Below, one piece after another: positions 1-64,000 of a stretch of 64,000 nt of DNA. The stretch covers positions 1,824 to 65,823 of the forward strand of contig JBDSMH010000017.1 of the NCBI GenBank assembly GCA_039915945.1, in the 5' to 3' direction. The stretch is from Acidimicrobiales bacterium. Lineage in GTDB: Bacteria > Actinomycetota > Acidimicrobiia > Acidimicrobiales > WLNW01. The position numbers were made by a program, and so were the translations under genes. Positions within the stretch are counted from its first letter, which is position 1; every line of letters starts with the position of its first letter. The notes beneath the pieces were generated by a model, which did no database searches, had not been told where the DNA came from, and worked only from the letters and a program-made list of their open reading frames with translations.

Positions 1-333
1 ATCATCCCCGGCTTCGTCGTGCAGTGCGGCGACCCGGCCGGCACCGGCAGCGGCGGTCCCGGCTACAAGTTCGCGGACGAACTTCCGCAGGCCGGGGAGT
101 ACAAGCTCTGTTCGTTGGCCATGGCCAACTCGGGTCCCAACACCAACGGCAGCCAGTTCTTCATCATCAGCGGCCCGCAGGGCATCGCCCTCGACCCGAA
201 CTACTCGCTGTTCGGCCAAGTGACCGCGGGGACCGACACCACCCTCAAGGCGCTCGACGCGGCCGGTACCCCCGGCGCGGGCACGCCCTCCGAAGCGATC
301 TTGATCCAGTCGGTGACGATCACCGTCAGCTGA
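1..333 (+). CDS. peptidylprolyl isomerase, cyclophilin type (5' end outside window)
   Basis: Frame is open from nt 1 (IIPGFVVQCGDP). It carries the GGPGYKFADE and MANSGPNTNGSQFFI cyclophilin signatures. Stop at 331-333. Confidence 0.9.
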   Translation: MIPGFVVQCGDPAGTGSGGPGYKFADELPQAGEYKLCSLAMANSGPNTNGSQFFIISGPQGIALDPNYSLFGQVTAGTDTTLKALDAAGTPGAGTPSEAILIQSVTITVS

Positions 334-334
334 G

Positions 335-997
335 TCAGTTCAGCGCGTCGAGGCCGACGAGTTTGTGGTCTCGAAAGAGGGTCACCTTGCCGGCACCGGC
401 GACCGACCATTCGTTGTTCGGTGAACGAATGAGCGCGGTGCGATCGTCGACACCCGCCACGACCAACGTCGACGGCGCCATTCGTATGGTGCGCTGCGTC
501 TTTTCTTTCGACCAGTCGTCATAGCGGGGGATAACCGTGAGCCAGGTGATGACGCCAAGGCCCACAGTGAACGCACCACCGCGCGGGTCGACCATCACGT
601 CGCAAAGTGCAGTGGCCGCTTGCGCGGACGCCGCGAGGACCGCTCCCTCGTCCCATGCTGCGACCAACGCGTCGACGAGCGGCGTGTCCTTGAGCATCGA
701 CCGCAGATGCGCGGCCGAGCCGTCGGCGAGGTAGATGAAGCGGGCCGAGCGCACCGCGTCGATGGCCGCGGTGTCCGACGATTCGGCCCGCCGGTAGACC
801 GGCACGACTCGCACCGTGGCGCCGAGGCCCGCGAACCAATGCTCGGCCCGGTCGATTGCCTTGGACGGATTTTCGTACGCCGCGGCACCCGGAAGCATGG
901 TCACCTCGGTGCCGCCACTCATCTCGAGTAGCGCGGCATCGAAGTCACAGCCGTCGGTCCACTCGGTTCCGCCTATGAGCGCAAGCGGTCCGGTCAT
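335..997 (-). CDS. peptidase S51 / cyanophycinase-like type 1 glutamine amidotransferase-like protein
   Basis: 220-aa ORF. The IYLADGSAAHL...GAVLAASAQAATALC pattern resembles the S51 dipeptidase E/cyanophycinase fold. GC-rich third positions. Confidence 0.6.
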   Translation of the reverse strand: MTGPLALIGGTEWTDGCDFDAALLEMSGGTEVTMLPGAAAYENPSKAIDRAEHWFAGLGATVRVVPVYRRAESSDTAAIDAVRSARFIYLADGSAAHLRSMLKDTPLVDALVAAWDEGAVLAASAQAATALCDVMVDPRGGAFTVGLGVITWLTVIPRYDDWSKEKTQRTIRMAPSTLVVAGVDDRTALIRSPNNEWSVAGAGKVTLFRDHKLVGLDALN

Positions 998-1063
998 CTA
1001 AGTCACCTGCTGTCGTCGGGTTGCCGGGCGAAGGTATCCGATTTCGGACGGTACCCTGCGCTC

Positions 1064-1726
1064 GTGCCGATCGAGCCGCCGCCCACACCGTGGGTGTTCC
1101 CACCGATTGACTCGGCCGATGACTACGGCCTCGTCGGTGTGGGCGCCGATCTCGAGCCGGGAACGATCCTCGCCGCGTATCGCCGCGGGCTCTTCCCCAT
1201 GCCGATTCGCAAGCGCGGTCCGATCGGTTGGTGGTCGCCCGACCCACGGGCGGTGCTCGACCTCGACGACCTCCGCGTGAGTCGCTCGTTGCGCCAGGCG
1301 ACGCGTCGCTTCGAGATCCGGGTCGACACTGCCTTCGACCCGGTGATCCGCGCGTGCGGCGATCCGTCGCGCCCCAAGGGTTGGATCGAGAGTCGCATCA
1401 TCGACGCCTACACGCGTTTGTTCGATCTCGGCTGGGTCCACTCCATCGAAGCGTTCGAGGACGGCCAACTCGTCGGCGGTCTCTACGGCGTGGCCATCGG
1501 TGGATTGTTCGCCGGCGAATCCATGTTCCATCACGTCCGCGACGCGTCGAAGGTGGCGCTCGTGGCGCTGGTCGAATTGCTCCGTGAGGGCGACAATCGC
1601 CTGCTCGACGTGCAATGGCTGACGCCGCACCTCGAAAGCCTGGGCGCCCGGGAACTGGATCGGCCCGTGTACTTGAAGCGGCTCGAAAATGCGCTGGTAC
1701 AGCCACTTCCCTCCCGATGGCGCTGA
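1064..1726 (+). CDS. aat: leucyl/phenylalanyl-tRNA--protein transferase
   Basis: GTG start. The GLFPMP...GWWSPDPR...GGLYGVAIGGLFAGESMFH...DVQWLTPHLESLGA motifs are typical of Aat. Confidence 0.9.
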   Translation: MPIEPPPTPWVFPPIDSADDYGLVGVGADLEPGTILAAYRRGLFPMPIRKRGPIGWWSPDPRAVLDLDDLRVSRSLRQATRRFEIRVDTAFDPVIRACGDPSRPKGWIESRIIDAYTRLFDLGWVHSIEAFEDGQLVGGLYGVAIGGLFAGESMFHHVRDASKVALVALVELLREGDNRLLDVQWLTPHLESLGARELDRPVYLKRLENALVQPLPSRWR

Positions 1727-1795
1727 GCCCCCGCCGTAGCATGAGGCCTCGCAACCCACCCCACAGTCACAACAACAGGGTGAAAGCCTCTTGAT

Positions 1796-2644
1796 TTGCC
1801 GCCGCGGCGCGCCGATGGAGCATTCGTGAATGATCAGCACAGCACCGCAGGCGCCGTCGTGGGGGTCGCCGGCCTCGCCGCCGGGATCGTGGCCGCCGCC
1901 GCCGACCTGCCCGCCTTCGCCCTCGCCGCCGGGGTCGCCGCGCTGGTCGCGGGAGGCTTCGCGCTGTTGAGCGGACGCCACGGCCGGACCCAGCAGTCCG
2001 CTTCGGCCGGCCTGCAGGGCGATATCACCGAACTCGAGGCCGCGCTGGCCGCGCAGGTGCAGGCGCGGATCAGCTCCGAAGAAGCGGTACGCAGCCTCGG
2101 TGAGCAACTGGCGATGGCGCAGCGCGAGTCGAACGCCAAACCGACCCAACTCAACTTGCCCGTCCCCGACCGCAGCGGGGACTCACTCACCGATGCCGCG
2201 ACCGGTTTGTTCTCGCAGGAGTATTTCCTCGTTGCCGTCGATGCCCGCATCGCGGCCGCCCGCCGACATCTGCGTCCGGTCGGCGTCGTGATGCTCGAAG
2301 TCGTCGAAGGTCTGCGCACCGAACAGCCGCAACCGGCGCATCCCGCGATGGTGGCGGCGACCGTCAACGAGACGTTGCGCGAAGCCGACACTGCCTGTCG
2401 CATGCTCGACGGGCGCTTCGCTCTGGTGCTCGAAGACACGAGCGAGAACGGCGCGATCTGGACGGTCGAACGCATCCGCCGTTCGCTCAACGAGCAGGCG
2501 CAGAACCTGACCCTGCGCGCCGGCATCGCGTGTTACCCCGCGCACGCCTTCGGTGCGTCAGAGCTGTTGTCACGAGCGAACGATGCATTGACGTCGGCGC
2601 GCGACTGGCAACAAGACCGCATCGAAGTCGCCACCGGCGACTGA
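1796..2644 (+). CDS. membrane-anchored GGDEF-domain protein with degenerate active-site motif
   Basis: Hydrophobic N-terminus and a coiled segment, followed by a GGDEF-fold region (LTDAATGLFSQEYF...RMLDGRFALVLEDT). LDGRF replaces GGDEF. Start uncertain (TTG 1796 or GTG 1826). Confidence 0.7.
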   Translation: MPPRRADGAFVNDQHSTAGAVVGVAGLAAGIVAAAADLPAFALAAGVAALVAGGFALLSGRHGRTQQSASAGLQGDITELEAALAAQVQARISSEEAVRSLGEQLAMAQRESNAKPTQLNLPVPDRSGDSLTDAATGLFSQEYFLVAVDARIAAARRHLRPVGVVMLEVVEGLRTEQPQPAHPAMVAATVNETLREADTACRMLDGRFALVLEDTSENGAIWTVERIRRSLNEQAQNLTLRAGIACYPAHAFGASELLSRANDALTSARDWQQDRIEVATGD

Positions 2645-2683
2645 CCAATACTCAGGGCCTGAGCGGCCCTTCAGATCGGGAAG

Positions 2684-2866
2684 CTAGGGCCGCGATTGGC
2701 GCACTACCGACGTCCCCGCCCACCAGCGCCCCGAAAATCGCCACGCCGGCGACACGATGCGCGCACTGTTGGCGGCGCTCCCCGGTCGTGGCCAGAGCGC
2801 CTCGATCGCGGCGATGACCGCGGCGGCCTCTTCGTCGCTCGGGACGGGATCGATGCGCATTGTCAC
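2684..2866 (-). CDS. acyl-CoA carboxylase epsilon subunit-like small protein
   Basis: 60-aa ORF with a 4-nt overlap onto the stop of the carboxyltransferase gene. EEAAAVIAAIEALW...WRFSGRWW is typical of AccE-type epsilon subunits. Confidence 0.7.
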   Translation of the reverse strand: MTMRIDPVPSDEEAAAVIAAIEALWPRPGSAANSARIVSPAWRFSGRWWAGTSVVRQSRP

Positions 2867-4419
2867 AGCGGCACGTTGCCGTGCTTGCGCTTGGGAAGCT
2901 CTTCGCGCTTGGACCGCAACATCTCGAGGCCGCGGATCAATTTGATCCTCGTGTCGGCGGGATCGATGACGTCGTCGACGTAGCCGCGCTCGGCCGCGAT
3001 GTAGGGGTTGGCGTAGCGCTCGGTGTACTCCTCGACGAGCTCGGCGCGCCGCGCCGGCGGGTCGGCGGCAGCCTGCAACTCGCGGCGGTAGATGATCTCG
3101 ACTGCGCCCTGCGGACCCATGACGGCGAGCTCGGCGGTCGGCCAGGCGAAGGCGAGGTCAGAGCCGACCGACTTGGAATCCATGACCACATAGGCGCCGC
3201 CGTAGGCCTTGCGCGTGATGACCTGGATGCGCGGCACGGTGGCTTCGCAGTACGCGTAGAGCAGCTTGGCGCCGTGACGGATGATGCCGCCGTACTCCTG
3301 GTCGACACCGGGCAAGAACCCCGGCACGTCGACGAAGGTCACCAGCGGAATGTTGAATGCATCGCAGGTGCGGACGAAGCGGGCGGCCTTTTCGGACGAC
3401 TCGATGTCGAGCACCCCGGCGAGCACCAGCGGCTGATTGCCGACGATGCCGATCGGCCGACCATTGAGGCGAGCGAAGCCACACACGATCGAACGGGCCC
3501 AGTGCGGGAAGTACTCGAAGAAGTCGCCGTCGTCGACGACGATCTCGATGAGCTTCTTCATGTCGTAGGGCACATTGGCCGTCTCGGGCATCAATTGGTA
3601 GAGCTCTTCGCAGCGCCGCTCGGGGTCGTCGCTGAACGCGCTACGCGGGGGCTCTTCGAGGTTGTTGGCCGGCAAGAACGACAACAGATACTTGACATCG
3701 TCGATACAGGATTTTTCGTCCTCGGAAACAAACGTCGCCACGCCCGATTTGCTCGAATGACTGCCGGCGCCGCCCAACTCTTCGAGGCTCACTTCTTCGC
3801 CGGTCACCGTCTTGACGACGTCAGGGCCGGTGATGAACATGTGCGACGTCTCACGCACCATGAAGATGAAGTCGGTCATCGCCGGGCTGTAGACCGCACC
3901 GCCGGCGCACGGGCCGAGGATGACGCTGATCTGCGGGATGACGCCCGACGACTGTACGTTGCGGTAGAAGATGCCGCCGTATGCGTCGAGCGACACGACG
4001 CCCTCTTGGATGCGTGCGCCCGCGCCGTCGTTGAGGCCGATCATGGGCACGCCGAGTTTCAGCGCGAGGTCCATGATCTTGTGGATTTTCTCTCCGAAGA
4101 CCTCGCCCAACGCCCCGCCGAACAACGTGAAGTCCTGGGCGAAGATGCACACCGGACGACCGTCGACCGTGCCCATACCGGTGATCACGCCGTCGGTGTA
4201 GGGGCGCTCTTCGATCCCGGAGTCATGGGCCCGATGGCGGGCGAACATGTCGAGCTCTTGGAAGGAGCCCGGATCGAGCAGGTACTCGACGCGCTCGCGG
4301 GCGAGCATCTTGCCCTTGTCGTGCTGGCGCTGAACCGTACGCTCGGGCGCGGGATGCAGTGCTTCGTTGCGGCGCCGTTCGAGATCGTCGAGGCGTTCCT
4401 TCATCGAATGGGTAGCCAT
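2863..4419 (-). CDS. acyl-CoA (propionyl-CoA) carboxylase carboxyltransferase beta subunit
   Basis: The MATHSMKERLDDLE...GKMLARERV...GMGTVDGRPVCIFAQDFTLFGGALGE...GPCAGGAVYSPAMTDF motifs match PccB/AccD5. ATG at 4419 preferred; the ORF could extend to TTG 4458. Confidence 0.93.
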   Translation of the reverse strand: MATHSMKERLDDLERRRNEALHPAPERTVQRQHDKGKMLARERVEYLLDPGSFQELDMFARHRAHDSGIEERPYTDGVITGMGTVDGRPVCIFAQDFTLFGGALGEVFGEKIHKIMDLALKLGVPMIGLNDGAGARIQEGVVSLDAYGGIFYRNVQSSGVIPQISVILGPCAGGAVYSPAMTDFIFMVRETSHMFITGPDVVKTVTGEEVSLEELGGAGSHSSKSGVATFVSEDEKSCIDDVKYLLSFLPANNLEEPPRSAFSDDPERRCEELYQLMPETANVPYDMKKLIEIVVDDGDFFEYFPHWARSIVCGFARLNGRPIGIVGNQPLVLAGVLDIESSEKAARFVRTCDAFNIPLVTFVDVPGFLPGVDQEYGGIIRHGAKLLYAYCEATVPRIQVITRKAYGGAYVVMDSKSVGSDLAFAWPTAELAVMGPQGAVEIIYRRELQAAADPPARRAELVEEYTERYANPYIAAERGYVDDVIDPADTRIKLIRGLEMLRSKREELPKRKHGNVPL

Positions 4420-4433
4420 CCGGTGGAGGTTAC

Positions 4434-5063
4434 TTGCCGCTCGTCGCCATGGGCTCAATCAGCGGGTGGTGGACCGATGACCGCGCTACGTTGCTCGCCG
4501 TGCGTGAGCTACGAAGGGTCGGAGTTTTCTGCGGATCGAGCGCCGGCAGCCAGCCGGCGATCCACGCGCTGGCCCGCGACCTCGGCGCCACGCTCGCGCA
4601 GCAGGGCATCGGCCTCGTCTTCGGCGGGGGCAAGGTCGGTGTGATGGGCATGATCGCCGACTCTGTGCTCGAAAACGGCGGCGAAGCCATCGGGGTGCTG
4701 CCCAACGGGCTCTTCTCGCGCGAAGTCCCCCACGAGAACCTCACACAACTGCATCTTGTCGACACCATGCACGACCGCAAGCGCTTGATGTACGAGCTAT
4801 CCGACGGCTTCGTGATATTGCCGGGGGGCCTGGGCACACTCGACGAGTTGTTCGAGGCCGCCACGTGGAATCAGCTGAAGCTGCACGCGCCGCTCAAACC
4901 CATCACGCTGCTCGATCATGACGGGTTCTGGTCGTCGCTCTTGGCGTTCATCGACACCAGCGTCGACATCGGCTTCGTCAAACCGGCGGCGCGCCTCATG
5001 TTCCAACGCTCTGAGTCATCGTGTGAGGCGCTCGACCAACTGCGCAGCTACGAGTTCCCGTAG
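4434..5063 (+). CDS. LOG family protein (TIGR00730-type Rossmann fold nucleotide-binding protein)
   Basis: VGVFCGSS...GLVFGGGKVGVMG...PGGLGTLDELFE motifs. A GGAGG lies 4 nt before TTG 4434; alternative start ATG 4449. Confidence 0.88.
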   Translation: MPLVAMGSISGWWTDDRATLLAVRELRRVGVFCGSSAGSQPAIHALARDLGATLAQQGIGLVFGGGKVGVMGMIADSVLENGGEAIGVLPNGLFSREVPHENLTQLHLVDTMHDRKRLMYELSDGFVILPGGLGTLDELFEAATWNQLKLHAPLKPITLLDHDGFWSSLLAFIDTSVDIGFVKPAARLMFQRSESSCEALDQLRSYEFP

Positions 5064-5072
5064 CCGCGGCGA

Positions 5073-7136
5073 CTAGTCGTCCTTGACGGTGCGCTTGACC
5101 TTGTCGACGAGTTGCGCCGGCATGATGTCGTAGTGCGCGTGCTCGGCGGTGAATCGACCGCGGCCGCCCGTGATCGAACGAAGGTCGATCGCGTAGCGCG
5201 TGGTTTCACTGGTCGGTACGAGCGCAAGGACGACGTGTTCGCCGTCGCCCAGCGCTTCGGACCCCTGCACCCGACCGCGCCGCGTGTTGAGGTCGCCCAT
5301 CACGTCGCCCTGCTTGTCGCTCGGCACGGTCACCTCGACGCGTGAAATCGGCTCGAGCAATACCGGGCTTGCCTTGGCCATCGCTTCACGGAAGCCGAGC
5401 CGCGCCGCCATCTTGAACGAGGCTTCGTTGGAATCGACCGAGTGGAACTTGCCGTCGTACAACTCCACCGAGACGTCGACGACCGGATAGCCGTACACGC
5501 CACCGGACGCCATCGCTTCGAGGATGCCTTTTTCGACCGCAGGGATGAACGACCGGGGGATGGCGCCACCGACGATGTGGTCGACGAACTCGAAGCCGGC
5601 GCCACGATCGCGCGGCGCCATCTTGAGGTTGCACACCGCGAACTGACCGTGGCCACCGCTCTGCTTCTTGTGCTTGCCTTCGGCGTCGGACGTGCCGACG
5701 ACCGTTTCGCGATAGCGCACGCGCACGTCTTCGGTATCGACGTTGACACCGAACTTGCGTTGGATCTTTTCGAGCGTGACGGACAGATGCGTCTCGCCCG
5801 TACCGCGCAGCAGCGTCTGGTGGGTCTCCTCGTCGCGTTCGACGACGATCGCCGGATCTTCGTGTTGGATGCGATGCAAGACGTTGCCGAGCTTGTCTTC
5901 GTCGGGCTGCGTGCGGGGCACGATCGCCACCGCCAACGAAGGCGCGGGCTGATCGATACGCGGTACCACGACGGGCTTGCCCTTGGGCGCCAGCGTGTCG
6001 CTCGTCTCGGTGCTGCCCAGCTTGGCCACCGCGCCGAGATCACCGGCGACGAGTTCGGTCATCTGCACTTGCTCTTTGCCGCGCAGCGCGAACAAGCCGT
6101 GCAAACGCTCGTCGGCCGACGAGCGCGAGTTGATCAAGTGAAGGTCCGGCTTGATCGTGCCGGAGACGACTTTGAAGAGCGAGACCTGGCCCACGTATTG
6201 ATCGGCGATCGACTTGAACACGAACGCCAGCGGTTCGCCACTTTCGTTGGCTTTGACCTCGACCTCCTGCGCGCCGGCGTGCACCAGCGTCGGCCGGTCG
6301 ACGGGCGAGGGCCCGATCTCACAGATGAAGTCGGCCAGGCGGTCGATGGCGCTCTCGGCCAACGCTGAGCCGAGCACCACCGGGAACACCGACGCTTCGG
6401 CGACACCCTTGGCCAACGTCGCCTCGAGCTCTTCGACACTGGGAACGTCACCTTCGAGGTAGCGCTCGAGCAACTCTTCGTCGGCGACCACGATGCCTTC
6501 GACGAGACTGTCGTGCACCTGATGCTCGAGCGATTCCATCTCCGCGGGGATCTCGCCTTGCGTGGCGACGCCCGCGTCGTAGAGGTACGCCTGATCGGTG
6601 AGGAGATCGGCGATGCCTTTGAACGACAGACCCTCACCGATCGGCAACTCGAGCGGCGCGATGCCGGCACCGAAGCGCGCTTGGAGCTGCGCGAGTGTCG
6701 ACTGGAAGTCGGCCCGCTCGAGATCGAGCTTGTTGACGAACACCATGCGGGGCACGCCCATTTTGTTGGCGATCTTCCACACGGCTTCGGTTTGCACCTG
6801 CACGCCTTCGACCGCGCTCACGACGAAGATGGCGAGGTCGCACACGCGCAGCGCGGCGATCACGTCACCGACGAAGTCGGCGTACCCCGGCGTATCGATG
6901 AGATTGATCTTGTGGTCTTTCCACTCGAACGGCGCCATCGCCAACGACAGCGACAACCCGCGCCGTTGTTCTTCGGGGTCGTAGTCGCAGACGGTCGTCC
7001 CTTGATCGACGCGCCCCATGCGAGTGGTGACCCCCGCGCGATGCAGCAGGGCTTCGGCCAAGGTCGTCTTGCCGGCGCTGCTGTGGCCGACAAGCACCAC
7101 GTTGCGGATGTGCGAAGGCGTGTAGCGCTTCATCAC
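5073..7136 (-). CDS. elongation factor G paralog (EF-G2-like GTPase)
   Basis: 687 aa. G1 motif VGHSSAGKTTL and DTPGYADF, followed by EF-G domains II-V. It is not in an rpsL-rpsG-fusA context, so I call it a paralog. Confidence 0.88.
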   Translation of the reverse strand: MMKRYTPSHIRNVVLVGHSSAGKTTLAEALLHRAGVTTRMGRVDQGTTVCDYDPEEQRRGLSLSLAMAPFEWKDHKINLIDTPGYADFVGDVIAALRVCDLAIFVVSAVEGVQVQTEAVWKIANKMGVPRMVFVNKLDLERADFQSTLAQLQARFGAGIAPLELPIGEGLSFKGIADLLTDQAYLYDAGVATQGEIPAEMESLEHQVHDSLVEGIVVADEELLERYLEGDVPSVEELEATLAKGVAEASVFPVVLGSALAESAIDRLADFICEIGPSPVDRPTLVHAGAQEVEVKANESGEPLAFVFKSIADQYVGQVSLFKVVSGTIKPDLHLINSRSSADERLHGLFALRGKEQVQMTELVAGDLGAVAKLGSTETSDTLAPKGKPVVVPRIDQPAPSLAVAIVPRTQPDEDKLGNVLHRIQHEDPAIVVERDEETHQTLLRGTGETHLSVTLEKIQRKFGVNVDTEDVRVRYRETVVGTSDAEGKHKKQSGGHGQFAVCNLKMAPRDRGAGFEFVDHIVGGAIPRSFIPAVEKGILEAMASGGVYGYPVVDVSVELYDGKFHSVDSNEASFKMAARLGFREAMAKASPVLLEPISRVEVTVPSDKQGDVMGDLNTRRGRVQGSEALGDGEHVVLALVPTSETTRYAIDLRSITGGRGRFTAEHAHYDIMPAQLVDKVKRTVKDD

Positions 7137-7269
7137 CGACCTCCTTGCCGGCCCCCCGGCAGCAGTTAGGTGCGAGGAACGGTACGGCTACTGCCCGCAG
7201 TGGCGCAAGGGCTACCTGCACGCTCGCGGGCCGCTCGGGCCGTCGACTGCTCCGCTCTAGTCTCAGCCC

Positions 7270-8340
7270 ATGCAATTACCCGTCATGCCCCCCGTGCTGC
7301 CCATGCTGGCCAAAGCCACCCACGCGGTGCCCGAAGGCGACTTCGTCTTCGAGCCCAAGTGGGACGGCTTCCGTTGCATCGTCTTTCGCGACGGCGACGA
7401 GATCGAGCTCGGCAGCCGCAACGACCGGCCCCTGACGAGATACTTCCCCGAGCTCATCGAACCCCTCAAACGTTCGCTGCCGCAGCGCTGTGTCGTCGAC
7501 GGCGAGGTCGTCGTCGCGGTCGACGGGCGCCTCGATTTCGACGTGCTCGGTCAGCGCATCCATCCGGCCGCCTCGCGGGTCAACCGCCTCGCCGCCGAAA
7601 CTCCCGCGTCGTACGTCGCGTTCGATCTGCTCGCGCTCGGCGACCTCGACCTCACCTCGCTCACGCTGCGCGAGCGCAAAGCGGCGCTCGAGTCGCTGGC
7701 CCATCAATTCGAGGCTCCGGTGTTCCTCACGCCCAGTACGACCGACATCGAGACCGCCCGCGACTGGTTCGATCGCTTCGAGGGAGCCGGCTTCGACGGG
7801 GTCATGGCCAAGCCGCCCGACCAGCCCTACGTGCAGGACAAGCGGGTACAGATCAAGGTCAAGCGCCGCCACAGCGCCGACTGCGCCGTCGCCGGGTTTC
7901 GGTGGCACAAGGACGGGCAGGGCGTCGGGTCGCTGCTACTCGGGCTGTACGACGACGAAGGGGACCTTCACCATGTCGGCGTGGCCGCGTCGTTCACCGC
8001 CAAGCGCCGCACCGAACTGATCGACGAACTCAAGCCGTTCGCGCTCGAACGCATCGAAGACCACCCGTGGGCCGACTGGCTTCGTCAACTCGACACCGAC
8101 TTCGAACCGGGCGCGCGCATGCCGGGCGCTCCCTCGCGTTGGAACGCGAAGAAAGAGATGTCGTGGGTCCCGCTGCACATGGGTTTGGTGGTCGAAGTCG
8201 AATACGAAGGCTTGCTCAATCGACGCTTCCGCCACAACGGGCGGGTGGTGCGCTTTCGCTTCGATCGCACGCCGGAGTCGTGTACCTACGCGCAACTCGA
8301 TGTCGTACCGCCCGCCGAAATAAGCCAGATCTTCGGCTAA
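7270..8340 (+). CDS. ligC: ATP-dependent DNA ligase (LigC-like, ligase domain only)
   Basis: Adenylation motif EPKWDGFR, followed by FDLL and the OB-fold C-terminus. At 356 aa it has no polymerase or nuclease modules. Confidence 0.88.
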   Translation: MQLPVMPPVLPMLAKATHAVPEGDFVFEPKWDGFRCIVFRDGDEIELGSRNDRPLTRYFPELIEPLKRSLPQRCVVDGEVVVAVDGRLDFDVLGQRIHPAASRVNRLAAETPASYVAFDLLALGDLDLTSLTLRERKAALESLAHQFEAPVFLTPSTTDIETARDWFDRFEGAGFDGVMAKPPDQPYVQDKRVQIKVKRRHSADCAVAGFRWHKDGQGVGSLLLGLYDDEGDLHHVGVAASFTAKRRTELIDELKPFALERIEDHPWADWLRQLDTDFEPGARMPGAPSRWNAKKEMSWVPLHMGLVVEVEYEGLLNRRFRHNGRVVRFRFDRTPESCTYAQLDVVPPAEISQIFG

Positions 8341-8341
8341 C

Positions 8342-9220
8342 TCACCGCTTGCGCATGATGCGCTCGATGCGATGGACGTATGCGTCGGCGTCGATCGCGT
8401 GCAACGCGGCGTCGCAGTCGTCACGCGGGCCCTTCCACTCGAGTTCGTCGACCGACGTGATCGTCGGTGCGTCGGTTTCGATCGTGGCGAGACGGCGGTA
8501 GAGCATCGCGTCCTCGTAGTTGTTGGCAAGCGCGTACACCAGCTTTGCCGCGCCGCGCACGTTGACGTCCCACTTGCCTGCTTCGAGGGGGATGTCCTCG
8601 ATGTGCCCATAGCGGGCTAGCACCGCGCCGGTCGTCTTCGCTCCCCAACCCTGCACGCCCGGGATGCCGTCGGCAGTGTCGCCCACGAGCGCGAGGTAGT
8701 CGGGAATCGACGCCGGCGGCACACCGAACTTGGCGATCACGCCTGCGTAGTCGATGAGGGTTTCCCGGCGACGGTCGAACTGCACGACTCGACCGTCTTC
8801 GGTGACGCACTGCCCGAGATCTTTGTCGGGCGTGCAGAGCATCACCCGGTCGACGCGTGCATCGGTCGCCGCAACCTTCGCGGCCGCGCCCATCGCGTCG
8901 TCGGCCTCGAACTCGACCATCGGCCACACGCAGAACCCCACTGCCGTCAACGTGTCTTCGAGCAACGTGAACTGTTGGCGCAGCGCGGGATCGATACCCG
9001 CACCGGTCTTGTAGCTGGCGAGCAGATCGTTGCGGAACGATTCGATCACATGGTCAGTGGCAATACCGACGTGCGTCGCGCCGCCTTCGAGGAGCGACAG
9101 CATCGAGCCGACCACACCTCTCGTGCCGCCCACCTCGCGATTCTTCTCGGTCAGATGCGACGGCACCGCGAAGAAGTAACGGAACAGCTCGTAGGTGCCA
9201 TCCACCACATGCACGATCAT
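8342..9220 (-). CDS. 5'-3' exonuclease (Pol I N-terminal / FEN-like nuclease)
   Basis: VVDGTYELFRYFFA N-terminus. DADDAMGAAA and GDTADGIPGVQGWGAKT helix-hairpin-helix motifs. Confidence 0.85.
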   Translation of the reverse strand: MIVHVVDGTYELFRYFFAVPSHLTEKNREVGGTRGVVGSMLSLLEGGATHVGIATDHVIESFRNDLLASYKTGAGIDPALRQQFTLLEDTLTAVGFCVWPMVEFEADDAMGAAAKVAATDARVDRVMLCTPDKDLGQCVTEDGRVVQFDRRRETLIDYAGVIAKFGVPPASIPDYLALVGDTADGIPGVQGWGAKTTGAVLARYGHIEDIPLEAGKWDVNVRGAAKLVYALANNYEDAMLYRRLATIETDAPTITSVDELEWKGPRDDCDAALHAIDADAYVHRIERIMRKR

Positions 9221-9253
9221 GCGGGCAGCCTAGGGGGCGGCCCTATTGGGGGG

Positions 9254-9466
9254 CTATGCCGCGATGCCCCGGGCTTCGAGCGCGTCCGTGAGTTGCTGGC
9301 ACAGCCACTCACGGGCCTCCCGCAACTGAATGTCGAGCAGGTCGACCACTTCACGCGAATCACCCGCGACGTCGGCCATGCTCTCGATGTGCTGATCGAG
9401 GATTTCGATCTGTTCGATCAACCAGTCGAGGAGCTGTCGGCAGACGCCCTTGTCCATCACCGTCAT
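9254..9466 (-). CDS. hypothetical small helical protein (70 aa)
   Basis: The internal ATG of the 211-aa track ORF gives MTVMDKGVCRQLLDWLIEQIEILDQHIESM... GC-rich third positions and it fits the exonuclease-echA gap. No family recognised. Confidence 0.35.
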   Translation of the reverse strand: MTVMDKGVCRQLLDWLIEQIEILDQHIESMADVAGDSREVVDLLDIQLREAREWLCQQLTDALEARGIAA

Positions 9467-9598
9467 GTTCTGCACAAGACATTCAACGGCGCGCCGGGGA
9501 CCGAGGTTTACCGCGAGACGCCCACGGCGGGCGAAAGATCCGAACGGCCCACCGATTGCTCCTCTCGGACGGCATCGAGGCCCTTGTAGTCTTGCGTC

Positions 9599-10375
9599 AT
9601 GGCCGACGACGGCATCGAAGTTCGCATCGACGACGGCATTGCGTTCGTCCGACTTTCTCGCGCGCCACGCCGCAACGCCATGGGCCTCGAGTTCATGCAC
9701 TCGCTCGAACGCGCCATCGACGAACTCGCCACCGACTCGTCGGTGCAGGTACTCGTAGTCGAAGCCGACGGGCCCGCATTCTCCGCCGGGCACGACATCG
9801 CCGAGATGCTCGATCGCGACGAGCGCTACTACGTCGAGCTGTTCAGCCGTTGTTCGATGCTGATGCACTCGCTGCGTCGTGCACCACAACCCGTCATCGC
9901 CAAGGTCGACGGCATCGCCACGGCCGCGGGCTGCCAGCTCGTAGCCGGCTGCGATCTCGCGGTTGCGTCCGATCGTTCGAGGTTCGCCACACCGGGCGTA
10001 CGCATCGGCTTGTTCTGTTCGACACCGATGGTGCCGATTTCACGGGCCATCGGTATGAAGCGGGCGCTCGAGATGCTCTTCACCGGCGAGCCGATCGACG
10101 CGCAGACCGCGCTCGACTGGGGCCTCGTCAACCGGGTCGTCCCGGTTGATCAACTCGATGCCGCAGTCGTCGCGCTGGCCGCCCAGATCATGCAGTTCAG
10201 CGCGTCCACGCTCGCGCTCGGCAAACGGGCGTTCTACGAACAACTCGGCCTCGACGAACCGTCCGCGTACTCGGCAATGACCTCGGTGATGGTCGACAAC
10301 GCGCTGCAACCGGCGGCGCGCGAAGGCATGCACGCGTTCGTCGAAAAACGTCCGCCCGTGTGGCCCGACCGCTGA
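9599..10375 (+). CDS. enoyl-CoA hydratase/isomerase family protein
   Basis: The RRNAM...PAFSAGHDIAEM...VIAKVDGIATAAGCQLVAGCDLAVAS...GLVNRVVP pattern is crotonase-fold. Confidence 0.9.
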   Translation: MADDGIEVRIDDGIAFVRLSRAPRRNAMGLEFMHSLERAIDELATDSSVQVLVVEADGPAFSAGHDIAEMLDRDERYYVELFSRCSMLMHSLRRAPQPVIAKVDGIATAAGCQLVAGCDLAVASDRSRFATPGVRIGLFCSTPMVPISRAIGMKRALEMLFTGEPIDAQTALDWGLVNRVVPVDQLDAAVVALAAQIMQFSASTLALGKRAFYEQLGLDEPSAYSAMTSVMVDNALQPAAREGMHAFVEKRPPVWPDR

Positions 10376-10385
10376 GCTGAGTTCG

Positions 10386-10802
10386 CTATTGCGTGCCTTC
10401 ACGTTCTTGCACGAGTTCGATCAGCGTGCCGAACGAGCCCTTGGGGTGCACGAAGGCCACCGTCGTGCCGCGCGATCCGGGGCGCGGGGCGTGGTCGATC
10501 GGCTTTCCTCCGGCAGCGATCACCGACGCCAGCGCTTTGGTGCAGTCGTCGACGCGATAGCCGACGTGATGGATGCCTTCGCCCCGCTTGGCGAGGAAGA
10601 TGGCGATCGGAGAGTCCGGCCGCGTCGCGGTGGTCAGCTGGATATACGAATCGGCCACCTTCAACAGCGCCTCTTCGACGCCGTCGCGCTCGACCACCTC
10701 GCGGTGGTGCACCGTTGCGCCGAAGGCCGCCTCGTAGTAGGCGATGGCTGCCGCGAGGTCGTGGACAGCGATGGCGACGTGGTCGATCTCGGTCAGCAGC
10801 AT
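10386..10802 (-). CDS. mce: methylmalonyl-CoA epimerase (VOC superfamily)
   Basis: MLLTEIDHVAIAVHDLAAAIAYYE...GEGIHHVGYRVDD...VAFVHPKGSFGTLIELVQ. Internal ATG 10802 chosen; the upstream 34 codons of the track ORF look non-coding. Confidence 0.85.
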   Translation of the reverse strand: MLLTEIDHVAIAVHDLAAAIAYYEAAFGATVHHREVVERDGVEEALLKVADSYIQLTTATRPDSPIAIFLAKRGEGIHHVGYRVDDCTKALASVIAAGGKPIDHAPRPGSRGTTVAFVHPKGSFGTLIELVQEREGTQ

Positions 10803-10970
10803 GTGGTCTCCGATGGCGCAGTTGGCACGGCCGCGAGGGTTGGGTGCCCACCTCACGGCGCAGCGATAGGCGAGTCTAGGGGTGGTCCAGGGACCCATTT
10901 CCACGCCAGGGCTTACCTTGGGACCACGCTGAGTGAGATACTAGGACGCGTATTGTGAGGTAAGGGCAGA

Positions 10971-12086
10971 ATGGCAATGACACCGGGCGATATCGAGAGC
11001 CGCGCGTTTCGCACGGTCCGCAAGGGCTATGCCCCTGAAGAGGTGCGAGGTTTCCTCCACGAGGTTGCCGTCAACCTCGCGAAACAGCCCCGGCCCGAAC
11101 TGGCACAAGTGGGGGCCGAAGTCGCCAACGTGCTCGAAAGCGCGCACCGCACGGCGTCCGAGATAGAAGCCAATGCCCGGGCACGCGCCGCCGAGATCAT
11201 CGCCGAGGCCGAGGCCACCGTCAGCTCCCAGCGCGGCGACGTCCAACGCGTCAAGACCCAGGCCGAGGTCGAGCTGACCAACGCCCGCGCCGAGGCCAAG
11301 CGCATCCGGTCCGAGGCCGAGGCATTCGCGACGCAACACCGCACGAGCGCCGAACAGGCCCACATCGACGCCGAGTCCTTCGCCGAGGCCGAGCAGGCCC
11401 GCATCAAGCAGCTCTGGGAGGGTCTCAACTCCGAGACGACCACGCGCAAGGGCGAGGCCGACGATTACGCCAAGCGAGTGCGGTCCGAGGCCGACGAAGC
11501 CGCTCGCATCTTGCGTACCGAAGCCGAAGAGCGCGCCGCTCGCATCGCGGCCGAGGCCGACGAAGCTGTCCGTAAAGTGCGCGACAAGGCCGCGCAGGAC
11601 ACCGAAGAATTGGTCAGAGATGCCGAGGAGCGCGCCGCCAAGATGGTGGCCGAGGCCGAGGCCACGGCGTCGAGATTGGTCGACAGCGCCAAAGTGCGCG
11701 CGGAGGAAGAAGAACTCAACGCGCAGGAGCGTGCTCAGGCCCGTTCGATCGAGATCCTCAGCCAGTCCCAAGAGCGCCTCGATCTGATCCTGACCACCGA
11801 GCGACGCGTGCACGACCGTCTCGTCGCCGCGCTGGCCGAGGTACAGACGGCCGTCGAGTTGGTCGGGGGCGCCCCCGAGCGCCCGCTCGTCAGCCCGCCC
11901 GACGACGACACGTCCGGACAGGCCCCGAGTGCCCGCTCGACCCGCCCCCAGTTCGACCAGTTTGCGCCGGTGACCCAGCCTGAACACGCCGCCGTCGATC
12001 CGGCCGATCGTGACTCTTTGTCACGAATGGTGGGCGATGCCGTCGGGCAGGCATTGCGGCCTTTCCAGCAAGGTTCGAGTTCCTGA
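10971..12086 (+). CDS. DivIVA domain-containing coiled-coil protein
   Basis: The N-terminal MTPGDIESRAFRTVRKGYAPEEVRGFL is the DivIVA motif. A long AEAE/R-rich coiled coil follows. Confidence 0.8.
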   Translation: MAMTPGDIESRAFRTVRKGYAPEEVRGFLHEVAVNLAKQPRPELAQVGAEVANVLESAHRTASEIEANARARAAEIIAEAEATVSSQRGDVQRVKTQAEVELTNARAEAKRIRSEAEAFATQHRTSAEQAHIDAESFAEAEQARIKQLWEGLNSETTTRKGEADDYAKRVRSEADEAARILRTEAEERAARIAAEADEAVRKVRDKAAQDTEELVRDAEERAAKMVAEAEATASRLVDSAKVRAEEEELNAQERAQARSIEILSQSQERLDLILTTERRVHDRLVAALAEVQTAVELVGGAPERPLVSPPDDDTSGQAPSARSTRPQFDQFAPVTQPEHAAVDPADRDSLSRMVGDAVGQALRPFQQGSSS

Positions 12087-12128
12087 ACTGGGTCTTTGCC
12101 CGTTCGTAACCAAATCGCAAGATTTCTC

Positions 12129-12158
12129 TTGCCAGCCGAATCGGCGATGTTGTAAAGT
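12129..12158 (+). promoter_or_regulatory. sigma70/SigA-like promoter candidate (TTGCCA-18 nt-TAAAGT)
   Basis: -35 TTGCCA at 12129-12134 and -10 TAAAGT at 12153-12158 with an 18-nt spacer. It sits in a 340-nt gap with no credible ORF. Confidence 0.35.
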
Positions 12159-12164
12159 AATCGT

Positions 12165-12405
12165 AACGTTCGGATCGGGGGATGGAGCCACCGCAGCTCC
12201 ACCTCCCACCCCTGATGCGATCGCCCGAAGTGTCACCTCGGCCAGCCGGTACAAGAGTCCGCCCGCGCCCGGCTAGTCGAGGTGGCACATTCGGGATTTT
12301 CGAGAACACTTCGGCCAGAGAGTGTAACCCCTCCTCCTTCCCGGGTCGAAGACAACGGCCGGGTCTGCTTGCCAAGGCAACGGACCCGCCGCATTTCTTT
12401 TTGCT
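12165..12405 (+). ncRNA. candidate small RNA (about 240 nt) with C-rich single-stranded stretches
   Basis: Bounded by the promoter candidate and a strong intrinsic terminator. Predicted 11-bp stem GGGGGAUGGAG/CUCCACCUCCC and 9-bp pairing CCGAAGUGU/ACACUUCGG. C-rich tracts CCACCUCCCACCCC and ACCCCUCCUCCUUCCC. Confidence 0.35.
12357..12405 (+). terminator. intrinsic terminator hairpin plus T-run
   Basis: The arms GGCCGGGUCUGCUUGCC and GGCAACGGACCCGCC form an imperfect stem of about 14 bp, followed by CAUUUCUUUUU. It may also act on the minus strand for recR. Confidence 0.55.
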
Positions 12406-12428
12406 GTCGAGAACGCGTCGCGCGTTGC

Positions 12429-13040
12429 TCAGTCGACGTCGAGGTCGCGGCGCGATCGCAATGCCCGACCGAGCGTCAATTCATCCGCGAATTCGAGATC
12501 GCCGCCCACGGGCAAGCCGGTGGCGAGGCGGGTGACGACGAGACCCAACGGCTTGAGTAGCCGATAGAGATACGTCGCGGTGGCGTCACCCTCGAGCGTC
12601 GAGTTGGTGCACATGATGATCTCGGTGATGCCTTCGCCCTCGAGGCGCCCCAGCAACTCACGGATGCGCAACTCGTTGGGGCCGACGCGGTCGATGGGAC
12701 TGATCGCGCCCTGCAACACGTGGTACTTGCCGCGGAACTCGCCGGTGCGTTCGATGGCGACCACGTCTTTGGGCTCTTCGACCACGCACACCACATGGCC
12801 GTCACGGCGCTCGTCGATGCAGATGTGGCAGAGTTCGCCCTCGGCGATGTTGAAGCAACGGGCGCAGAAGCCGATGCGCTCTTTGAGGTCGGTGATTGCC
12901 GTCGCGAGGCGGGCCGCTTCGGGCTTGGACGCGCGCAACAGGTGATAGGCGATGCGTTGGGCGGATTTGGGCCCGATGCCGGGGAGCCGGCTCAACTCGT
13001 CGATGACATCTTGTACGGGCTGTGCGTAATGCGACGCCAC
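12429..13040 (-). CDS. recR: recombination protein RecR
   Basis: [20 protein letters not shown] HhH motif, CxxC...C zinc finger ([16 protein letters not shown]) and Toprim region. Confidence 0.95.
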
Positions 13041-13475
13041 TTACGCACCACCGAGCAGGCCGCCCAGTCCTCCCAGGCCGCCGAGCCCGCCCATCATGTC
13101 CTGTTGGATGCGCGCTTGCGCGTCACGGATCTTGGTCGAAGCGTCGTTGAGCGCGGCGAGGATCATGTCCTCGAGCATCTCGACATCGTCGGGATCGACG
13201 GCATCGGGCCGAATCGTCAACTTGGAGAACTCGAACCCTCCGTTGACCCACACGCGCACGGCACCGCCGGCCGCGCTGCCTTCGACGAGCTCGCTGGCCG
13301 CTTGTTGCGCGCGGGCCATCGCCTGTTGCGCCGCGCCGAGCAGCCCGCCGAGATCGCCGCCCAACAACCCCGCGAAACCAGCACCATCGTCGACGTCCTC
13401 GTCGAGGTCGAACAATTCGTCAGGGTCGTCGGGGTCGTCACCGGCACCGTAGGGCACCAACTCATCGCCAGGCAT
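13041..13475 (-). CDS. ybaB: YbaB/EbfC family nucleoid-associated protein with acidic N-terminal extension
   Basis: Core LLGAAQQAMARAQQAASEL...GGAVRVWVNGGFEFSKLTIRPDAVDPDDVEMLEDMILAALNDA. Located between dnaX and recR. Confidence 0.85.
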   Translation of the reverse strand: MPGDELVPYGAGDDPDDPDELFDLDEDVDDGAGFAGLLGGDLGGLLGAAQQAMARAQQAASELVEGSAAGGAVRVWVNGGFEFSKLTIRPDAVDPDDVEMLEDMILAALNDASTKIRDAQARIQQDMMGGLGGLGGLGGLLGGA

Positions 13476-13478
13476 GGG

Positions 13479-15305
13479 TCACTCCTCGATGATCTCGGCG
13501 CCGGGGAAGGCAGTAGTCAATTGGTCGATGAGCGAGCCCGCCGCGGGCGCGTCTTCGAGTTCGGTGAGATCGATGTGCTCGTCGCTGTCACCGTGGCGAT
13601 CGTCGACCAGTCGAACGGCGATGGCACGGCCCACACTCTGCCCGAACACCGCCTCGACGTCGGCGCGCACCTGATCGCAGCGAGCGCGGTGCGTGTCGGT
13701 GCTGAAGGTGAACGTGACGCTGTCGCCGTCCGCGGCGAGGGGCACACCCAGGAAGAGGGCGCGGGTCTTGGCCGACAATGCGGGGACCACCGTCGAGGTC
13801 CACAGGGATACGAGATCACCGTCGACCGCACCGGATGCCGGGACCGCAGGGGGCGCGGGCGCATCCGCCACGGCCACCGGCCGCGGGGGAGCGGCGCGCG
13901 TCGGTGCCGCAGGCGCAGGACGAGACGGGGTGGTCGCGGGGGCGCTGCGGGCGGTGCCGCCGCCGGGACGGCGATTGGACCCCAACTGCTGGCGAGCCTC
14001 GTCGGCCGGTCGACGAGCGCCCGTGGCGGCGGCAGGGGCCGCAGGTGCGGCCGGTGGCTCGGTGGCCGGAGCGGCGGGGGCGGCAGTCGTCGGCGCCACT
14101 GGCGCCGCGGGGGCAGCCGCACGGGCGGGCGATGTCGGGGGCGCGGGGGGCGGCTTGGGGGGAGGCGCGGCCGCGGCGGGCACCGTGTCGGTGACATCGG
14201 CGCCCCGTTCGAGTCGGCGCTCGAGTCGTTCGAGGCGCGCGACGAGTGCGTCGAGCGAGGTATCCGATGCAACGCGAGTGAGCTTGACCAACGCGACTTC
14301 GAGATCGATGCGGGGATCAGGTGCCTGGCGCATGTCGACGAGCGCGGTGCCGACGATCTCGAGCGCGTGGGTCAGCGCGCCCGGCGAGAGCTGCGTCGAG
14401 AACTGTTGGGCGCGAGCCCGCTCGGTTTCGGTCAACTGTGCGGCGGCTGCCCCCATCGCCACGAGGAAAACCGAGCGGAGTGCATCGATCAACGACTCGC
14501 CGATGACGCGGGGGTCGCGCCCGATGCGGGTGGCTTCGGCGACAGTGGCGATGGCGCGGGCCGCGTCGTGGTCCGCGAGTGCGCTCAGCAATTCGTTGAC
14601 GGTCGAATCGTCGTGGGCGACACCGCCGGCCGCGAGGACCTGATCGAGTGCGGACAACGTGTCGCGCGCGGAACCGCCACCGACGCGGACGACGTATTCG
14701 ACCATGTCGTCGGTGACCCCGAGGCTGGCGTCGCCCGAGATCCAGCGCACATGCTCGGCCATCTCATCGGCGGAGAGCAGCGTGAGCTCGAGGTGCTGTG
14801 TTCGGCTGCGGATCGTCGCGACGACCTTGTGGGGCTCGGTCGTGGCCAGCACGAAGACCACGTGGTCGGGCGGTTCTTCGAGCGTCTTCAACAACGCGTT
14901 CTCGGCACCGGAGGACAACATGTGCACTTCGTCGAGCAGATAGACCTTGGTGCGCCCGGGTGTACCCAGGGCGACCTTGGACAACAGGTCGCGCATGTCG
15001 TCGACCTTGTTGTTGGAGGCTGCGTCGAGTTCGTGCAGATCGAACGAGGTGCCGGCCTCGATCGACTTGCAGGGCGGACATTGTCCACAAGGCTCGCCGT
15101 CGATCGGCTGCTCGCAGTTGAGCACCTTGGCGAGGATGCGGGCGAGCGTGGTCTTGCCGGTGCCGCGGGGCCCCGACAGTAGGTAGGCGTGGCCGACACG
15201 GTTGTCGCGCACGGCGTTTTGCAGCGCGCGGATGACGTGATGCTGGCCTTTGACCTCGCCGAACTTCTGTGGCCGGTAACGCCGGTAGAGGGACTGGTAC
15301 TCCAT
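13479..15305 (-). CDS. dnaX: DNA polymerase III subunit gamma/tau
   Basis: MEYQSLYRRYRPQKFGEVKGQHH...GPRGTGKTT...CGQCPPC Zn module. Long Pro/Ala-rich linker. Confidence 0.95.
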   Translation of the reverse strand: MEYQSLYRRYRPQKFGEVKGQHHVIRALQNAVRDNRVGHAYLLSGPRGTGKTTLARILAKVLNCEQPIDGEPCGQCPPCKSIEAGTSFDLHELDAASNNKVDDMRDLLSKVALGTPGRTKVYLLDEVHMLSSGAENALLKTLEEPPDHVVFVLATTEPHKVVATIRSRTQHLELTLLSADEMAEHVRWISGDASLGVTDDMVEYVVRVGGGSARDTLSALDQVLAAGGVAHDDSTVNELLSALADHDAARAIATVAEATRIGRDPRVIGESLIDALRSVFLVAMGAAAAQLTETERARAQQFSTQLSPGALTHALEIVGTALVDMRQAPDPRIDLEVALVKLTRVASDTSLDALVARLERLERRLERGADVTDTVPAAAAPPPKPPPAPPTSPARAAAPAAPVAPTTAAPAAPATEPPAAPAAPAAATGARRPADEARQQLGSNRRPGGGTARSAPATTPSRPAPAAPTRAAPPRPVAVADAPAPPAVPASGAVDGDLVSLWTSTVVPALSAKTRALFLGVPLAADGDSVTFTFSTDTHRARCDQVRADVEAVFGQSVGRAIAVRLVDDRHGDSDEHIDLTELEDAPAAGSLIDQLTTAFPGAEIIEE

Positions 15306-15332
15306 TGGAGGGCGAGCCTACCGGGGTGTGCC

Positions 15333-15472
15333 GGTCGCCTTCGTTTTGGCGTGACGGCCAGGCGATCTGCGGCACACCAGCGGCACCGCTGAGAGCTGCT
15401 GCCTCCCGGCCCTGACTCGGTTCACGGACGCTCGTTGCACAGGACCCGACCGTCACACCAAAACGAAGGCGA
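15333..15472 (-). ncRNA. ffs: signal recognition particle RNA (small bacterial type) with extended closing helix
   Basis: The minus strand contains GUCAGGGCCGGGAGGCAGCAGC (domain IV motif; compare GUCAGGUCCGGAAGGAAGCAGC in E. coli 4.5S). The termini form a 24-bp helix GUCGCCUUCGUUUUGGUGUGACGG/CCGUCACGCCAAAACGAAGGCGAC. It lies directly upstream of dnaX, as in Bacillus. Confidence 0.75.
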
Positions 15473-15531
15473 CATCGGCCACGAACGATAGCCTGACCAT
15501 CCGGTTTCTCCTCGCCGCGCGAGGGCTACCC

Positions 15532-15619
15532 GGAGAGCTGGCCGAGCGGACTAAGGCGCACGATTGGAAGTCGTGTGTGGGGCAACTCACCGTGGGTTCG
15601 AATCCCACGCTCTCCGCCA
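15532..15619 (+). tRNA. tRNA-Ser (anticodon GGA), CCA encoded
   Basis: Hand-folded cloverleaf. Acceptor GGAGAGC/GCUCUCC, anticodon stem CACGA/UCGUG with loop UUGGAAG, long variable arm, T-loop GUGGG-UUCGAAU-CCCAC. Confidence 0.92.
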
Positions 15620-15698
15620 ATACGTTCTGGGGTCCGCTCCGGCCCCAAGTCGCGTCAGAAAGCCATCAACTGTGCGTGCGCCGCGCCGATGGAGACGC

Positions 15699-17180
15699 GT
15701 GAGAGAGGGCAGTCGTACCCGTTCGCAGGTCGGCTTGGCACTGGCTCTGCTGGGGCCGCCGCTGATCTTCGTCGTGCTGCGCATGTACGGGGGCCTCGAC
15801 CCCTTTTATCAGGACGTCAACTTCCACGTGATCGTCGTCAGTGGCATCGCCGCGTGCGCCCTCATTGTTGCCCTGGTGTCGACGCGCGCCGCAGCCCAAG
15901 CCGACCATCCGGGGCCGGTATGGCTGGCGACGGGGTGCGTGACGCTCGGCCTGTTCTTCTTCTGCCACGGGCTGGTGACACCCGGCGTTTCGGGTCGACC
16001 GATGAACCTCTGGGTGGCGCGCACGCCGTACTTCGCGATCACGAGTTTCGCTGTTGCTCTGGTGCTCGCCAGCCGGCCGCGCTCGAAAGCCGCGTCGCAA
16101 CTCGCGGCTCGCCATCCATGGGCCGTGCTCGGCACCGCGATGGCGGTCGTCGCCGCGTTCACCGCGGTGCTCGTCGCCGACCCGACGCAGTTCCATGGCA
16201 CGCGACCGATCGCCCACGAGAACACCCTGTTGTGGATCGTCGCCGGGATCGACACCGTGCTACTCGCGGTCGCGGCGTTGGTGCATTGGCGTCGTTGGCG
16301 TCTCGGACGCGATCCGGTGCAGTACGCACTCCTTCTCGCGGCGTCGATGGCAGCAGCCGCGCTGCTGTCGTTGCGCGCCGGGCAACTGTGGCACCTCTCG
16401 TGGTGGGACTATCACGGGTTCCTGCTCGCCGGATTTGCCGGCGCGGTCTATGCGGTTTGGATTCGTTACCGCCGCACGCGCGCGGTCGATCGCGTACTCG
16501 CCTCGACGTTCGAAACGGACCCGATGGTCCACATCATCGCGGGATATCCCGAGCAACTGCGGGAGCTCGTACGCGCCGTTGAAAAGAAGGACGCGTACAC
16601 GCACGGGCATTCGCAACGCACCGCGCTCGTCGCGGTGCAACTCGGATTGCGCCTCGGCGTCGACGAAGACACTCTGCGAGCAATCGCGCGCGGCGCGTAC
16701 CTTCACGACGTCGGCAAGATCAGTATCCCCGACGAGATCCTCAACAAACCCGGCGCACTGACGCCCGACGAGCGCGCGGTGATCGAGACGCATCCGCAGT
16801 TGGGCCACGACCTCGTGGCACCGGTCGCGATCCTGCGCGAGAGCCTGACGGCGATCCTGCACCACCATGAGCGCGTCGACGGCACGGGCTATCCCCATCG
16901 TCTTTCCGGATCAGCCGTTCCGTTCATCGCGCGCGTCGTCGCGGTAGCCGACGTATGGGACGCGTTGACTTCCGACCGCTCGTACCGACCCGGATGGGCG
17001 CCCGAAGAAGCCCTCGCCCACATTCAGGCGGGAGCCGGTTCCCACTTCGATGCAGTCGTCGTCGAAGCGTTCCTCAGCCTCGCGGCCGATTGGGGGTACT
17101 CGTCCGGCGCGGACGGCGACGCCGATGAAGCGTGGCGCGCCGGCGAGACCTGCCACGAAGTCTCCAGCAGCCGCGCCTAG
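15699..17180 (+). CDS. HD-GYP domain phosphodiesterase with multi-pass membrane N-terminal domain
   Basis: The C-terminus carries HGHSQRT...YLHDVGKI...HHHERVDGTGYP...ADVWDALTSDRSYR. About 8 hydrophobic segments lie upstream. The track ORF start (15564) is inside the tRNA, so GTG 15699 is proposed. Confidence 0.85.
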   Translation: MREGSRTRSQVGLALALLGPPLIFVVLRMYGGLDPFYQDVNFHVIVVSGIAACALIVALVSTRAAAQADHPGPVWLATGCVTLGLFFFCHGLVTPGVSGRPMNLWVARTPYFAITSFAVALVLASRPRSKAASQLAARHPWAVLGTAMAVVAAFTAVLVADPTQFHGTRPIAHENTLLWIVAGIDTVLLAVAALVHWRRWRLGRDPVQYALLLAASMAAAALLSLRAGQLWHLSWWDYHGFLLAGFAGAVYAVWIRYRRTRAVDRVLASTFETDPMVHIIAGYPEQLRELVRAVEKKDAYTHGHSQRTALVAVQLGLRLGVDEDTLRAIARGAYLHDVGKISIPDEILNKPGALTPDERAVIETHPQLGHDLVAPVAILRESLTAILHHHERVDGTGYPHRLSGSAVPFIARVVAVADVWDALTSDRSYRPGWAPEEALAHIQAGAGSHFDAVVVEAFLSLAADWGYSSGADGDADEAWRAGETCHEVSSSRA

Positions 17181-17214
17181 CCGACCGGTCGGCCGCGACC
17201 GCTAGGTTGCGAGG

Positions 17215-17685
17215 GTGCCCACGTTTTCAGAATTCGATCGCGAGTTGATGGCGATCGCCCTCGACGAAGCACAAGGCGCGCTCGCGCACGGTGACGTACC
17301 GATCGGCGCCGTGGTCGCGGTCGGCGATCGCGTCATCGCGCGGCGTCACAACGAACGTGAACTCACCGGAGATCCGACCGCGCACGCCGAAGTGTTGGCG
17401 TTGCGCGACGCTGCCAGCGCACTCGGCGGTTGGCGCTTCGACGGCGCGACGCTGGTGGTCACGATCGAGCCGTGCGTGATGTGCGCGGGAGCGGCGCATC
17501 AAGCGCGGTTGTCCCGGGTGGTGTTCGGCGCCTTCGACCTCAAGGCCGGTGCGCTCGGATCGCTCTACAACGTCGGCGTCGACGCGCGGCTCAATCACGA
17601 GTTCGCGGTCGACGGGGGTCTCATGGCCGAGCAGTGCGGGGCGCTGGTCTCGCAGTTCTTCACGCGACTCCGGCTCGATCCTTAG
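17215..17685 (+). CDS. tadA: tRNA adenosine(34) deaminase
   Basis: HAEVLALRDA and PCVMCAGA zinc-binding deaminase motifs. 156 aa. Confidence 0.92.
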   Translation: MPTFSEFDRELMAIALDEAQGALAHGDVPIGAVVAVGDRVIARRHNERELTGDPTAHAEVLALRDAASALGGWRFDGATLVVTIEPCVMCAGAAHQARLSRVVFGAFDLKAGALGSLYNVGVDARLNHEFAVDGGLMAEQCGALVSQFFTRLRLDP

Positions 17686-17731
17686 AGCAACGTGGTTGGG
17701 TTGCCCCTCCCGCACCGCTACAGTCGCCGCC

Positions 17732-17821
17732 GGAAGGTTGCCAGAGCGGACGAATGGGACAGTCTCGAAAATTGTTGTGGCCTCCGGGTCACCGAGGGTT
17801 CGAATCCCTCACCTTCCGCCA
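17732..17821 (+). tRNA. tRNA-Ser (anticodon CGA), CCA encoded
   Basis: Acceptor GGAAGGU/ACCUUCC, anticodon stem ACAGU/AUUGU with loop CUCGAAA, long variable arm, T-loop GAGGG-UUCGAAU-CCCUC. Confidence 0.92.
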
Positions 17822-17896
17822 CACCCGTCCGCCGGTGTCCGGCGGAGTCCACCAGCGTCTGCTGACGTCTCTGGAGCGCCACCTCCGATGGGCGCT

Positions 17897-19150
17897 TCAG
17901 TGCACGCGGTGTCGGATCGTCCAGATCACCGCGCCGGCGGCAAGGACGCAACCGCCGCTCAATGCGCTACGGGCGGGCAAGGTGCAGGCAAGCGTGACGC
18001 AGCCGACAATTCCTGCGCCGGCGAGGCCGCGCGGCCAACGTCGTTGCTCAGGGGGCAGCGTCCAGGCGGCGGCGTTCGCGATCGCGTAATAGGTCAGCAC
18101 GCAAAACGAGCTGAAGCCGATCGCGTGGCGGACGTCGGTGATCGAGACCAAAAGGGCGACCAGAGCTCCGATGACCAAGTCAGCGCGGTGAGGGACCTTG
18201 TGTCGGGGGTGGACCGCGTTGAGCCATTGTGGAAGCTCGCCGTTCGCGGCCATGGCGAACACCGTGCGGCTGACGCCCGCGATGAGCGAAAGAAGGACGC
18301 CGAGCGCCGCGATGGCGGCGCCGACGCGTACGGCGGGCGCGAGCGCGTCGAGGTGACCGGCTCGCATAGCGGTCGCGAGCGGCGTAGCTGACTGCGCGAG
18401 CGCTCCCGGTCCGACTGCGGCAAGTGCACTGATCGCGACAAGGGCGTAGATCGCGAGTGTGATCCCGAGTGCGCGTGGGATGGCTTTGGGGATTGTGCGG
18501 GCAGGGTCGTCGACTTCTTCGCCGAGGGTGGCGATACGGGCGTAGCCCGCGAACGCAAAGAACAACAGCCCCGCGGATTGGAGGATGCCGTACGGACCGT
18601 GACCGGTGAAGTCACCGAAGTGCTCGGTGCTGGCTCGGCCTCCAAACGCGGTGCCGGCAACCACGAGAGCGAGTGCGACGAGCACCAGGGCGACGATGAC
18701 TCGCGTGAGGGCGGCGGTCTTGCGGACGCCGTGATAGTTGACCGCGGTGATGCCGACGACTGCTGCGACTGCGATGGGGCGTTGCCACGACGGGGCCACA
18801 TAGGCGCCGACGGTGAGCGCCATGCCGGCACCGCTCGCCGTCTTGCCGACCACGAACCCCCATCCGGCGAGGTACCCCCAGAAGGCGCCGAGGCGCTCGC
18901 GTCCGTACACGTAGGTGCCACCCGATGTTGGGTAGAGCGCGGCGAGCTCGGCCGACGAGGTGGCGTTGCAGTACGCCACGAACGCGGCGATGGCGAGCCC
19001 GAACAGAAGGCCGGAGCCGGCGACGCGGGCGGCGGGGCCGATCGCAATGAAGACGCCGGCACCGATCATCGACCCGAGGCCGATCACGACTGCGTCGCCG
19101 AGGCCGAGACGACGCTCGAGCCGGCCGCCGTCGGGCAAATCGAGAGGCAT
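17897..19150 (-). CDS. APC family amino acid/polyamine permease
   Basis: 417 aa with about 12 TM segments. N-terminal LGLGDAVVIGLGSMIGAGVF...NATSSAELAALYPTSGGTYVY, typical of APC permeases. Confidence 0.85.
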   Translation of the reverse strand: MPLDLPDGGRLERRLGLGDAVVIGLGSMIGAGVFIAIGPAARVAGSGLLFGLAIAAFVAYCNATSSAELAALYPTSGGTYVYGRERLGAFWGYLAGWGFVVGKTASGAGMALTVGAYVAPSWQRPIAVAAVVGITAVNYHGVRKTAALTRVIVALVLVALALVVAGTAFGGRASTEHFGDFTGHGPYGILQSAGLLFFAFAGYARIATLGEEVDDPARTIPKAIPRALGITLAIYALVAISALAAVGPGALAQSATPLATAMRAGHLDALAPAVRVGAAIAALGVLLSLIAGVSRTVFAMAANGELPQWLNAVHPRHKVPHRADLVIGALVALLVSITDVRHAIGFSSFCVLTYYAIANAAAWTLPPEQRRWPRGLAGAGIVGCVTLACTLPARSALSGGCVLAAGAVIWTIRHRVH

Positions 19151-19192
19151 CGGCCGTTGGTTACGCGGCTCTGAACGTCATTGCGCTCGGCA

Positions 19193-19579
19193 TCACGTTG
19201 CGGCGGCCGGTTGAAACAACTCGACGAAATTCCCCGACGGGTCGATCGCAAGAACTTGCGCGCCCCCGGGACCGCTCACGACTTCGTTGCGGAACCGAAC
19301 GCCTTCCTCGGTGAGGCGGGCGATCTCGCGGTCGAGGTCCTCGACGATGAGGTGGATGCGGTTCCATCCGCCGGGGCCCGGCCGTTCCCCATCTGTCATC
19401 GCCATACCGGCCGAGCTCTGGGGACCTGACAGTAGAAGCCGCAGGTTCCCGCGAGTGACATCCGCGAACGGCGGAAACGAGATGCCGACGGTAAAACCGA
19501 AGTGGCGGGTGTAGAAGTCGACGCACGCGGCGACGTCGTCAACCAGATACCGCACATTCACAATCTCAGAGTCAGGCAT
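19193..19579 (-). CDS. VOC (glyoxalase/bleomycin resistance/dioxygenase) family protein
   Basis: MPDSEIVNVRYLVDDVAACVDFYTRHFGF...IHLIVEDLDREIARL...AIDPSGNFVELF. ATG 19579 overlaps the upstream gene stop by 8 nt. Confidence 0.75.
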   Translation of the reverse strand: MPDSEIVNVRYLVDDVAACVDFYTRHFGFTVGISFPPFADVTRGNLRLLLSGPQSSAGMAMTDGERPGPGGWNRIHLIVEDLDREIARLTEEGVRFRNEVVSGPGGAQVLAIDPSGNFVELFQPAAAT

Positions 19580-20348
19580 GGTGTGTCCTTTCCAATGGTC
19601 GGGTCCTGAGGTCAGCAAGCAACAGCGCCACGCGGCTGTCGATCTCGTCGGCAACGTGTTGGAACGCGGGGTACGTCGCCTCGTCGTTGGCGCCAGCGGC
19701 GGCGGGGTCGCCGATACTCCAATGCGAGGCCACCGGCCATCCCGGGAACTCCGGGCAGACCTCGCGCACCTTGTCGCACAGCGTGATGACCCGGTCGAAA
19801 CGGCTCCGAGCGAAACGCGTCAGCGACTTCGTCGAGCGGTCGGAGATGTCGACCCCGCGCTCCGCCATCACCCGCACCGCGTTCGGGTGCAGCGGCTTGG
19901 GATGGCTGCCCGCGCTGCGTGCTTCGACGGTACCCGCCGATTGATGCTCGACGAGGGCTTCGGCGATCTGGGAACGAGCGCTGTTACCGGTGCACAAGAA
20001 CAGCAATCGCGATCGAGCGCGGCGCGCCTCGACGACGTTGCCTAGTGGCGCTGGCGCGAGGGAAATCCCGGGATGAATCGAGACCCCGGCTTCGCCGAGA
20101 AGGTCACGACAGCGATACAGATCGGCCCGGTAGTAGACGTCGCGACCGTCGGCCGAACTCCGGCGGGCGTCGACGATGCCAGCGCGTCGGAGCTCGCTCA
20201 AGTGGTACGAGACGAGATTCTGTGGCTTCCCGACGAGCTGTACGAGTTCGCCGACACGACGATCGCTGTGACCAAGCTCGACGATCAACTGCCAACGCAG
20301 CGGATCGCTGAGCATCCCGAGAATCTCTGGCGGCGGTGTCGCGTCCAC
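19572..20348 (-). CDS. ArsR-family HTH regulator fused to LMW-PTP-type arsenate reductase
   Basis: N-terminus LSDPLRWQLIVEL...VSYHLSELRRAGIV (ArsR wHTH). C-terminus LFLCTGNSARSQIAEAL...RSAGSHP...ITLCD (ArsC/LMW phosphatase CX5R loop). Confidence 0.85.
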   Translation of the reverse strand: MDATPPPEILGMLSDPLRWQLIVELGHSDRRVGELVQLVGKPQNLVSYHLSELRRAGIVDARRSSADGRDVYYRADLYRCRDLLGEAGVSIHPGISLAPAPLGNVVEARRARSRLLFLCTGNSARSQIAEALVEHQSAGTVEARSAGSHPKPLHPNAVRVMAERGVDISDRSTKSLTRFARSRFDRVITLCDKVREVCPEFPGWPVASHWSIGDPAAAGANDEATYPAFQHVADEIDSRVALLLADLRTRPLERTHHA

Positions 20349-20398
20349 CTAGCTATTACATCAGTTTAGTTTGATGCAATACAAATCGATGGGCCTTC

Positions 20399-20956
20399 CT
20401 ACACAACCCGGTAGCGGAGGTGTACGACGCCGTTGCCGATTCGGCGCTCGTCGAGGAGCTCGAGGTCGACGCGCGTGTCGGTCGACAGGGCCGGCTTACC
20501 GCCACCGAGAACGACGGGCCAGACGAATAGTTGGCACTCGTCGACCAGCCCGGCCTTGAACGCCTGTGCCGCGAGCGTCGGACCTCCCACGAGGAGATCA
20601 CGGCCGGCCGAGGCCTTCAGGTCGCGTACCGCTGCAACATCGAAATGACGTTCGAGCCGGGTTTTGGCGGTTGACACCGCGGCCAGGGTCGTGGAGTAGA
20701 CGACTTTGTCCGGCGCCTGCCAGACGTTCGCGAACTCGCGCGTGAGGTCCGACCGCTCGGCCAGTGCAGGCTCGGTTTCCCAGACGGCCATCGTCTCGTA
20801 CATGCGCCGCCCGTAGAGGTAGGTACCCGCGGACCGCATCACTTCGGTGATGGCCACGAACACGTCTTCGTCCGGCGGAGCCCAGTCGAGGCCGCCGCGT
20901 TCGTCCTCGGTACAGCCGTCGAGGGACATGTTCGATGCGTAGATCAATTTGGCCAT
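20399..20956 (-). CDS. dihydrofolate reductase family protein (RibD C-terminal domain)
   Basis: MAKLIYASNMSLDGC...YLYGRRMYE...LLVGGPTLAAQAFKAGLVDE...PVVLGGGKP pattern. Confidence 0.8.
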   Translation of the reverse strand: MAKLIYASNMSLDGCTEDERGGLDWAPPDEDVFVAITEVMRSAGTYLYGRRMYETMAVWETEPALAERSDLTREFANVWQAPDKVVYSTTLAAVSTAKTRLERHFDVAAVRDLKASAGRDLLVGGPTLAAQAFKAGLVDECQLFVWPVVLGGGKPALSTDTRVDLELLDERRIGNGVVHLRYRVV

Positions 20957-21188
20957 TGCCGCTCGACGTTAGTGGGCGGACCTTCCGCCACGCCGCGCTC
21001 TCACGGCCGCGTCGATCAAGCGGGCCACCAGTTCCTCGTACGGCACTCCCGCCGCCGCGAACATTCTCGGCACCTGGGTAGATGGGTTGTTGCCCCGGTC
21101 GCCATGCGACCCGGTGCGATGTCCACGAACGCGATCGCCCGAATCGACATCGTCTCGACAACATTTTCTCGCGTCGTCAGACGACAGC

Positions 21189-21990
21189 TCACGACGCGTC
21201 AGATTGGCCGCGCAAGACGTCGATGACGTCGGCAAGGTCTGCCGATGGGCCATCCTTCAGTGGCGCCATTCGGTCGTAGACCTCCGCGGCGGCCAACGCG
21301 AATCCGTTCGGAAGCCCATTGCTCGCAAACAGATCTGCGATCTCATGCATCTCGCCCACGAAGCGCCACGCCTTCGCGGCATTCGACGAAGCGCTCTGCT
21401 CTGATCGAGTCGCCAGATCGCGCTGCGACACCGACCACTCAGCAATGAGGTCCTCACTGACCCCTTCGGCTTCGGCTGCCGCGCGTACCGCGAGCAATAG
21501 GGCGGCGCTGACCTTCGTCCAACCGGCGTAACACCCCTTGAGTGCCGAGGCCGCGCCCACACCGGCGTTCATCACGTGGACTCCCAAGTCGGTGCCGCTC
21601 CAGAGTTGCGCGACCGCGTCGGCGTGTTCACCGGAGAGGTACAGCCGCGTGGTGCCCGGTGCGCATACCGGTCGACCGATGATCCCGCCGTCGACGAACG
21701 ACCGTCAGCCGGAAGCGATCGGGCGCGCCTTCGTCGGACGAGTACAACTTGTTGGCGATGATGACGCTCTGGCCGCGTTCTGTCTCTCCGAAACGAACGC
21801 GATCGGGTGCCTGCCATTGCGCGACAAAATCTGATGCGTCGGTGGGGTCACCGGCGATTCGGTCCGAGACGGCCACGGTCACACTCTCGACGCCGCAAGT
21901 CTTCGGAGCACTCCTACAGATTGCACGATTGTTCGTGAGCCCGGCCAGAGCCGATCGACTGACGTCACACCGCGCCGCAAAGCGCCGCAA
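21189..21990 (-). pseudogene. frameshifted NAD(P)-dependent oxidoreductase-like gene (6PGDH/DUF1932-like C-terminus)
   Basis: Frame A (21990 down to about 21710) and frame B (FVDGGIIGRPVCAPGTTRLYLSGEHADAVAQLWSGTDLGVHVMNAGVGAASALKGCYAGWTK...) join only through a 1-nt shift near 21700-21712. No Rossmann N-terminus seen. Confidence 0.45.
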
Positions 21991-22076
21991 GAGTCCATCA
22001 TCGGACTCCCCCGTCGTGGCAGGCTGACGTCATGTCGCGAAAGGCCGCACGCGAGCTTGCCCTCGCCGAGACCACC

Positions 22077-22244
22077 GGCAGCGTGGCGGTAGCAGGCAGC
22101 GTGGCGACTTCCGGCAGTGTCGCCGTGGCCGGCAGCGCGGCGACAACGGCGAGCGCGGCCGTAGCCGGCAGCGCCGCGACCGTCGGCAGTGTCGCCGTGG
22201 CCGGCAGCGTCGCTACCGCGGGCAGCGCTGGTGTGGCCGGCAGC
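22077..22244. repeat. tandem array, 18-nt unit GGCAGCGTSGCSRYNGCS, about 9.3 copies
   Basis: GGCAGC recurs every 18 nt from 22077 to 22244. Copy differences sit mostly at every third base. The array reads (GSVAVA)n on the plus strand or (LPATAT)n on the minus strand. Confidence 0.9.
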
Positions 22245-22433
22245 ATCCTCACCTTCTTCGGCATCGGCATAAAAGCCTGCATCGCCACCTTGGCGTGTGT
22301 GCGCTGCCGGCGGTGTGAGGCCTGCATCGCGTGGCATCGATTGCGTGGACTGCGTCGGTTGCATCGGTTGTGTCGGGCTACGGGGGGCGGTCGGTCGCCG
22401 AGGCGTGCGAGCCTGAGCGATCGTGCGCCGAAC

Positions 22434-23234
22434 TCAGACGAGTGCGCGCCAACCAAGTTGTCGAGGCACGTCGATCGTCTCGTGCTCATTCGGCATGTAG
22501 AACTTGGCCGCGCTACCGGGCGCCCGGAAACCCGAGTACTCCGGTAGATCCACCGACACGTCAGACAACGTCACGTCGACCTGGATGATCGGACGGTGCC
22601 TCTCGATTGTTTCGTGGCCGCCCCACAACACCTGCTCTTCGGCACCCTCGGCGTCGATCTTCAGATAGTCGAGACGATCCAACCCTTCCCATCGAAAGAG
22701 TTCATCGAGCGACACGGTCAACGTAGAGATTCCCGACGCGGTCTCGTCGCTGCGGACAAGACTGAACTTGTGGGGCTCTCCCCGATTCATCCAGAGCGTT
22801 CCTATCGACATGCGATCGGCCACGCAAAAATTCCGTAGTCGAACGTTGGTGAAGCCATTCGCATCGACGCTGCGACTCAGTGTCGACAACATTTCGAGAA
22901 ACGGCTCGACCGCCAGCACTACGCCGCTGTCGCCGTAGTGCTTCGCCGCCTTGATCGTGTACTTACCCGTATTTGCACCGATCTCGACGAACACACCGGT
23001 CGCACTCAAGAATCGTTCGAGATGCTCGAACTCGGGCTCCACCGCGTCGCCGTAGATGAAGACTTTGCGGGCGCCGAACCCCGCGCGATTCGCGCCATAG
23101 ACCACAGCTCCGCTCGACAATTTCGTCGTGAGCATCCGACCACGCGGCGTCAATGCAACGCGCACTTTCTTGGCGAAGATCTCGAGGTCGTGCTGGGGCA
23201 GACTGCGCGCGGTAAACCTCTTCAAGAGCACCAT
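22434..23234 (-). CDS. FkbM family methyltransferase
   Basis: VFVEIGANTGKYTIKAAKHYG...VLAVEPFLEM...FSLVRSDE...LDYLKIDAEGAEEQVL motifs. ATG 23234 has a GAGGGTGG RBS; the ORF could extend to 23294. Confidence 0.85.
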   Translation of the reverse strand: MVLLKRFTARSLPQHDLEIFAKKVRVALTPRGRMLTTKLSSGAVVYGANRAGFGARKVFIYGDAVEPEFEHLERFLSATGVFVEIGANTGKYTIKAAKHYGDSGVVLAVEPFLEMLSTLSRSVDANGFTNVRLRNFCVADRMSIGTLWMNRGEPHKFSLVRSDETASGISTLTVSLDELFRWEGLDRLDYLKIDAEGAEEQVLWGGHETIERHRPIIQVDVTLSDVSVDLPEYSGFRAPGSAAKFYMPNEHETIDVPRQLGWRALV

Positions 23235-23661
23235 TGGTCCACCCTCGATCGATACCTGTCGCGGCGACACTCTCGTTTTCTTGCCGTGTGCCAAACCATA
23301 GCGGTCCGACCTTCTTCGTCGACCGGCAACATCACCGTTGACGGTGTGCGCGAGCTACAAAAATTTGCGAGGAGACACGAAAGGCACGCGAAGAGCTTTG
23401 GGCGTTGGCCTATCCGCGGCGCAAGCCAACCCCCCGTGCGGTCGGGTCACCACACTGGCGATCAGAACGGCGCGCACGGAGTGAGGTCAGCACCCTCCCC
23501 ACACGGTCAGAAGGGCGTCAGAGACGAGCGGTTACCGGCGGATGTGAACCGCGGAGCGCCTTCTCACGTACTTCTCAACGAGCGCGAGCCCAATTCTTAC
23601 TGCGGGCATGCAATGCTCACCGCCCAACCCTGCTCAGGCCCACTAACGATTGAGAAGAGAG

Positions 23662-24429
23662 ATGCAACTTTCCCGAAAGAAGAAGTGGGTCCTCGGCGGT
23701 GGTGTCGGCGCCGTGGCGGTCGTCGCCGCGATAGTCATCGTGTACTTCGCCTTCATCAAGTCCGACGCGCCACCCCCACTGACGCTGAACAGCGTGGCGT
23801 CGACCGCACCCGTTTCCGCCGCGGACAACGCGACCGCGACGACCGCGGCCGGTGGCCTGACCACGACCTCAGCGTCCTCGGCGAACGCATCGGTGTCCAA
23901 CCTCGACGGCACGTGGAAGATCACCACCGCGTCACAGGTCGGCTATCGCGTCACCGAGGACCTCGTCGGTGGTCTCGCCAACAACGTGGCGGTCGGACGC
24001 ACCAACGCAGTCACCGGCACGGTCACTGTGGCCGGCACCAAGGTGACCGCAGTAGACGCCAGTGCCGATCTCACCAAGCTGACGAGTGACAGCAGCCGCC
24101 GTGACGGTCAAGTACAGACTCGCATCCTCAGCACGAGCCAGTTCCCGACCGCCACATTCAAATTGGCCTCGCCCATCGATTTCTCGACGGTTCCCGCGGT
24201 AGGCGCGGAGAACAAGGGCAAGGCAACCGGTGACCTCACCATCCACGGTGTCACCAAGCGCGTCACGATCGACGTGACCTACCAACTCATATCGGCTACC
24301 GAGATCCGCATGCTCGGGACGGTCCCGATCGTGTGGTCCGACTACAAGATCCCTAGCCCCACGTTCGCCGGCGTCGCCGACGTACGCGACAACGGTGCCA
24401 TGGAGTTCCTCATCGTCGCGACGCGCTGA
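23662..24429 (+). CDS. YceI family protein with N-terminal membrane anchor
   Basis: MQLSRKKKWVLGGGVGAVAVVAAIVIV anchor and an Ala/Thr linker. YceI core GTWKI...VGYRV...GTFKLASP...GDLTIHGVTKRVTIDV. Confidence 0.8.
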   Translation: MQLSRKKKWVLGGGVGAVAVVAAIVIVYFAFIKSDAPPPLTLNSVASTAPVSAADNATATTAAGGLTTTSASSANASVSNLDGTWKITTASQVGYRVTEDLVGGLANNVAVGRTNAVTGTVTVAGTKVTAVDASADLTKLTSDSSRRDGQVQTRILSTSQFPTATFKLASPIDFSTVPAVGAENKGKATGDLTIHGVTKRVTIDVTYQLISATEIRMLGTVPIVWSDYKIPSPTFAGVADVRDNGAMEFLIVATR

Positions 24430-24436
24430 GGCGCTC

Positions 24437-25333
24437 TCAACCGTCGATGCCACCGGTGGCGACGGGAAGGAACTGCGCGAGGTCCACACGAGAGGGCGCC
24501 TCGATGCCTTCGCGCCACGGTGTGTGGAGGCCACGGTGGACGGCGAACTCCTGGGCCATCACGTGCGATCCGTTGGCCGGTAGCTCCTCGACCGGCGCAT
24601 CGGCGAGGAACCGGACCACACTCGCCGGTGCCGACAGCGGCGCGAAGATCGAAGGGTCGTAGCCGAGCGCCGTCATCGCCCGATCGGCCTTCTCGGTGAG
24701 ACACGGCCCGGGGTCGACATCGAAGGCCACTATCCCTTGACGGCCATACTCCGCTCTGAGACTGCCGGCCACGCGACTGAGCGCGGCCTTGCTTGCGGTG
24801 TACGACAACCGGGGTCCGCCGCGGCCCGGCGCGGGGAGGTTGCGATAGAAGGATCGCGCCGACATGTTGACGACGCGTCCGCCCCCGTGCGCCAGCATGT
24901 TCGGCAGCACGCGCTTGATCAACGCGAGCGCTCCGAAGAAGTTGACCTGCATCTCGCGCTGGAACATCTCCATGGAGAAGTCGAGCGTGAACAGCGTCGA
25001 GCTCTGCGCCGTCGACATGATCGCGTTGTTGACCAACACGTCGATGCGGCCTCGCTCTTCGATGGCGCGGTCGGCGGCTGACTCGACCGAAGCATTGTCG
25101 AGCAGATCCATGACCGCGAACGATGCGGTTGCGCCCAACGACTCGATCTCGGCGCGCGTCTGCTCGAGACTGCCGGGCAACGGTTCGCCGTCGGAGAACG
25201 AATCGACCGATTGCCCACTCGTCAACGTGCGGCCACCGATCACCACGTGGAAGCCGGCCTTGGCCAGCTCGAGACAGATCGCCTTGCCGATGCCTCGAGT
25301 CCCGCCCGTCACGAGCGCGGTTCGCTCAGTCAT
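24437..25333 (-). CDS. SDR family oxidoreductase
   Basis: ALVTGGTRGIGKA Rossmann motif, NNAI, and YTASKAAL catalytic YxxxK. Confidence 0.9.
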   Translation of the reverse strand: MTERTALVTGGTRGIGKAICLELAKAGFHVVIGGRTLTSGQSVDSFSDGEPLPGSLEQTRAEIESLGATASFAVMDLLDNASVESAADRAIEERGRIDVLVNNAIMSTAQSSTLFTLDFSMEMFQREMQVNFFGALALIKRVLPNMLAHGGGRVVNMSARSFYRNLPAPGRGGPRLSYTASKAALSRVAGSLRAEYGRQGIVAFDVDPGPCLTEKADRAMTALGYDPSIFAPLSAPASVVRFLADAPVEELPANGSHVMAQEFAVHRGLHTPWREGIEAPSRVDLAQFLPVATGGIDG

Positions 25334-25420
25334 CTCATCCCCCCTCGGACGAGACGGTACGCTAGCGGCGGATTATCGCCGCAAATGTGTGGAGCCAACT
25401 CAGTGAGCTCGCCCGACACG

Positions 25421-26263
25421 ATGTCAACTGCCGAAGCCGCCTCCCGATGGCGCGCCTTGCAGACCCTGCACCTCGACCCTCCGGCGTTCGTCGACGACTG
25501 GGCCGTGCACTTGTTGCCCGACGACGAGCGCTACGCGTTGCGGGGCGACGTGGGCCGCGCCGAGTTCCTGTCGAACACGCGCGGCTGGGCGATGTCCGGC
25601 GTCGGTGTGGGCAGCTTGCTCTTCGCCGAAGACGTCGTCCTCGCCGCGGTCGAGTCGGGCATCGACCAATACGTCATCCTCGGCGCCGGCTTCGACACGT
25701 TCGCGCTGCGACACCCTGAGCTCGCCGGGCGACTCACGACATTCGAAGTCGATCACCCCGACGTGCAACAGCTCAAGCGGCAACGGGTGGCCGCCGCGCC
25801 CGCAGTGGCGCTGCTGCCGCACTTCGTACCGGTCGACTTCGAAGTCACGCTGCTCTCGGCCCAACTACTTTCCTCGCCCTACGACACGACGCGGCCGACC
25901 GTGGTCAGCTGGCTCAACACGCTGCCCTACCTGACGCCGGCCGCGATCGAATCGACTCTCTCCGACCTCGCCGATCTGACCGCGCCGGGCAGCATCCTCG
26001 TGTGCAACTACCCCTGCAAGGACGTGCCCATCAGCGACAAGCAAAAAGCGGTGTTGCGCAACAACATGGCCAATGTCGCCGCCCGCGGAGAGCCGTTCCA
26101 AAGCCGATTTGCGCCCGACGAGTTCGTCGCGTTGCTCGCGAAGCACGAGTTCGCGGTCACCGCACACTTGACCGACCTCGATCTCAACGAGCGCTACTAC
26201 GCCAACCGCACCGACGGCTTTCGGGCGGGCGTGCCGGCGCGGATCATCACCGCGCGCCGTTAG
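25421..26263 (+). CDS. class I SAM-dependent methyltransferase (LCMT/O-methyltransferase TIGR00027-like)
   Basis: DDWAVHLL...GIDQYVILGAGFDTFALR...FEVDHPDVQQLK...VPVDF... pattern. The upstream part of the track ORF overlaps the SDR gene, so ATG 25421 was chosen. Confidence 0.75.
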   Translation: MSTAEAASRWRALQTLHLDPPAFVDDWAVHLLPDDERYALRGDVGRAEFLSNTRGWAMSGVGVGSLLFAEDVVLAAVESGIDQYVILGAGFDTFALRHPELAGRLTTFEVDHPDVQQLKRQRVAAAPAVALLPHFVPVDFEVTLLSAQLLSSPYDTTRPTVVSWLNTLPYLTPAAIESTLSDLADLTAPGSILVCNYPCKDVPISDKQKAVLRNNMANVAARGEPFQSRFAPDEFVALLAKHEFAVTAHLTDLDLNERYYANRTDGFRAGVPARIITARR

Positions 26264-26283
26264 CCCCGCTCACGCGATCACAC

Positions 26284-26871
26284 TCACACGAGGCCGTGCA
26301 GCGCGGCGAACGGATCCCAGTGAGGATCGACGTGCCACTCGTACTCGGTGTTGTCGGCGACACTCTGCGCGACATCGCTGCCATGGAGGTGGGCGATCAA
26401 CGCCAGCGCCATGTCGATACCCGCCGCGACACCAGATGACGTCCATCGGTTGCGGTCGACGACCCAGCGCGCTTCGGGCACCCATTCGACGCGAGGGCCT
26501 TGTTCGCGCACCCACTCGAACGACCGCTTGTTGGACGTCGCGCGATAGCCGTCGAGTAGGCCGGCGGCGGCCAACAGCGCCGTGGCGCAGTAGCGGGCGA
26601 GCCAGTCGAGGAACGAACCGTCCTCGATCACCACCAGACGACCGATACCTCCGGGAACGAGCACGATGTCCACCGGGGGTGCATCGGCGTAGGCGTAGTC
26701 GGCATGGGCACTCGGGCCTTGGTTGCTCACCACCGCGCCGGCCTGTGGACCGAGCATCGAGAGCTCGAAGCGATTGGGGAGCACCCCGAACATCTCGAGT
26801 GGACCGAACACGTCGAGCAACTCGAAGCGGGCGAACAACACGGCGCCGATGCGTAAGGGGGTGGTGCTCAT
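26284..26871 (-). CDS. DJ-1/PfpI family protein
   Basis: RIGAVLFARFELLDVFGPLEMF...DIVLVPGGIG...CATALLAAAGLLDGYRATSNK...WTSSGVAAGIDMALALI. Confidence 0.8.
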   Translation of the reverse strand: MSTTPLRIGAVLFARFELLDVFGPLEMFGVLPNRFELSMLGPQAGAVVSNQGPSAHADYAYADAPPVDIVLVPGGIGRLVVIEDGSFLDWLARYCATALLAAAGLLDGYRATSNKRSFEWVREQGPRVEWVPEARWVVDRNRWTSSGVAAGIDMALALIAHLHGSDVAQSVADNTEYEWHVDPHWDPFAALHGLV

Positions 26872-26911
26872 CGCGACATTGTGCTCGTCCGGCGCTCGAC
26901 GACCAATCGAT

Positions 26912-28300
26912 TTACGGCGGGGCCACGGCCACCGGTACCGGTTGGCGGCGCGTGTTGTAGAACGCCACCGTCGGCACCGTCAGCAGGGCGATGAACAGCG
27001 CGACCCCGAAGGCCCATCCCATCGTCGACGCCGCGTAGCTGTCGGCGATGACCGCAGACATGATGGTGGTGCCCGACGCGGAGCCGATCTGACTCAACAT
27101 GTTGAGCACACCGGTGGTGATGCCGATGTCCGCGGTGTCGACGGTGTCCGCCACGAGCGCGTAGATGACGGTGCGCGCGTAGCCGTTGGCGAATCCGGTG
27201 ACGACCAAACCCACTTCGATGAGCCAGATCGACCGGTCGATGGGACCGATCACCATGAACGCGGATCCGACGATGAGCGCGGCATTGCCGAAGATCTGAA
27301 GTTTGTTGACGCTGCGCGTGTCGTGGTGGTGTCCGGCGACCCACGCGCCGGACGCGAAACCGAAGGGTCGAGTGATCAAGAAGAGCGACGTCTTGCCCAC
27401 CGAATAGCCGAACAGGCGTTGCAGCATCAACGGCGCGAGCACGAAGCTGCCGATGAACGACGCCTGCATGAACAACATCGTGGTCGCGGACGCGCTGAAC
27501 GATCGTCGCCGTAAGTAGTGCAGCGGCAGCAACGGGAACCGTGCCCGTTGCTCGGTGCGGATGAAGCTCGCCATCGCCAACGGCGTCAGCACGATGGTTG
27601 CGATGACGAAGGGATTTTCGATGCCCCACGGCCGTACGCGATTGATGGCGAACATGGCCGAGGTGACGCCGACACCGAGCGTGAATGCGCCGGCCGTGTC
27701 GAAGCGGACATCCGGGCGTCGTTGTGTCTCACTCAACAGCGGTAGCGCCATGCACCACGCGATGAACGCCGGCACCGCTTGTATGACGAACAGTGCGCGC
27801 CACCCGATCGCGTCGACCGCGGGGCCCCCGATGACGACACCGAGCACGGGAGCGAGACCGCCCGCCACGTTGAGCAAGCCGATGGCGCGCGCCCGCTCGC
27901 TCGCGGGTAGTTGTGCCGCGACAAGCGCGATGGCGGCGGTACCCGTGGCCCCACCGCCGATCTGGCTCACCGTGCGGGCGAGAATGAGCGACAACGGGTT
28001 CCACGCGAGCGCGGTCAACACGGAGAAGACGGTCGCGAACCCGAAGCCGATGACGTAGATACGTCGATGCCCGTAGAGGTCGCCCAGCTTGCCGAACAAC
28101 GGCATGCCGAGCGCGAAGCCGATGCTCGGCGCGACTTGTACCCACGAGATCGTCGCGAGGTCCGTGTGCATATCGACGCGGATCTTTTCGAGCGACGCCA
28201 CGAGTACCGTCGTCGGGAACGAGGTCGCGGCGACACCGACCATCAACGTGATGGTGATGAGCGTCAGCCGCCGTCCCTCGACCGTCCCCCCTGAAGTCAC
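26912..28300 (-). CDS. MFS transporter (DHA2/EmrB-like, 14-TM type)
   Basis: GKLGDLYGHRRIYVIGF...LARTVSQIGGGATG motifs and many TM segments. GTG 28300 proposed; the upstream 77 codons of the track ORF look non-coding. Confidence 0.85.
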   Translation of the reverse strand: MTSGGTVEGRRLTLITITLMVGVAATSFPTTVLVASLEKIRVDMHTDLATISWVQVAPSIGFALGMPLFGKLGDLYGHRRIYVIGFGFATVFSVLTALAWNPLSLILARTVSQIGGGATGTAAIALVAAQLPASERARAIGLLNVAGGLAPVLGVVIGGPAVDAIGWRALFVIQAVPAFIAWCMALPLLSETQRRPDVRFDTAGAFTLGVGVTSAMFAINRVRPWGIENPFVIATIVLTPLAMASFIRTEQRARFPLLPLHYLRRRSFSASATTMLFMQASFIGSFVLAPLMLQRLFGYSVGKTSLFLITRPFGFASGAWVAGHHHDTRSVNKLQIFGNAALIVGSAFMVIGPIDRSIWLIEVGLVVTGFANGYARTVIYALVADTVDTADIGITTGVLNMLSQIGSASGTTIMSAVIADSYAASTMGWAFGVALFIALLTVPTVAFYNTRRQPVPVAVAPP

Positions 28301-28448
28301 CGACCTCTGTCTAACAGCGAACGATCGTCGGCGGCCCCCGAGCGCGGCGCTATGTGACCGATGACAGCGCCGGTGCAGAGGGCGGCAGCGACCCACCGTG
28401 CCCGACCGCCGTGAAGGACTGTCAGTGGGTCCCCCTAGGCTGTGCGCC

Positions 28449-30356
28449 ATGAGACCCGGCGGCCCGATGATGATGATGCATTCGATGGGCGATCCCGATG
28501 CCCCTCGCAGCGCCAAGCTCAAAGCCGGCACGGCGCGCCGAGTGCTCGCCTACACCACTCGCTACCGGGGCATGCTCATCGGCTTCGTCGTCGTCATCGT
28601 GATCCAGGCGGTACTCCAACTGCTGCCCGCGCTGCTCTTCCGGCGCATGATCGACCACGCCATCCCTTCCCACGACCGTCCCGAGCTCAACCTGCTCGCC
28701 GCGCTCATCTTGGGAGGCGCCTTCTTCGAGGCGGTGCTCTCGTTGTTCGAGCGCTATTGGTCGTCGCGCATCGGCGAGGGCCTCATCTACGACCTGCGGG
28801 TGACGCTGTTCGACCACGTCCAACGCATGCCCATTTCCTTCTTCACGCGCACCCAGACCGGCGCCTTGGTCAGCCGCATGAACAACGACGTGATCGGCGC
28901 GCAGCGGGCCGTCACCGGCACGCTCGGCTCGGTCGTCTCCAACTCCATCACGCTGACCACCGTGCTCATCACGTTGTTCATCCTCCAGTGGCAACTCACG
29001 CTGTTGGCCCTCGTGCTGCTGCCACTGTTCTTGCTCCCGGCCAAGCGAGTCGGTAGGCGGCTACAGACGATCACTCGCGAATCGATGAACCACAACGCGG
29101 CGATGAACACGCAGATGACCGAGCGGTTCAACGTCGCCGGCGCGCTGCTGGTCAAGCTGTTCGGTCGGCCCAAGTCCGAGGTCGACGAGTTCTCCGGGCG
29201 CGCCGATCGCGTGCGGGCCATCGGTGTCAGCTCCGCGATGTACAGCCGCGTCGTCGTGGTCGCGCTGACACTCGTCGGTGCCGTCGGCACTGCTGCGATC
29301 TACTGGATCGGCGGGCAGCTGGCGATCTCCGGTTCGCTCACCACCGGCACGCTGGCGGCGATGGGCATCCTCGTGGCTCGCATCTACATGCCGCTCACCA
29401 GCCTCACCAATGCTCGCATCGACGTCATGTCCGCCATGGTGTCCTTCGAGCGAGTCTTCGAGGTGCTCGACGCGCCCAACACCATCAGCGACAAGCCCGA
29501 TGCGACGACGCTCGACGACGTCAAAGGTGCGATCGAGTTCGACCATGTCACGTTCCGCTACCCGCGCGCCGACGAGACATCGGTGCCGTCGCTCGAGCTC
29601 AGCTCGGTGCACAACTACGCCGGCGAAAACGTCGAGGTACTGCGCGATATCAATCTGTCCATCGCGCAGGGGCAACTGGTCGCGCTCGTCGGCCCTTCGG
29701 GCGCGGGCAAGACCACCCTTGCATCGCTCGTGCCCCGGCTCTACGACGTCACATCCGGCGCGGTGCGCATCGACGGTCACGACGTCCGCGATCTGACACA
29801 GGCGAGCGTGCACGACGCCATCGGTGTGGTGTCGCAAGATCCGCATCTCTTCCACGACACGGTGTTGTCCAATCTCCGCTACGCCCGCCCCGACGCGACC
29901 TTCGACGAGATTCAAGCCGCCTGCCGGGCCGCGCAGATCCATGACGTCATCGCGGCGCTGCCCGATGGCTACGACACCCTTGTCGGCGAGCGCGGCTACC
30001 GACTGTCGGGCGGCGAAAAGCAGCGCCTCGCCATCGCCCGCATGTTGGTCAAAGATCCGGCCATCGTCGTGCTCGACGAAGCAACGAGTCACCTCGACAG
30101 CGAAAACGAGTCACTGGTGCAGCAGGCGCTGGCCAATGCCCTCGCCAATCGCACCGCCATCGTCATCGCGCATCGCCTGTCGACGATCACCAATGCCGAT
30201 CAGATCGTGGTCATCGATGAAGGCCGTGTCGTCGAGCGCGGCCGCCACGAAGAGTTGCGGGCGGCCGGCGGTCTCTATGCCGACCTCTACAACACGCTCG
30301 TGCGCGACCACGGCTCGCACGACATCATCGACAACATCGACGCCCCGGTTGCTTAG
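28449..30356 (+). CDS. ABC transporter, fused permease/ATP-binding exporter (MsbA-like)
   Basis: Six-TM N-terminal domain. Walker A GPSGAGKTT, signature LSGGEKQR, Walker B IVVLDEATS. Confidence 0.92.
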   Translation: MRPGGPMMMMHSMGDPDAPRSAKLKAGTARRVLAYTTRYRGMLIGFVVVIVIQAVLQLLPALLFRRMIDHAIPSHDRPELNLLAALILGGAFFEAVLSLFERYWSSRIGEGLIYDLRVTLFDHVQRMPISFFTRTQTGALVSRMNNDVIGAQRAVTGTLGSVVSNSITLTTVLITLFILQWQLTLLALVLLPLFLLPAKRVGRRLQTITRESMNHNAAMNTQMTERFNVAGALLVKLFGRPKSEVDEFSGRADRVRAIGVSSAMYSRVVVVALTLVGAVGTAAIYWIGGQLAISGSLTTGTLAAMGILVARIYMPLTSLTNARIDVMSAMVSFERVFEVLDAPNTISDKPDATTLDDVKGAIEFDHVTFRYPRADETSVPSLELSSVHNYAGENVEVLRDINLSIAQGQLVALVGPSGAGKTTLASLVPRLYDVTSGAVRIDGHDVRDLTQASVHDAIGVVSQDPHLFHDTVLSNLRYARPDATFDEIQAACRAAQIHDVIAALPDGYDTLVGERGYRLSGGEKQRLAIARMLVKDPAIVVLDEATSHLDSENESLVQQALANALANRTAIVIAHRLSTITNADQIVVIDEGRVVERGRHEELRAAGGLYADLYNTLVRDHGSHDIIDNIDAPVA

Positions 30357-30358
30357 TC

Positions 30359-31795
30359 GTGCTCGACGAGCTGACCCACACGTATTCGGTGGCCGAGCTC
30401 GGTCAGCGGGTGTTCGATGCGCTCGAGACGTGCTTCCCCGACGACGTCTGGGTCCACGGCGTCATCGTCAATCTCAAGCGCAGCCGCAACGGGCACGTCT
30501 ATTTCGACTTGTGTGATCTCGTCGAGGCCGGGCAGCCCCCGTTGGCGACGCTGCCGGTGGCGTTGTTCAAGATGAACAAAGACGTCGTCAACGCGTTGCT
30601 CAAACGCACGGGCAACATCCGCATGGAAGACGGCGTGCAGGTGCGCGTTCGGGGCGTGGTCACGTTCTACGCGCCGACGGGTCGCCTTCAGCTGCGTATG
30701 ACGAGCATCGATCCGTCGTTCACGCTCGGGTCGATGGCCGCCGATCGCGACCGCGTCCTCAAGAAGCTCGCCGCCGAAGGCCTGATCGAGTGCAACCGGT
30801 CGATCCCGTTGAGCGCCGCGCCGTTGCGCGTCGGCCTCGTCACCGCCGCGGGGTCCGCGGCCTATCACGACTTCATGACCGAGCTGACCAACTCCAACAT
30901 CTCGTGGCAGGTGCAACACATCGACGTACAGGTGCAGGGCGTGCGCGCGGAGGCCGCCATCTGCGCTGCACTCGCCACGTTCGCGCAGCGCTCCGTCGAC
31001 GTCATCGCGATGGTGCGCGGCGGCGGTTCGCGCACCGACCTGATGGCCTTCGACAGTGAGCTCGTCGCCCGGGCGATCGCGGCGTCACCGGCCCCGGTTT
31101 TCACCGGCATCGGCCACGAAACCGATCGAGCGATCGCCGACGAAGTCGCGCACGCCTGCTACAAGACGCCCACCGCGTGCGCGCAGGCGCTCGTCGCGTT
31201 GGCGCAGGGCTATGTCCGGGCCTGCGAGACCGCGTGGGCCAACGTCCACCATCGCGCGCAGGCAATTCTCGACGACCACGAACGCGCCACCATCGAACTC
31301 GCCACGAGCACCGCGTCGGCCACGACGCGACTGCTCACTGCGCACCGCCAGCAGAGCCGTCATCTCGCCGAGCGCATCGCGGCCGAGACCAACCACGCAC
31401 TATCGCGGGCCCAGACCCGACTCGACCGCCACCGGGCGACCACCGTCGGCACCGGGCGCCGCCAGCTACGGCAAGCGCAGAGCGGCCTCGATCAACGCGG
31501 CACCGCGTTGCCGTTGCGAGCAGCGCGCGCCATGGCTCGGGCCGAGCGCGCAGTCGACATCACCGCCTCCCGGGTGCGGGCCCACGATCCCGCGCGGTTG
31601 CTCGCCCGCGGGTTCACCGTGACGCGGCGGGCCGACGGCTCCATCGTGCGCAGCACGGCCGGGCTCGCGCCCGACGACGAGTTGCTCACCACCTTCGCCG
31701 ACGGCACGGCCCGGGTCCGGGTCTTGGCGGTCGACCAACTCGCGTCGAGAGACGCCGCCGATCCGGCCGACGAGCGAGTAACAGGGGAAGATTGA
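30359..31795 (+). CDS. xseA: exodeoxyribonuclease VII large subunit
   Basis: YSVAELGQRVFDALETCFPDDVWVHGVIVNLKRSRNGHVYFDL OB-fold N-terminus and RGGGS...D catalytic region. Followed by xseB. Confidence 0.92.
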   Translation: MLDELTHTYSVAELGQRVFDALETCFPDDVWVHGVIVNLKRSRNGHVYFDLCDLVEAGQPPLATLPVALFKMNKDVVNALLKRTGNIRMEDGVQVRVRGVVTFYAPTGRLQLRMTSIDPSFTLGSMAADRDRVLKKLAAEGLIECNRSIPLSAAPLRVGLVTAAGSAAYHDFMTELTNSNISWQVQHIDVQVQGVRAEAAICAALATFAQRSVDVIAMVRGGGSRTDLMAFDSELVARAIAASPAPVFTGIGHETDRAIADEVAHACYKTPTACAQALVALAQGYVRACETAWANVHHRAQAILDDHERATIELATSTASATTRLLTAHRQQSRHLAERIAAETNHALSRAQTRLDRHRATTVGTGRRQLRQAQSGLDQRGTALPLRAARAMARAERAVDITASRVRAHDPARLLARGFTVTRRADGSIVRSTAGLAPDDELLTTFADGTARVRVLAVDQLASRDAADPADERVTGED

Positions 31796-31797
31796 GC

Positions 31798-32052
31798 GTG
31801 GCCTCATCCGACGACAGCGACCATACGAGCGGCCTCGGCTATGCCGACGCCCTCGCCGAACTCGAGGCCATCCTCGACGATCTCGAAGACGACAACATCG
31901 ACATCGATGTCCTCGCAAGCAGGGTCGAACGGGCCAGCCTGCTTATCCGGCTGTGCCGTGACCGCATTGCGTCGGCCCGCACGCAAGTCGACCGCATCGT
32001 GGCCGACCTCGAACAGCTCGGCAACGGCACCGACCCGCCCACGCTCTTGTAG
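31798..32052 (+). CDS. xseB: exodeoxyribonuclease VII small subunit
   Basis: GTG 31798 lies 3 nt after the xseA stop. YADALAELEAILDDLEDDNIDIDVLASRVERASLLIRLCRDRI is the XseB helical hairpin. Confidence 0.85.
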   Translation: MASSDDSDHTSGLGYADALAELEAILDDLEDDNIDIDVLASRVERASLLIRLCRDRIASARTQVDRIVADLEQLGNGTDPPTLL

Positions 32053-32115
32053 CGGCAGAGTCGTAGCGCCAGGGTTGTAGCGCCAGAGTTGTAGCGGCCA
32101 GTTGTAGGGCGCACG
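32047..32115. repeat. tandem array, 14-nt unit TTGTAGCGCCAGAG, about 5 copies
   Basis: TTGTAGCGGCAGAG / TCGTAGCGCCAGGG / TTGTAGCGCCAGAG / TTGTAGCGGCCAG / TTGTAGGGCGCACG. The first unit contains the xseB stop codon, and the array ends 29 nt before the prfC start. Confidence 0.85.
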
Positions 32116-32143
32116 TTGCGAACGGGGGCACGATCGGGTTGGC

Positions 32144-33742
32144 TTGAGCCTCGTGAGCTCGTCCCTTGCCGATCCCGTCGCCGAAACCGCGCGGCGACGC
32201 ACTTTCGCCATCATCTCGCACCCCGACGCGGGCAAGACGACGCTCACCGAGAAGTTCCTCCTCTATGGAGGCGCGCTCGGTGTCGAGGCCGGTTCGGTCA
32301 AGGCGCGCGAGGGCCGGCGCAGCGCAACGTCCGACTGGATGGCGCTCGAGCAACAGCGCGGCATCTCCATCACCTCGACCGTGCTGCAGTTCCCCTACAG
32401 CGGCCACGTCGTCAACCTGCTCGACACCCCAGGGCACCGTGACTTCTCCGAGGACACCTACCGCGTCATCACCGCCGCCGACGGCGCGGTCATGGTGCTC
32501 GACGCCGCCAAGGGCATCGAGCCGCAGACGCTCAAGCTGTTCGAGGTGTGCAAGGCCCGCGGCCTGCCGCTGATCACCTTCATCAACAAGTGGGATCGCC
32601 CCGGCCGTGAGCATCTCGAGCTCATGGACGAGATCGAGCAGCAGATCGGGCTGGTGTGTTCGCCCATCTCGTGGCCGGTCGGCATCGCCGGCGATTTCCG
32701 AGGGGTCATCGACCGGCGCAGCGGCGAGTTCATCCGTTTCACCCGCACGGCGCGCGGTGCCACGATCGCCCCCGAAGAGATCGTCGACGTACAGCAGGCC
32801 GCCGACGAAGAAGGCGGCGTGTGGGCGACCGCGCAAGAGGAGTTGCAGTTCATCGAGGGCGTCACGCCCCCGTTCGATCCCAAGGCGTTCCTCGCGGGCG
32901 AGATGACGCCGGTCTTCTTCGGTTCGGCGTTGACCAACTTCGGGGTGCGGCTGCTGCTCGATGCCGTCATCGACTACGTGCCACCGCCCAGCCCGCGCCT
33001 CGACGTGGACAATGTCCCCCGGTCGCTCGACGCGCCCCTCAGCGGGTTCGTGTTCAAGGTCCAGGCGAACATGAACCCTGCGCACCGAGACCGCCTCGCG
33101 TTCCTGCGCGTGTGTTCGGGTCACTTCGAACGGGGCATGGTGCTCACGCACGGCCGCACCGGCAAGCCGTTCGCCACCAAGTACGCCCACCAGGTCTTCG
33201 GGCAAGAACGCATCACACTCGACGAGGCCTTCCCCGGCGATGTGATCGGACTCGTCAACGCCACCGAGGTGCGCGTCGGCGACACCCTCTTTCTCGACGA
33301 ACCGGTCGAGTTCCCGCGACTCCCGGCGTTCGCTCCGGCCTTCTTCGCGAACGTGCGGGTCAAGGACACGCAGCGCTTCAAACAGTTCCGCAAGGCCGTC
33401 ACGCAACTCGACGAAGAAGGCGTCGTCCAGGTCCTGCGCGACCTCGACATGGGCGATCAGATGCCAATGTTCGCGGCGGTCGGGCCGATGCAGTTCGACG
33501 TGGCGATGTGGCGACTCGAGAACGAGTTCAACGCGCCGGCCACGCTGTCGTCGACCTCCTATTCGCTGGCCCGGCTCACCGACGAGGCCAGCACCCCCAA
33601 GCTGCGTTCGATGCGGGGCGTGACCGTGGTGCAACGCAGCGACGGTGCCCTGCTCGCGCTGTTCGAAAGCCCCTACTGGCTCGAGCGGCTCAAGTCCGAC
33701 AATCCCGAGTTGGTGCTCGACCGTCTCATCGCCGAGGGCTGA
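32144..33742 (+). CDS. prfC: peptide chain release factor 3
   Basis: RRTFAIISHPDAGKTTLTEKFLLYGGA, DTPGHRDF and NKWDR GTPase motifs. 532 aa. Confidence 0.95.
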   Translation: MSLVSSSLADPVAETARRRTFAIISHPDAGKTTLTEKFLLYGGALGVEAGSVKAREGRRSATSDWMALEQQRGISITSTVLQFPYSGHVVNLLDTPGHRDFSEDTYRVITAADGAVMVLDAAKGIEPQTLKLFEVCKARGLPLITFINKWDRPGREHLELMDEIEQQIGLVCSPISWPVGIAGDFRGVIDRRSGEFIRFTRTARGATIAPEEIVDVQQAADEEGGVWATAQEELQFIEGVTPPFDPKAFLAGEMTPVFFGSALTNFGVRLLLDAVIDYVPPPSPRLDVDNVPRSLDAPLSGFVFKVQANMNPAHRDRLAFLRVCSGHFERGMVLTHGRTGKPFATKYAHQVFGQERITLDEAFPGDVIGLVNATEVRVGDTLFLDEPVEFPRLPAFAPAFFANVRVKDTQRFKQFRKAVTQLDEEGVVQVLRDLDMGDQMPMFAAVGPMQFDVAMWRLENEFNAPATLSSTSYSLARLTDEASTPKLRSMRGVTVVQRSDGALLALFESPYWLERLKSDNPELVLDRLIAEG

Positions 33743-33759
33743 GCACTACCCTGCCGGGC

Positions 33760-34746
33760 GTGCGGATCCACAAGCTCACGAGCACTGACGCGTTCGTCGT
33801 ATTCGATCTCGACGGCGCCTCGAGCGCCACTGGCGCGGTGCGGGCCGGCGACAAGATCTTGGCGGCGACCGCCACCGAACTGGCCCGCTGCACCACCTAT
33901 GCGTACGCCAGCTTGGGCCTGCAAAAAGGCGGTGCATCGGCGGGCATCAACGCCCCCGAGGCGGCACGCCACGACGCAATCGCAAAGTTCGTCGCGGAGA
34001 TCGAAAAGCTCACCGTCGACGGCACGTTCCTTCCCGATCACAACAAGTCCGTCACTTCTGCCGATCTCGCGTCGTTGCGACCGCACGACCCGCGCGTCGA
34101 CATCGACGACGACGCACTGATCGCGCAGGCCTGCCTCGACGTGCTCGATGCGCTCGGCTACGACCTGGCTGACGGGCGGGTCGCCATCGAGGGCTTCTCG
34201 CTGTCGAGCCTGCCGCTGCTCGAGTTGCTCGCGCACCAAGATGCCCGCATCGTCGCCGTCGGCACGTCGGCGGGCACGGCCACCAACAGCGCAGGGTTCG
34301 ATGCCGCGGAGTTGCGCGGGCTCATGGCCGCGCACGGCGACGATTGCGTTGCACATCTCAACGGTGACGCGCTACCGGCAAATCGCATCTTCGGCGCCGA
34401 CGCCGACGTGATGTTCGTCGGCTCGCGCCTCGGTGCGCTCAACGATCGATCCGCGCCGTTCGTCAAGGCCCGCACCATCGTCCCGACTGCGCCGTCGCCC
34501 GTCACGGCCAAAGGCTTTGCCCTGCTGCAGCAGGCCAATGTCACCGTCGTCCCCGACTTCGTGGTGATGGCCGCACCGCTCGCTGCCGCGTGGCAGACCG
34601 GTGATCCATCGGCCGCAGTCGCCGGCATCGTGCACGAGATCGTCGACGAAGACGAGGGCCTCTACTTGGCGGCCTGCCATCGCGCCGAAGCATTCTTGCG
34701 CACCTGGTGCGAACGGCTTCCTTTCGGACGACCGCTCGCCGGCTGA
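33760..34746 (+). CDS. Glu/Leu/Phe/Val dehydrogenase-like protein (divergent; catalytic Lys motif altered)
   Basis: GTG 33760. LGLQKGGASAGI aligns to the family GGxK glycine-rich motif with Ser in place of the catalytic Lys. Rossmann-like VAIEGFSLSSLPLLELL...IVAVGTS. Confidence 0.6.
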   Translation: MRIHKLTSTDAFVVFDLDGASSATGAVRAGDKILAATATELARCTTYAYASLGLQKGGASAGINAPEAARHDAIAKFVAEIEKLTVDGTFLPDHNKSVTSADLASLRPHDPRVDIDDDALIAQACLDVLDALGYDLADGRVAIEGFSLSSLPLLELLAHQDARIVAVGTSAGTATNSAGFDAAELRGLMAAHGDDCVAHLNGDALPANRIFGADADVMFVGSRLGALNDRSAPFVKARTIVPTAPSPVTAKGFALLQQANVTVVPDFVVMAAPLAAAWQTGDPSAAVAGIVHEIVDEDEGLYLAACHRAEAFLRTWCERLPFGRPLAG

Positions 34747-34759
34747 GGAGAACAACATC

Positions 34760-35962
34760 ATGGGTTTACGAGGCGACGCGGCGATCGTCGGCATCGCGGA
34801 GTATCGGCCCGAACGCAAGTTCAGCGGCACACCGACGTTCTCGCTCGAACAGTGGGCCGACCTTGCCGCGCAGGCACTCGACGACGCGGGTCTCGATGCG
34901 CGCGACGTCAACGGCATCGCCTGCGCGCACGATGTGCGGGAGTCGGGCTTCTTCGTCCCGGCGACGGTCGCGGAGTACTGCGGGTTCCGCGTCAACTTCG
35001 CCGAACGCCTCGACCTCGGCGGTGCGTCGTCGGTCGGCATGGTGTGGCGCGCGGCAGCCGCAATCGAACTCGGTGTGTGCGACGTCGTCGTGGGTGCCGT
35101 GGTTTCCCAACCGCGTCCGCCTGATCCCACGCCGGGGCCGATCGATCCGCGCGTGTTCTTCGGTTCGTCGTCCAACGAGTGGGGCTCACCGCAAGCCGAG
35201 TTCGAGATCCCTTACGGCAACCTCGCGCAGAACTGTGGCTACGCGATGATCGCGCAGCGCTACGGCCAACAGTTCGGTTACGACCCGCGCGCCATCGCCA
35301 AGCTCGTGGTCGATCAGCGCACGAGCGCCTGCGCAAATCCCGATGCGGTGTTCTTCGGTCATCCGATCACGATCGACGACGTGCTCAACAGCAAGATGGT
35401 TGCCGATCCGATCCACATGCTCGAGATCGTGATGCCGGTCGCCGGCGGCGCGGCCATCGTGATCGCCAGCAAGGACAAGGCGCGGCGGTCGCGCCATCGT
35501 CCTGTGTTCGTCACCGGGTTCGGCGAGCATCTCACGCACAAGACACCGACCTACATGCCCAACCTCGTCGAGACACCGGTCGGCCCCGCGGCTCACCAAG
35601 CGTTCGCCATGTCGGGGCTCACGCCCAACGACGTCGACTGCGTCGAGCTCTACGACTGCTACTCGATCACGGCACTGCTCTCCATCGAAGACTCCGGGTT
35701 CTGTGAAAAGGGCGAGGGCATGGCGTTCGTGCGCGAGCACGACTTGTCCTACAAAGGCGACTTCCCGTGCAACACGCACGGCGGCCAACTCGGCTTTGGT
35801 CAGGCCGGTCTCGCGGGCGGCATGTCGCACGTGACCGAAGCGGTGCGCCAGCTGCGCGGCGACGTCGGTGAGCGCCAAATCGCGGGCTGCGACGCGGTCT
35901 ACGTGTCGGGCACCGGCGGCGTAATGTCCGAACAGTCCGCACTCGTACTGCAGGGCAGCTGA
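34760..35962 (+). CDS. thiolase-like (SCP-x type) protein, partner of DUF35 protein
   Basis: GAGGAG RBS then ATG 34760. AAIVGIAEY...LDLGGASSVGMVWRAAAAIELGVCDVVVGA...CNTHGGQLGFGQAGLAGGMSHV. Confidence 0.82.
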   Translation: MGLRGDAAIVGIAEYRPERKFSGTPTFSLEQWADLAAQALDDAGLDARDVNGIACAHDVRESGFFVPATVAEYCGFRVNFAERLDLGGASSVGMVWRAAAAIELGVCDVVVGAVVSQPRPPDPTPGPIDPRVFFGSSSNEWGSPQAEFEIPYGNLAQNCGYAMIAQRYGQQFGYDPRAIAKLVVDQRTSACANPDAVFFGHPITIDDVLNSKMVADPIHMLEIVMPVAGGAAIVIASKDKARRSRHRPVFVTGFGEHLTHKTPTYMPNLVETPVGPAAHQAFAMSGLTPNDVDCVELYDCYSITALLSIEDSGFCEKGEGMAFVREHDLSYKGDFPCNTHGGQLGFGQAGLAGGMSHVTEAVRQLRGDVGERQIAGCDAVYVSGTGGVMSEQSALVLQGS

Positions 35963-36378
35963 TGGATCTCGAGACCCCGCGTCCGCATCCCACACCGACG
36001 AGCCAGCCCTTCTGGGACGCCCTCGCGCGCGAAGCCGTGGCCATCCAACAGTGTGACGACTGCTCGGCCTGGGTCTACTACCCGAGGGTGCGGTGTCCCC
36101 GTTGCCTCAGCGCTCGGCTGTCGTGGCACGACGTTGCCGGCACCGGCGTCATCCATGCGTTCAGCGTGGCCCGCCAGGCGACCTCGCCGCACTTCTTCGA
36201 TGAAGTGCCGCAACTGCTGGCCATCGTCGAGCTCGACGCGCCGTGCAGTGAGGTTCGCATCACCACCACGCTCGTTGATATCGAACCCGACGCCATTGCG
36301 ATCGGCCTGCGGGTGGTGCCGGTGTTCGACCACGGTGCCGACGGCGTCACGTTGTTGCGCTACCGACGGGCGGGGTGA
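35962..36378 (+). CDS. Zn-ribbon/OB-fold protein (DUF35 family)
   Basis: TGATG overlap with the thiolase-like gene. CDDCSAWVYYPRVRCPRC zinc ribbon followed by an OB-fold. Confidence 0.85.
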   Translation: MDLETPRPHPTPTSQPFWDALAREAVAIQQCDDCSAWVYYPRVRCPRCLSARLSWHDVAGTGVIHAFSVARQATSPHFFDEVPQLLAIVELDAPCSEVRITTTLVDIEPDAIAIGLRVVPVFDHGADGVTLLRYRRAG

Positions 36379-36429
36379 ACAACGGGCACGACTGCGAGAC
36401 GGCGGGCACCATCTGGAACACTTTGGGGC

Positions 36430-38067
<1,638 letters not shown>

Positions 38068-38075
38068 CGCCCGTC

Positions 38076-39008
38076 ATGGTTCGGCCGACGCTCTCGCTGA
38101 CGTTGCCGACATTCGGGTCGACGGTGCCGCCGAATCAGTGGCATCGGCTGTTGGATCTGGCACGTGCCGTCGACGACGCTGGTGTCGATCGAGTTTTGCT
38201 CACCGATCATGTGGTGATGGGCGAGCATCTCGACCGCTATCCGTTCGGCGACTTCCACTTCCAGCCGGACGTGCCGTGGCTCGAACCACTGTCGGCCATC
38301 GCCGCCATCGCCGCGGTGACTCGTCGCGTGCGCATGTCGACAAAGATCCTCATCGCTCCCCTGCGGCCCGCGCCGTTGTTGGCCAAGACGCTTGCAACGA
38401 TCGATCAGATCTCGCAGGGCCGCGTCGAGATCGGAGTTGCGACAGGTTGGCAACGCGAGGAGTACGAAGCGTCGGGCATCGATTGGTCGAAGCGCGGGCA
38501 GTTGCTCTCGGACACGCTCGCCGCATGCCGCGCATTGTGGACGTCGTCGCCGGCGACGTTTCACTCGGCGAGCTTCTCGTTCGCCAGCATCTGGTGTGAA
38601 CCACAGCCTTTCCAAGCCCGTTTGCCGATCTGGATCGCGGGCGGGCCGACACCGCGCAATCTCGAACGCCTCGTCGAACTCGGCGACGGTTGGATCCCGC
38701 CCGCCTACGCGGATCTCGACTCGTTCGCGCGCGACGCGGCGATCGTGCGCGACGCGTGGACGCGGGCAGGTCGTGAAGGCGTACCGCAGATCCAAGGCGA
38801 TCTCGATGTCGTCCTGAGTACGAACGGCCGGCCGGACATTGCCGCGTCGTTGGCCGCCGGTGTGCCGCATCTACTCGGCGCTGGCGCGACGACGGTCAAC
38901 GTGGTGCTCCCGCTGTTCGTCGGGCGACTCGAGCGCGCGCCGGTATTCTTGGACGAGCTGGTGACACGCTGGCGCGAATCGATTGGGGATGTGAGCGACG
39001 ATGGCTAA
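38076..39008 (+). CDS. LLM class (luciferase-like) flavin/F420-dependent oxidoreductase
   Basis: LSLTLPTFG...VDRVLLTDHVV...RMSTKILIAPLRPAPLLAKTLATIDQISQGRVEIGVATGW. Confidence 0.8.
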   Translation: MVRPTLSLTLPTFGSTVPPNQWHRLLDLARAVDDAGVDRVLLTDHVVMGEHLDRYPFGDFHFQPDVPWLEPLSAIAAIAAVTRRVRMSTKILIAPLRPAPLLAKTLATIDQISQGRVEIGVATGWQREEYEASGIDWSKRGQLLSDTLAACRALWTSSPATFHSASFSFASIWCEPQPFQARLPIWIAGGPTPRNLERLVELGDGWIPPAYADLDSFARDAAIVRDAWTRAGREGVPQIQGDLDVVLSTNGRPDIAASLAAGVPHLLGAGATTVNVVLPLFVGRLERAPVFLDELVTRWRESIGDVSDDG

Positions 39009-40332
39009 CACATTGCCGGCAATCACGCCGATGCCTCCGGTGGCGGCTATTGCCATGCCGTGGGACGAATCTATTGTCGATCCGGTGGCTGAGATCGCGG
39101 CAGCGCGCGCCACATGTGGTGACACGTTCGTCGTCGAGAGCGGTGACGATCGGTATCTGTTCTTGTTCTCGCCGGCGGGCGTACACAGCTTCTACGAGTT
39201 GCCCGAGAACGAAGCGAGCAAGGGCTACGCCGACTATCGGTTGTTGGTCCGCAAGCTTCCCGAAGAACTTTTCGTCGGACGGCGCACGATCATGCACACG
39301 CTGTTCGGCCGCGAGGATGTCGCGAGCTACCTGACGCATCTCGATCGGGCGATCGACGTGCAGTTCGAAGAGCTCGGTGATCGCGGTGAGTTCGAGGCGT
39401 TCGCCTTTACGCGACGGCTCGGTCATCGGCTCGGACTGACCTGCTGGGGCGGCGTGGCGCCGACGCGCAGTTCACTGTTCGATGAGTTGGTCGTCGCGCT
39501 CGATGCACTCGACGGTGCGGCCGCGTTCGTGAATCCCGGCGAGATGGCGGCGGTCGCCGCGCAAGGCAAGCGCGCCGAGCGCGACGCGCTCGCTCACGTC
39601 GAGGCGTTGATGATCGATGTGATCCGCGCCCACGACGCCGGCGCCACGGGTGCGAACGAATTGTTCTCGCGCATAGTCAACGCGTGGGGTGACACGGCCG
39701 AGCCCGATCGCTCGATCGGCATCGCGCGCGATGTGATCGTGGCTCACCTCGGTTCGATGTCCAACCTCTTCGCCGCAATGGGGTGGATGATCGTCCACCT
39801 CGTCGAGCGGCCCGCGGTGTTGGCGCGTGTGCGCGACGGCGAGGCGGGGTTCGTCGAGAAGTGCGCGCTCGAGTCGACTCGCATCGCGCAGCGTTCGATC
39901 ATGCTGCGGTCGGTGATGGCGCCGACGAGGGTGTCAGACGAGAACGCCACCTACGAGGTCGCCGCCGGAGCCATCATCGGCACGCTGCTCCCGCTGACCA
40001 ATACGACCGCCATGCCCGGCCTCGACGGATACGACCCCGATCGGTGGCAACGGCGGCGGTTGCGCGACGAGCGACTGCTGCCGGCGCGTGAACTCGTCAC
40101 GACGTTCGGCCACGGCTCACACACCTGCCCGGCCCAGCCATTCTCCCTGTCGGCGATGTCGAAGTCGGCGTCCCGCCTGGTCGAGCGCTATGACCTCGAG
40201 GCCGCGTTCGACAACCCCCGCCCGGTGCAAGGCCAGATCGGTGGCGTAGCCCGCAGCCAGAACCCGTGCACGATCCGGTATTCGGCACGTGAGACGAAGA
40301 ACTCACGTTCAGGCGCGGCCGACGGTCGCTAG
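39001..40332 (+). CDS. cytochrome P450
   Basis: ExxR (ESTR) and heme loop FGHGSHTCPAQ. The ATG overlaps the LLM stop by 8 nt. Confidence 0.9.
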   Translation: MANTLPAITPMPPVAAIAMPWDESIVDPVAEIAAARATCGDTFVVESGDDRYLFLFSPAGVHSFYELPENEASKGYADYRLLVRKLPEELFVGRRTIMHTLFGREDVASYLTHLDRAIDVQFEELGDRGEFEAFAFTRRLGHRLGLTCWGGVAPTRSSLFDELVVALDALDGAAAFVNPGEMAAVAAQGKRAERDALAHVEALMIDVIRAHDAGATGANELFSRIVNAWGDTAEPDRSIGIARDVIVAHLGSMSNLFAAMGWMIVHLVERPAVLARVRDGEAGFVEKCALESTRIAQRSIMLRSVMAPTRVSDENATYEVAAGAIIGTLLPLTNTTAMPGLDGYDPDRWQRRRLRDERLLPARELVTTFGHGSHTCPAQPFSLSAMSKSASRLVERYDLEAAFDNPRPVQGQIGGVARSQNPCTIRYSARETKNSRSGAADGR

Positions 40333-40346
40333 AATTCACCGACCTC

Positions 40347-40420
40347 GGGGACGTAGCTCAGCTGGCTAGAGCACCTGCTTTGCAAGCAGGGGGTCGTGGG
40401 TTCGAGTCCCATCGTCTCCA
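40347..40420 (+). tRNA. tRNA-Ala (anticodon TGC), CCA not encoded
   Basis: Acceptor GGGGACG/CGUCUCC with a G3:U70 pair, anticodon stem CCUGC/GCAGG with loop UUUGCAA, T-loop GUGGG-UUCGAGU-CCCAU. Confidence 0.92.
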
Positions 40421-40549
40421 CTCATTTTCCCGTATTTGGGGCGGCCGCAGGAGGTCTGCCTCCAGATCAACCCGGCGGTTGCGGGCTGCGCCGTGAAACG
40501 TCGCATGACACTCCGTGCCGCCCGTCGAGCGCCCCCATCGCATGCGGCT

Positions 40550-42181
40550 CTAGCCGGCAACTAGGCCTGGCTCGTATTCCAATGGCACCTCGAGGCCCAG
40601 CAGACTTAAAACGGTCGCTGCCACGTTTGCGAGGCCAGCGTCGGGGAGGTCGTGGCGCAGCTCAAGTAGCGGCCGTGCAAAGTCTTTCACGATGAACGGT
40701 ACGGGGTTCAGCGAGTGCGCGTTCCGTGGAATGACGTTCCCGTCACGATCGGTGGCAGGGTTTCCGTCGGCCGAGCGTTCGACTTTGTCTTCTGCATTGC
40801 CATGGTCGGCGGTGACGATTAGGCAGCCGGATACTTCGCGTGCTGCTTTCGCAATTCGGCCGATGGCGAGGTCGACGCTTTCGACGGCGATTCGGATGGC
40901 CTCGAAGTTCGCCGTGTGGCCGACCATGTCGGGGCCAGCGAAGTTCAGACGAATAAATTCGTACATGCCAGAGGAAATCGCGGACATAGCGGCGTCCGCT
41001 GTTTCTGCCGATTTCATCCATGGACGTTCGTCGAACGGCACCTGATCGGAAGGGATCTCAACGTAGGTTTCGGTCGCGTCGTCGAACTTGTCCGAGCGAT
41101 TCCCGTTCCAGAAATAAGTGATATGACCGAATTTCTGCGTCTCGGCGCCCGCCCACTGGCGCAGTCCGACGCGACTGATGAGTTCGCTCACGGTGTTGGC
41201 CACCGATTGCGGTTCGACAAGGTAGTGCCGGGGCGTATTGGTATCCCCGTCGTATTGCAACATGCCGAGGTAGAACACGGCGGGTACTCCGCCGCGATCG
41301 AAGTGCGTGAATTCAGGACCGCTCTCGATCGCCTGCGAGAACTCGATGGCTCGATCACCACGAAAGTTGAAGAAGATCACAGCGTCACCGTCGATGAACT
41401 TGCCGACGGGTGCGCCATCTTCGCCTACGACGGTGAACGGGGGAAGGAGTTGGTCGCTGATCCCTGGTCTAGTCGATCGACTCCACTCAATTCCCTCATC
41501 GACTGAGTGAACTGGATGGGCCGTCCCGAGGACATGGGCTCGCCAACCTGCCTCAACAATGCGCCAGTCAGCACCGTACCGATCCATCGTTGTCACCATC
41601 CGGCCACCCCCGGACGCGAAGGCAAAGTCAAGATCTGGGAACCGGGATGCGTAGGTCCGCAGGCGGTCTACGTAGAGGCCGGCCGTATGATCTGGCACGT
41701 CCCTACCGTCAAAGAGTGCATGCAACCTGACGCGCGAGATGCCGTCACTCACAGCTCTTGCGATTATCGCTTCGAGATGGTCGATGTGCGAGTGCACGTT
41801 GCCATCAGACAACAAGCCAACCAGATGCAGGGTCGAGGAAGTGCCAGCGCAGCATCGGAGAACCTCGAGCCAAGCTTTCGAAGTCCAAGTGGCGCCCGCC
41901 GCGATGGCCTCGTTGACCCGCTTCGCGCCTTGGTCGAATATGCGGCCTGCACCAAGTATGTTGTGACCGACCTCTGAGTTGCCCATGTCGGCATCGGTCG
42001 GAAGCCCGACGGCCTGACCGTGCGCGCGAAGCGTCCGATACCGACCAGACGCCTGCAGCTGCTTCAAATTTGGCGTGTGCGCGGCTGCCACCGCGTCATA
42101 CGCATCGCCACGTCCGACACCGACCCCGTCCATCACCACCAAGACAAGCGGGGTAGCAGCAGTGCGTCTGCCGGTAGTCAT
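40550..42181 (-). CDS. gpmI: 2,3-bisphosphoglycerate-independent phosphoglycerate mutase
   Basis: LVVMDGVGVG...GLPTDADMGNSEVGHNILGAGRI...TADHGNAE motifs. GC about 57-58% in hand-counted 60-nt samples, versus about 65% upstream. Confidence 0.9.
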   Translation of the reverse strand: MTTGRRTAATPLVLVVMDGVGVGRGDAYDAVAAAHTPNLKQLQASGRYRTLRAHGQAVGLPTDADMGNSEVGHNILGAGRIFDQGAKRVNEAIAAGATWTSKAWLEVLRCCAGTSSTLHLVGLLSDGNVHSHIDHLEAIIARAVSDGISRVRLHALFDGRDVPDHTAGLYVDRLRTYASRFPDLDFAFASGGGRMVTTMDRYGADWRIVEAGWRAHVLGTAHPVHSVDEGIEWSRSTRPGISDQLLPPFTVVGEDGAPVGKFIDGDAVIFFNFRGDRAIEFSQAIESGPEFTHFDRGGVPAVFYLGMLQYDGDTNTPRHYLVEPQSVANTVSELISRVGLRQWAGAETQKFGHITYFWNGNRSDKFDDATETYVEIPSDQVPFDERPWMKSAETADAAMSAISSGMYEFIRLNFAGPDMVGHTANFEAIRIAVESVDLAIGRIAKAAREVSGCLIVTADHGNAEDKVERSADGNPATDRDGNVIPRNAHSLNPVPFIVKDFARPLLELRHDLPDAGLANVAATVLSLLGLEVPLEYEPGLVAG

Positions 42182-42592
42182 GTATATGCCCAGCCCAACT
42201 CTGTTCGCGAGGGTTCGTGCTCCGGCGCGTTAGCTTACCGAGATGCGTAGCCGTGGCCGATCCCGACCAGACTGACTTCGTTGTCCGACGAGCAGCCTTC
42301 TCTCCTCAATGAGCGTCGGACCGTTGGAACGCCTGGCGCGGTTCCCAACCGAGGATGTCGCGCAATATGGACGATCCGTACGATTTTTGGCTGAGCCATC
42401 TTCACCTCAGTGGCGCGAACGCGCGCGCTTCGCGTGCCGTGTCCACATCGACACAGTGGTGCAACGAGACGCAGTCGTCGCGCTCGCTTTGAAACCGCAT
42501 CGCGCGTATTTACGCGCAGTCGCTCACGTTGGCCGCCATCGCGCTCAAGTTGCGGCAGGCTTTTGACACTGCAGAGCCTTCGCGGTACTTTC

Positions 42593-42616
42593 CTATCTGG
42601 TTAATTAACCAGATAG
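42593..42616. promoter_or_regulatory. perfect 24-bp palindrome, probable ArsR-family operator
   Basis: CTATCTGGTTAATTAACCAGATAG lies 22 nt upstream of the ArsR-like gene start, in an AT-rich patch. Confidence 0.6.
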
Positions 42617-42637
42617 CTAAGATAAGCGGGGTGGCAC

Positions 42638-43000
42638 GTGGCGGTGGTGATCTCTGAGGACCGACTGAGCGAGACGTTCGCGGCGCTGTCCAACTCGACC
42701 AGGCGAGCGATCCTGGCGCGTCTGGCGCAAGGTGAAGCGAACGTCAACGATCTTGCTGCGCCGTTCGACATGACGCTTCCCGCGATCTCGAAGCACCTCA
42801 AAGTGTTGGAGCGAGCCGGCTTGGTCGTGCGGGGCCAGCGCGCGCAGTACCGACCTTGCGCGCTCGACGCCGCGCCCCTCGAGGAGATCTCGACTTGGGC
42901 CGAGCAGTACCGGCCAATATGGGAGGCCCGCTTCGACCGAATGGACGACTACATCCGTCAACTCCAACTGCAACGAAAGACCGACGAACCCCATGACTGA
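42638..43000 (+). CDS. ArsR/SmtB family transcriptional regulator
   Basis: FAALSNSTRRAILARLAQGEANVNDLAAPFDMTLPAISKHLKVLERAGLV wHTH. Confidence 0.88.
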   Translation: MAVVISEDRLSETFAALSNSTRRAILARLAQGEANVNDLAAPFDMTLPAISKHLKVLERAGLVVRGQRAQYRPCALDAAPLEEISTWAEQYRPIWEARFDRMDDYIRQLQLQRKTDEPHD

Positions 43001-43490
43001 CAGCAACGCTTCACGCGACGCAGTAGTAATCCATCGCATCTTCGATGCGTCGGCCGATCTCGTCTGGCAGATGTGGACCGAGCCGGAGCACTTCCAGGCG
43101 TGGTACGGCCCCGATAGTGCGAGCATCGTCGTCGCACGCATGGACGTGCGCGTCGGAGGCACGCGACTTGTGAGCATGGAGATGCACACACCAAACGGCA
43201 CCATGCGCATGTGGTTCACCGGCGAATACCGCGAGGTCGTGGCGAACAAGCGCCTCGTCTACACAGAGTCGATGTCCGACGAGCACGGCAATGTCTTGTC
43301 GCCATCGGACCTCGGTATGCCTGACGGACATCCCACCGCTACCGAAGTCATCGTCGAACTCGAAAGCATCGGCGGTCGTACGAAGATGGTGCTGACGCAC
43401 GTCGGCGTGCCCGAAGACTCCCCCGGCGCCGCAGGCTGGACGATGGCGCTCGACAAGCTCTCCCGCCACGTCGAAACTCTTCGGCGCTAG
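42993..43490 (+). CDS. SRPBCC (Aha1/START-like) domain protein
   Basis: RIFDASADLVWQMWTEPEHFQAWYGP...RLVYTESM...GWTMALDKL. It has an 8-nt overlap with the ArsR gene, which is a common pairing. Confidence 0.85.
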   Translation: MTDSNASRDAVVIHRIFDASADLVWQMWTEPEHFQAWYGPDSASIVVARMDVRVGGTRLVSMEMHTPNGTMRMWFTGEYREVVANKRLVYTESMSDEHGNVLSPSDLGMPDGHPTATEVIVELESIGGRTKMVLTHVGVPEDSPGAAGWTMALDKLSRHVETLRR

Positions 43491-43529
43491 ATACGGCGCT
43501 TCGGAGTTCTTGCATCGGTTCAAAAATCA

Positions 43530-43561
43530 GAGTTGGGGCTCCCCGAAGGAAGCCCCAACTC
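43530..43561. terminator. bidirectional terminator hairpin between convergent genes
   Basis: GAGTTGGGGCT-CCCCGAAGGA-AGCCCCAACTC forms a perfect 11-bp stem between the SRPBCC (+) and amt (-) genes. Confidence 0.6.
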
Positions 43562-43596
43562 CGAATCGTTGGTACCGATAAGGAAGACGGTTGCGG

Positions 43597-45075
43597 CTAG
43601 TTGCGGCCGGCCGTCTGAGCAAACTCTGGATAGGCAACCACACCCATCTCCGGCAGGTCGAGGCCGACGAGTTCGTCCTCTTCCTTCGAGCGGATCGGCG
43701 TGATCTTGTTGGACAACTTGAACCATCCGAAGGCGATGCCGAACATCACTGTCCAGATCACTGCGACTGCGATCGCCTGCGACGCGAGCTGGCCGATGCC
43801 ATCGCCAAAGTTGTGGAAGATACCGGTGACTCCGGAAAGCTCGGCCCCTTTGCCTTCCGTCGTGAGGTTCCAGCCGGCGCCGTACTTGCCGTTGGCAAAC
43901 AGTCCGACAGCAAGAGCGCCGAAGGTACCGTTCACGCCGTGCACCGAGATGGCACCGACCGGATCGTCGATCTTCAGCTTGTTCTCGACGAAGCTGATGG
44001 AGAGCACAACCAGCACGCCGGCAATCGTACCGATGATCGCCGCCGAGATCGGGTCGACGAATGCGCACGGGGCCGTGATCGCCACGAGGCCGGCGAGCAT
44101 GCCGTTCGCCATCATTCCGGGGTCAGGCTTTCCGGTGCGCCACATCACCCATACCATCGAGCTGACTGCGCCGAATGCGGCGGCGATCGCCGTATTGGCC
44201 GCGACCAGCGCAAACCGTACGTCCGTCACCGCAAACGTGGAGGCCGCGTTGAACCCGAACCAACCGAACAGCAGGATGAAGGTACCGAGCATCGCCATCG
44301 GGATGTGGTGGCCGAGCAATGCCCGTGGCTTGCCATCCTTGAACTTCCCGATGCGAGGGCCGATCACGATTGCGCCCGCAAGAGCTGCAGCGCCACCCAT
44401 TGCGTGCACGATGCCGGAGCCGGCAAAGTCGACGTAGCCGACGCCGAGATGCGCGCTGTTGCCGAGCTGCGACAGCCAGCCGCCGCCCCACGTCCACGCA
44501 CCGAAGAGCGGGTAGTAGATCGCGCCGCAGAACAAGCCCCACAGAACGAAGTTCTTCCATTGCCACCGTTCAGCCATCGAACCGGTAGGGATCGTGGCGA
44601 CAGTGTCCATGAACGCAACCATGTAGAGGAAGTAACCAGCGAGCGCCGCGCCGCCCGGGCCATTCAGATCGGTGAGCCCGAATCCACCCTTCCATAGGAA
44701 CACCCAATGTCCTGAACCGATGAAGTTCTCACCAGGGGCGGTGTCGAGCCCAATGAGCGGCAAGGAGAACCCGCCGAACATGAAGCCGTAACCGACGATG
44801 AAGAACGCGACGAAGCCGAGCCCGAAGATGGCGAAGTTGGTCGACACGACATGCGCCGCATGCTTGGCCCGGCAAAAACCGGTCTCGACCAACGCGAAAC
44901 CGGCTTGCATGAAGATGACGAGCACCGCACCGAGCACAACCCAGAGCAGGTTGACCTGCGTACCGAGAAGTGCAACGGGATCTGCGGCGTCATCCTGCGC
45001 GAAAGCCGGAGCTGCGATCGTGAGCATCCCTGCGACAGCGATGCTACCGATCAGTACTTTTCGCTTGAGCCTCAC
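43597..45075 (-). CDS. amt: ammonium transporter with signal peptide
   Basis: GTG 45075 is preceded by GGGGAGGAGA. FMQAGFALVETG...VHGVNGTFGALAVGLFA... Amt/MEP motifs. Confidence 0.92.
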   Translation of the reverse strand: MRLKRKVLIGSIAVAGMLTIAAPAFAQDDAADPVALLGTQVNLLWVVLGAVLVIFMQAGFALVETGFCRAKHAAHVVSTNFAIFGLGFVAFFIVGYGFMFGGFSLPLIGLDTAPGENFIGSGHWVFLWKGGFGLTDLNGPGGAALAGYFLYMVAFMDTVATIPTGSMAERWQWKNFVLWGLFCGAIYYPLFGAWTWGGGWLSQLGNSAHLGVGYVDFAGSGIVHAMGGAAALAGAIVIGPRIGKFKDGKPRALLGHHIPMAMLGTFILLFGWFGFNAASTFAVTDVRFALVAANTAIAAAFGAVSSMVWVMWRTGKPDPGMMANGMLAGLVAITAPCAFVDPISAAIIGTIAGVLVVLSISFVENKLKIDDPVGAISVHGVNGTFGALAVGLFANGKYGAGWNLTTEGKGAELSGVTGIFHNFGDGIGQLASQAIAVAVIWTVMFGIAFGWFKLSNKITPIRSKEEDELVGLDLPEMGVVAYPEFAQTAGRN

Positions 45076-45450
45076 GCCGATCTCCTCCCCTGCTGTGCCA
45101 GTTCGTCGAACCCGTGCATCGGGCCTCCCTTGTGCGTTGGCCCGTACAACATGGACGGGACTCTGAATCGGGGCTGACGTTAGAAAGACGTGGTTTCTCG
45201 GCTGTTCCACCTATGTGAACAGTCCGATTCCACTTTCTTATTGGAATCTTTCGATTGCGCGTCGCCGTGGCGCAGTGGTCAGCGCACTCATGACCGACTC
45301 GTGAACCAACGTCGGGAGGCAGGCTGGGCCGACCATACTTCGTCACACCACCGTTGCAAAAAACGGCAATCGCCTCGACACGCGCCCTGCCCGCTGTCGT
45401 TAACACTCTGTTCACTGTTCCGCCATCTTGTTGGCATCTGGCGCGCTTAG

Positions 45451-48204
45451 ATGAGGTCGGTGCTCGCTCTTCTTGCTGCCGAAACTGCGACTTCGGCGCT
45501 TTCGGTACCCGACGTCCTTCTCGACCTTCTCATCGTCCTCATCGCAGCGAAAATCGGTGCTGAGCTCTCCGAGCGCGTCGGAATACCGGCCGTGGTTGGC
45601 GAAATACTGGTCGGCATCGCCATTGGACCATCGGCGCTCGATCTCGTCGGTGACGGCGACGTCATTCACTTCCTCGCCGAACTCGGTGTGATCATGCTCT
45701 TGCTCGAGGTCGGCATGGAGATGGACCTCCGGGAGCTCGCCGCAGTGGGCCGAAGCTCGATGCAGGTCGCATTAGCCGGCGTGGTACTTCCGTTTGCGGC
45801 GGGCGCAGGCGTGATGCTTTTGTTCGGCAAGAGCGGCAATACGACGTTGTTTGTCGGGGCAGCGTTGACCGCTACGAGCGTGGGCATCACGGCACGCGTA
45901 TTCGGCGATTTGCGCGCACTAACGACCGCCGAGGCTCGAACAGTGCTCGGTGCGGCCGTTGCCGACGACGTCCTCGGACTCGTGATTTTGACCGTCGTCG
46001 TTCGCATCGTCTCCGAGGGCACCGTCAGTTTCGGCACGGTCGCCAACATCGCCGGCGTGGCAGTTCTGTTTCTCTTCGGTGTTGGCGCGATCGGTGTAGT
46101 CGCCGCGCCCAAACTCTTCAACTTTGTGCAACGACTCGCTCGCGGCAATGGCACCGTGTTTGCGGTCGCAATCGCGTTCACTCTGCTGATCGCCGTACTT
46201 GCCGATGAAGCGAAGCTGGCGCCGATCGTCGGCGCTTTTGTCGCAGGTCTCGCCCTCGGTCGCACTAGTCAGGTTGACCGAGTGCGGCGCGACCTCGGTT
46301 CGGTCATCCATATCCTCGTGCCGATCTTCTTCGTGCGCATCGGCATCGACTCTGATGTCTCGGAGTTCAAGCGCCCGGCTGTGTTGGGGTTGGCGGGATG
46401 TCTCGTAGTCGTCGGCGTATTGGGAAAGATTGCGGCGGGACGCTTCGCAACTTCGAGTTCGGGCGACCGGCTGCTGATCGGCCTGGGCATGATCCCTCGC
46501 GGCGAGGTCGGGTTGATATTCGCCGGCATCGGCCTGACCGAAGGGGTGTTGACCGGGGACCTCTATGCGGCGTTGTTGGTAGTTGTGTTGGTGACCACAT
46601 TGGTGACGCCACCGGTCTTGAAAGTTCGCTACACGCGACTCAACCGCAGACAGCCGGTGGCGGCCGCCGACGCGACACCGCCAGTCGGCGGGTGGTTGCA
46701 GACCCACGATGGAGTGGTCGACTTGGCGGGCACCCCGCCGCAGGATCTCGGGCTCGTCATCGCACTCAGCGCTGCGCGCGCGATCGAAGAAGCTCAACCT
46801 GGTCCCGCGCTGCTCGAATGGCTCAACAATCTGACCGATCAAGCGTTCACTTGGGACCGTGAGACGACCGAGTCGCTTTTCACGCTACTGAGGGACGGCG
46901 GCCATCGCGCGTGGCGTTTTCTCTACACGACGGGAGCGCTCGAGCGTGCGCTGCCCGAGTTGTCCAACGCCATCACTGCGCGCCGCTCTGATCCGTACAT
47001 CGTGGACTCGGGCGGAGAGCTCCAATGGCAACTCGTCGACGCAGTGCACAGTTTCCTCGTAGCTGCGCCGGACCCGGTGACTCGCCACATTCGACATCCC
47101 GAGCGGCTCGTCCTTGCTGCGCTCGTACTCGACGTCACGGCCGCGGACAGCGCGTTGACCGTCGACATCGCGCACAAGCTCGTCCAGCGGTTGGAGCTAC
47201 CCGCGGTCGCGGCCGATGAAGTCGCACTACTCGTGGGCGACCATGGCCTGCTCCTCGCCGCCTCTCGACGCGTCGACGCGTTCTCCGAAACGTCAGTTCA
47301 GCAACTCGCCATTCGTCTACGTCATCGAGAATGCGCCGCCGCGCTCTACACACTCACGTTGGCGTATTTCGACCTCGAGCAGATCGATCGGCAGCGCTTG
47401 GTGCAGCTTTGGACGTTGCTCGACGCAACGCTGGCGACCTACGAATCAGGCATGCCGGAACTCGGCGACATTCTCGAACATCGCCGTGAGCAGGCGATTG
47501 CCGGTGTGGGCGAGAACTTACTGGCGCGCCGACGTATCAACACCGGCCCGATGGCGTGGCTGCTCTCCGCGTCCCCAGAGACATTGTCGCGTCAAGCACT
47601 TGCGATCTACCCCGCTCGACAAGATGCAGACCTGCGAGTCTTCTTCATTTCCGACGGACTCACACTGGACGTGGTGTGTGGGGATCAGCCCGGTTTGCTC
47701 GCCGCCGTGACCGCAGCGATCGAATCCTTCGGCATCGATATCACCAGCGCTGTCGCGGCGACTTGGCCGGACGCAATGGCGTTGTCGTCATTCGGCCTCG
47801 CCAATGGCACTTCGCCTTTCGATACCGATGAGCTCCGAGAGCGCATTGCTACATTCCTCGAGACGCCCGCCGAAACGCATCCGATTGTCGACGTCGTTGT
47901 GACGACCGATAACGAAGCGTCTCCGTGGTACACGGTCCTCGCCGTCGAGGCTGACGATCGGCCAGGTCTGCTTCACGCCATCACCGCTGCGATCGCCAGA
48001 GGCGGCGGGACGATCCATAGCGCTCGGGTGGCAACCACAACCGTCGGAAGAGCGCTGGATACATTCGAGTTGTCCGACGCCGCCGGCGCAAAGCTCACGG
48101 ACGACCACATCGCTGACATCGAGTCGTTCATACGGACCGGTGCGAAGCCGACAGGCCCGTCACGTCGGGGGACCTTCCTTCGCAAGGCACGCGGCGAATG
48201 GTGA
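45451..48204 (+). CDS. fusion protein: CPA2 (Kef-type) cation/proton antiporter + GlnD-like C-terminal region (degenerate HD, two ACT domains)
   Basis: aa 1-390 are Na+/H+ exchanger-family TM segments (AELSERVGIPAVVGEILVGIAIGP...). aa 470-700 align to the GlnD central/HD region without His-Asp (LAALVLDV). Two ACT domains are present (CGDQPGLLAAVTAAI and ADDRPGLLHAITAAI). Confidence 0.8.
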   Translation: MRSVLALLAAETATSALSVPDVLLDLLIVLIAAKIGAELSERVGIPAVVGEILVGIAIGPSALDLVGDGDVIHFLAELGVIMLLLEVGMEMDLRELAAVGRSSMQVALAGVVLPFAAGAGVMLLFGKSGNTTLFVGAALTATSVGITARVFGDLRALTTAEARTVLGAAVADDVLGLVILTVVVRIVSEGTVSFGTVANIAGVAVLFLFGVGAIGVVAAPKLFNFVQRLARGNGTVFAVAIAFTLLIAVLADEAKLAPIVGAFVAGLALGRTSQVDRVRRDLGSVIHILVPIFFVRIGIDSDVSEFKRPAVLGLAGCLVVVGVLGKIAAGRFATSSSGDRLLIGLGMIPRGEVGLIFAGIGLTEGVLTGDLYAALLVVVLVTTLVTPPVLKVRYTRLNRRQPVAAADATPPVGGWLQTHDGVVDLAGTPPQDLGLVIALSAARAIEEAQPGPALLEWLNNLTDQAFTWDRETTESLFTLLRDGGHRAWRFLYTTGALERALPELSNAITARRSDPYIVDSGGELQWQLVDAVHSFLVAAPDPVTRHIRHPERLVLAALVLDVTAADSALTVDIAHKLVQRLELPAVAADEVALLVGDHGLLLAASRRVDAFSETSVQQLAIRLRHRECAAALYTLTLAYFDLEQIDRQRLVQLWTLLDATLATYESGMPELGDILEHRREQAIAGVGENLLARRRINTGPMAWLLSASPETLSRQALAIYPARQDADLRVFFISDGLTLDVVCGDQPGLLAAVTAAIESFGIDITSAVAATWPDAMALSSFGLANGTSPFDTDELRERIATFLETPAETHPIVDVVVTTDNEASPWYTVLAVEADDRPGLLHAITAAIARGGGTIHSARVATTTVGRALDTFELSDAAGAKLTDDHIADIESFIRTGAKPTGPSRRGTFLRKARGEW

Positions 48205-48590
48205 GCGATCCAATGTCACGCCCAGCGCGAAGCTGCGCCCACCTGTACTGAAAATGTCAAGGTGTAACGGTTTCAATCGGCGCCGTAGGCGGTAGATGCG
48301 ATCGTAGAGTTCTGCGTCTCGGAGGCCCTCCCGGCCACAGCGCCAACTCCAAATCCTCGCGAGTCACGAGCTTCCCGTCTGCCGCGCGCAACGCATGGAC
48401 AATCACCGCTTCCGATGCTGGAAGCGTCACCGAACCGCTGCTGTTGTGGAGAACCGAATCGTCGACGAATACCGGGCGACAGAAAACGGACAGGCTCTAC
48501 AGTCGGACAACGACGTCCGCATCGTCGGCGGGAAGCCGGATCCAGTCCTCCCAGGCCTCGACCTCATGAGGCTTGGCCTTCGGGCTATCG
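48160..48590 (-). pseudogene. decayed OmpR/PhoB-type winged-helix (Trans_reg_C) regulator gene
   Basis: The minus strand reads ...WIRLPADDADVVVRL-TAG-SLSVFCRPVFVDDSVLHNSSGSVTLPASEAVIVHALRAADGKLVTREDLELALWPGG. A frameshift then leads into ELYDRIYRLRRRLKPLHLDIFSTGGRSFALG. No start codon. Confidence 0.6.
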
Positions 48591-48745
48591 CAACTGACTC
48601 CATGGCGGACTTCTACTCAGCGGGTCTTGCGCTCGGCTGATGCGGTGCCGCGAGGATATCTGTAGCGATTGGGAGCGCGTCGACGAGTACACGGAGGTAC
48701 CGGCGCTGCCGGCGCTGCCGGCGCTGCCAAGCGTGCGGTCGTCGT

Positions 48746-49021
48746 TCATTCCGCCATTGTTGCTTGATAGCGCTGCGCGACCTGTTCTGCGGTCCACACC
48801 TCTGCCCAAGGACCGTCGCGTTCCTCGACGGGTTCCTCGCCGCGCTTGAAGAGGATGAAGCCCTTCTCGATGCCTTCAACCCAGTGCGACGCCTTGTCGA
48901 AAACGGTCTGTAGCTCCCACCCGCGCTGACCGACGTACGACAGAGTGATCCCGAGGTTTCTGGCTGCGTAGACGCTGCCGATGCTCACAATTCGGTACTG
49001 CCAGCGCACGAATTCAGCCAT
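48746..49021 (-). CDS. DUF4177-like small protein
   Basis: MAEFVRWQYRIVSIG...VGQRGWELQTVF...GFILFKR resembles the DUF4177 pattern (WEYK...GWELV...FKR). Confidence 0.45.
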   Translation of the reverse strand: MAEFVRWQYRIVSIGSVYAARNLGITLSYVGQRGWELQTVFDKASHWVEGIEKGFILFKRGEEPVEERDGPWAEVWTAEQVAQRYQATMAE

Positions 49022-49236
49022 GGCCGCGACGGTAGCGGCAGATCGCAGCACACATCATGAGCTGTCCGGATCAGGCGCGAGAGTTCTACCGCGTGGAACA
49101 TCAAGACGTGCACAACACGACGTCGCAGCAAGCCCACTCGAGTCTCGACGCGGTGCACGACAAATGGACGGCGCACCACAAACGGCTACGATCGCACCGC
49201 TTCTCCCCGAGCCGAACTTGTAGTTAGGGAGGAGTA

Positions 49237-50064
49237 GTGATCGGCAGCGAAACCCCGCAACCGGGTTGGTGGCGCGCCAACGACGGCCGCTGGTATCCGC
49301 CTGAGTCACTCCCCGCCGGCTGGTTCATCGACGCCGCCACCGCAACGCCGCGGATTCCGCCGCTGCCCCCAGTGCCACCACGGTCGAAGTTGGCTGCGCC
49401 TTCGCCCCGTGAGCCGCTCTTGACTCGCACGCCCACCTTCGCTCTCGATTCCGCACCCAAGAAGGCGCTGCCGACGCGCGCCTGGCGGCGCTATCTCGGA
49501 TGGCCGCTGTGGGCAAAGATCAGCGCGCCGATCGCAGTTCTCGCACTGGCGGGATGCATGCCCGACTCCAGTAGCGGAAACGGCGAAGCCAAGGTAGACA
49601 CCAACGGGTCTTCGGTCACCGTCATTTCGACAACGACCGTTCCCGCGGCAACGACCGCGACCAGCACGACGACACGAGCCACGACGTCGTCGCCGACAAC
49701 GGCAACGACAACGACTCGACCACCGACGACCACCACGACTACTCGACCGCCGACAACGACGGCCGCTCCCCAGCCGCCCCCTCCGCCGCCAGCTACAGCA
49801 ACGTGTACGGCTTCGATGTCGAACGCCTCGCCTCGGCGCGGCGCAGTCGTAACCGTCTCAGTCGCGTCCTCGTTGCCGAACTCTCCGATCGCGATCGTCG
49901 CGCACTACAAGACGAAAGACTCGTACTTCTCAGGTGTCACCGGCGCGAACGGTGCCGGGTCCGTTTCCTTCGATACCGGCGGCCCAACAATCGGATACAC
50001 CGTCGTCGTCAACGTGACGGTCGGCGCGATTACACGTTGTTCAACGAGCTTCACTCCGATCTGA
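49237..50064 (+). CDS. membrane/lipoprotein with N-terminal DUF2510-like WW motif, Thr/Pro-rich linker and Ig-like C-terminal domain
   Basis: GWWRANDGRWYPPE, a TM segment with LALAGC, a TTTTRPPTTT repeat linker and a beta-rich C-terminus. Confidence 0.65.
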   Translation: MIGSETPQPGWWRANDGRWYPPESLPAGWFIDAATATPRIPPLPPVPPRSKLAAPSPREPLLTRTPTFALDSAPKKALPTRAWRRYLGWPLWAKISAPIAVLALAGCMPDSSSGNGEAKVDTNGSSVTVISTTTVPAATTATSTTTRATTSSPTTATTTTRPPTTTTTTRPPTTTAAPQPPPPPPATATCTASMSNASPRRGAVVTVSVASSLPNSPIAIVAHYKTKDSYFSGVTGANGAGSVSFDTGGPTIGYTVVVNVTVGAITRCSTSFTPI

Positions 50065-50072
50065 CGACTGTC

Positions 50073-50858
50073 GTGATCCGTCGTTCGTGGAACCGTTCCA
50101 AAGCGTGGCCGTGGTGGGCCCAAGGGCTCATGGTTCTGCTGTGTCTCATTGCCATCGGTGGCTTCATCGACGCGACTGACGGCACGAACGAGTCGACACG
50201 ACAGCTACTAACTGACGTCCCAACCACGACGACAACCCTCACCGAACTGACGACAACTACTTCGACCAACGTGTCGAGTACATCGGCCGTTACGACCCGG
50301 CCGCCGGCACAACGTACCCAGACCCTGGCGCTCATCGACACGCTCGAGGTGGCCTCGCCAAATACGGCACAGCCCTACCGGCGAGCGGCATTCGGCGACG
50401 ACTGGATCGATGCGGACAATGACTGCCACAACACGCGCGCCGAAGTCCTCATGCAAGAGGCCACCGCCCAAGTCACGTTCAACGCCAACGGGTGCACGGT
50501 GAACACCGGATCATGGACCGATCCATGGTCCGGATTCACCTCGACATCGGCGGGCGACTTTCAGATCGATCACACCGTCCCGCTCGCTGACGCCTGGCGG
50601 TCGGGCGCAGCGCAATGGGACGACGCGACGCGGTTGCGTTTCGCCAACGATCTCGCCGACCCCGACACGCTCAACGCGCTGCGGGGAACGATCAACACTG
50701 CGAAAAGCGACAAGACCCCGGACCAATGGCAGCCACCATTGCGCTCGGCGTGGTGCCACTACGCGACCGCATGGGCACGAATCAAGTCCACTTGGCAGCT
50801 GACGACCGCGGCCGCTGAACTCGCGGCGCTCAAGAACATGGCCGCCGAGTGCGCTTGA
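50073..50858 (+). CDS. membrane-anchored HNH/His-Me finger nuclease (DUF1524-like)
   Basis: TM anchor and Thr-rich linker. FGDDWIDADNDCHNTRAEVL...DFQIDHTVPLADAWRSGA...NALRGTINTAKSDK. Start uncertain (GTG 50073). Confidence 0.65.
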   Translation: MIRRSWNRSKAWPWWAQGLMVLLCLIAIGGFIDATDGTNESTRQLLTDVPTTTTTLTELTTTTSTNVSSTSAVTTRPPAQRTQTLALIDTLEVASPNTAQPYRRAAFGDDWIDADNDCHNTRAEVLMQEATAQVTFNANGCTVNTGSWTDPWSGFTSTSAGDFQIDHTVPLADAWRSGAAQWDDATRLRFANDLADPDTLNALRGTINTAKSDKTPDQWQPPLRSAWCHYATAWARIKSTWQLTTAAAELAALKNMAAECA

Positions 50859-50907
50859 TTGCCATACCTGAGACCGCTCGCCGTGGGGCAAATTGCGATC
50901 CACTCAT

Positions 50908-51309
50908 TTAGCTGGCAGCGTCAGGACCGACGGCGAAGAGGTGCCAATGACCGTCGACGCCTTTGAGTTTGTGCGCACCGCGATCGTCGAAGCGCAGCGG
51001 CGAGCCGACGACGAGCTCTGTGACGGTGTGTACGTCCAGACCGTCCCGGGCTCGGCGAGCGAGGCGATGCGTGCGGCGATGTCGACCGCGATTCCAGCGA
51101 CGTCGTCGCCTCGGAGCGACCCAGCCGTAGCGTTGCCAGTAGAGGCCGACGAAGATGTCGGACTGCGCCAAGTACGCGCGATTGAGCTCGCGCGGAGGAT
51201 GAGGCCGGGCGCCGAGCTCGAACATCACCGGCGTGAGCCGCAACGACGTGATCGCTCGGGCCACCGCGGCGCGCTCTTCGGCGAGCGTCGAGCTCACGAA
51301 GACCCGCAG
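50908..51309 (-). pseudogene. chimeric remnant: DUF4062 N-terminus joined to 3' end of a class III nucleotidyl cyclase domain
   Basis: RVFVSSTLAEERAAVARAITSLRLTPVMFELGA...DIFVGLYWQRYGWV (DUF4062) breaks near 51115. The +1 frame then reads GDDVAGIAVDIAARIASLAEPGTV. After a further shift the track frame reads TVTELVVGSPLRFDDRGAHKLKGVDGHWHLFAV (cyclase C-terminus). Confidence 0.55.
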
Positions 51310-51385
51310 ACGCTTGCATCCGTCCTAGAAAGATCGCCCTCGAAGTCTGGACGGTCGTTCCTGAAAGCGGCAACGTCGAGGGGGC

Positions 51386-53407
51386 TTAGATGGTCTCGAC
51401 CTCGACGAGGTTGTCGCAGAACGTAGGCCCATTGGCAAGGTCGCCGAGCGAATCATTGGTGAGGCTGTTTGCCCCCGCTGTTTCGGGATCGCCGCGCCAA
51501 CGGCCAAACGGGACCGCAACCGTGCCTTCTGGGACCTTGTCGGTAACGGACGCGGTACATCGAATGCGTCCGAGATCGTTGTAGACGCAGATGCGGTCGC
51601 CGTCGGCGATGTCTCGCGCCGCCGCGTCATGCGGATGGATCTCGGCCTTTGTCTCTGGTTCCGCGTTGAGCAAGACAGGAAGACTTCCGTACGACGAGTT
51701 GATCGAGTAGTGCCGCTTGAGTGTGAGGAGCCGCAGTCGATAGCCGCCCGCAGCCGATGGTGTATTGGCGGGTGGACGGTATTCGGCGACCGGATGCAGG
51801 CCGGTCGAGCCCAGCGCGTCGCAGGAGAACGCGAACGTCGCGTCCGCCGATATCGCGGTGCCTATTGGCGAGCCAACTCTGAGGAAGCCCGCGTCTCGCA
51901 GAGCAACCGCAGTTGCGCCGGCAGCATCGGCGGGTGAATCTGCGAGCGCGAGCTCCATCAGCTGATGGTCATCCAGGCGGAACAACGCTTCAGTGAAACC
52001 GAGTCGCGCCGCGAGGAGACGGGCGACCTCGGCGTTGGCCTTCGATTCGCCGACCGGAGCGATGGCTGCTTCGTTCCATGAGAGGTAAGAGAATCCCCAC
52101 GAACCGACGAGATCGGCATGCTCCAGCATCGTGGTCGCGGGCAGCACGATGTCCGCGTGTCGCGCGGTGTCGGTGAGGAACTGGTCGTGCACGACGGTGA
52201 ACAGGTCGTCCCGGCGCAGACCTTCGAGCACGAGCTGTTGGTTGGCGGCAATGACCGCCGGGTTGCTGTTCCACACGTACAGCGCTCGAATAGGAGGGCG
52301 CATCGCGGGGTCGGTGAGTACGCGTCCCAACTGGATCATGTTGACTTCGCGTACGCCCGTAGGTTTGAGGTCTGGTCGCGCCAACGATGGCAGATTGACC
52401 TGACCGATCGACACTGCGCCGCTGATCCCTCCGGCCGGCCACTGCCATTGGCCGGTGAGCGCAGGCAGGCACTGGATTGCTCTCAGCGCAGTGCCCGCAT
52501 TTGTCGACCGTTGCATTCCGACGCCGATGCGAATCGCAGCCGGCCGCGCCGTTGCATAGAGATGCGCGAACTCGGTGATGTCGTAGACGGTGCAACCAGT
52601 CTCCTGTGCCGCCCGTTCAGGAGTCCATCGCTCGACAGCGGCGCGGTACTGGTCGATGTCGGTTGTATGCCCGGTGACATACGCATCGTCTTGTAGCCCG
52701 TCACGAAAGATGATGTGAGCGGCCGCGAGTGCAAGTGCGCCATCGGTGCCGGGATGCGGGCGTAGGTGAATGTCCGCGTACGCGGCCGTACGACTGCGGT
52801 AGGGATCTATCACAACGAGTTTGGCGTCACGTTCCTTGCGGGCGCGTCGAATGAGTTCCCATGTGTGGATGGATGTCGCGACCGGGTCCATCCCCCAAAC
52901 GACGACGGTTTCGGCATCGGGCAGGTTTTCGGGATCAGACCAAGGCCAACGCGTCAACCCGGTCAAGGCGAACCACTGCGGCCCGCAGATCGACCGCTCG
53001 AGTTGCGTGGCACCGAGCCGGTTGAACACTGCCTGCATCGTGCCGAACCCGTCCAGCAGACCCATCGATCCCAAGTACGAATATCCGAGAATCGCCTCTG
53101 CGCCCTCCGCCGCGATGATCGATCGCCATCGCGTCACAATTTCGTCGAGTGCCTCGTCCCATCCGATGGCTTCGAACTCACCGCCTCCTTTCGGCCCGCT
53201 GCGGCGCATCGGCGACAGCAGCCGGTCAGGGCTGTAGACGCGCTCCAAGTAGCGATCAACCTTCACACAAAGATGACGTCCGGTGACAGGATGCGATGTA
53301 TCCGCTCGGATATCAACCGCTCGGCCGCTCTCATCGACAGTGACGAGCGCACTGCATGCGTCGGGACAATCGTGGGTACAAGTGATCCGCACGGACTGAT
53401 GTGCCAT
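51386..53407 (-). CDS. molybdopterin-dependent oxidoreductase (MopB superfamily)
   Basis: 673 aa. N-terminal Cys cluster CTHDCPDAC...C, a molybdopterin-binding core and a C-terminal beta-barrel (ICVYNDLGRIRCTASVTDKVPEGTVAV). Confidence 0.88.
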   Translation of the reverse strand: MAHQSVRITCTHDCPDACSALVTVDESGRAVDIRADTSHPVTGRHLCVKVDRYLERVYSPDRLLSPMRRSGPKGGGEFEAIGWDEALDEIVTRWRSIIAAEGAEAILGYSYLGSMGLLDGFGTMQAVFNRLGATQLERSICGPQWFALTGLTRWPWSDPENLPDAETVVVWGMDPVATSIHTWELIRRARKERDAKLVVIDPYRSRTAAYADIHLRPHPGTDGALALAAAHIIFRDGLQDDAYVTGHTTDIDQYRAAVERWTPERAAQETGCTVYDITEFAHLYATARPAAIRIGVGMQRSTNAGTALRAIQCLPALTGQWQWPAGGISGAVSIGQVNLPSLARPDLKPTGVREVNMIQLGRVLTDPAMRPPIRALYVWNSNPAVIAANQQLVLEGLRRDDLFTVVHDQFLTDTARHADIVLPATTMLEHADLVGSWGFSYLSWNEAAIAPVGESKANAEVARLLAARLGFTEALFRLDDHQLMELALADSPADAAGATAVALRDAGFLRVGSPIGTAISADATFAFSCDALGSTGLHPVAEYRPPANTPSAAGGYRLRLLTLKRHYSINSSYGSLPVLLNAEPETKAEIHPHDAAARDIADGDRICVYNDLGRIRCTASVTDKVPEGTVAVPFGRWRGDPETAGANSLTNDSLGDLANGPTFCDNLVEVETI

Positions 53408-53473
53408 CAGCAGTCTCCCCTCGAGAGCGATTCAGGCTTACACCTCGGGACGCCGATTGTCGAGAAGCAGCGT

Positions 53474-53596
53474 TCAGCGAATGCGAACCTTGGTGACGAC
53501 TCGTCCGAGCTGCCGCGCGCCCACCCACTCGACCAAGTAGTAGCCGGCCTTCACGATGAAGAATTCGGCCTTGACAAGGCGGTAGATGATGAACAT
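53474..53596 (-). CDS. possible 40-aa small protein upstream of the molybdoenzyme gene
   Basis: MFIIYRLVKAEFFIVKAGYYLVEWVGARQLGRVVTKVRIR. About 33 of 39 third positions are G/C. It is below the ORF-track length cutoff and has no clear RBS. Confidence 0.3.
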   Translation of the reverse strand: MFIIYRLVKAEFFIVKAGYYLVEWVGARQLGRVVTKVRIR

Positions 53597-54073
53597 TGCA
53601 GCGAGGCTCAAGGACACGCCTGGGGGTAGGGCCACGCCAGACGTGACTCGGATGAGAGCAAGCTAGCGACGCCGGCGCGTGATGTTGTGGATGGACCTCG
53701 TCATGCCTGAACGGGATACTCGACCGTCGTGATGATTCCGCCCCGTATGGATTGGGTCAGACGAACCGCAACGTCGGACACAGCAGGAGCGAATGCCGCG
53801 ATGCCGTCGTGCAACTCGACGGCGAGCTCCTCGGCGAATATCCGGCGGTCGCGAAATCCGACAAGCCACAATTTGAACGACTTGGACTCGAGCGCGTGCG
53901 TCCTGCGGTGTAGCTGATCTCCGCGTCGTATCGGTCAGCTCGACGGACCGTCCCAACATGCTGATTTCGGAAGGCTCAGGCACCACGCACTCCATCGCTG
54001 TTCGACTGGCGCGACGAGGCTACGCGTCGGCGCACCGTCTCGTTGACACGTTTCGTCGCTGCCGCCCCGGGTA

Positions 54074-55567
54074 TTGAGCGACGTGCCTCCGCCACTGGTC
54101 CCTCGCGCCGACGGAGGCTCTCGATTCCCGCGGTTGCATCGCATCGACCTCGCACTGTTCCGGCGCGCCACAGAACGACCGGCGCCCCACGTCGATCGCG
54201 TTTTGTATCCGCTCAGCCGAGCGGCCAATCACTCCAAGTTGTGGATCGGTGTGGCCGCGTTGCTCGCGGCACGCGGTGGTCGGGCGAACCGGCGCGCGGC
54301 GATGCGCGGCCTGTTGTCGGTAGGCGCAACATCGGCCATCACCAACGCGTTGATCAAGCCAATAGCCGCCCGTGCCCGGCCTACGCCGACACCTTCGGCG
54401 TGGCTCACTCGCATCGCGAAAGTTCCGAAGTCGACCTCGTTCCCATCGGGTCATTCGGCATCGGCAGCTGCGTTCGCAGTAGGCGTTGGGATGGAGGCGC
54501 CCTACCTGGCCGGCCCGCTCGGTCTGGCCGCCACTGCCGTCGGCTGGTCACGCGTCCGTACACGGGTGCACTACCCCGGCGATGTCGTCGCCGGTCTGCT
54601 CGCTGGCTCGGCGATTGCCTTCACTACGCGCTACTGCTGGCCGTTGCGTCCGCGCGACCCGGCCGCGGTACGGCCGGCGTCCCCTCGCACCGCCCGCGCC
54701 GATACCGACGGCAGTGGGCTCACCGTCGTGTTGAACCCATCGGCGGGATCCGCGGGAAAGGGCGACCCTGTCGGCTTCCTGCGCGACGAACTGCCCCGTG
54801 CGTCATTGTCGGTGCTCGATGACGGCGGCGATCTGTCAGAGGCACTCGCCGCCGCGTCGCAAAGCGACGTCGTCGGGATCATCGGCGGCGACGGGTCCAT
54901 CAACGCGGCGGCCGACGTGGCGCTGCAAGCCCGCAAGCCGCTGGCCGTCTTTCCCGGCGGAACACTCAACCACTTCGCGCGCGACCTCGGCCTCGACTCG
55001 CTCGACGACACGGTCGAAGCAATACGGGCCAAGTCGCTCGGTTCGGTCGATGTTGGCCGCATTGCCGGCAAGCCGTTCTTGAACACCGCCAGCTTCGGCA
55101 GCTATGCCGCTCTCGTCGACGCGCGCAAGCAGCATGAGGACCGCTACGGCAAATGGTTGGCAATGGGCATGGCGTTGATCAGAATCCTGCGCCGGGCCGA
55201 GCCCGTCGACGTCACCATCAACGGTACGCGTCGCTCGATCTGGTTGATCTTCATCGGCAACGGCGAGTACGGGCCGCCGGGGCTGGCGCCGAGTTGGCGT
55301 GAGCACCTCGACGATGGGGTGTTCGACGTGCGCTACGTGGAGGACACCGGGCCCTACAGCCGCCTGCGACTGATCGCCGCAGTGCTCACCGGTCAACTCA
55401 CCCGCACCAACACCTACACCCGTGAGTTGTTGCCGTCGATCGACATCGAGTCGCACTGCGGACCGTTGCGGCTCGCTCGCGACGGGGAGACGTTCGATGG
55501 GCCGTCAACGTTCATGATCGAGAAGAGCAGCACTCGCCTCGCAACATATGTCTTGCCGAGAACCTGA
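54074..55567 (+). CDS. PAP2 phosphatase / diacylglycerol-lipid kinase (DAGK_cat, YegS-like) fusion protein
   Basis: PAP2 motifs SFPSGHSASAAAFA and RVHYPGDVVAG, followed by VLNPSAGS...IGGDGSINAAA...FPGGTLNHFARD. Confidence 0.85.
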   Translation: MSDVPPPLVPRADGGSRFPRLHRIDLALFRRATERPAPHVDRVLYPLSRAANHSKLWIGVAALLAARGGRANRRAAMRGLLSVGATSAITNALIKPIAARARPTPTPSAWLTRIAKVPKSTSFPSGHSASAAAFAVGVGMEAPYLAGPLGLAATAVGWSRVRTRVHYPGDVVAGLLAGSAIAFTTRYCWPLRPRDPAAVRPASPRTARADTDGSGLTVVLNPSAGSAGKGDPVGFLRDELPRASLSVLDDGGDLSEALAAASQSDVVGIIGGDGSINAAADVALQARKPLAVFPGGTLNHFARDLGLDSLDDTVEAIRAKSLGSVDVGRIAGKPFLNTASFGSYAALVDARKQHEDRYGKWLAMGMALIRILRRAEPVDVTINGTRRSIWLIFIGNGEYGPPGLAPSWREHLDDGVFDVRYVEDTGPYSRLRLIAAVLTGQLTRTNTYTRELLPSIDIESHCGPLRLARDGETFDGPSTFMIEKSSTRLATYVLPRT

Positions 55568-55612
55568 GGTCGATCGTGTTGCAGCCCGTGCCATCACCGT
55601 TAGGATTTCACT

Positions 55613-56080
55613 GTGCTTGCACCTGGTGACCCCGCTCCCGATTTTGCCCTGTTGGATCAAGACGAGCGCGTAGTGCGCCTCGATGATCTGCGCGGCTCAT
55701 GGGTCGTTCTGTGGTGGTACCCCAAAGCGTCGACCGGCGGTTGAACGCGCGAAGGCCAGGGCTTCCGTGATCGAAGCCCAGAATTCGCCGAACTCGGTGC
55801 CACGATCGTCGGAGCCTCGTTCGACACACCTGCAGACAACAAGATCTTCGCCACGAACGAGCAGTTTGGCTATCGCCTACTTTCGGATGTCGACCGCGTC
55901 GTCGGTCACGCGTACGGCGCCGAGCGCAACCCCGACGAGAACAACCCGCACTATCCCAAGCGCATGTCGTTCGTGATCGACCCCGACGGCGTCATCGCGC
56001 GTGTGTACGAAGTCGCCGATGCCGGCGCACACCCCGACATCGTGCTCGAAGACCTGCGTCGCCTCACTTCGACCGTGTGA
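55613..56080 (+). CDS. Bcp/AhpC-TSA peroxiredoxin with in-frame TGA (55742-55744) at the peroxidatic Cys position: candidate selenoprotein or fresh pseudogene
   Basis: AGGA RBS plus GTG 55613. VLAPGDPAPDFALLDQDERVVRLDDLRGSWVVLWWYPKASTGG-TGA-TREGQGFRDRSPEFAELGATIVGASFDTPADNKIF...RLLSDVD...MSFVIDPDGVI. There is only one stop in the 155 codons. Confidence 0.6.
55759..55779 (+). other. SECIS-like hairpin candidate
   Basis: GGGCUUC-CGUGAUC-GAAGCCC forms a 7-bp stem starting 14 nt after the TGA. The apical loop begins 24 nt from the U of UGA and contains GU. Confidence 0.35.
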
Positions 56081-56134
56081 CATTCGGGCGACGATTCGTT
56101 TGAACGCCGCCGCCCACGGGTAGCGCCAACCGAC

Positions 56135-57259
56135 ATGGTGCAACTGCTGGGTACGCCGGCTCCACCCACACCCGAGGAGCCCCGGCGCCGGCAGACCTGG
56201 GCTGACGTTCCGTGGCGGACGATTGTCGCCACCGTTGGCGTCGTCCTCGCCGCGGGCGTTGCCATCGCACTCATCACCGTCACGGTTCGCATCTTGATCT
56301 GGATCGTCATCGCCGGCTTCTTTGCGATCGTTCTCGCTCCGGCGGTGGCCCGCGTGCAAGCGCAAGTGCACGGACGGCGTGGGGTCGCAACGTCCATCGT
56401 GATGTTCTCGAGCGCACTTCTCGTGATCGGACTACTGACGGTGTTCGCACTGCCGGTACGGAGTCAGGCCATCAGCGCCGCCACCGATCTCCCCGGCACC
56501 ATCGATGCCGCTGCCGAAGGCAAAGGCCCCGTCGGACAATCGGTGCAAAAGCTGCACCTTCAGAGCTTTGTACAAGACCACAAGAGCGATATCGAACAAT
56601 GGGCGGATGACCTCCAGAGTTCGTCGTTCTCCATTGCTCGACGCGTCATCAACATCGTCGTCGCCATCATCACTGTGTTCGTCATCACCTTCCTCTTCCT
56701 TACTCAGTCGACCACGCTCGGCAAAGCCGCAATTCGCCTCGTGCCCGAGCGACGAAGGCCCGCCGCCCTACGCGCCGCGGCCGACGCGGCGCGCGCCATC
56801 AGCGGCTACATGATCGGCAATCTCTTGATCAGTCTCATCGCCGGCATCTCGGCATTCGTGTGTTTGCTGCTGCTCGGCGTACCCAATCCCATCGTTCTCG
56901 CGTTGTGGGTGGCATTCGCCGACCTCATCCCCCTAGTCGGAGCAACGATCGGGGCAGCGCTCGCCGTGTTCGCCTCGTTCTTGCACTCACCGACCGCCGG
57001 CATCGTTGCGATCGTCTTCTTCGTCATATATCAACAGATCGAGAACAGCGCGCTGCAACCATTGGTTATGAGCCGCACGGTGCAGGTGAACCCGCTCGCC
57101 GTCATCCTCAGCGTGCTCATCGGCGTAGAGGTCTTCGGGATCACCGGCGCCCTCCTGGCGATACCGATCGTCGGTGCCCTCCAGGTCGCCATTCGTGCGG
57201 GCTGGCACGAGTACCACCAAGGTCATCTACGTATCGACGCCGACGTCCCGCCTGGTTGA
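56135..57259 (+). CDS. AI-2E family transporter (PerM/UPF0118)
   Basis: Eight TM segments. ...LGVPNPIVLALWVAFADLIPLVGATIGA...YQQIENSALQPLVMSRTVQVNPL. Confidence 0.88.
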   Translation: MVQLLGTPAPPTPEEPRRRQTWADVPWRTIVATVGVVLAAGVAIALITVTVRILIWIVIAGFFAIVLAPAVARVQAQVHGRRGVATSIVMFSSALLVIGLLTVFALPVRSQAISAATDLPGTIDAAAEGKGPVGQSVQKLHLQSFVQDHKSDIEQWADDLQSSSFSIARRVINIVVAIITVFVITFLFLTQSTTLGKAAIRLVPERRRPAALRAAADAARAISGYMIGNLLISLIAGISAFVCLLLLGVPNPIVLALWVAFADLIPLVGATIGAALAVFASFLHSPTAGIVAIVFFVIYQQIENSALQPLVMSRTVQVNPLAVILSVLIGVEVFGITGALLAIPIVGALQVAIRAGWHEYHQGHLRIDADVPPG

Positions 57260-57283
57260 GCCGAGCGACGCGATCAATTGCGG

Positions 57284-58564
57284 TCACGTCGCATTGATCC
57301 AACCGGCCCGACCCAACGTGTCTCCGTCCGACGATGTCAACACCGACGTGAGCGTGGTGCCATCGGGTCCAGGCTCCTCTGGCGCGTACTTGTACGGCAC
57401 GGCGATCGGTACTTTCGGATCAGGATCGAACAGCGGGCAGAAGCGCGCGTTCTTACGGAACACGTTGCCTCTCGCGGTGATGTGGCTGATACCGGTCACG
57501 CCGAGTGAGCCGTAGTTCACGACATGGATACCGCACGGATCACCCCCGTCGGGCGGCTCGATGACGTTGTACTCGGTCCAGACCCATGCGTCGCCGCCGA
57601 ACTCCTGGCCCGCGCTCGCCTGCTCATTGCCGCGCAACCCATAGCTGTCGACATAGTTGTTGTAGAGATGCCCGTCCGAGTCGGTGACGAGTGGATTCCT
57701 CACTGCGTTGCCCTGGAACCAATTGTGATGAATGGTGACCTGGATGCGGTGCAGACTGCTCGTCCAACCGCCACCCTTCTCGTTGTTGCCCGTCTGATCG
57801 CCGATCAGCACGGCCTTACGCGTCGTCGAGATGTGCGAGTAAGAGATCGTTCCGCGCATCGGCCCTTTATCACCGCGCGAGACCTCGATGGCTTCGTCGT
57901 TGGCCGACGTGATCTCGACATGCGTGATGAAGAAACGATCTGATCCCCAAACCACACGAATGCCGTCGCCTGATTGGCCATCACCGCGTCCGGGGACCGG
58001 GCCGATCTTCACATTCGTGATGATCACGTTTTCGTTCGCGCGTTCGCCGAAGTAGCCGACGAACAAACCCCCTTCGGCGGACCGCGACGGTTGGACGTGG
58101 ACGTTGGAGCACCGGCCGTCGAGTGTCGTGTTGTTCCCGATCTGAATCGCCGAGTTGAGACCGATCACCGTCTCGCGAACGGCCGGAAATACCGTCTTGT
58201 CGAAAGTGACCCAACGCCCGCCCTGTTCCAAGCCTTCGCGCAACGTTCCGGCGCCCGAATCGGCGGTCGAGGTCACTACGTAGAGTTGCCCGTCGATGCC
58301 CGCACCGTTCGTCTCCGCCAGCTTCGCGAACCCATCGACCTGCTCGAGCAGTAGGTCGCGCGACACGTTGTCACCGAGCGCCGCGCAGAGATCGATCCGC
58401 GGTTGCGTGGTCGCGACGATGGGCGCCGGCTCTGATGTACCGACTGAACCTGGACTCGGCTTCAGATCAACCGGGTCGCCGGAGCAACCAAACACAAAAA
58501 TCGTCGGCACGGCGGCGACCAACAGCCAACAAACTCTCCTGCGGCGGGGACTGCGTTTCGCCAT
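57284..58564 (-). CDS. secreted lipoprotein, pectate lyase-like right-handed beta-helix protein
   Basis: ATG 58564 gives MAKRSPRRRRVCWLLVAAVPTIFVFGCSG (lipobox). ...TSTADSGAGTLREGL...GDGIRV...NDEAIEVS...RNPLV...LYNNY pectate lyase-type motifs. The upstream 322 codons of the 749-aa track ORF are rejected. Confidence 0.8.
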   Translation of the reverse strand: MAKRSPRRRRVCWLLVAAVPTIFVFGCSGDPVDLKPSPGSVGTSEPAPIVATTQPRIDLCAALGDNVSRDLLLEQVDGFAKLAETNGAGIDGQLYVVTSTADSGAGTLREGLEQGGRWVTFDKTVFPAVRETVIGLNSAIQIGNNTTLDGRCSNVHVQPSRSAEGGLFVGYFGERANENVIITNVKIGPVPGRGDGQSGDGIRVVWGSDRFFITHVEITSANDEAIEVSRGDKGPMRGTISYSHISTTRKAVLIGDQTGNNEKGGGWTSSLHRIQVTIHHNWFQGNAVRNPLVTDSDGHLYNNYVDSYGLRGNEQASAGQEFGGDAWVWTEYNVIEPPDGGDPCGIHVVNYGSLGVTGISHITARGNVFRKNARFCPLFDPDPKVPIAVPYKYAPEEPGPDGTTLTSVLTSSDGDTLGRAGWINAT

Positions 58565-58667
58565 GTTCTTGCGTCCCTCTAGCTCCTCAGCAGCGTTCAA
58601 AAATCTACCCTTACGTAAAGGTACAGTCCAAGGGAGACCATGCTGTGTTGTTTCGTGAAAGGTTGCA

Positions 58668-58853
58668 ATGCCAACGACCAATGACATCGTCGTCGTCACC
58701 GGCGCCGCGAGTGGTATCGGTGCCGCGCTGGCCCGGCGGCTCCACCAACGGGGTGCTCGCCTCGTACTCGCCGACATCGATGTCGACAACTTGCGCGAAC
58801 TCGCCGACGAACTCGGCGCGGCCGCGCGGTGGTTCGGCTCGGCGCTGACGTAG
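58668..58853 (+). pseudogene. 5' fragment of an SDR oxidoreductase gene (first ~55 codons only)
   Basis: MPTTNDIVVVTGAASGIGAALARRLHQRGARLVLADIDVDNLRELADELG, then junk and a TAG stop. No remainder of the SDR fold lies downstream. Confidence 0.7.
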
Positions 58854-59266
58854 GTCGGTCGATCAGTCGTCGTCGCGATACGCACGGCGACGCGGTCGTT
58901 GCAACGCGCGTTCCAAGCGATCGTCTCGGCCGTGCGCAAAGCCGCAACAACGCTCGGCCACTTGGCCCGTGCAGCCGCGGTTCGATTCTGGACCGCCGGC
59001 GCGGCTCTTGCGCGCGCACTGACCCGGCCTGTCGCCGCGCTGGTCCGAGATCCGAAGAGCGCGACGGCGTGACCTACGGCCCGACCAATGACGCGAACCG
59101 CCGCGCTGACCGCCTTCGCGGCGGCGCGGAGCGCGGCCAGTGCGCGGCGGCCCAGCGCGACAGTGGCACGTGCCGCAGCGCGCATGGCGGCCGCGACCGC
59201 CGTGGTGAAGGAGCGGACCGGGAGAAGGACTCGCTTCAGGACTGTTGCGATGGCTCTGGCGGCGGC

Positions 59267-59543
59267 GCGTAGCGCGACGAGCAAACGGCGGCCGAGTGCG
59301 AGGGTGGCGCGCCCTGCGGTGCGAAGTGCGACTGCGCCGGCTTTGGCGAACGCGCGCACTGCGACCGCGCACCGCTTGACGATCGCAAAGATTGTCCTAG
59401 TAGCGGTGCGAATCGGTGTCGTACCGGTGCGGGCAACCATGCGTAGTGCGACGAGTAGACGGCGGCCGAGTGCGAGGGTGGCGCGCCCGGCGGTGCGTAG
59501 TGCGACTGCGCCGGCTTTGGCGAACGCCCGCACTGCGACGGCG
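59267..59543. repeat. direct repeat, two 103-bp copies (about 92% identical) at a 174-bp (58-codon) period inside an Ala/Arg-rich array
   Basis: 59267-59369 aligns base by base with 59441-59543, with 8 mismatches by hand. A more diverged third unit lies at about 59093-59266. Confidence 0.85.
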
Positions 59544-59578
59544 TCCTCCGTCAGGCTGCGCGCGCGATCGGGCGCGCG

Positions 59579-59986
59579 TTGCTGCGCCCTGTCGTGCTGG
59601 TGGTACGCGCGTCATACAACGCCGTGCGTAGCGTCGGGAGTCTGGCGGTGGCGGGCACTCGTCGTGTGATGCGCTTGGTGACTTCTCACGTAACCCCGAT
59701 CGTGCGGCGTGCGCTGCTCGTGGTCGCGGTAGCGAGCAAGTCGATCACGACGTCGGCCGCCCGCGTCGTTCGCTCGGTCGCACGCCCCTTCGCGGCCGGC
59801 GGTCGTCAGGCCCGCCTGCTGGGCGGCTCGGTCGTCAACCAGTTTCGTGCTGCGACTGGACGAATCGGCAGGCGCATTCGTTCGACCGCACGGTCAACAC
59901 GAGCCAATGCTCGCCGCGGTGTCGACGATGCGCGTGAGGGAGTCAGGCGATGGGCCAAGACGGTCTCGCGAAACAAGAAGCGGTAA
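59579..59986 (+). CDS. hypothetical very basic Arg/Ala/Val-rich protein (about 135 aa)
   Basis: The third-position GC signal supports this plus frame after about 59600. ...AVRSVGSLAVAGTRRVMRLV...AARVVRSVARPF...RAATGRIGRRIRSTARSTRANARRGV...SRNKKR with a stop, followed by a lower-GC spacer. The start is unclear: TTG 59579, and the frame is open from 59501. Confidence 0.35.
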   Translation: MLRPVVLVVRASYNAVRSVGSLAVAGTRRVMRLVTSHVTPIVRRALLVVAVASKSITTSAARVVRSVARPFAAGGRQARLLGGSVVNQFRAATGRIGRRIRSTARSTRANARRGVDDAREGVRRWAKTVSRNKKR

Positions 59987-60318
59987 CGCGCCACAGCTGG
60001 GACAATTGAGCTGAGCGACACCGAACGCGAGCGTGTGTGGGATGCAGCGGCCAGAGAAAAAACAGCGCGACTTCGGGTGAGGCGGGTGAGCGAACATTCA
60101 CCCCATCGCGGCGACTCAAGATCTCTCTCGAGTGGTCGATAAAGAACTAACGGGTGCTGACATCGCATCCTATTGCCGGGGTTGCCGGACGTGGCCTGAC
60201 GATTAGTTGTATAGGCGCCTCCCCTACAACCCGGTTCAGAAGATCGTTTCGTACCGGGGGCAACCCTCTACGGCGGCGGTGCTGCTGGTAGCGATGTCCC
60301 GTACGAACTGAGAGATCA

Positions 60319-61575
60319 ATGAAGACATCCGCCGTGCCGTTGCGCCGTCTGTTTGCCGTCGTGCTCGCGATCACAATGGGAGGTGCGGTGCTCTCCTTGG
60401 GAGGCACTGCGTATGCCGCCGATGTGGCCACGGTGCCGCTTGGTACATCGGTCAACTATTCGGTGCTTGGTGGATCGACGGTGACCAACACCGGGGCCAC
60501 CGTCCTCCACGCCAGCCTCGGGCTTTCGCCCGGCACGTCGATCACCGGCTTTCCACCGGGATTGGTCAACGCGCCCGGCACCACGGACATCGCAAATCCG
60601 GCCGCGCAACAAGCGCAGGTAGACCTCACCGCCGCGTACGTCAACGCTGCCGGTAGACCGATCAACGCCACGACGACCGCCGATCTCGCGAACCTCACAC
60701 TCGTAGGAGGTGTCTACTCCGGGCCCAGCAAGTCGCCGCTGAGCCTCACGGGGCCGCTCGTCCTCGACGGGGCCGGCAACAACGACACTGTGTTCATTTT
60801 CCAAACCGACTCAACGCTGACCACGGCATCGAGCAGCACCATCACGCTGATCAACGGCGCGCAAGAGTGCAACGTCTTCTGGCAGGTCGGTAGCTCGGCC
60901 ACGCTCGGAACGGGCTCGGTCTTCGCCGGCAACATCTTGGCGCTGTCGTCGATCACGGTAACCACCGGCGTAACCGTGCATGGCCGGGCGCTCGCCCGCA
61001 ATGCTGCGGTGACGTTGGACAACGACACCTTCACCGTGCCGACTTGTGCGAACACGATCACCGGCGGACGTCAGGCACCTCCCACGACCACCCCACCCGA
61101 GGCACCCGTCGCTCAGCCCGGAACTCCCACTGGGCAACTCGGTGTGCCGCCAACGAGCCTCGCCTTCACCGGCCCCCGCATCGTGTTGCCGCTCGTACTG
61201 GCCCTCGTGTTTCTCACGCTCGGCGCCGCCGCGCTGACCTTCGACCGGTCACGCGCGCAGAGGCCCTACGGCCCGACGCTCAGAAATACAGGTGCCAAGG
61301 CGAACGAACTGCGCCACGATGTTGCGACATCGCCGAGTGCAGGAGGTCGACGTTGGCTGGTCTCGAAGCAAGCACCCCGGTCACTACCGAACGTGAGTTG
61401 CGCGAACTACTCGGCCATCCAGGGCCTGGCGTCGCCGCCAAAGACCGCCCGTCGCTCGATGACTACGACCGACAGTGGCTCGCACACTCGCCGTTCTGTC
61501 TCGTCGCAACATCGGCTGCCGACGGCACGTGCGACGTATCGCCCAAGGGTGATCCTCCCGGGTTCACCTTCGTAG
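60319..61575 (+). CDS. DUF3494 (ice-binding-like beta-helix) surface protein with signal peptide and LAFTG sortase signal
   Basis: Signal peptide ...GGTAYAA. VNYSVLGGSTVTNTG...GLSPGTSITGFPPG...VFIFQTDSTL...NVFWQVGSSATLG...GRALARNAAVTL. LAFTG plus a TM segment plus DRSRAQR ends at about 61270. The frame then runs on for about 100 low-quality codons into the next gene. Confidence 0.8.
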   Translation: MKTSAVPLRRLFAVVLAITMGGAVLSLGGTAYAADVATVPLGTSVNYSVLGGSTVTNTGATVLHASLGLSPGTSITGFPPGLVNAPGTTDIANPAAQQAQVDLTAAYVNAAGRPINATTTADLANLTLVGGVYSGPSKSPLSLTGPLVLDGAGNNDTVFIFQTDSTLTTASSSTITLINGAQECNVFWQVGSSATLGTGSVFAGNILALSSITVTTGVTVHGRALARNAAVTLDNDTFTVPTCANTITGGRQAPPTTTPPEAPVAQPGTPTGQLGVPPTSLAFTGPRIVLPLVLALVFLTLGAAALTFDRSRAQRPYGPTLRNTGAKANELRHDVATSPSAGGRRWLVSKQAPRSLPNVSCANYSAIQGLASPPKTARRSMTTTDSGSHTRRSVSSQHRLPTARATYRPRVILPGSPS

Positions 61576-61991
61576 TCGACGACACAACCGTCGCGATCCC
61601 CGAGCGCCCCGGCAATCGGCGCGCCGACGGGTTTCGCAACGTCTTGTCGAATCCGCATATCGGGCTCATCTACCTCGTGCCCGGGCGCACCGACACCTTG
61701 CGTATCAACGGCAAGGCCACGCTCGTGCGCGACGCTCCCTTCTTCCAGCAGATGACGGTGAAGGGCCATCGCCCCATACTTGCGGTGGTCGTAGAGATCG
61801 AACAGATCTTCTACCACTGCTCGAAAGCGTTCCTTCGTTCGGATCTGTGGCAACCGTCGTCATGGAATCCAACCGCCTTGCCAACGCGCGCCGAGATCTC
61901 GCACCGACTCGAGCGGCCCAACGAAACTCTCGCCGATCTCGAGCGCTACTACGGCCCGCAGTACGCGGATGGCTTGTACAACGCGGGTTGA
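61353..61991 (+). CDS. pyridoxamine 5'-phosphate oxidase-family FMN-binding protein
   Basis: AGGAGG RBS plus TTG 61353. ...SPFCLVATSAADGTCDVSPKGDPPGF...PERPGNRRADGFRNVLSNPHIGLIYLVPGRTDTLRINGKA. Confidence 0.75.
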   Translation: MAGLEASTPVTTERELRELLGHPGPGVAAKDRPSLDDYDRQWLAHSPFCLVATSAADGTCDVSPKGDPPGFTFVVDDTTVAIPERPGNRRADGFRNVLSNPHIGLIYLVPGRTDTLRINGKATLVRDAPFFQQMTVKGHRPILAVVVEIEQIFYHCSKAFLRSDLWQPSSWNPTALPTRAEISHRLERPNETLADLERYYGPQYADGLYNAG

Positions 61992-62030
61992 ACTTCGACG
62001 GTGCGCAGCGGCCGAGCGCCGAGCGGCAAG

Positions 62031-63086
62031 CTATGCCTTGGCGATGCGGTAGACGGTGCCCGTCGACCAGTCACCGACGAGCACTTCACCGTGCGCACCG
62101 ACGATCACCGGCACTGGATTCTTCAAGCCGGTGAGAAACGGGTACACGGTACCGGTATAGCCCGTGCCGTCGCGCGCCAACGCGACGCGTTGCACCTTGC
62201 CGTCGGCCCATTCGGCGACAACTGCCGCCGTGCCGATCGTCGAGCCGAGCTGCCCGGTGACTATTGCGACTCCGCTCACCGCCGCATGTGCATCGAGCGC
62301 GGCGATCGGCTGTGGCACATCGGTACACGCGAGGCCACCCTGACCGTAGCAATCGGGGAAGCCCCAGGCGTCGTCTTGGCGCACCACGGAGAGCCAGTCG
62401 CCCGGTGTCTGCGGGTCGAGATCGTCGCGCTGGTTCATGGTCACGAACAGGTCACTCGTCTGCGGGAAGTAGATGAGACCGACCGGAGCCCGAATGCCGC
62501 TCGCAAACACTGCAATGTCGCTTCCGTCGGGCTTGAACGACACGATCGCCGCGGAGTATTCCGACACAGGGACACAACTGTCGCACGGCGCGGAGATGCC
62601 CATGAGCATGCGGCCATCGGGTGCGAGCACGATGTTGCCGGGCTTGCCTACATTTGCCGGCAGTTCGATGATTCGCTCATGTCTCGCGAACTGCGTTCCA
62701 TCGAAGCCGGCATAGACATCGACGCCGCTCGCCGACGCAACGTACAGCGAGTCTTGATACCAGAGAAGACCCATCGGCGTGTGCAGCGAACCGACGACTT
62801 TCGTCGGGGTTGCACCGACTTCGGTCGCCACGTACAACGCGTCTCGACCTTCGTCTTCGAAGTCCGCGGTCGTGATCCAGAGGCCATTGCTCGAGTCGAA
62901 TGCGAGCGCTGACACCGACGGCAAGCCCTTCGTGTAGACCGTCGCCCGCAATCCGGCAGGGCCGTTCAACCCTGCGCCGATGTTGACAAGCACATCGGTC
63001 TGCGGCGCAGCAACAGTGCTTGCCGCGCACCCTGTCGCGACGAGCACCACCGCCGCGATCGACACCAGAAGCCGATTCGATCTCAT
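62031..63086 (-). CDS. lipoprotein, PQQ-dependent sugar (sorbosone/glucose) dehydrogenase-like beta-propeller
   Basis: Lipobox LVATGCAAS. ...GIRAPVGLIYFPQTSDLFVTMNQRDDL...PDCYG... propeller pattern. Confidence 0.7.
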   Translation of the reverse strand: MRSNRLLVSIAAVVLVATGCAASTVAAPQTDVLVNIGAGLNGPAGLRATVYTKGLPSVSALAFDSSNGLWITTADFEDEGRDALYVATEVGATPTKVVGSLHTPMGLLWYQDSLYVASASGVDVYAGFDGTQFARHERIIELPANVGKPGNIVLAPDGRMLMGISAPCDSCVPVSEYSAAIVSFKPDGSDIAVFASGIRAPVGLIYFPQTSDLFVTMNQRDDLDPQTPGDWLSVVRQDDAWGFPDCYGQGGLACTDVPQPIAALDAHAAVSGVAIVTGQLGSTIGTAAVVAEWADGKVQRVALARDGTGYTGTVYPFLTGLKNPVPVIVGAHGEVLVGDWSTGTVYRIAKA

Positions 63087-63123
63087 CGTGGCGCGATCAC
63101 GAGCGGGTGCGAGCAGGCCTCGG

Positions 63124-63164
63124 CATGGTGGCGCGGATGGGGGGGGTCAGCCCGCGCCACCATG
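63124..63164. other. perfect 13-bp inverted repeat with G8-containing loop
   Basis: CATGGTGGCGCGG-ATGGGGGGGGTCAGC-CCGCGCCACCATG sits between the small secreted-protein gene and the dehydrogenase-like gene (both on the minus strand). Confidence 0.5.
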
Positions 63165-63175
63165 CTTGGATCTGC

Positions 63176-63487
63176 TCAGTACCTCGCGGACCGCACGCGG
63201 AACGCGGCGGGCGACGCTGACGACGACGCGCCCGACGTGTCCGGCGCAGTCTGCGTGCCCGAGTCGCCGCCCATGTTGGGGCAGTTGCCTTCGTGATCCC
63301 GCGGAGCGGGCGTCGCCGGCGCAGGCGTGCCCGGCGTGGTCGGCGTGGTTGGCTCCGTCTGCGCCGGAGCGGTGGTTGAAGGAGTATCGGTCTGTGCGGA
63401 AGCGCTGAATGGATTCAGGACAGTCAGCGCGAACGATGCGCTGGCAATGCCCAATGCGGTGATGCCGGTCGTTACGACCTTCCTCAT
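63176..63487 (-). CDS. small secreted Pro/Thr-rich protein
   Basis: MRKVVTTGITALGIASASFALTVLNPFSASA signal peptide, then a PTTPGTPAPATPAP low-complexity stretch. AGGTG RBS before ATG 63487. Confidence 0.55.
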   Translation of the reverse strand: MRKVVTTGITALGIASASFALTVLNPFSASAQTDTPSTTAPAQTEPTTPTTPGTPAPATPAPRDHEGNCPNMGGDSGTQTAPDTSGASSSASPAAFRVRSARY

Positions 63488-63650
63488 ACGGTGCACCTTT
63501 CATTTGTGGTGGATTCGCAAGGGCATCATGCGCTCGGGCACATAAGGCAGGCATGAAACCAAAGTGAGAATCAGGTGAGAGGAATCGCTCGCAGGACGTG
63601 AACTATGATCGTGCGGTTCGCGGGGTCGGCGAGCAAGTGGGGGCACGATC

Positions 63651-64000
63651 ATGGATACTGCGACAACGCGTGCACAACTGTGCAGCGACCACGATTTCGC
63701 GCTCGACGTGCCGGGCTTCCACGAGGAGATGGCGCGGCTGCGCCGAGATCACCCCGTCGCGTATGTGCCGTTCCATGGGGGCACCGCGTACCTCCTGACC
63801 ACCTACCGCGATGTCGAGCGCGCGTTCCTCGACGAAGCGACCCTTCCCGCCGAAGCTGCCTATCGACTGCACAGCGAGCCGGTGATGGGTCGCACGTTGC
63901 AATGCATGACTGGCCGCGAACACACGCGCAATCGTGCACTTGTCTTCCCGGCGTTTCGCGCGCGGCTCATGCCCGACTACGTCGACCCGATCCTCGCGCC
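63651..64000 (+). CDS. cytochrome P450 (N-terminal part; continues beyond window)
   Basis: ATG 63651, open to the window end and therefore absent from the ORF track. ...HPVAYVPFHGGTAYLLTTYRDVERAF...MTGREHTRNRALVFPAF is the typical P450 N-terminal region. Confidence 0.75.
   Translation, partial: MDTATTRAQLCSDHDFALDVPGFHEEMARLRRDHPVAYVPFHGGTAYLLTTYRDVERAFLDEATLPAEAAYRLHSEPVMGRTLQCMTGREHTRNRALVFPAFRARLMPDYVDPILA

Follow-up and report, generated by a model that had tools for sequence, protein, structure and literature searches.

The window analysed here, a stretch of 64,000 nucleotides, contains an ammonium transporter gene (amt) and, divergently transcribed from it, a 917-aa ORF that we confirmed and that encodes a 13-helix CPA2 antiporter followed by a helical HD-like domain and two ACT domains (Table 1). 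The first-pass annotation had placed an antiporter and a GlnD-type tail in one gene, and both the ORF and its domain matches (Na_H_Exchanger, two ACT domains, the GlnD profile TIGR01693) agree with it. It had not recognised this architecture as a described one, and we found no published account of such a fusion in the literature searched.

Table 1. Features of the amt-fusion gene locus (coordinates in the window).
Feature	Coordinates	Strand	Description and evidence
Intrinsic-terminator-like hairpin	43527..43564	-	17-bp stem, 4-nt loop, TTTTT tail, directly past the amt stop
amt	43597..45075	-	Ammonium transporter, 492 aa from GTG at 45075; Pfam PF00909, TIGR00836
GlnR-box-like pentamers	45193..45218	-	TCAC-n6-GGAAC-n6-GAAAC, 11-nt spacing; shared intergenic region, ~130 nt upstream of the amt start
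Two adjacent palindromes (candidate operators)	45202..45248		CTGTTCCACCTATGTGAACAG (45202-45222) and GATTCCA-n9-TGGAATC (45226-45248); intergenic; palindrome scan
Fusion gene	45451..48204	+	917 aa; NapA-type CPA2 antiporter, adapter, pseudo-HD domain, ACT, ACT
Membrane domain	45505..46647	+	aa ~19-399, 13 helices; phmmer vs NapA/KefC, Foldseek, residue conservation
Linker and adapter	46648..46827	+	Flexible linker (aa 401-405, low pLDDT), adapter (aa ~406-459); AlphaFold model, residue conservation
Helical GlnD-HD-like (pseudo-HD) domain	46828..47625	+	aa ~460-725; TIGR01693, BLASTP, model, Foldseek
ACT domain 1	47632..47865	+	aa ~728-805, motif GDQPGLL; Pfam ACT and ACT_4, model fold
ACT domain 2	47893..48141	+	aa ~815-897, motifs SPWYT and DDRPGLLH; Pfam ACT, GlnD profiles
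Winged-helix regulator remnant	48293..48571	-	OmpR-type (Trans_reg_C); tblastn with the regulators of loci L002 (E 6e-6) and L006 (E 9e-3)

The amt product matches Ammonium_transp in Pfam (E 2e-100) and scores 338.8 bits against TIGR00836 in NCBIfam, just below the cut-off of 343.3. Its frame is open up to 45210, and the N-terminus contains a signal-like segment. As first annotated, amt is followed by a terminator hairpin with a T-run and by no glnK in the window. In the intergenic region, the two palindromes are candidate operators, and neither recurs as an exact palindrome in the other loci scanned. The overlapping GlnR-box-like site is single, has one mismatch to the consensus and is weak evidence on its own. 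On the other side of the fusion gene, and convergent with it, the regulator remnant is interrupted by an in-frame stop and truncated at its C-terminus.

A NapA-like membrane domain

The membrane domain had been called a Kef-type CPA2 antiporter. The CPA2 cation/proton type stands, but by sequence the domain is NapA-like and not Kef-type. It matches Na_H_Exchanger at aa 31-390 (Pfam, E 1.8e-60), and phmmer places it much nearer to NapA (4bwz/5bz2, E 2e-61) than to KefC (E 1e-13). NapA of Thermus thermophilus is an electrogenic Na+(Li+)/H+ antiporter of the CPA2 family (PDB 4BWZ, 5BZ2), and the antiporter model superposes on 5bz2 with a TM-score of 0.90 and an rmsd of 2.7 A at 38% identity. In the model, 13 TM helices form an NhaA-type fold, and the two discontinuous helices that cross are interrupted at aa 141-157 and 346-352. 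NapA and the fusion have the same unwound-helix motif, ATSVGITARV, and D172-D173, the TM10 lysine K326 and the pair R350/E352 of the second unwound helix align with the corresponding NapA residues; this whole signature is invariant in the 34 homologues over which we scored conservation. We take the NapA counterparts of the DD pair and the TM10 lysine to be D156/D157 and K305 (see also PMC11150392). The DD motif is kept in 47 of the 48 long representatives among the matches listed.

Kef-type identity was rejected on three grounds: the ion site reads DD and not QD, no KTN/RCK (TrkA_N) domain is matched by Pfam in the fusion protein at E up to 1, and identity to NapA is ~38%. Scores against the NCBIfam KefB and KefC profiles, 65-75 bits, compare with cut-offs of 752-804. 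Na+/H+ exchangers are recognised by DD or ND at this site and K+ exchangers by QD (PMC11150392); KefC is K+ selective because it has QD where the fusion has DD. Since all residues that NapA requires for Na+(Li+)/H+ exchange are kept, the antiporter most likely still transports. A difference from NapA, which stops after TM13, is an extra cytoplasmic module of ~520 residues.

A C-terminal module derived from GlnD

The module begins with a family-specific adapter, predicted as a beta-hairpin plus helices, in which P411 and W415 are invariant; the linker and adapter have no GlnD or Pfam match. Beyond it, TIGR01693 aligns through positions 366-843 of 850 with aa 460-892 (E 2.8e-23), the fusion scoring 82 bits against an equivalog cut-off of 519. 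The central region alone (aa 401-725) matches positions 366-557 (E 1.7e-7), and Pfam HD (PF01966) matches neither this region nor the whole protein. BLASTP against a canonical 900-aa GlnD, encoded at locus L044 of a relative, gives one collinear alignment of 365 residues (25% identity, E 8e-16). The HD region and tandem ACT domains are thus homologous to those of GlnD. The tail had been described as the C-terminal two thirds of GlnD; it is indeed the C-terminal part, but the match spans roughly the last 57%.

The same alignment pairs PERLVLAALVLDVT with PDALFLATLVHDIGKG, and the catalytic His of the HD domain is therefore replaced in the fusion. The 34 homologues all have L, V or I at this position, and the His region upstream of it is not conserved either. 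Loss of both His and Asp had been proposed, but the window copy retains the Asp, and throughout the family this position is filled by D or E. Judging from these residues, the HD-like domain is catalytically dead. It carries the motifs GALERALPEL and HPERLVLAALVLDV, is modelled at pLDDT 85-95 and finds class-II tRNA nucleotidyltransferases (3wfo-3wfs) in Foldseek at E 4e-5. The N-terminal uridylyltransferase domain is missing, as first noted: Pfam and NCBIfam profiles detect neither a nucleotidyltransferase nor a GlnD_UR_UTase domain in the fusion protein. With the catalytic His lost as well, the fusion cannot modify PII. It also differs from GlnD in being joined to a transporter.

ACT domains as a class bind many different ligands. 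Both of those first described here as well formed, with DQPGLL and DRPGLL motifs, have Pfam matches (aa 828-888 for the second), and the first is modelled with a beta-alpha-beta-beta-alpha fold. GlnD profiles (PRK03381 and others) dominate the NCBIfam matches to this region, other ACT families being at noise level, and Foldseek matches the pair to amino-acid-binding tandem-ACT proteins. In the second domain S824, P825, W826, D836, G839, L841 and H856 are invariant. Glutamine-sensing ACT domains, as in GlnD, plant ACR11 and the Chlamydomonas alpha-amylase AMA2, are marked by a conserved Asp and Leu in the loop between beta1 and alpha1, and by a conserved Phe on one of the later strands (PMC11190351). 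The corresponding residues of the fusion (D745, L749/L750 and F781; D836, L840/L841 and F872) are fully or at least 90% conserved, which is suggestive, and only that, of a GlnD-like ligand. We infer glutamine as the ligand only from the GlnD ancestry of the module.

There are precedents for such a use. The glutamine response of GlnD needs its ACT domains, and ACT domains of this type place an unrelated enzyme under glutamine control (PMC11190351). ACR11 and AMA2 likewise use GlnD-like ACT domains as a portable glutamine-responsive regulator (PMC11190351, PMC12702975), but they are soluble enzymes or ACT-only proteins and not membrane antiporters, and in the fusion the ACT pair has brought the pseudo-HD domain with it. 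Among transporters, KefC and KefB similarly join a CPA2 transporter to a C-terminal cytoplasmic domain that binds ligands, and KefC is gated by contacts of this domain with the transporter (PMC11150392); the fusion may be gated likewise. Kef regulators are Rossmann-fold RCK domains binding AMP and glutathione, where the fusion has a pseudo-HD domain and an ACT pair.

The module could also be a mere scaffold for dimerisation or stability, on a housekeeping Na+/H+ antiporter lying near amt by chance. Removing the C-terminal domain makes KefC constructs unstable (PMC11150392), so such domains can serve a structural need. We consider this very unlikely here, because both ACT domains keep the D-x-P/x-G-L-L motif of the ligand loop together with the conserved Phe (cf. 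PMC11190351), and because the linkage to amt over three gene orders, with recurring glnK, glnD and regulator genes, is hard to explain without a role in nitrogen. In the structural model, the C-terminal module forms one compact unit (pLDDT 86, pTM 0.83). The whole protein is modelled at pLDDT 80, but with a pTM of 0.58 the docking of the module on the transporter is without confident prediction.

A family under purifying selection

Over 120 full-length homologues share at least 49% identity with the fusion, and nearly all of them come from MAGs of Acidimicrobiia. The C-terminal module is matched by 134 clusters (50% identity) at E 1e-30 or better, and all 48 representatives of at least 840 aa among the matches listed have the CPA2 domain. 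The loss of the nucleotidyltransferase domain and of the catalytic His might suggest a decaying glnD paralog, or the junction an assembly artefact. Both are refuted: a collinear protein of 900-920 aa occurs on more than 120 independent contigs and genomes, dN/dS is 0.02-0.35 across all three parts, indicating purifying selection, the predicted fold is confident, and some relatives carry a canonical glnD at the same locus. The fusion gene is real.

A conserved nitrogen neighbourhood

The proposed link to ammonium uptake is strengthened by gene neighbourhoods. Of 37 well-flanked loci, 28 have an Amt ortholog (62-75% identity to that of the window) within 2.5 kb of the fusion gene, arranged in three gene orders; the other nine lack it nearby. 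In most loci no glnK follows this ortholog, while a second Amt paralog has glnK after it. CPA2 relatives without ACT domains also adjoin amt-glnK in MAGs of other actinobacteria; CPA2 relatives from other phyla do not. In 30/57 loci an intact homologue of the winged-helix regulator lies upstream of the fusion gene, at a distance of less than 1.5 kb.

We take the GlnR-box consensus, from Streptomyces and Mycobacterium GlnR, to be GTnAC-n6-GAAAC, usually in tandem. With at most one mismatch it is present upstream of 20 of 38 amt orthologs (shuffle mean 1.5, maximum 5), a strong family-wide enrichment; no GlnR gene was identified here. The matches lie for the most part 95-145 nt upstream, frequently in pairs spaced by 22 nt, and nearly all on the amt strand, with opposite-strand matches too in three loci. 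Upstream of the fusion gene itself the enrichment is weak (7 of 51 loci; shuffle maximum 6). Acidimicrobiia share a conserved nitrogen neighbourhood in which the fusion gene stands with a winged-helix regulator gene and with amt preceded by GlnR-type boxes, often with glnK and sometimes with glnD close by.

The window was correctly said to lack glnK and glnB, as tblastn with PII queries, the second approximate only, finds no match; tblastn with a canonical GlnD matches only the ACT region of the fusion itself. These absences carry no information on the rest of the genome. The proposal of a PII-independent sensor gains no support from the relatives: glnK is within 10 kb of the fusion gene in 11/37 loci, sometimes directly adjoining, and five further loci have a GlnD-like gene within a few kb. 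The one such gene that we scanned with Pfam, that of L044, is a complete glnD including the nucleotidyltransferase and GlnD_UR_UTase (PF08335) domains.

This proximity raises the possibility that the dead HD-like domain still binds GlnK in its modified form (adenylylated or uridylylated) but does not hydrolyse it, so that PII controls the antiporter or is tethered by it. The HD domain of GlnD is the established uridylyl-removing site (Zhang et al. 2010, as cited in PMC11190351) and must therefore bind modified PII. The pseudo-HD domain is strongly conserved (dN/dS 0.05-0.23, many invariant residues), and five loci (L021, L023, L034, L050, L056) have glnK 119-530 bp from the fusion gene. Yet most loci, including the window, have no adjoining glnK, the retained ACT pair by itself suggests small-molecule sensing, and the PII-binding surface of GlnD is not structurally defined, as we found no GlnD structure in the PDB. 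We regard such a PII-binding role as improbable.

Tight linkage to one Amt ortholog mostly without its own glnK, unlike the second paralog, would also fit an ammonium safety valve, in which the antiporter, like the CPA2 system AmhT, exports NH4+ (or K+) for H+ and opens at high glutamine, limiting overload by this Amt. AmtB-GlnK and AmhT/AmhM also limit or balance ammonium flux by nitrogen status or pH and are encoded beside, or as, transporter genes; GlnK, however, acts by directly blocking AmtB, and AmhT belongs to a CPA2 system of two components, the second being a KTN partner. The amhT genes are described as NH4+/H+ antiporter genes (PMC9040632). Against such a valve, the DD and ATSVG ion site is identical to that of the Na+/Li+-selective NapA and lacks the QD motif of K+-type sites, the type that would suit an NH4+-sized ion. 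An ammonium valve is thus possible, if rather unlikely.

Ion transport possibly tuned to nitrogen status

The first-pass interpretation as a whole is partly supported. We lean, by a little, towards a cation/proton antiporter gated by nitrogen status, probably through glutamine, and working with ammonium uptake. The cytoplasmic C-terminus of a NapA-type antiporter has been replaced by a GlnD-derived sensor module, a dead HD-like domain with tandem ACT domains, that has lost PII modification. The module may bind a small metabolite reporting nitrogen status, most likely glutamine as in GlnD, and binding would open or close the antiporter allosterically, much as RCK domains gate KefC. Such an antiporter could keep cation/proton or charge fluxes in step with the uptake and assimilation of ammonium, the cation being Na+, or possibly NH4+ or K+. 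We know of no obvious textbook role of a Na+/H+ exchanger in ammonium uptake, which counts against this reading. Nevertheless, the presence of the fusion beside an ammonium transporter gene across an actinobacterial class suggests that these bacteria tune ion transport to the nitrogen status of the cell.

An antiporter joined to a GlnD-derived module

The fusion gene encodes a 917-aa protein and is divergent from an ammonium transporter gene, amt, whose product matches Ammonium_transp in Pfam (E 2e-100). Na_H_Exchanger covers aa 31-390 of the fusion protein (Pfam, E 1.8e-60), and two ACT domains lie near the C-terminus. The NCBIfam GlnD equivalog model TIGR01693 pairs its positions 366-843 (of 850) with aa 460-892 (E 2.8e-23); seven GlnD models match in all, with other ACT-containing families at noise level. 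The central region by itself (aa 401-725) matches positions 366-557 of TIGR01693 (E 1.7e-7). Neither Pfam HD nor GlnD_UR_UTase matches it, even at E up to 10, so that its homology to GlnD rests on the full-length NCBIfam model and on BLASTP. The latter aligns the fusion with the canonical 900-aa GlnD of L044, a related locus from another genome, over a single collinear stretch of 365 residues (25% identity, E 8e-16). The Pfam domains of this GlnD are NTP_transf_2, GlnD_UR_UTase, HD and two ACT.

The same alignment places LAALVLDVT of the fusion opposite LATLVHDIGKG of GlnD, and the position of the HD-dyad His is occupied by L, V or I in 34/34 aligned homologues. Upstream of it, the family reads RRRxDPFxLDP (34-sequence alignment) where GlnD has an H...YTVDEH-type stretch. 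Given both replacements, metal-dependent hydrolysis by this pseudo-HD domain is very unlikely. The module lacks the two catalytic functions of GlnD and keeps the ACT pair. The features that define GlnD, i.e., the nucleotidyltransferase domain, the HD catalytic dyad and the curated score, are missing from the fusion protein, which judging by sequence should be called GlnD-derived rather than a GlnD.

The first-pass annotation had described an antiporter-GlnD fusion beside a divergent amt, an HD-like region without the catalytic His, a terminator hairpin after amt and the absence of a PII gene. Our ORF analysis, domain searches, terminator and PII search bear out each of these factual points. 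A terminator with a 17-bp stem follows the amt stop codon, and tblastn over the 64 kb of the window detects no PII gene with PII sequences as queries, the second of them approximate. Nor does canonical GlnD find a second GlnD-like gene in the window by tblastn.

Conservation of the fusion family

The same annotation had considered that the junction might be an assembly artefact or the gene a decayed paralog. Over 120 full-length homologues (about 900-920 aa, 49-78% identity) of identical Pfam architecture came out of a search covering 5.8 billion proteins; the named ones stem from Acidimicrobiales and Acidimicrobiia MAGs and are annotated solely as 'cation:proton antiporter' or 'KefB / ACT domain protein'. 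The 34-sequence alignment is collinear end to end, with many invariant residues in every part, including W415, W488, P502-E503, R511, S824-P825-W826, D836, G839, L841 and H856. The dN/dS ratios (Nei-Gojobori, seven pairs of related loci) are 0.02-0.16 in the membrane domain, 0.05-0.23 in the pseudo-HD domain and 0.08-0.35 in the ACT pair. The number of homologues, including those in 57 fetched loci, the collinear alignment and the low dN/dS in all parts (0.02-0.35) thus refute both an artefactual junction and a decaying module.

With the C-terminal module alone as query, an exhaustive HMMER search gave 134 clusters (50% identity) with E values of 1e-30 or lower; the top ones measure about 880-920 aa, and in them the module spans about 390-880. 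The CPA2 domain is present in all 48 listed representatives of at least 840 aa, and the DD motif in 47/48. Many of the short database matches to the module (~470-580 aa) start within the transporter domain. Five database proteins of ~480-540 aa (P0127, P0135, P0178, P0186 and P0192) have a Met start just ahead of the module's GGWL...DL hairpin, and could be stand-alone pseudo-HD and ACT proteins rather than fusion fragments.

A NapA-like transporter with a tandem-ACT module

The closest solved relative of the membrane domain is Thermus thermophilus NapA (phmmer E 2e-61), with KefC far behind (E 1e-13). The full-length AlphaFold model (pLDDT 80) superposes on inward-facing NapA with a TM-score of 0.90 (rmsd 2.7 Å, 38% identity); its pTM of 0.58 gives low confidence to the way in which the module docks on the transporter. 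The unwound-helix motif ATSVGITARV is the same as in NapA, and D172-D173, K326 and R350/E352 are invariant across the family. According to the KefC structure paper, a QD motif is associated with K+ selectivity, and ND or DD with Na+/H+ exchangers (PMC11150392). Its fold and its ion-site residues place the protein in the CPA2/NapA clade. The DD motif, the identical unwound-helix motif and the invariant ion-site residues mark it as a NapA-type, probably electrogenic Na+(Li+)/H+ antiporter. The earlier label 'Kef-type' should be dropped, because the QD motif and RCK domain that define Kef are both missing: the motif is DD, and Pfam finds no KTN/RCK domain in the fusion protein. The transported cation would be Na+ by this signature, with NH4+ or K+ as conceivable substrates. 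An ammonium safety valve is a question of substrate and compatible with gating by the module; the NapA-like ion site speaks against it.

In the AlphaFold model, a short low-confidence linker (aa 401-405) follows TM13 and leads to a family-specific adapter of a beta-hairpin and helices (aa ~406-459), then to the GlnD-like helical domain (aa ~460-725) and the two ACT domains. Predicted alone, the module forms one compact unit (pLDDT 86, pTM 0.83). Cropped database sequences were among the input of structure prediction. Its sequence has no match in the PDB at E up to 1, and sequence and Foldseek searches show that the PDB holds no GlnD structure for fold comparison. In Foldseek comparisons, class-II tRNA nucleotidyltransferases (3WFO-3WFS; E 4e-5 over about 280 columns) match the helical part, and tandem-ACT proteins that bind amino acids match the ACT pair, namely the regulatory subunit of aspartate kinase, SerB2 and a GcvR-like protein. 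Since the C-termini of NapA and KefC are cytoplasmic (PMC11150392), the module should by analogy face the cytoplasm. The Asp, Leu and Phe positions highlighted in a study of ACT domains (PMC11190351) are kept in both ACT domains of the fusion (34-sequence alignment).

Linkage to ammonium transporter genes

We fetched 80 loci from species-representative genomes, none of them from a culturable member of the class with the gene. The full fusion is found in 57, and almost all of these bear the label Acidimicrobiia, Acidimicrobiales, Ilumatobacteraceae or Microthrixaceae. For 37 loci the flanks extend 2.5 kb or more in both directions; in 28 of these, an ortholog of the window Amt (62-75% identity) lies within 2.5 kb, usually at 140-400 bp. 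The gene is downstream on the same strand in 18, upstream on the same strand in six and divergent, as in the window, in four. Another amt or a glnK-amt pair adjoins the fusion in three further loci. Unsupervised clustering of flanking ORFs also ranked Amt as the top family (42/57 loci). That the linkage survives rearrangement into three gene orders is strong evidence that the fusion is functionally connected to ammonium uptake, and makes the hypothesis stronger than it was from the window alone.

The proposal of PII independence should be abandoned: the lineage is not PII-less, with glnK within 10 kb in 11/37 loci and directly adjacent to the fusion in 5/57. In L044 the fusion and a true GlnD coexist in a single locus. 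This canonical glnD is identified by Pfam, and in five more loci tblastn aligns residues ~91-849 of the L044 GlnD, N-terminal half included. The Amt ortholog beside the fusion is usually without its own glnK. A second Amt paralog, distant (30-40% identity) and in the loci examined followed by glnK, occurs in many relatives.

Relatives of the antiporter without ACT domains (~53% identity, 590 aa), from other actinobacterial MAGs, also adjoin amt-glnK-amt-glnK; near the CPA2-only relatives of other phyla there is no amt. The ~190-aa tail of the 590-aa proteins has no Pfam match and no ACT domains, and weakly resembles the start of the module (hhalign probability 32%). Seven loci (L060-L065 and L079) are acIV/Ilumatobacteraceae-like, with a 590-aa CPA2 protein next to amt-glnK(-amt-glnK).

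Features of the window and of related loci
Locus	Coordinates	Strand	Feature	Remarks
Window	42638-43490	+	ArsR/HTH_5 regulator (120 aa) and AHSA1/SRPBCC-family protein (165 aa)	8-nt overlap; just past amt terminator
Window	43597-45075	-	amt	GTG start at 45075; 492 aa
Window	45193-45208		GlnR-like site	Extended to 45218
Window	45202-45248		Two adjacent AT-rich palindromes, CTGTTCCACCTATGTGAACAG and GATTCCA-n9-TGGAATC	Overlap or abut GlnR-like box
Window	45451-48204	+	Fusion gene	917 aa
Window	48293-48571	-	OmpR-type winged-helix regulator remnant	In-frame stop, truncated end; convergent with fusion gene
Window	49237-50064	+	Thr/Pro-rich protein, no Pfam match	Probably secreted or membrane-anchored
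Window	within 49237-50858	+	ORF overlapping Thr/Pro-rich gene	C-terminal part matches GmrSD_C (DUF1524-type nuclease domain), E 4e-7
L006	6221-7411		Second Amt paralog	
L011	10437-11711		Second Amt paralog	
L016	15437-16741		Second Amt paralog	
L044	7012-7752	-	Two tandem glnK copies after amt	Opposite side of fusion gene from glnD
L044	14946-17648	-	Canonical glnD	Complete; 2.3 kb beyond one side of fusion gene
L060	10001-11773		590-aa CPA2 protein	

Regulation and surroundings

We searched upstream of the Amt orthologs for GTnAC-n6-GAAAC, the actinobacterial GlnR-box consensus of Streptomyces and Mycobacterium GlnR. Matches with at most one mismatch occur in 20/38 regions; composition-preserving shuffles yield 1.5 on average and never more than 5. 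Almost all lie on the amt strand (three loci have opposite-strand matches too), mostly 95-145 nt upstream, and often as a pair of boxes at a distance of 22 nt. For the fusion gene's own upstream regions, enrichment is marginal at most. The window has one GlnR-like site in the shared 375-bp intergenic region, and the plain consensus is not enriched over its whole length (8 matches vs 11 expected). A three-pentamer pattern was derived from this very site and is circular as evidence; with the lack of window-wide enrichment, this leaves the family-level test as the one that carries weight. The intergenic palindromes were set aside as a family-wide operator; the regions upstream of amt in other loci do not preserve them as exact palindromes.

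In 30/57 loci, an OmpR-type (Trans_reg_C) winged-helix regulator is encoded upstream of the fusion at a distance of less than 1.5 kb. It is not assignable to GlnR, its best PDB matches being generic OmpR/PhoB-family effector domains. The remnant suggests that in the window the cluster was rearranged and this regulator lost. The ArsR/HTH_5 and AHSA1/SRPBCC genes look like a small regulator-effector pair. The G+C content is 0.61-0.64 over 40001-54000 (~14 kb, including amt and the fusion) and about 0.65-0.68 in most of the remaining window. In Streptomyces venezuelae, nitrogen limitation induces two putative Na+/H+ antiporter genes, one of them tabulated as affected by glnR/glnRII mutation (PMC3087709).

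Discussion

The fusion protein covalently joins a conserved, well-folded GlnD-derived module to a NapA-type antiporter with an intact ion site. The module may act as a cytoplasmic sensor that gates the antiporter; KefC offers an analogy, in that its RCK domains, also C-terminal, contact the transporter and thereby inhibit it (PMC11150392). Its ligand would report nitrogen status and would most likely be glutamine, because GlnD's glutamine response depends on its ACT domains and because GlnD-type ACT domains have placed an unrelated enzyme under glutamine control (PMC11190351). A glutamine-gated antiporter is plausible. A purely structural tail would hardly account for the conservation of the ACT ligand loops or for the nitrogen neighbourhood. 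Alternatively, the dead HD domain might bind modified GlnK and make the module a PII reader; in GlnD, uridylyl groups are removed at the HD domain, and some loci have glnK immediately beside the fusion.

Several rationales could link a gated antiporter to Amt. It might offset the load of charge and protons that comes with electrogenic uptake of NH4+ and its assimilation, drive a Na+ cycle for Na+-coupled uptake of nitrogen compounds, or vent NH4+, as reported for the NH4+/H+ antiporter AmhT (PMC9040632). We regard as rather unlikely, though worth stating, a two-transporter ammonium homeostat formed with the adjacent Amt, where the ACT pair would read glutamine and the dead HD domain possibly modified GlnK, switching an antiporter that vents NH4+ or compensates the charge and proton load. 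AmtB is plugged by GlnK, whereas for this Amt paralog the same role would fall to the antiporter. If so, it would set two precedents: a CPA antiporter under the control of an amino acid or nitrogen status, and a GlnD pseudoenzyme recruited to regulate a transporter.

Full-text literature searches found no paper on a CPA antiporter that carries an ACT or GlnD-like domain, nor on linkage of one to amt. The co-occurrence of CPA2 and ACT is already visible in databases, through the automatic label 'KefB / ACT domain protein', and the architecture follows an established design principle. On its sequence, we class the fusion as a putative CPA2 antiporter under ligand control, whose regulatory module has not been described before and which stands in a specific nitrogen context. 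The known gates of CPA antiporters are RCK/KTN domains, cyclic-nucleotide-binding domains and pH; a gate derived from GlnD and its ACT domains would add control by amino acids or nitrogen status, and would be a clear case of an enzyme becoming a pseudoenzyme sensor domain. The gating hypothesis is directly testable with the soluble 510-residue module and standard antiporter assays. Such gating would directly couple nitrogen assimilation with the homeostasis of ions and pH. Acidimicrobiia abound in soils, fresh water, oceans and activated sludge, and a conserved accessory of their ammonium transporter therefore bears on how they scavenge or tolerate ammonium.

Follow-up and report, generated by a model that had tools for sequence, protein, structure and literature searches.

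A 64-kb stretch of Acidimicrobiales DNA (the window) contains a gene at 55613-56080 which very probably encodes a peroxiredoxin of the Bcp/PrxQ type with selenocysteine (Sec) as its peroxidatic residue, inserted at a UGA codon at position 44. This reading was reached from the DNA of 162 homologous loci, the window among them. Nearly all of these loci carry the same in-frame TGA, in a reading frame that is conserved as protein on both sides of it and is followed by a hairpin of the bacterial SECIS type. The coordinates of the features are collected in Table 1.

Table 1. Features located in the window
Feature	Position	Strand	Basis or remark
Bacterial small SRP RNA	15353-15451	-	
tRNA-Ser(GGA)	15532-15619	+	
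tRNA-Ser(CGA)	17732-17821	+	
tRNA-Ala(UGC)	40347-40421	+	
Putative Shine-Dalgarno sequence, AGGA	55602-55605	+	read from the sequence, 7 nt 5' of the GTG; function presumed
Predicted Bcp/PrxQ-type peroxiredoxin selenoprotein CDS	55613-56080	+	155 codons including Sec44, then terminator
Active-site motif P37-K-A-S-T41-G-G-U44 (PxxxTxxU)	55721-55744	+	translation
UGA codon 44 at the peroxidatic-Cys position, predicted to be read as Sec	55742-55744	+	structure alignment and homologous loci
Putative bacterial SECIS core hairpin	55759-55779	+	7-bp stem and 7-nt apical loop, within codons G-F-R-D-R-S-P
Codon for Arg117, presumed active-site Arg	55961-55963	+	invariant column in the homologue alignment
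True terminator UGA, without a SECIS behind it	56078-56080	+	translation

The reading frame and its predicted product

Translation from the GTG start to the terminator meets a single interruption, the in-frame TGA at codon 44. The ORF track, which splits the gene there, contains only the 43-aa N-terminal piece (55613-55744). With Cys substituted at the TGA, the 155-residue product matches the Pfam family AhpC-TSA (PF00578) with an E value of 1.9e-32 (112.2 bits; cutoff 26) and the family Redoxin at 2.1e-15. The AhpC-TSA alignment pairs residues 4-130 with positions 1-123 of the 124 in the model, and the frame stays open, with family-typical sequence, for about 112 codons past the TGA. Solved structures of Bcp/PrxQ proteins (2ywn, 3hjp and 5epf) gave matches of about 1e-18, and in the alignment to them the TGA falls on the peroxidatic Cys. 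The next in-frame start codon is an ATG at 55964, 74 codons past the TGA and with only 38 codons remaining; a restart close to the TGA is thus absent. The first-pass annotation had described the gene in these terms – a complete Bcp/AhpC-TSA frame of 155 codons, split by a TGA exactly at the catalytic Cys, open behind it and lacking a nearby restart – and each part of that description was borne out.

The predicted active site has the PxxxTxxU motif, which is present in 151 of the 152 Sec-type homologues. Arg117, presumed, as in peroxiredoxins generally, to have a catalytic role, lies in a column that is invariant in the homologue alignment. Since Pro37, Thr41 and this invariant Arg are kept, the product should be an active peroxidase. 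The window protein contains no Cys at all, and has Gln at +5 from the catalytic residue, the position of the resolving Cys in atypical 2-Cys Bcp. Nearly all homologues have Q, R or K at +5; none of the 152 Sec forms has the classical Bcp resolving Cys there, and 93 of them are free of Cys. A single Cys was found at +19 in 42 of the 152 Sec-type homologues, and at +47 (LLCDVD) in nine.

Scores against the curated NCBIfam models were all below the respective cutoffs: 100.5 bits for the Bcp equivalog PRK09437 (cutoff 140), 82.1 bits for PrxQ NF053650 (cutoff 260), and 51.4 bits for PrxU NF040737 (cutoff 270). Because the equivalog cutoffs are missed while the best PDB matches are to Bcp/PrxQ proteins, the predicted protein has a subfamily resemblance to Bcp/PrxQ and is not an equivalog. 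Nor is it an orthologue of PrxU.

Conservation of the TGA codon and of the hairpin behind it

The homologous loci comprised 80 from GTDB species genomes, 80 from soil-metagenome contigs, one from an ENA contig, and the window itself. Nearly all of the named genomes belong to Acidimicrobiales or Ilumatobacteraceae, or are Actinomycetota classified less finely. The proteins, the window's own left out, were 51-89% identical to that of the window. The codon in the peroxidatic column was TGA in 158 of the 162 loci and TGC in the other four; TGA was carried by 78 of the 80 GTDB genomes, 78 of the 80 metagenome contigs, locus L081 and the window. Each complete TGA locus had 108-164 open codons past the TGA, reaching the normal C-terminus of the family, and further stops or frameshifts were absent from all loci. 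Among the nine closest loci, pairwise dN/dS was 0.07-0.25 3' of the TGA and 0.03-0.49 5' of it. By these rates, the region 3' of the UGA is translated and under purifying selection.

The protein search returned the gene in halves. Two N-terminal fragments (P0064 and P0065) stop exactly at ...WYPKASTGG, and C-terminal fragments of 91-113 residues start shortly past that point, a pattern typical of a stop codon that gene callers cannot read through. A global reassignment of UGA was considered and ruled out, as UGA terminates 109 of the 152 Sec-type genes, the window's included. UGA being the usual terminator of these genes, it is one specific UGA that is recoded and not the genetic code that is reassigned.

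The Cys forms (L058, L072, L108, L110, L164 and P0001-P0014) make up one coherent subclade and scattered singletons, nested among the Sec forms. The homologue P0003 (JGI sample 3300071358, a contig of 1009 bp) is recorded with Trp in the peroxidatic column, in STSG-W-TAEGRGFRD; its codon there is either TGG, or a TGA that a gene caller translated under genetic code 4.

The window gene has syntenic orthologues in loci L001, L002, L081 and L084 of Acidimicrobiales MAGs, with which it shares the gene order PAP2/DAGK protein, peroxiredoxin, AI-2E transporter; the neighbours of the window gene are 89-90% identical to those in L001. The MAG that contains L001 (JBDTLT01, Acidimicrobiales cluster3_bin.108) also contains L003, so some genomes hold two copies of the Sec-peroxiredoxin gene. 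Identity to the window protein is 89% for the paralogue at L001:7441 and 72% for that at L003:1408, and both have the TGA and the hairpin.

Two other genes near the locus were recorded. A gene for an ice-binding-like protein (PF11999) is found at 60319-61575 (+) in the window, at L081:12841-13749, and in L084 and L002, with its position a few kb downstream of the Sec-peroxiredoxin gene conserved among related Acidimicrobiales contigs. On the opposite strand of the window, at 57284-59533 (-), is an ORF of 749 aa with only one Pfam match, a pectate lyase at residues 498-631. The N-terminal ca. 330 residues of this ORF are rich in Ala and Arg and contain the near-exact repeat RAFAKAGAVALRTAGRATLALGRRLLVALR twice, and the real start probably lies well downstream.

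Behind the TGA of the window, the stem GGGCUUC/GAAGCCC (55759-55765 with 55773-55779) closes the loop CGUGAUC (55766-55772). Counting the U of the UGA as nt 1, the 5' arm of the stem occupies nt 18-24, nt 25 is the first of the apical loop, and the whole hairpin spans nt +18 to +38. Its minimum free energy (MFE, ViennaRNA) is -12.0 kcal/mol and the spacing from UGA to loop is 21 nt. The published bSECIS model (PMC13188914) has a loop of 3-9 nt, an upper stem of 4-16 bp, a UGA-loop distance of 16-37 nt, an MFE of -7.5 kcal/mol or lower, and a G at loop position 1 or 2, with G or U as the usual next base. The window hairpin agrees with the model in every one of these respects, its loop having G at position 2 and then U, and so the SECIS-like spacing that had been noticed in the first-pass annotation was confirmed.

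The hairpin is conserved along with the TGA. Nucleotides 25-29 read CGUGA in 150 of the 158 TGA loci and CGGGA in the remaining eight, and the MFE fold of nt 13-45 (ViennaRNA) gave a hairpin whose loop starts at nt 25 with CGUGA in 146 of the 158. The distance from the start of the loop to the 3' arm is 5, 6 or 7 nt, with a one-base bulge in the arm in some cases (about 20 loci), which means that the structure is kept while its register against the reading frame shifts. In the class with a 7-nt loop (42 distinct sequences), 99.0% of cells were paired, 22 cells had double changes, and two pairs covaried (G-C/C-G and U-A/C-G). In the class with a 5-nt loop (52 sequences), 99.5% of cells were paired, 41 cells had double changes, and four pairs covaried. 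None of 500 shuffles reached the score of either class, and in a control in which the 3' partners were slid by one to three columns pairing was only 15-63%. The Arg codon in the loop is CGU in 150 of the 158 loci, versus 15% of the Arg codons in seven window genes; elsewhere, synonymous sites are heavily substituted, with a dS of 0.4-1.4 between even the closest loci.

The four TGC loci lack the hairpin, and have CGCGA, CGGGA or CGAGA at nt 25-29. L164, the closest Cys form for which there is DNA, encodes the identical peptide TREGQGFRDRS after the catalytic residue, but does so with the codons TTT-CGC-GAT-CGG, which disrupt the stem and leave the loop without its U. As the same peptide is encoded without the hairpin, the hairpin is not a by-product of the protein sequence, and goes with the UGA. 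When the 69 nt 3' of the UGA were folded as a single sequence, the MFE was -23 kcal/mol, with a z score of -0.82 relative to shuffles; single-sequence folding is uninformative in a genome of 64-66% GC, and significance was drawn from the comparison of homologues. No Rfam family, SECIS or other, matched the hairpin, at either the gathering threshold or a permissive one. A comparison of relatives for TGA or TGC, and for the hairpin, was one of the checks that the first-pass annotation had proposed for its Sec-peroxiredoxin candidate. Its outcome – 158 loci with TGA, four with TGC, and a hairpin maintained by compensatory changes in the former and missing from the latter – favours that candidate. 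At the level of the genes, the comparison demonstrates a recoded UGA, a downstream frame under selection, and a covarying hairpin specific to the loci with the Sec codon.

Decoding of the UGA codon in the lineage

Searches for selA, selD and tRNA-Sec, by tblastn and ARAGORN, found none in the 64-kb window or in ca. 1.5 Mb of homologous flanking DNA. The tblastn queries were SelA, SelB and SelD of E. coli, and the targets were the window and all 162 loci. A true selB was likewise missing from the window and the flanks, where matches to SelB were limited to the generic GTPase domain. Two GTPase genes of the window were examined as possible SelB genes and rejected, since Pfam identifies them as EF-G-like and RF3. 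None of the three tRNAs of the window is tRNA-Sec.

The lineage does have the Sec trait in published data. Ilumatobacter coccineus, I. nonamiensis and Candidatus Microthrix parvicella are listed as SelD+/SelA+/SelB+ in Tables S1/S2 of Peng et al. 2016 (PMC5029168). The known selenoproteins given there number 15 for I. coccineus, 10 for I. nonamiensis and 7 for Ca. Microthrix parvicella, the largest selenoproteomes among the Actinobacteria entries consulted in that table. The first-pass annotation considered Sec unusual for a genome of actinobacterial type, which does not hold for Acidimicrobiales in view of these organisms.

Further candidate selenoprotein genes were found on the contigs that carry the Sec-peroxiredoxin gene, each with a TGA at a known Sec position and a SECIS-like hairpin. 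In an Acidimicrobiales MAG, ca. 4 kb from the Sec-peroxiredoxin gene, L018:9890 (-) is a gene of the UGSC family with its TGA at the U of U-G-S-C; the protein scores 127.4 bits against NF041046 (cutoff 125) and 145 bits against PF24696. In an Acidimicrobiia MAG, L037:2973 (-) is a PrdB/GrdB-like gene with a TGA in LLTPT-U-PLC and a hairpin of 7 bp with the loop GGUCG at nt 21; it scores 127 bits against TIGR04483, which is under the cutoff of that model, and 31.6 bits against PF07355 (GRDB). In three loci – L027:8562 (+), L117:4374 (+) and L157:1276 (+) – a gene with rhodanese and CBS domains lies 190-230 nt downstream of the Sec-peroxiredoxin gene on the same strand. Its reading frame is interrupted by a TGA five residues past the rhodanese Cys (VIVYCWDSA-U-DLSPRAAW), with a hairpin of 8 bp (CGGGCCGC/GCGGCUCG, loop GUG at nt 24) behind it. 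The two genes may form a two-selenoprotein operon.

Within the window, a crude scan gave 13 same-frame ORF junctions and no convincing second selenoprotein gene; a hairpin was present at only one of the junctions, and the composition there was non-coding-like. A molybdopterin oxidoreductase of 673 aa (domains Fe4S4, Molybdopterin and Molydop_binding) is encoded at 51386-53407 (-), 2 kb upstream of the locus. Its ORF has no TGA interruption, which rules out a Sec-type formate dehydrogenase here.

An alternative is that the UGA is read through without Sec, either because the hairpin stimulates decoding by a near-cognate or suppressor tRNA (for Trp or Cys) or because Cys is carried on tRNA(Sec). 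This is very unlikely. The hairpin fits the model of a SelB-type SECIS in loop size, in the position of the G-U and in spacing, and the G-U of the loop is fixed at synonymous sites. Trp, the residue recorded for P0003 and thus a point in favour of read-through, would abolish the activity of a peroxidase if placed at the catalytic position, yet selection acts on the active-site motif. Sec at residue 44 is itself a reading of the nucleotide sequence, which leaves some room for another amino acid; however, the lineage has other classical selenoprotein genes, cultured members have SelA, SelB and SelD, and UGA terminates most of the same genes.

The first-pass annotation had given as its own alternative a very recent nonsense mutation, from TGC or TGT to TGA, in the gene of a Cys-peroxiredoxin, which would leave a pseudogene and a coincidental hairpin. 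The conservation across the 162 loci refutes this. A TGA is only one base from TGC or TGT, but here it is kept at one codon through homologues with 51-89% protein identity, in a frame that is intact in every locus and under selection downstream (dN/dS 0.07-0.25). The hairpin, though not significant by single-sequence folding, covaries and is absent in the Cys loci. The divergence of the homologues also excludes assembly artefacts of one sequence, and with the absence of Sec machinery from the window as the remaining point on its side, this explanation has a negligible probability. A naturally split gene, in which the first 43 residues form a peptide of their own that assembles with an independently initiated C-terminal protein, leaving no residue 44, is just as improbable: gene callers do annotate two fragments in many homologues, but the next in-frame start in the window is 74 codons on, the stretch between the TGA and the starts chosen by the callers is conserved as protein, and the catalytic residue would be missing.

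If Sec is inserted at codon 44, as we favour, the process would resemble the established bacterial pathway, and by analogy with it would depend on SelB and tRNA(Sec) and incorporate selenium. The mRNA hairpin, which spans nt +18 to +38, would present to the ribosome an apical loop with G26-U27. SelB-GTP-Sec-tRNA(Sec) would bind this loop, and decode the UGA in competition with RF2. Translation would then go on for 111 codons to the second UGA, which is hairpin-free, and end there by normal termination. With the PxxxTxxU site and Arg117 but without Cys, the product would be a '1-Sec' peroxidase. Peroxide would oxidise the Sec to a selenenic acid, which would be reduced again by an external thiol protein, probably thioredoxin. 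The lack of a Cys at +5 or elsewhere points to a cycle of this 1-Cys type (1-Sec), with the external reductant as its presumed second step; the peroxidase activity and the thioredoxin-like reductant are what the conserved residues would lead one to expect.

Relation to known peroxiredoxins and SECIS elements

The window gene is, by its predicted product, a mis-annotated member of the known Sec-peroxiredoxin (Sec-Prx, TxxU) family, and Bcp/PrxQ-like. A Sec-containing peroxiredoxin family of the COG1225/Bcp type, with TxxU, was reportedly described by Kryukov and Gladyshev in 2004. The family has thus been known since 2004-2005, and the first-pass annotation was right to call Sec-peroxiredoxins an established class. 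In the Sargasso Sea data, 43 Sec-Prx genes were assigned to COG1225 (Zhang et al. 2005, PMC1088965), and the 2016 count (PMC5029168) has 91 proteins from 78 organisms. PxxxTxxU is the named motif of Sec-Prx (review PMC13188914). Repeated switching between Sec and Cys has already been described for the family, and the nested Cys forms found here fit that description (PMC1794560).

Like the window gene, members of the COG1225/TxxU family have the AhpC/TSA fold, a PxxxTxxU motif whose Sec replaces the peroxidatic Cys, a SECIS within the coding sequence past the UGA, and widespread Cys homologues. Compared with the family by description, the clade of the window is set apart by Sec in ca. 97% of the sampled loci, by members that are mostly Cys-free, and by a fixed CGUGA loop at +25. 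It is possible, though to us slightly more doubtful than convincing, that this is a distinct Sec-dominant clade of Bcp/PrxQ specific to Acidimicrobiales, aerobic Actinomycetota of soil and water. In such a clade Sec would be the default (ca. 97% of loci) and Cys the product of repeated secondary switches, most members would be Cys-free, obligate '1-Sec' enzymes, and the SECIS would be the clade's own, with a near-invariant CGUGA at fixed +25, uncaptured by NCBIfam or Rfam models. What might be new, as far as a known family can be compared by description, is a clade that is nearly all Sec, mostly Cys-free and very uniform in its SECIS.

With no curated NCBIfam or Rfam model to capture such a clade, public MAG annotations would systematically split the gene in two. 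Both the window gene and its orthologues in Acidimicrobiales genomes and soil metagenomes, well over a hundred in number, appear in annotations as two fragments or are missed. The mis-annotation under-counts the antioxidant repertoire and the selenium dependence of an abundant actinobacterial lineage of soils and waters. The signature of a UGA, 21 nt, and then stem, CGUGA and stem offers a simple rule for repairing annotations. The understanding of Sec decoding and of peroxiredoxins is unchanged by these findings. If the proposal of a Sec-dominant, mostly Cys-free clade is true, the clade would be a clean natural system for asking what Sec gains over Cys in the reduction of peroxide by aerobes, for example resistance to over-oxidation.

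Cys-type Bcp/PrxQ proteins (E. coli Bcp, and the structures 2ywn, 3hjp and 5epf) share their fold, and their active-site Pro, Thr and Arg, with the predicted window protein. They differ in having a peroxidatic Cys and a resolving Cys at +5, where the window protein would have Sec and no Cys. PrxU of Eubacterium (Peptoclostridium) acidaminophilum, said to have been characterised by Sohling et al. in 2001, is to our knowledge the only biochemically characterised Sec-peroxiredoxin. It has Sec at the peroxidatic position, as predicted for the window protein, and is thioredoxin-dependent. PrxU belongs to a different subfamily, being an AhpC/Prx1-like protein of ca. 233 residues from a strict anaerobe, whereas the window protein is Bcp/PrxQ-like, has 155 residues, and comes from soil Acidimicrobiales.

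In the fdhF gene of E. coli, the G-U of the apical loop (G23/U24) is recognised by SelB. The fdhF SECIS resembles that of the window: it too is a hairpin within the coding sequence, directly behind the UGA and with G-U in its loop. The window spacing falls within the SECIS consensus of 16-37 nt. The two hairpins have no sequence similarity, and the G-U of the window is at nt 26-27 instead of 23-24; its recognition by SelB is a prediction. Unlike in fdhF, a bulged U is not required in most members of the window family.

Follow-up and report, generated by a model that had tools for sequence, protein, structure and literature searches.

The stretch of DNA analysed here (the window, 64,000 nucleotides from an Acidimicrobiales bacterium) carries at 58668-59986 a truncated SDR gene followed by Ala/Arg-rich coding modules that are related to one another and lie on both strands, and the question is what kind of locus could be arranged in this way. 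The original prediction offered three explanations, a once-continuous repeat-protein gene whose middle segment is inverted, a set of convergent and divergent small paralogs, and a recombining cassette locus. Comparison with homologous proteins from other assemblies supports the first of them; between about 58827 and 59986 there very probably lies a fixed pseudogene with several lesions, derived from one gene for a basic, Ala/Arg/Val/Leu-rich helical repeat protein. The features are as follows, with residue numbers referring to P0003, a family member encoded by a single-strand gene.

57284-58564, minus strand: pectate-lyase lipoprotein gene (Pfam PF00544, E 5e-10; lipoprotein-like N-terminus by eye), the left neighbour, outside the probable relic
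58668-58826, plus strand: SDR stump, start codon and about 53 codons (Pfam adh_short, E 1.4e-10)
58827-59070, plus strand: left piece of the repeat-protein gene, frame mod 3 = 0, about P0003 residues 44-108
58851-58853, plus strand: in-frame TAG, a nonsense lesion within the family homology
59061-59070, no strand: GCGACGGCGT, left copy of a 10-bp direct repeat, its end being the exact left breakpoint
59070-59072, plus strand: TGA closing the left piece, made by the inversion junction and read as TAC after flip-back
59071-59544, minus strand: inverted segment of 474 bp, about 2.7 units of 58 codons, about P0003 residues 109-250
59126-59228, minus strand: degenerate third repeat copy, 65% identical
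59267-59369, minus strand: repeat copy 1, 103 bp, 174 bp from copy 2
59441-59543, minus strand: repeat copy 2, 103 bp, 93% identical to copy 1
59535-59544, no strand: GCGACGGCGT, right copy of the 10-bp direct repeat, its end being the exact right breakpoint
59545-59986, plus strand: right piece with the conserved basic C-terminal domain, frame mod 3 = 2, stop TAA at 59984-59986
60319-61575, plus strand: ice-binding-like (PF11999) surface-protein gene (Pfam E 2e-56), the right neighbour

The DNA right of the SDR fragment had been described as belonging to no recognisable family, and for curated libraries this is correct, because searches of Pfam, NCBIfam, PADLOC and PDB sequences gave nothing for the family or its partner protein beyond sub-threshold noise. 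Other metagenomes, however, do contain a rare family of uncharacterised proteins, so far seen in no more than a few assemblies of Acidimicrobiales type from soil and sediment, and its members give each piece of the window a strand. In tblastn searches, the left piece (58803-59051) matches on the plus strand P0006 with an E value of 2e-5 and P0003 with 7e-4, and the right piece (59531-59983), also on the plus strand, matches P0003 residues 253-410 with 6e-20; against the G002 orthologue the right piece reaches 3.4e-20. The middle is 62% identical on the minus strand to P0003 residues 118-206 (E 7e-18, composition-corrected tblastn), while the same search gave zero matches in any plus frame of this segment. 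A family profile built without the window found its genome-wide best match at 59237-59542, on the minus strand (E 9.7e-18). Scored against family members, the minus translation of the middle reaches z 4.3-6.7, which none of 300 shuffles attained, whereas the plus translation of the same DNA gives z values from -1.1 to 1.3. In addition, GC1 exceeds GC2 in the minus reading and falls below it in the plus reading. The coding sense of 59071-59544 is the minus strand, and the plus/minus/plus pattern that had been proposed, with hand counts in agreement, is borne out for each piece, with codon-position signals preserved. The peptides given earlier for the minus-strand unit, the left module and the plus-strand frame at 59579-59986 also read as stated.

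The repeats themselves agree with the earlier description of two 103-bp copies about 92% identical at a spacing of 174 bp; the measured identity is 93% (96/103) at exactly this spacing. Six of the seven differences between copies 1 and 2 fall at window positions with mod 3 = 2, and the seventh combines with one of these into a TTG<->CTA exchange (Leu) on the minus strand, and therefore all seven are synonymous in the minus frame; in the plus frame one K/R change results. The third copy, at a spacing of 141, places 20 of its 36 differences at the shared third codon position. The window's own repeat units show a hydropathy periodicity peak at 100 degrees. As had been noticed, the minus frame meets no stop before the pectate-lyase gene, staying open from 59533 to 57284 and entering that gene in frame.

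When the pieces are laid on P0003 in their order in the window, the left covers residues 37-108 on the plus strand, the middle about 109-250 on the minus strand, and the right 253-410 on the plus strand, so that a collinear mapping requires 59071-59544 to be flipped. A scripted flip-back of this segment yields a frame of 394 codons containing a single TAG and a single X, in which 165 of 355 aligned residues are identical to P0003, and the global score rises to 570 from 383 for the unflipped sequence. The left junction of the flipped-back frame is seamless and in frame (..SATA|YAVAVRAF..), and the TGA at 59070 is gone; the right junction retains a one-base offset. The breakpoints can be placed directly to within a few bases. 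Alternative breakpoints at L=59061/R=59534, or the removal of one 10-mer, were rejected because hand frame arithmetic left the pieces out of frame. In all other family loci the matches are confined to one strand, including the same-genus G002 across the position of the right junction, and the genes for P0003, P0004 and P0005, the locus L035:4523-5803 and the same-genus G002 fragment are all single-strand. The comparison with relatives, in which family members elsewhere and in the same-genus MAG are continuous genes on a single strand, together with the collinearity after the flip, upholds the view that an inverted middle interrupts a once-continuous repeat-protein gene.

The flanks of the inverted segment are unusual in that GCGACGGCGT stands at both ends in direct orientation; among random pairs of zones in the locus, 0.9% share a match of at least 10 bases, a value judged post hoc. 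No exact inverted match of at least 8 bases was found between the junction zones, the longest being 5, and none of the inverted pairs from the repeat search is located at 59071/59544. A direct repeat of this kind could mark a 464-bp insertion with a target-site duplication, and this reading was rejected because without the segment the flanks no longer share a frame and about 140 collinear residues are lost.

The left end of the locus is a fusion. The 61-codon frame at 58668-58853 begins as an SDR protein, with adh_short covering its residues 7-52 (profile positions 2-47 of 195) and a Rossmann TGxxxGIG nucleotide-binding motif (VVVTGAASGIGAAL). A full-length SDR domain carries the catalytic Tyr/Lys region. 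Such a full-length domain is absent here, and homology to the repeat protein takes over from about residue 54, the two being joined in frame at a junction within 58803-58830 with the family homology beginning at RWFGSALT. The original prediction of an SDR gene ending at 58853 therefore stands as regards the truncated stump; the TAG, however, is not an SDR stop and lies inside the repeat-family homology, where RWLGSTLTSLWRSV in P0003 corresponds to RWFGSALT*VGRSV in the window. The X2 and X6 contigs, which cover this site, list no difference from the window. Likewise, the left module, which had been placed at 58877-59060, does lie on the plus strand, but it starts about 25-50 bp further left, at about 58803-58830, and runs through the TAG. 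The ATA at 58878-58880, aligned to M1 of P0001, was considered as a mutated start codon and dropped because longer family members show that the homology continues upstream through the TAG.

Several other parts of a family gene are missing. The N-terminal hydrophobic motif of the family is absent from the window, where homology begins at about P0003 residue 37-44 with the SDR fragment upstream, and the conserved partner gene was found neither in the window nor, with one query, in G000, G001 and G002. An 18-residue block that includes AQWRR is missing from the right piece, whereas the five other sequences in that alignment all have it. A genome search including the family profile detected no second copy of the repeat gene in the organism's own genome; a weak match on C147 was discarded as a junk frame of an acyl-CoA-dehydrogenase region. 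As a whole, the locus is split over three frames, in the order plus, minus, plus, with TAG and TGA stops and no continuous single-strand reading frame, and is therefore very probably a relic rather than a working family member. The gene is, as far as its reading frames can tell, dead in either orientation, while an internal start could still let the right piece yield a truncated protein. In a search of RNA runs, none contained the stretch. Apart from the TAG, the deletion, the inversion, the one-base offset and the other lesions listed, the pieces show no decay. Frame changes also occur in two other metagenomic family loci; single-base lesions in this kind of DNA, the one-base offset among them, may for this reason owe something to sequencing or assembly error.

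A deleted start, a flipped middle and a premature stop together point to the decay of a gene, not to a switch or a cassette system. Four lesions can be seen. A deletion took the first 40-odd codons of the repeat gene, including the invariant hydrophobic motif, and probably also the sequence upstream of it and the 3' part of the SDR gene, leaving the SDR start fused in frame to what remained. We infer this 5' deletion from the architecture of the family; the contig of the same-genus G002 ends inside the gene. G002 does share with the window the position of the ice-binding-like gene 3' of the repeat-protein gene, while the pectate-lyase gene is missing in G002 between the orthologous transporter and SDR genes. 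The in-frame TAG at 58851 is the second lesion. The third is the inversion of 59071-59544, which puts 2.7 units on the minus strand and creates the TGA at the left junction. Fourth, the right junction is short of one base, which throws the C-terminal domain out of frame. As nothing but synonymous changes separates the two copies, the inversion seems to be young compared with the duplication of the units.

The inversion was probably a one-off event without a recombinase, and its centre may have been a perfect palindrome of 20 bp, which in the flipped-back sequence would fall exactly at the left breakpoint. Template switching associated with palindromes and quasipalindromes is a source of inversions, and the reconstructed palindrome and the loss of one base at the other junction would fit such an event; the palindrome is nevertheless a reconstruction and not an observation in the window, and the mechanism cannot be demonstrated from sequence alone. 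Like ordinary bacterial pseudogenes, which arise by deletion, nonsense mutation and rearrangement, the locus carries several independent lesions, and the genome search turned up no intact second copy. Among such lesions, an intragenic inversion that is this clean, with almost no loss and with identical 10-bp ends, is uncommon, and it could readily be mistaken in annotation for several small genes.

An alternative is that the inversion is programmed and reversible, with a recombinase from elsewhere flipping 59071-59544 to switch the gene on and off or to recode it. Intragenic invertons are flanked by inverted repeats and flipped by invertases, with both orientations coexisting, and examples that create premature stops are documented (Chanin et al., PMC10028968). 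The segment in the window resembles them in that it is inverted wholly inside a coding sequence with a premature stop at the junction, is cleanly bounded, regains a seamless, in-frame left junction on flip-back, and has a non-random 10-bp repeat at both ends; moreover, many recombinases are encoded on the genome's other contigs (25 PF00589 and 6 PF00239 matches). Unlike in the invertons, however, the end repeats are direct, with no flanking inverted repeat of at least 8 bases, no recombinase lies nearby on the 65-kb contig (no tyrosine (PF00589) or serine (PF00239) recombinase match on contig C123), a single orientation is seen, and there are further lesions. The contigs of four runs from four studies contain the present orientation only and no joints; contigs drop rare variants and cannot reveal a minor orientation, so a low-level inverted isomer might still exist. 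The flipped-back reading would also still contain the TAG at 58851 and the one-base offset at the right junction, and would have neither the N-terminal motif of the family nor a start codon. Neither orientation thus gives an intact gene, which makes a programmed switch very unlikely.

The pieces could instead be three working small genes, a 57-codon gene on the plus strand, a repeat gene on the minus strand and a 135-codon gene on the plus strand, arranged as convergent and divergent paralogues. Each piece does contain an open frame, codon-position signals are preserved, and the ORFs listed include some with TTG or GTG starts inside the pieces. The pieces are, however, consecutive parts of one domain order rather than whole paralogues, and no relative is arranged in this way. 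The minus frame runs for 2.2 kb without a stop, through the signal peptide of the pectate lyase, and only 45 bp separate the supposed divergent starts, with no promoter-like site found; a promoter and terminator scan of 58400-60400 returned a single terminator-like site, which is within chance. On this evidence, the proposal of small paralogs is highly improbable.

It could also be argued that the strand switches arose from repeat collapse or a chimeric join during assembly, since the genome is a 237-contig MAG with 7.9% contamination, the locus is repetitive and GC-rich, and the G002 assembly breaks inside the same gene. Against this, the X2 contig spans 58000-59902 and is collinear with the window with 5 SNPs, showing the whole arrangement, while the X7 contig separately bridges the left junction (58983-59211) and the X6 contig the right junction (59386-59700). 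These contigs come from three studies and differ from the window at 0-5 positions. Both junctions are reproduced by independent contigs, so the arrangement is real, and the assembly collapse that had been raised as a way to overturn the prediction is hardly credible. The X1 coverage has a gap at 58788-60058 in a run that was read in part with filtered records, and X7 has a loose end at 59555, near the right breakpoint, whose 30 letters, compared by eye, are not the reverse complement of 59071-59100.

The remaining alternative, that there is no minus-strand homology but only GCG/CGC codon symmetry and that the true reading is the plus-strand frame 59088-59669, draws on the fact that this frame is open for 193 codons and has third codon positions that coincide with those of the minus frame, such that the synonymous pattern alone barely separates the two, but it is almost inconceivable when the plus translation does no better than shuffles, composition-corrected tblastn and the profile search match the minus strand only, and GC1 lies above GC2 in the minus reading alone. 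A recombining cassette or shufflon-type locus was rejected, as the pieces are not alternatives to one another, the sole border repeat is one direct 10-mer pair without flanking inverted repeats, the contig has no recombinase, and four runs give one arrangement.

The pseudogene appears to descend from a family whose intact members are quite regular. They are basic, Ala/Arg/Val/Leu-rich proteins with helical repeats of 29 or 58 residues in varying number, a C-terminal domain (TPI..RPxAxxGRQAR..DARxGVRRWA) that is present in the right piece of the window, and an acidic N-terminus with a near-invariant hydrophobic motif of consensus LGRILAIPLVPFVALWEA, found in P0003-P0007, L033, L034 and L035. 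Their hydropathy periodicity of 99-100 degrees is coherent over 190-240 residues, with a power of 263-296 compared with a shuffle maximum of 76, and in the repeats a phase-coherent amphipathic helix makes 8 turns per 29 residues, with arginine in a stripe along one side and Leu/Val/Ile in a stripe opposite. AlphaFold2 modelling of P0003 with a 7-sequence alignment gave an all-helical structure (pLDDT 58, pTM 0.24), of a quality too low to support a fold search. A gene for a partner with two transmembrane segments (2-TM) lies directly upstream of the family gene in four loci (L033-L036), abutting or overlapping its start, and in P0008 the partner is fused to the family protein.

Long amphipathic-helix repeats lie on lipid surfaces in apolipoproteins, perilipins and the 11-mers of alpha-synuclein, and LiaH-LiaI and PspA-PspBC are helical membrane-stress proteins with small membrane anchors. 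The family is similar to these in its amphipathic helix of 190-240 residues, its N-terminal hydrophobic segment and its 2-TM partner, but it shows no Pfam, NCBIfam, PADLOC or PDB sequence similarity, its period is 29 residues per 8 turns instead of 11 per 3, and its polar face is almost purely arginine. The N-terminal hydrophobic helix, the 2-TM partner and the amphipathic helix of 200-300 residues suggest that the intact protein may lie on a membrane surface. A bolder idea, which we consider possible but doubtful, is that the 2-TM protein and the one-helix repeat protein compose an undescribed two-gene module of soil Acidimicrobiales, a new membrane-surface coat or scaffold that repeatedly breaks in nature and that has here been dismantled by a recombinase-free, palindrome-centred inversion.

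For annotation, where the main value of these findings lies, a gene caller would report at this locus a short SDR, several hypothetical proteins rich in Ala and Arg and read from either strand, or a fusion of 749 residues with the pectate lyase, and such calls would all be pieces of a single dead gene. As a natural, near-loss-free intragenic inversion whose breakpoints are defined and which has no inverted repeats, the locus also cautions against calling invertons from differences in orientation alone. As a by-product, the analysis brings to light a rare, uncharacterised family, in which the amphipathic repeat is unusually regular and a membrane partner is conserved, and of which the window holds only remains, and the intact repeat proteins of this family could merit biochemical study.

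The Ala/Arg locus lies between a fragment of an SDR gene and an Ice_binding gene on contig C123, the source of the window, in a MAG of 237 contigs (completeness, 96.9%; contamination, 7.9%). The SDR gene is truncated, as originally predicted.

56135-57259, plus: transporter-like gene
57284-58564, minus: pectate-lyase lipoprotein gene
58668-58853, plus: SDR fragment, 61-codon ORF (adh_short match over residues 7-52 only)
58827-59070, plus: left piece of the Ala/Arg locus
59071-59544, minus: middle piece
59545-59986, plus: right piece
60319-61575, plus: Ice_binding (PF11999) surface-protein gene

The locus is a fixed pseudogene with several lesions and an inverted middle. Its pieces fall in consecutive order on residues 37-108, ~109-250, and 253-410 of P0003, a 410-aa member of an Ala/Arg helical-repeat family. 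When 59071-59544 was flipped back in a script and compared with P0003, the left junction came into frame without any change (SATA followed by YAVAVRAF), TGA at 59070-59072 turned into TAC, and the residue count from this junction to the next conserved block equaled that of P0003 within one residue, while the right junction was one base short (marked X). The resulting 394-codon frame, whose single stop is the TAG at 58851, is collinear with P0003 37-410 (165/355 identities), and the global score against P0003 is 570, versus 383 for the sequence as it stands. The collinear mapping and the flip-back thus bear out one suggestion of the original prediction, an inverted middle of a once-continuous repeat-protein gene. 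In the family relatives, every match lies on one strand within each locus, and the fragment in G002, a genome of the same genus, reads on a single strand across the position equivalent to the right junction, so that the inversion is specific to the lineage of the window.

Homology is the decisive evidence on the coding strand of the middle. Against family relatives, the minus translation of 59072-59551 gave z values of 4.3-6.7, with 0 of 300 composition-preserving shuffles reaching its score, versus -1.1 to 1.3 for the plus translation under such shuffles. Composition-corrected tblastn with family members matched the left piece at 58803-59051 on the plus strand (P0006, E 2e-5), the middle at 59539-59273 on the minus strand (P0003 118-206, 62% identity, E 7e-18), and the right piece at 59531-59983 on the plus strand (P0003 253-410, E 6e-20), and gave no plus-frame match in the middle. 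A family profile made from four members, with the window left out, scored best, genome-wide, on the minus strand at 59237-59542 (E 9.7e-18). For the plus ORF 59579-59986, G002 contains an orthologue (E 3.4e-20) at the equivalent position, upstream of the ice-binding orthologue. GCG/CGC codon symmetry, which had been raised as a source of the both-strand similarity, is therefore no explanation, because shuffles, tblastn, and profile all favor the minus strand.

The repeat search recovered the predicted 103-bp copies (59267-59369 and 59441-59543; spacing, 174 bp) at 93% identity, together with a third copy (65%) at 59126-59228. Of the seven differences that separate the two good copies, six occupy window positions with mod 3 = 2, and the seventh, at 59284, pairs with 59282 to change TTG into CTA on the minus strand; all seven are synonymous there, the minus-strand peptide being identical in both copies, and one K/R change arises in the plus frame. 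Of the 36 differences in the degenerate copy, 20 fall at the same codon phase. The region has thus evolved as coding DNA, but this pattern alone leaves the strand unsettled because third codon positions are common to the minus frame and the plus-strand mirror frame. The peptides first quoted for the locus are correct as written, and the stop-less minus frame extends over 749 codons.

A programmed switch, or intragenic inverton, was considered as a rival. Logan contigs from four runs of four studies were aligned over 58000-60600, and none was reported with a joint or a strand change there. A contig from run X2 is collinear over 58000-59902 with five single-letter differences, and contigs from X7 (58983-59211) and X6 (59386-59700) bridge the left and right junctions, respectively. 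Contigs drop minor forms, and this evidence bears on the dominant orientation, such that a rare isomer could escape. The junction zones have no inverted repeat of at least 8 bases in common (longest, 5), contig C123 carries no tyrosine or serine recombinase, and the gene is intact in neither orientation. Intragenic invertons are defined by inverted repeats, an invertase, and both orientations (PMC10028968), and by these features the locus is unlikely to be one. An assembly artefact, also raised originally, is ruled out since independent contigs reproduce the arrangement and both junctions. A set of small genes was rejected, as the pieces are consecutive parts of a P0003-like gene, and so was a cassette system, in favor of the multi-lesion pseudogene.

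Starting at 59555, which lies 11 bases past the right breakpoint, one X7 contig follows the window rightwards; the matching part is preceded by 255 unrelated letters, the last 30 of which differ, by eye, from the reverse complement of the inverted segment's left end. This loose end could come from a different allele or from a short match to another organism.

Both breakpoints coincide exactly with the end of a copy of the same 10-mer, GCGACGGCGT (59061-59070 and 59535-59544); in a post hoc test, matches this long turned up in 0.9% of zone pairs drawn at random within the locus. In the reconstruction, flip-back would bring the two GCGACGGCGT copies together at the left junction, where they would form a perfect palindrome of 20 bp; a break or template switch centered on this palindrome and accompanied by the loss of a base at the opposite junction would fit. 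Because the seven copy differences are all synonymous, most of the divergence probably accrued under selection on the minus-strand reading, before the gene broke, and the inversion would thus be young relative to the unit duplication.

The relic has further lesions. The TAG reported to end the SDR gene at 58853 is present, but it is not the SDR's own stop, since repeat-family homology runs through it leftwards; where P0003 has RWLGSTLTSLWRSV, the window has RWFGSALT*VGRSV, and the TAG at 58851 is thus a nonsense lesion of the repeat gene itself. In X2 and X6, no deviation from the window is listed at this position. The SDR and repeat genes join in frame within 58803-58830. Missing from the window are the acidic N-terminus and the near-invariant hydrophobic motif (consensus LGRILAIPLVPFVALWEA) of the family; in the right piece, an 18-residue block that includes AQWRR is absent, although the other five sequences aligned there have it. 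Genome searches, including that with the family profile, found no second copy.

In G002 (locus L032 on contig C221, 2837-4231), the SDR gene starts 18 nt after the orthologous transporter gene, at the contig end, from which the probable ancestral order is transporter, SDR, and, further on, repeat gene and ice-binding gene. The pectate-lyase gene, which on the opposite strand separates the transporter and SDR genes in the window, is extra relative to this order, which means that rearrangement has affected the left flank of the relic as well. The same genome carries paralogues of the pectate-lyase gene, with 68-70% identity, on contigs C234 and C144. The G002 SDR orthologue (3980-4231) follows the window fragment to GARLV and then skips to a CLNADIV...GVNLGG stretch; the stretch from strand 2 to the NNAG region looks ~50 residues short, the contig stops 84 codons in, and the orthologue may itself be shortened. 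The window's ice-binding-like gene extends ~100 codons beyond the end of the orthologues in G001 (322 aa), a related genome, and G002, which terminate after the sorting signal, and this overrun is another sign of decay beside the relic.

The family was found by searching with the G002 orthologue and then with its relatives, and comprises P0001, P0002, P0003, P0004 (488 aa), P0005 (486 aa), P0006, P0007, P0008, and P0009, with the metagenomic loci L033, L034, L035, and L036. P0001 had only five matches among 1.84 billion cluster representatives, and no family name was found from libraries or solved structures. At all four metagenomic loci, the family gene is immediately preceded by a gene whose product, of ~240 residues, has a 2-TM-like hydrophobic stretch; in L035 this gene overlaps the start of the family gene. 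P0008 (795 aa, 198-kb ENA contig) is a natural fusion of this partner and the repeat protein, which links the two functionally, and its ~3.5 near-perfect copies of the 58-residue unit show recent amplification. The partner gene was not found in the window or, with one query, in the genomes G000, G001, or G002. Other family loci appear damaged or unstable too: the reading frame changes once within the gene in both L033 (~1934-1975) and L034 (~993-1190), P0007 resembles P0006 but has an internal deletion that runs out of frame, and P0006 continues into a methyltransferase/hydrolase. Possible causes are genuine decay, deletions mediated by repeats, and misassembly of GC-rich repeats.

Family members contain 20-23% Ala and 16-20% Arg (net charge, +41 to +73), and AlphaFold2 gave long helices only, at low confidence. 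In three members, hydropathy has a single sharp peak at 99-100 degrees, or 29 residues per 8 turns, coherent over 190-240 residues (power, 263-296 versus a shuffle mean of 29 and maximum of 76). In the window's own units, the polar face carries Arg and Lys and the opposite face Leu, Val, Ile, and Ala. Other features of the family are a hydrophobic segment at the N-terminus and the 2-TM partner. The most likely role of the intact family may be that of a membrane-surface coat or scaffold, to which we would give about an even chance, and the main alternative is nucleic acid binding. The locus does not represent a new kind of system; it is a useful caution for annotation and a neat case of inversion within a gene that involves no recombinase, and the relic uncovers a rare, uncharacterised family.
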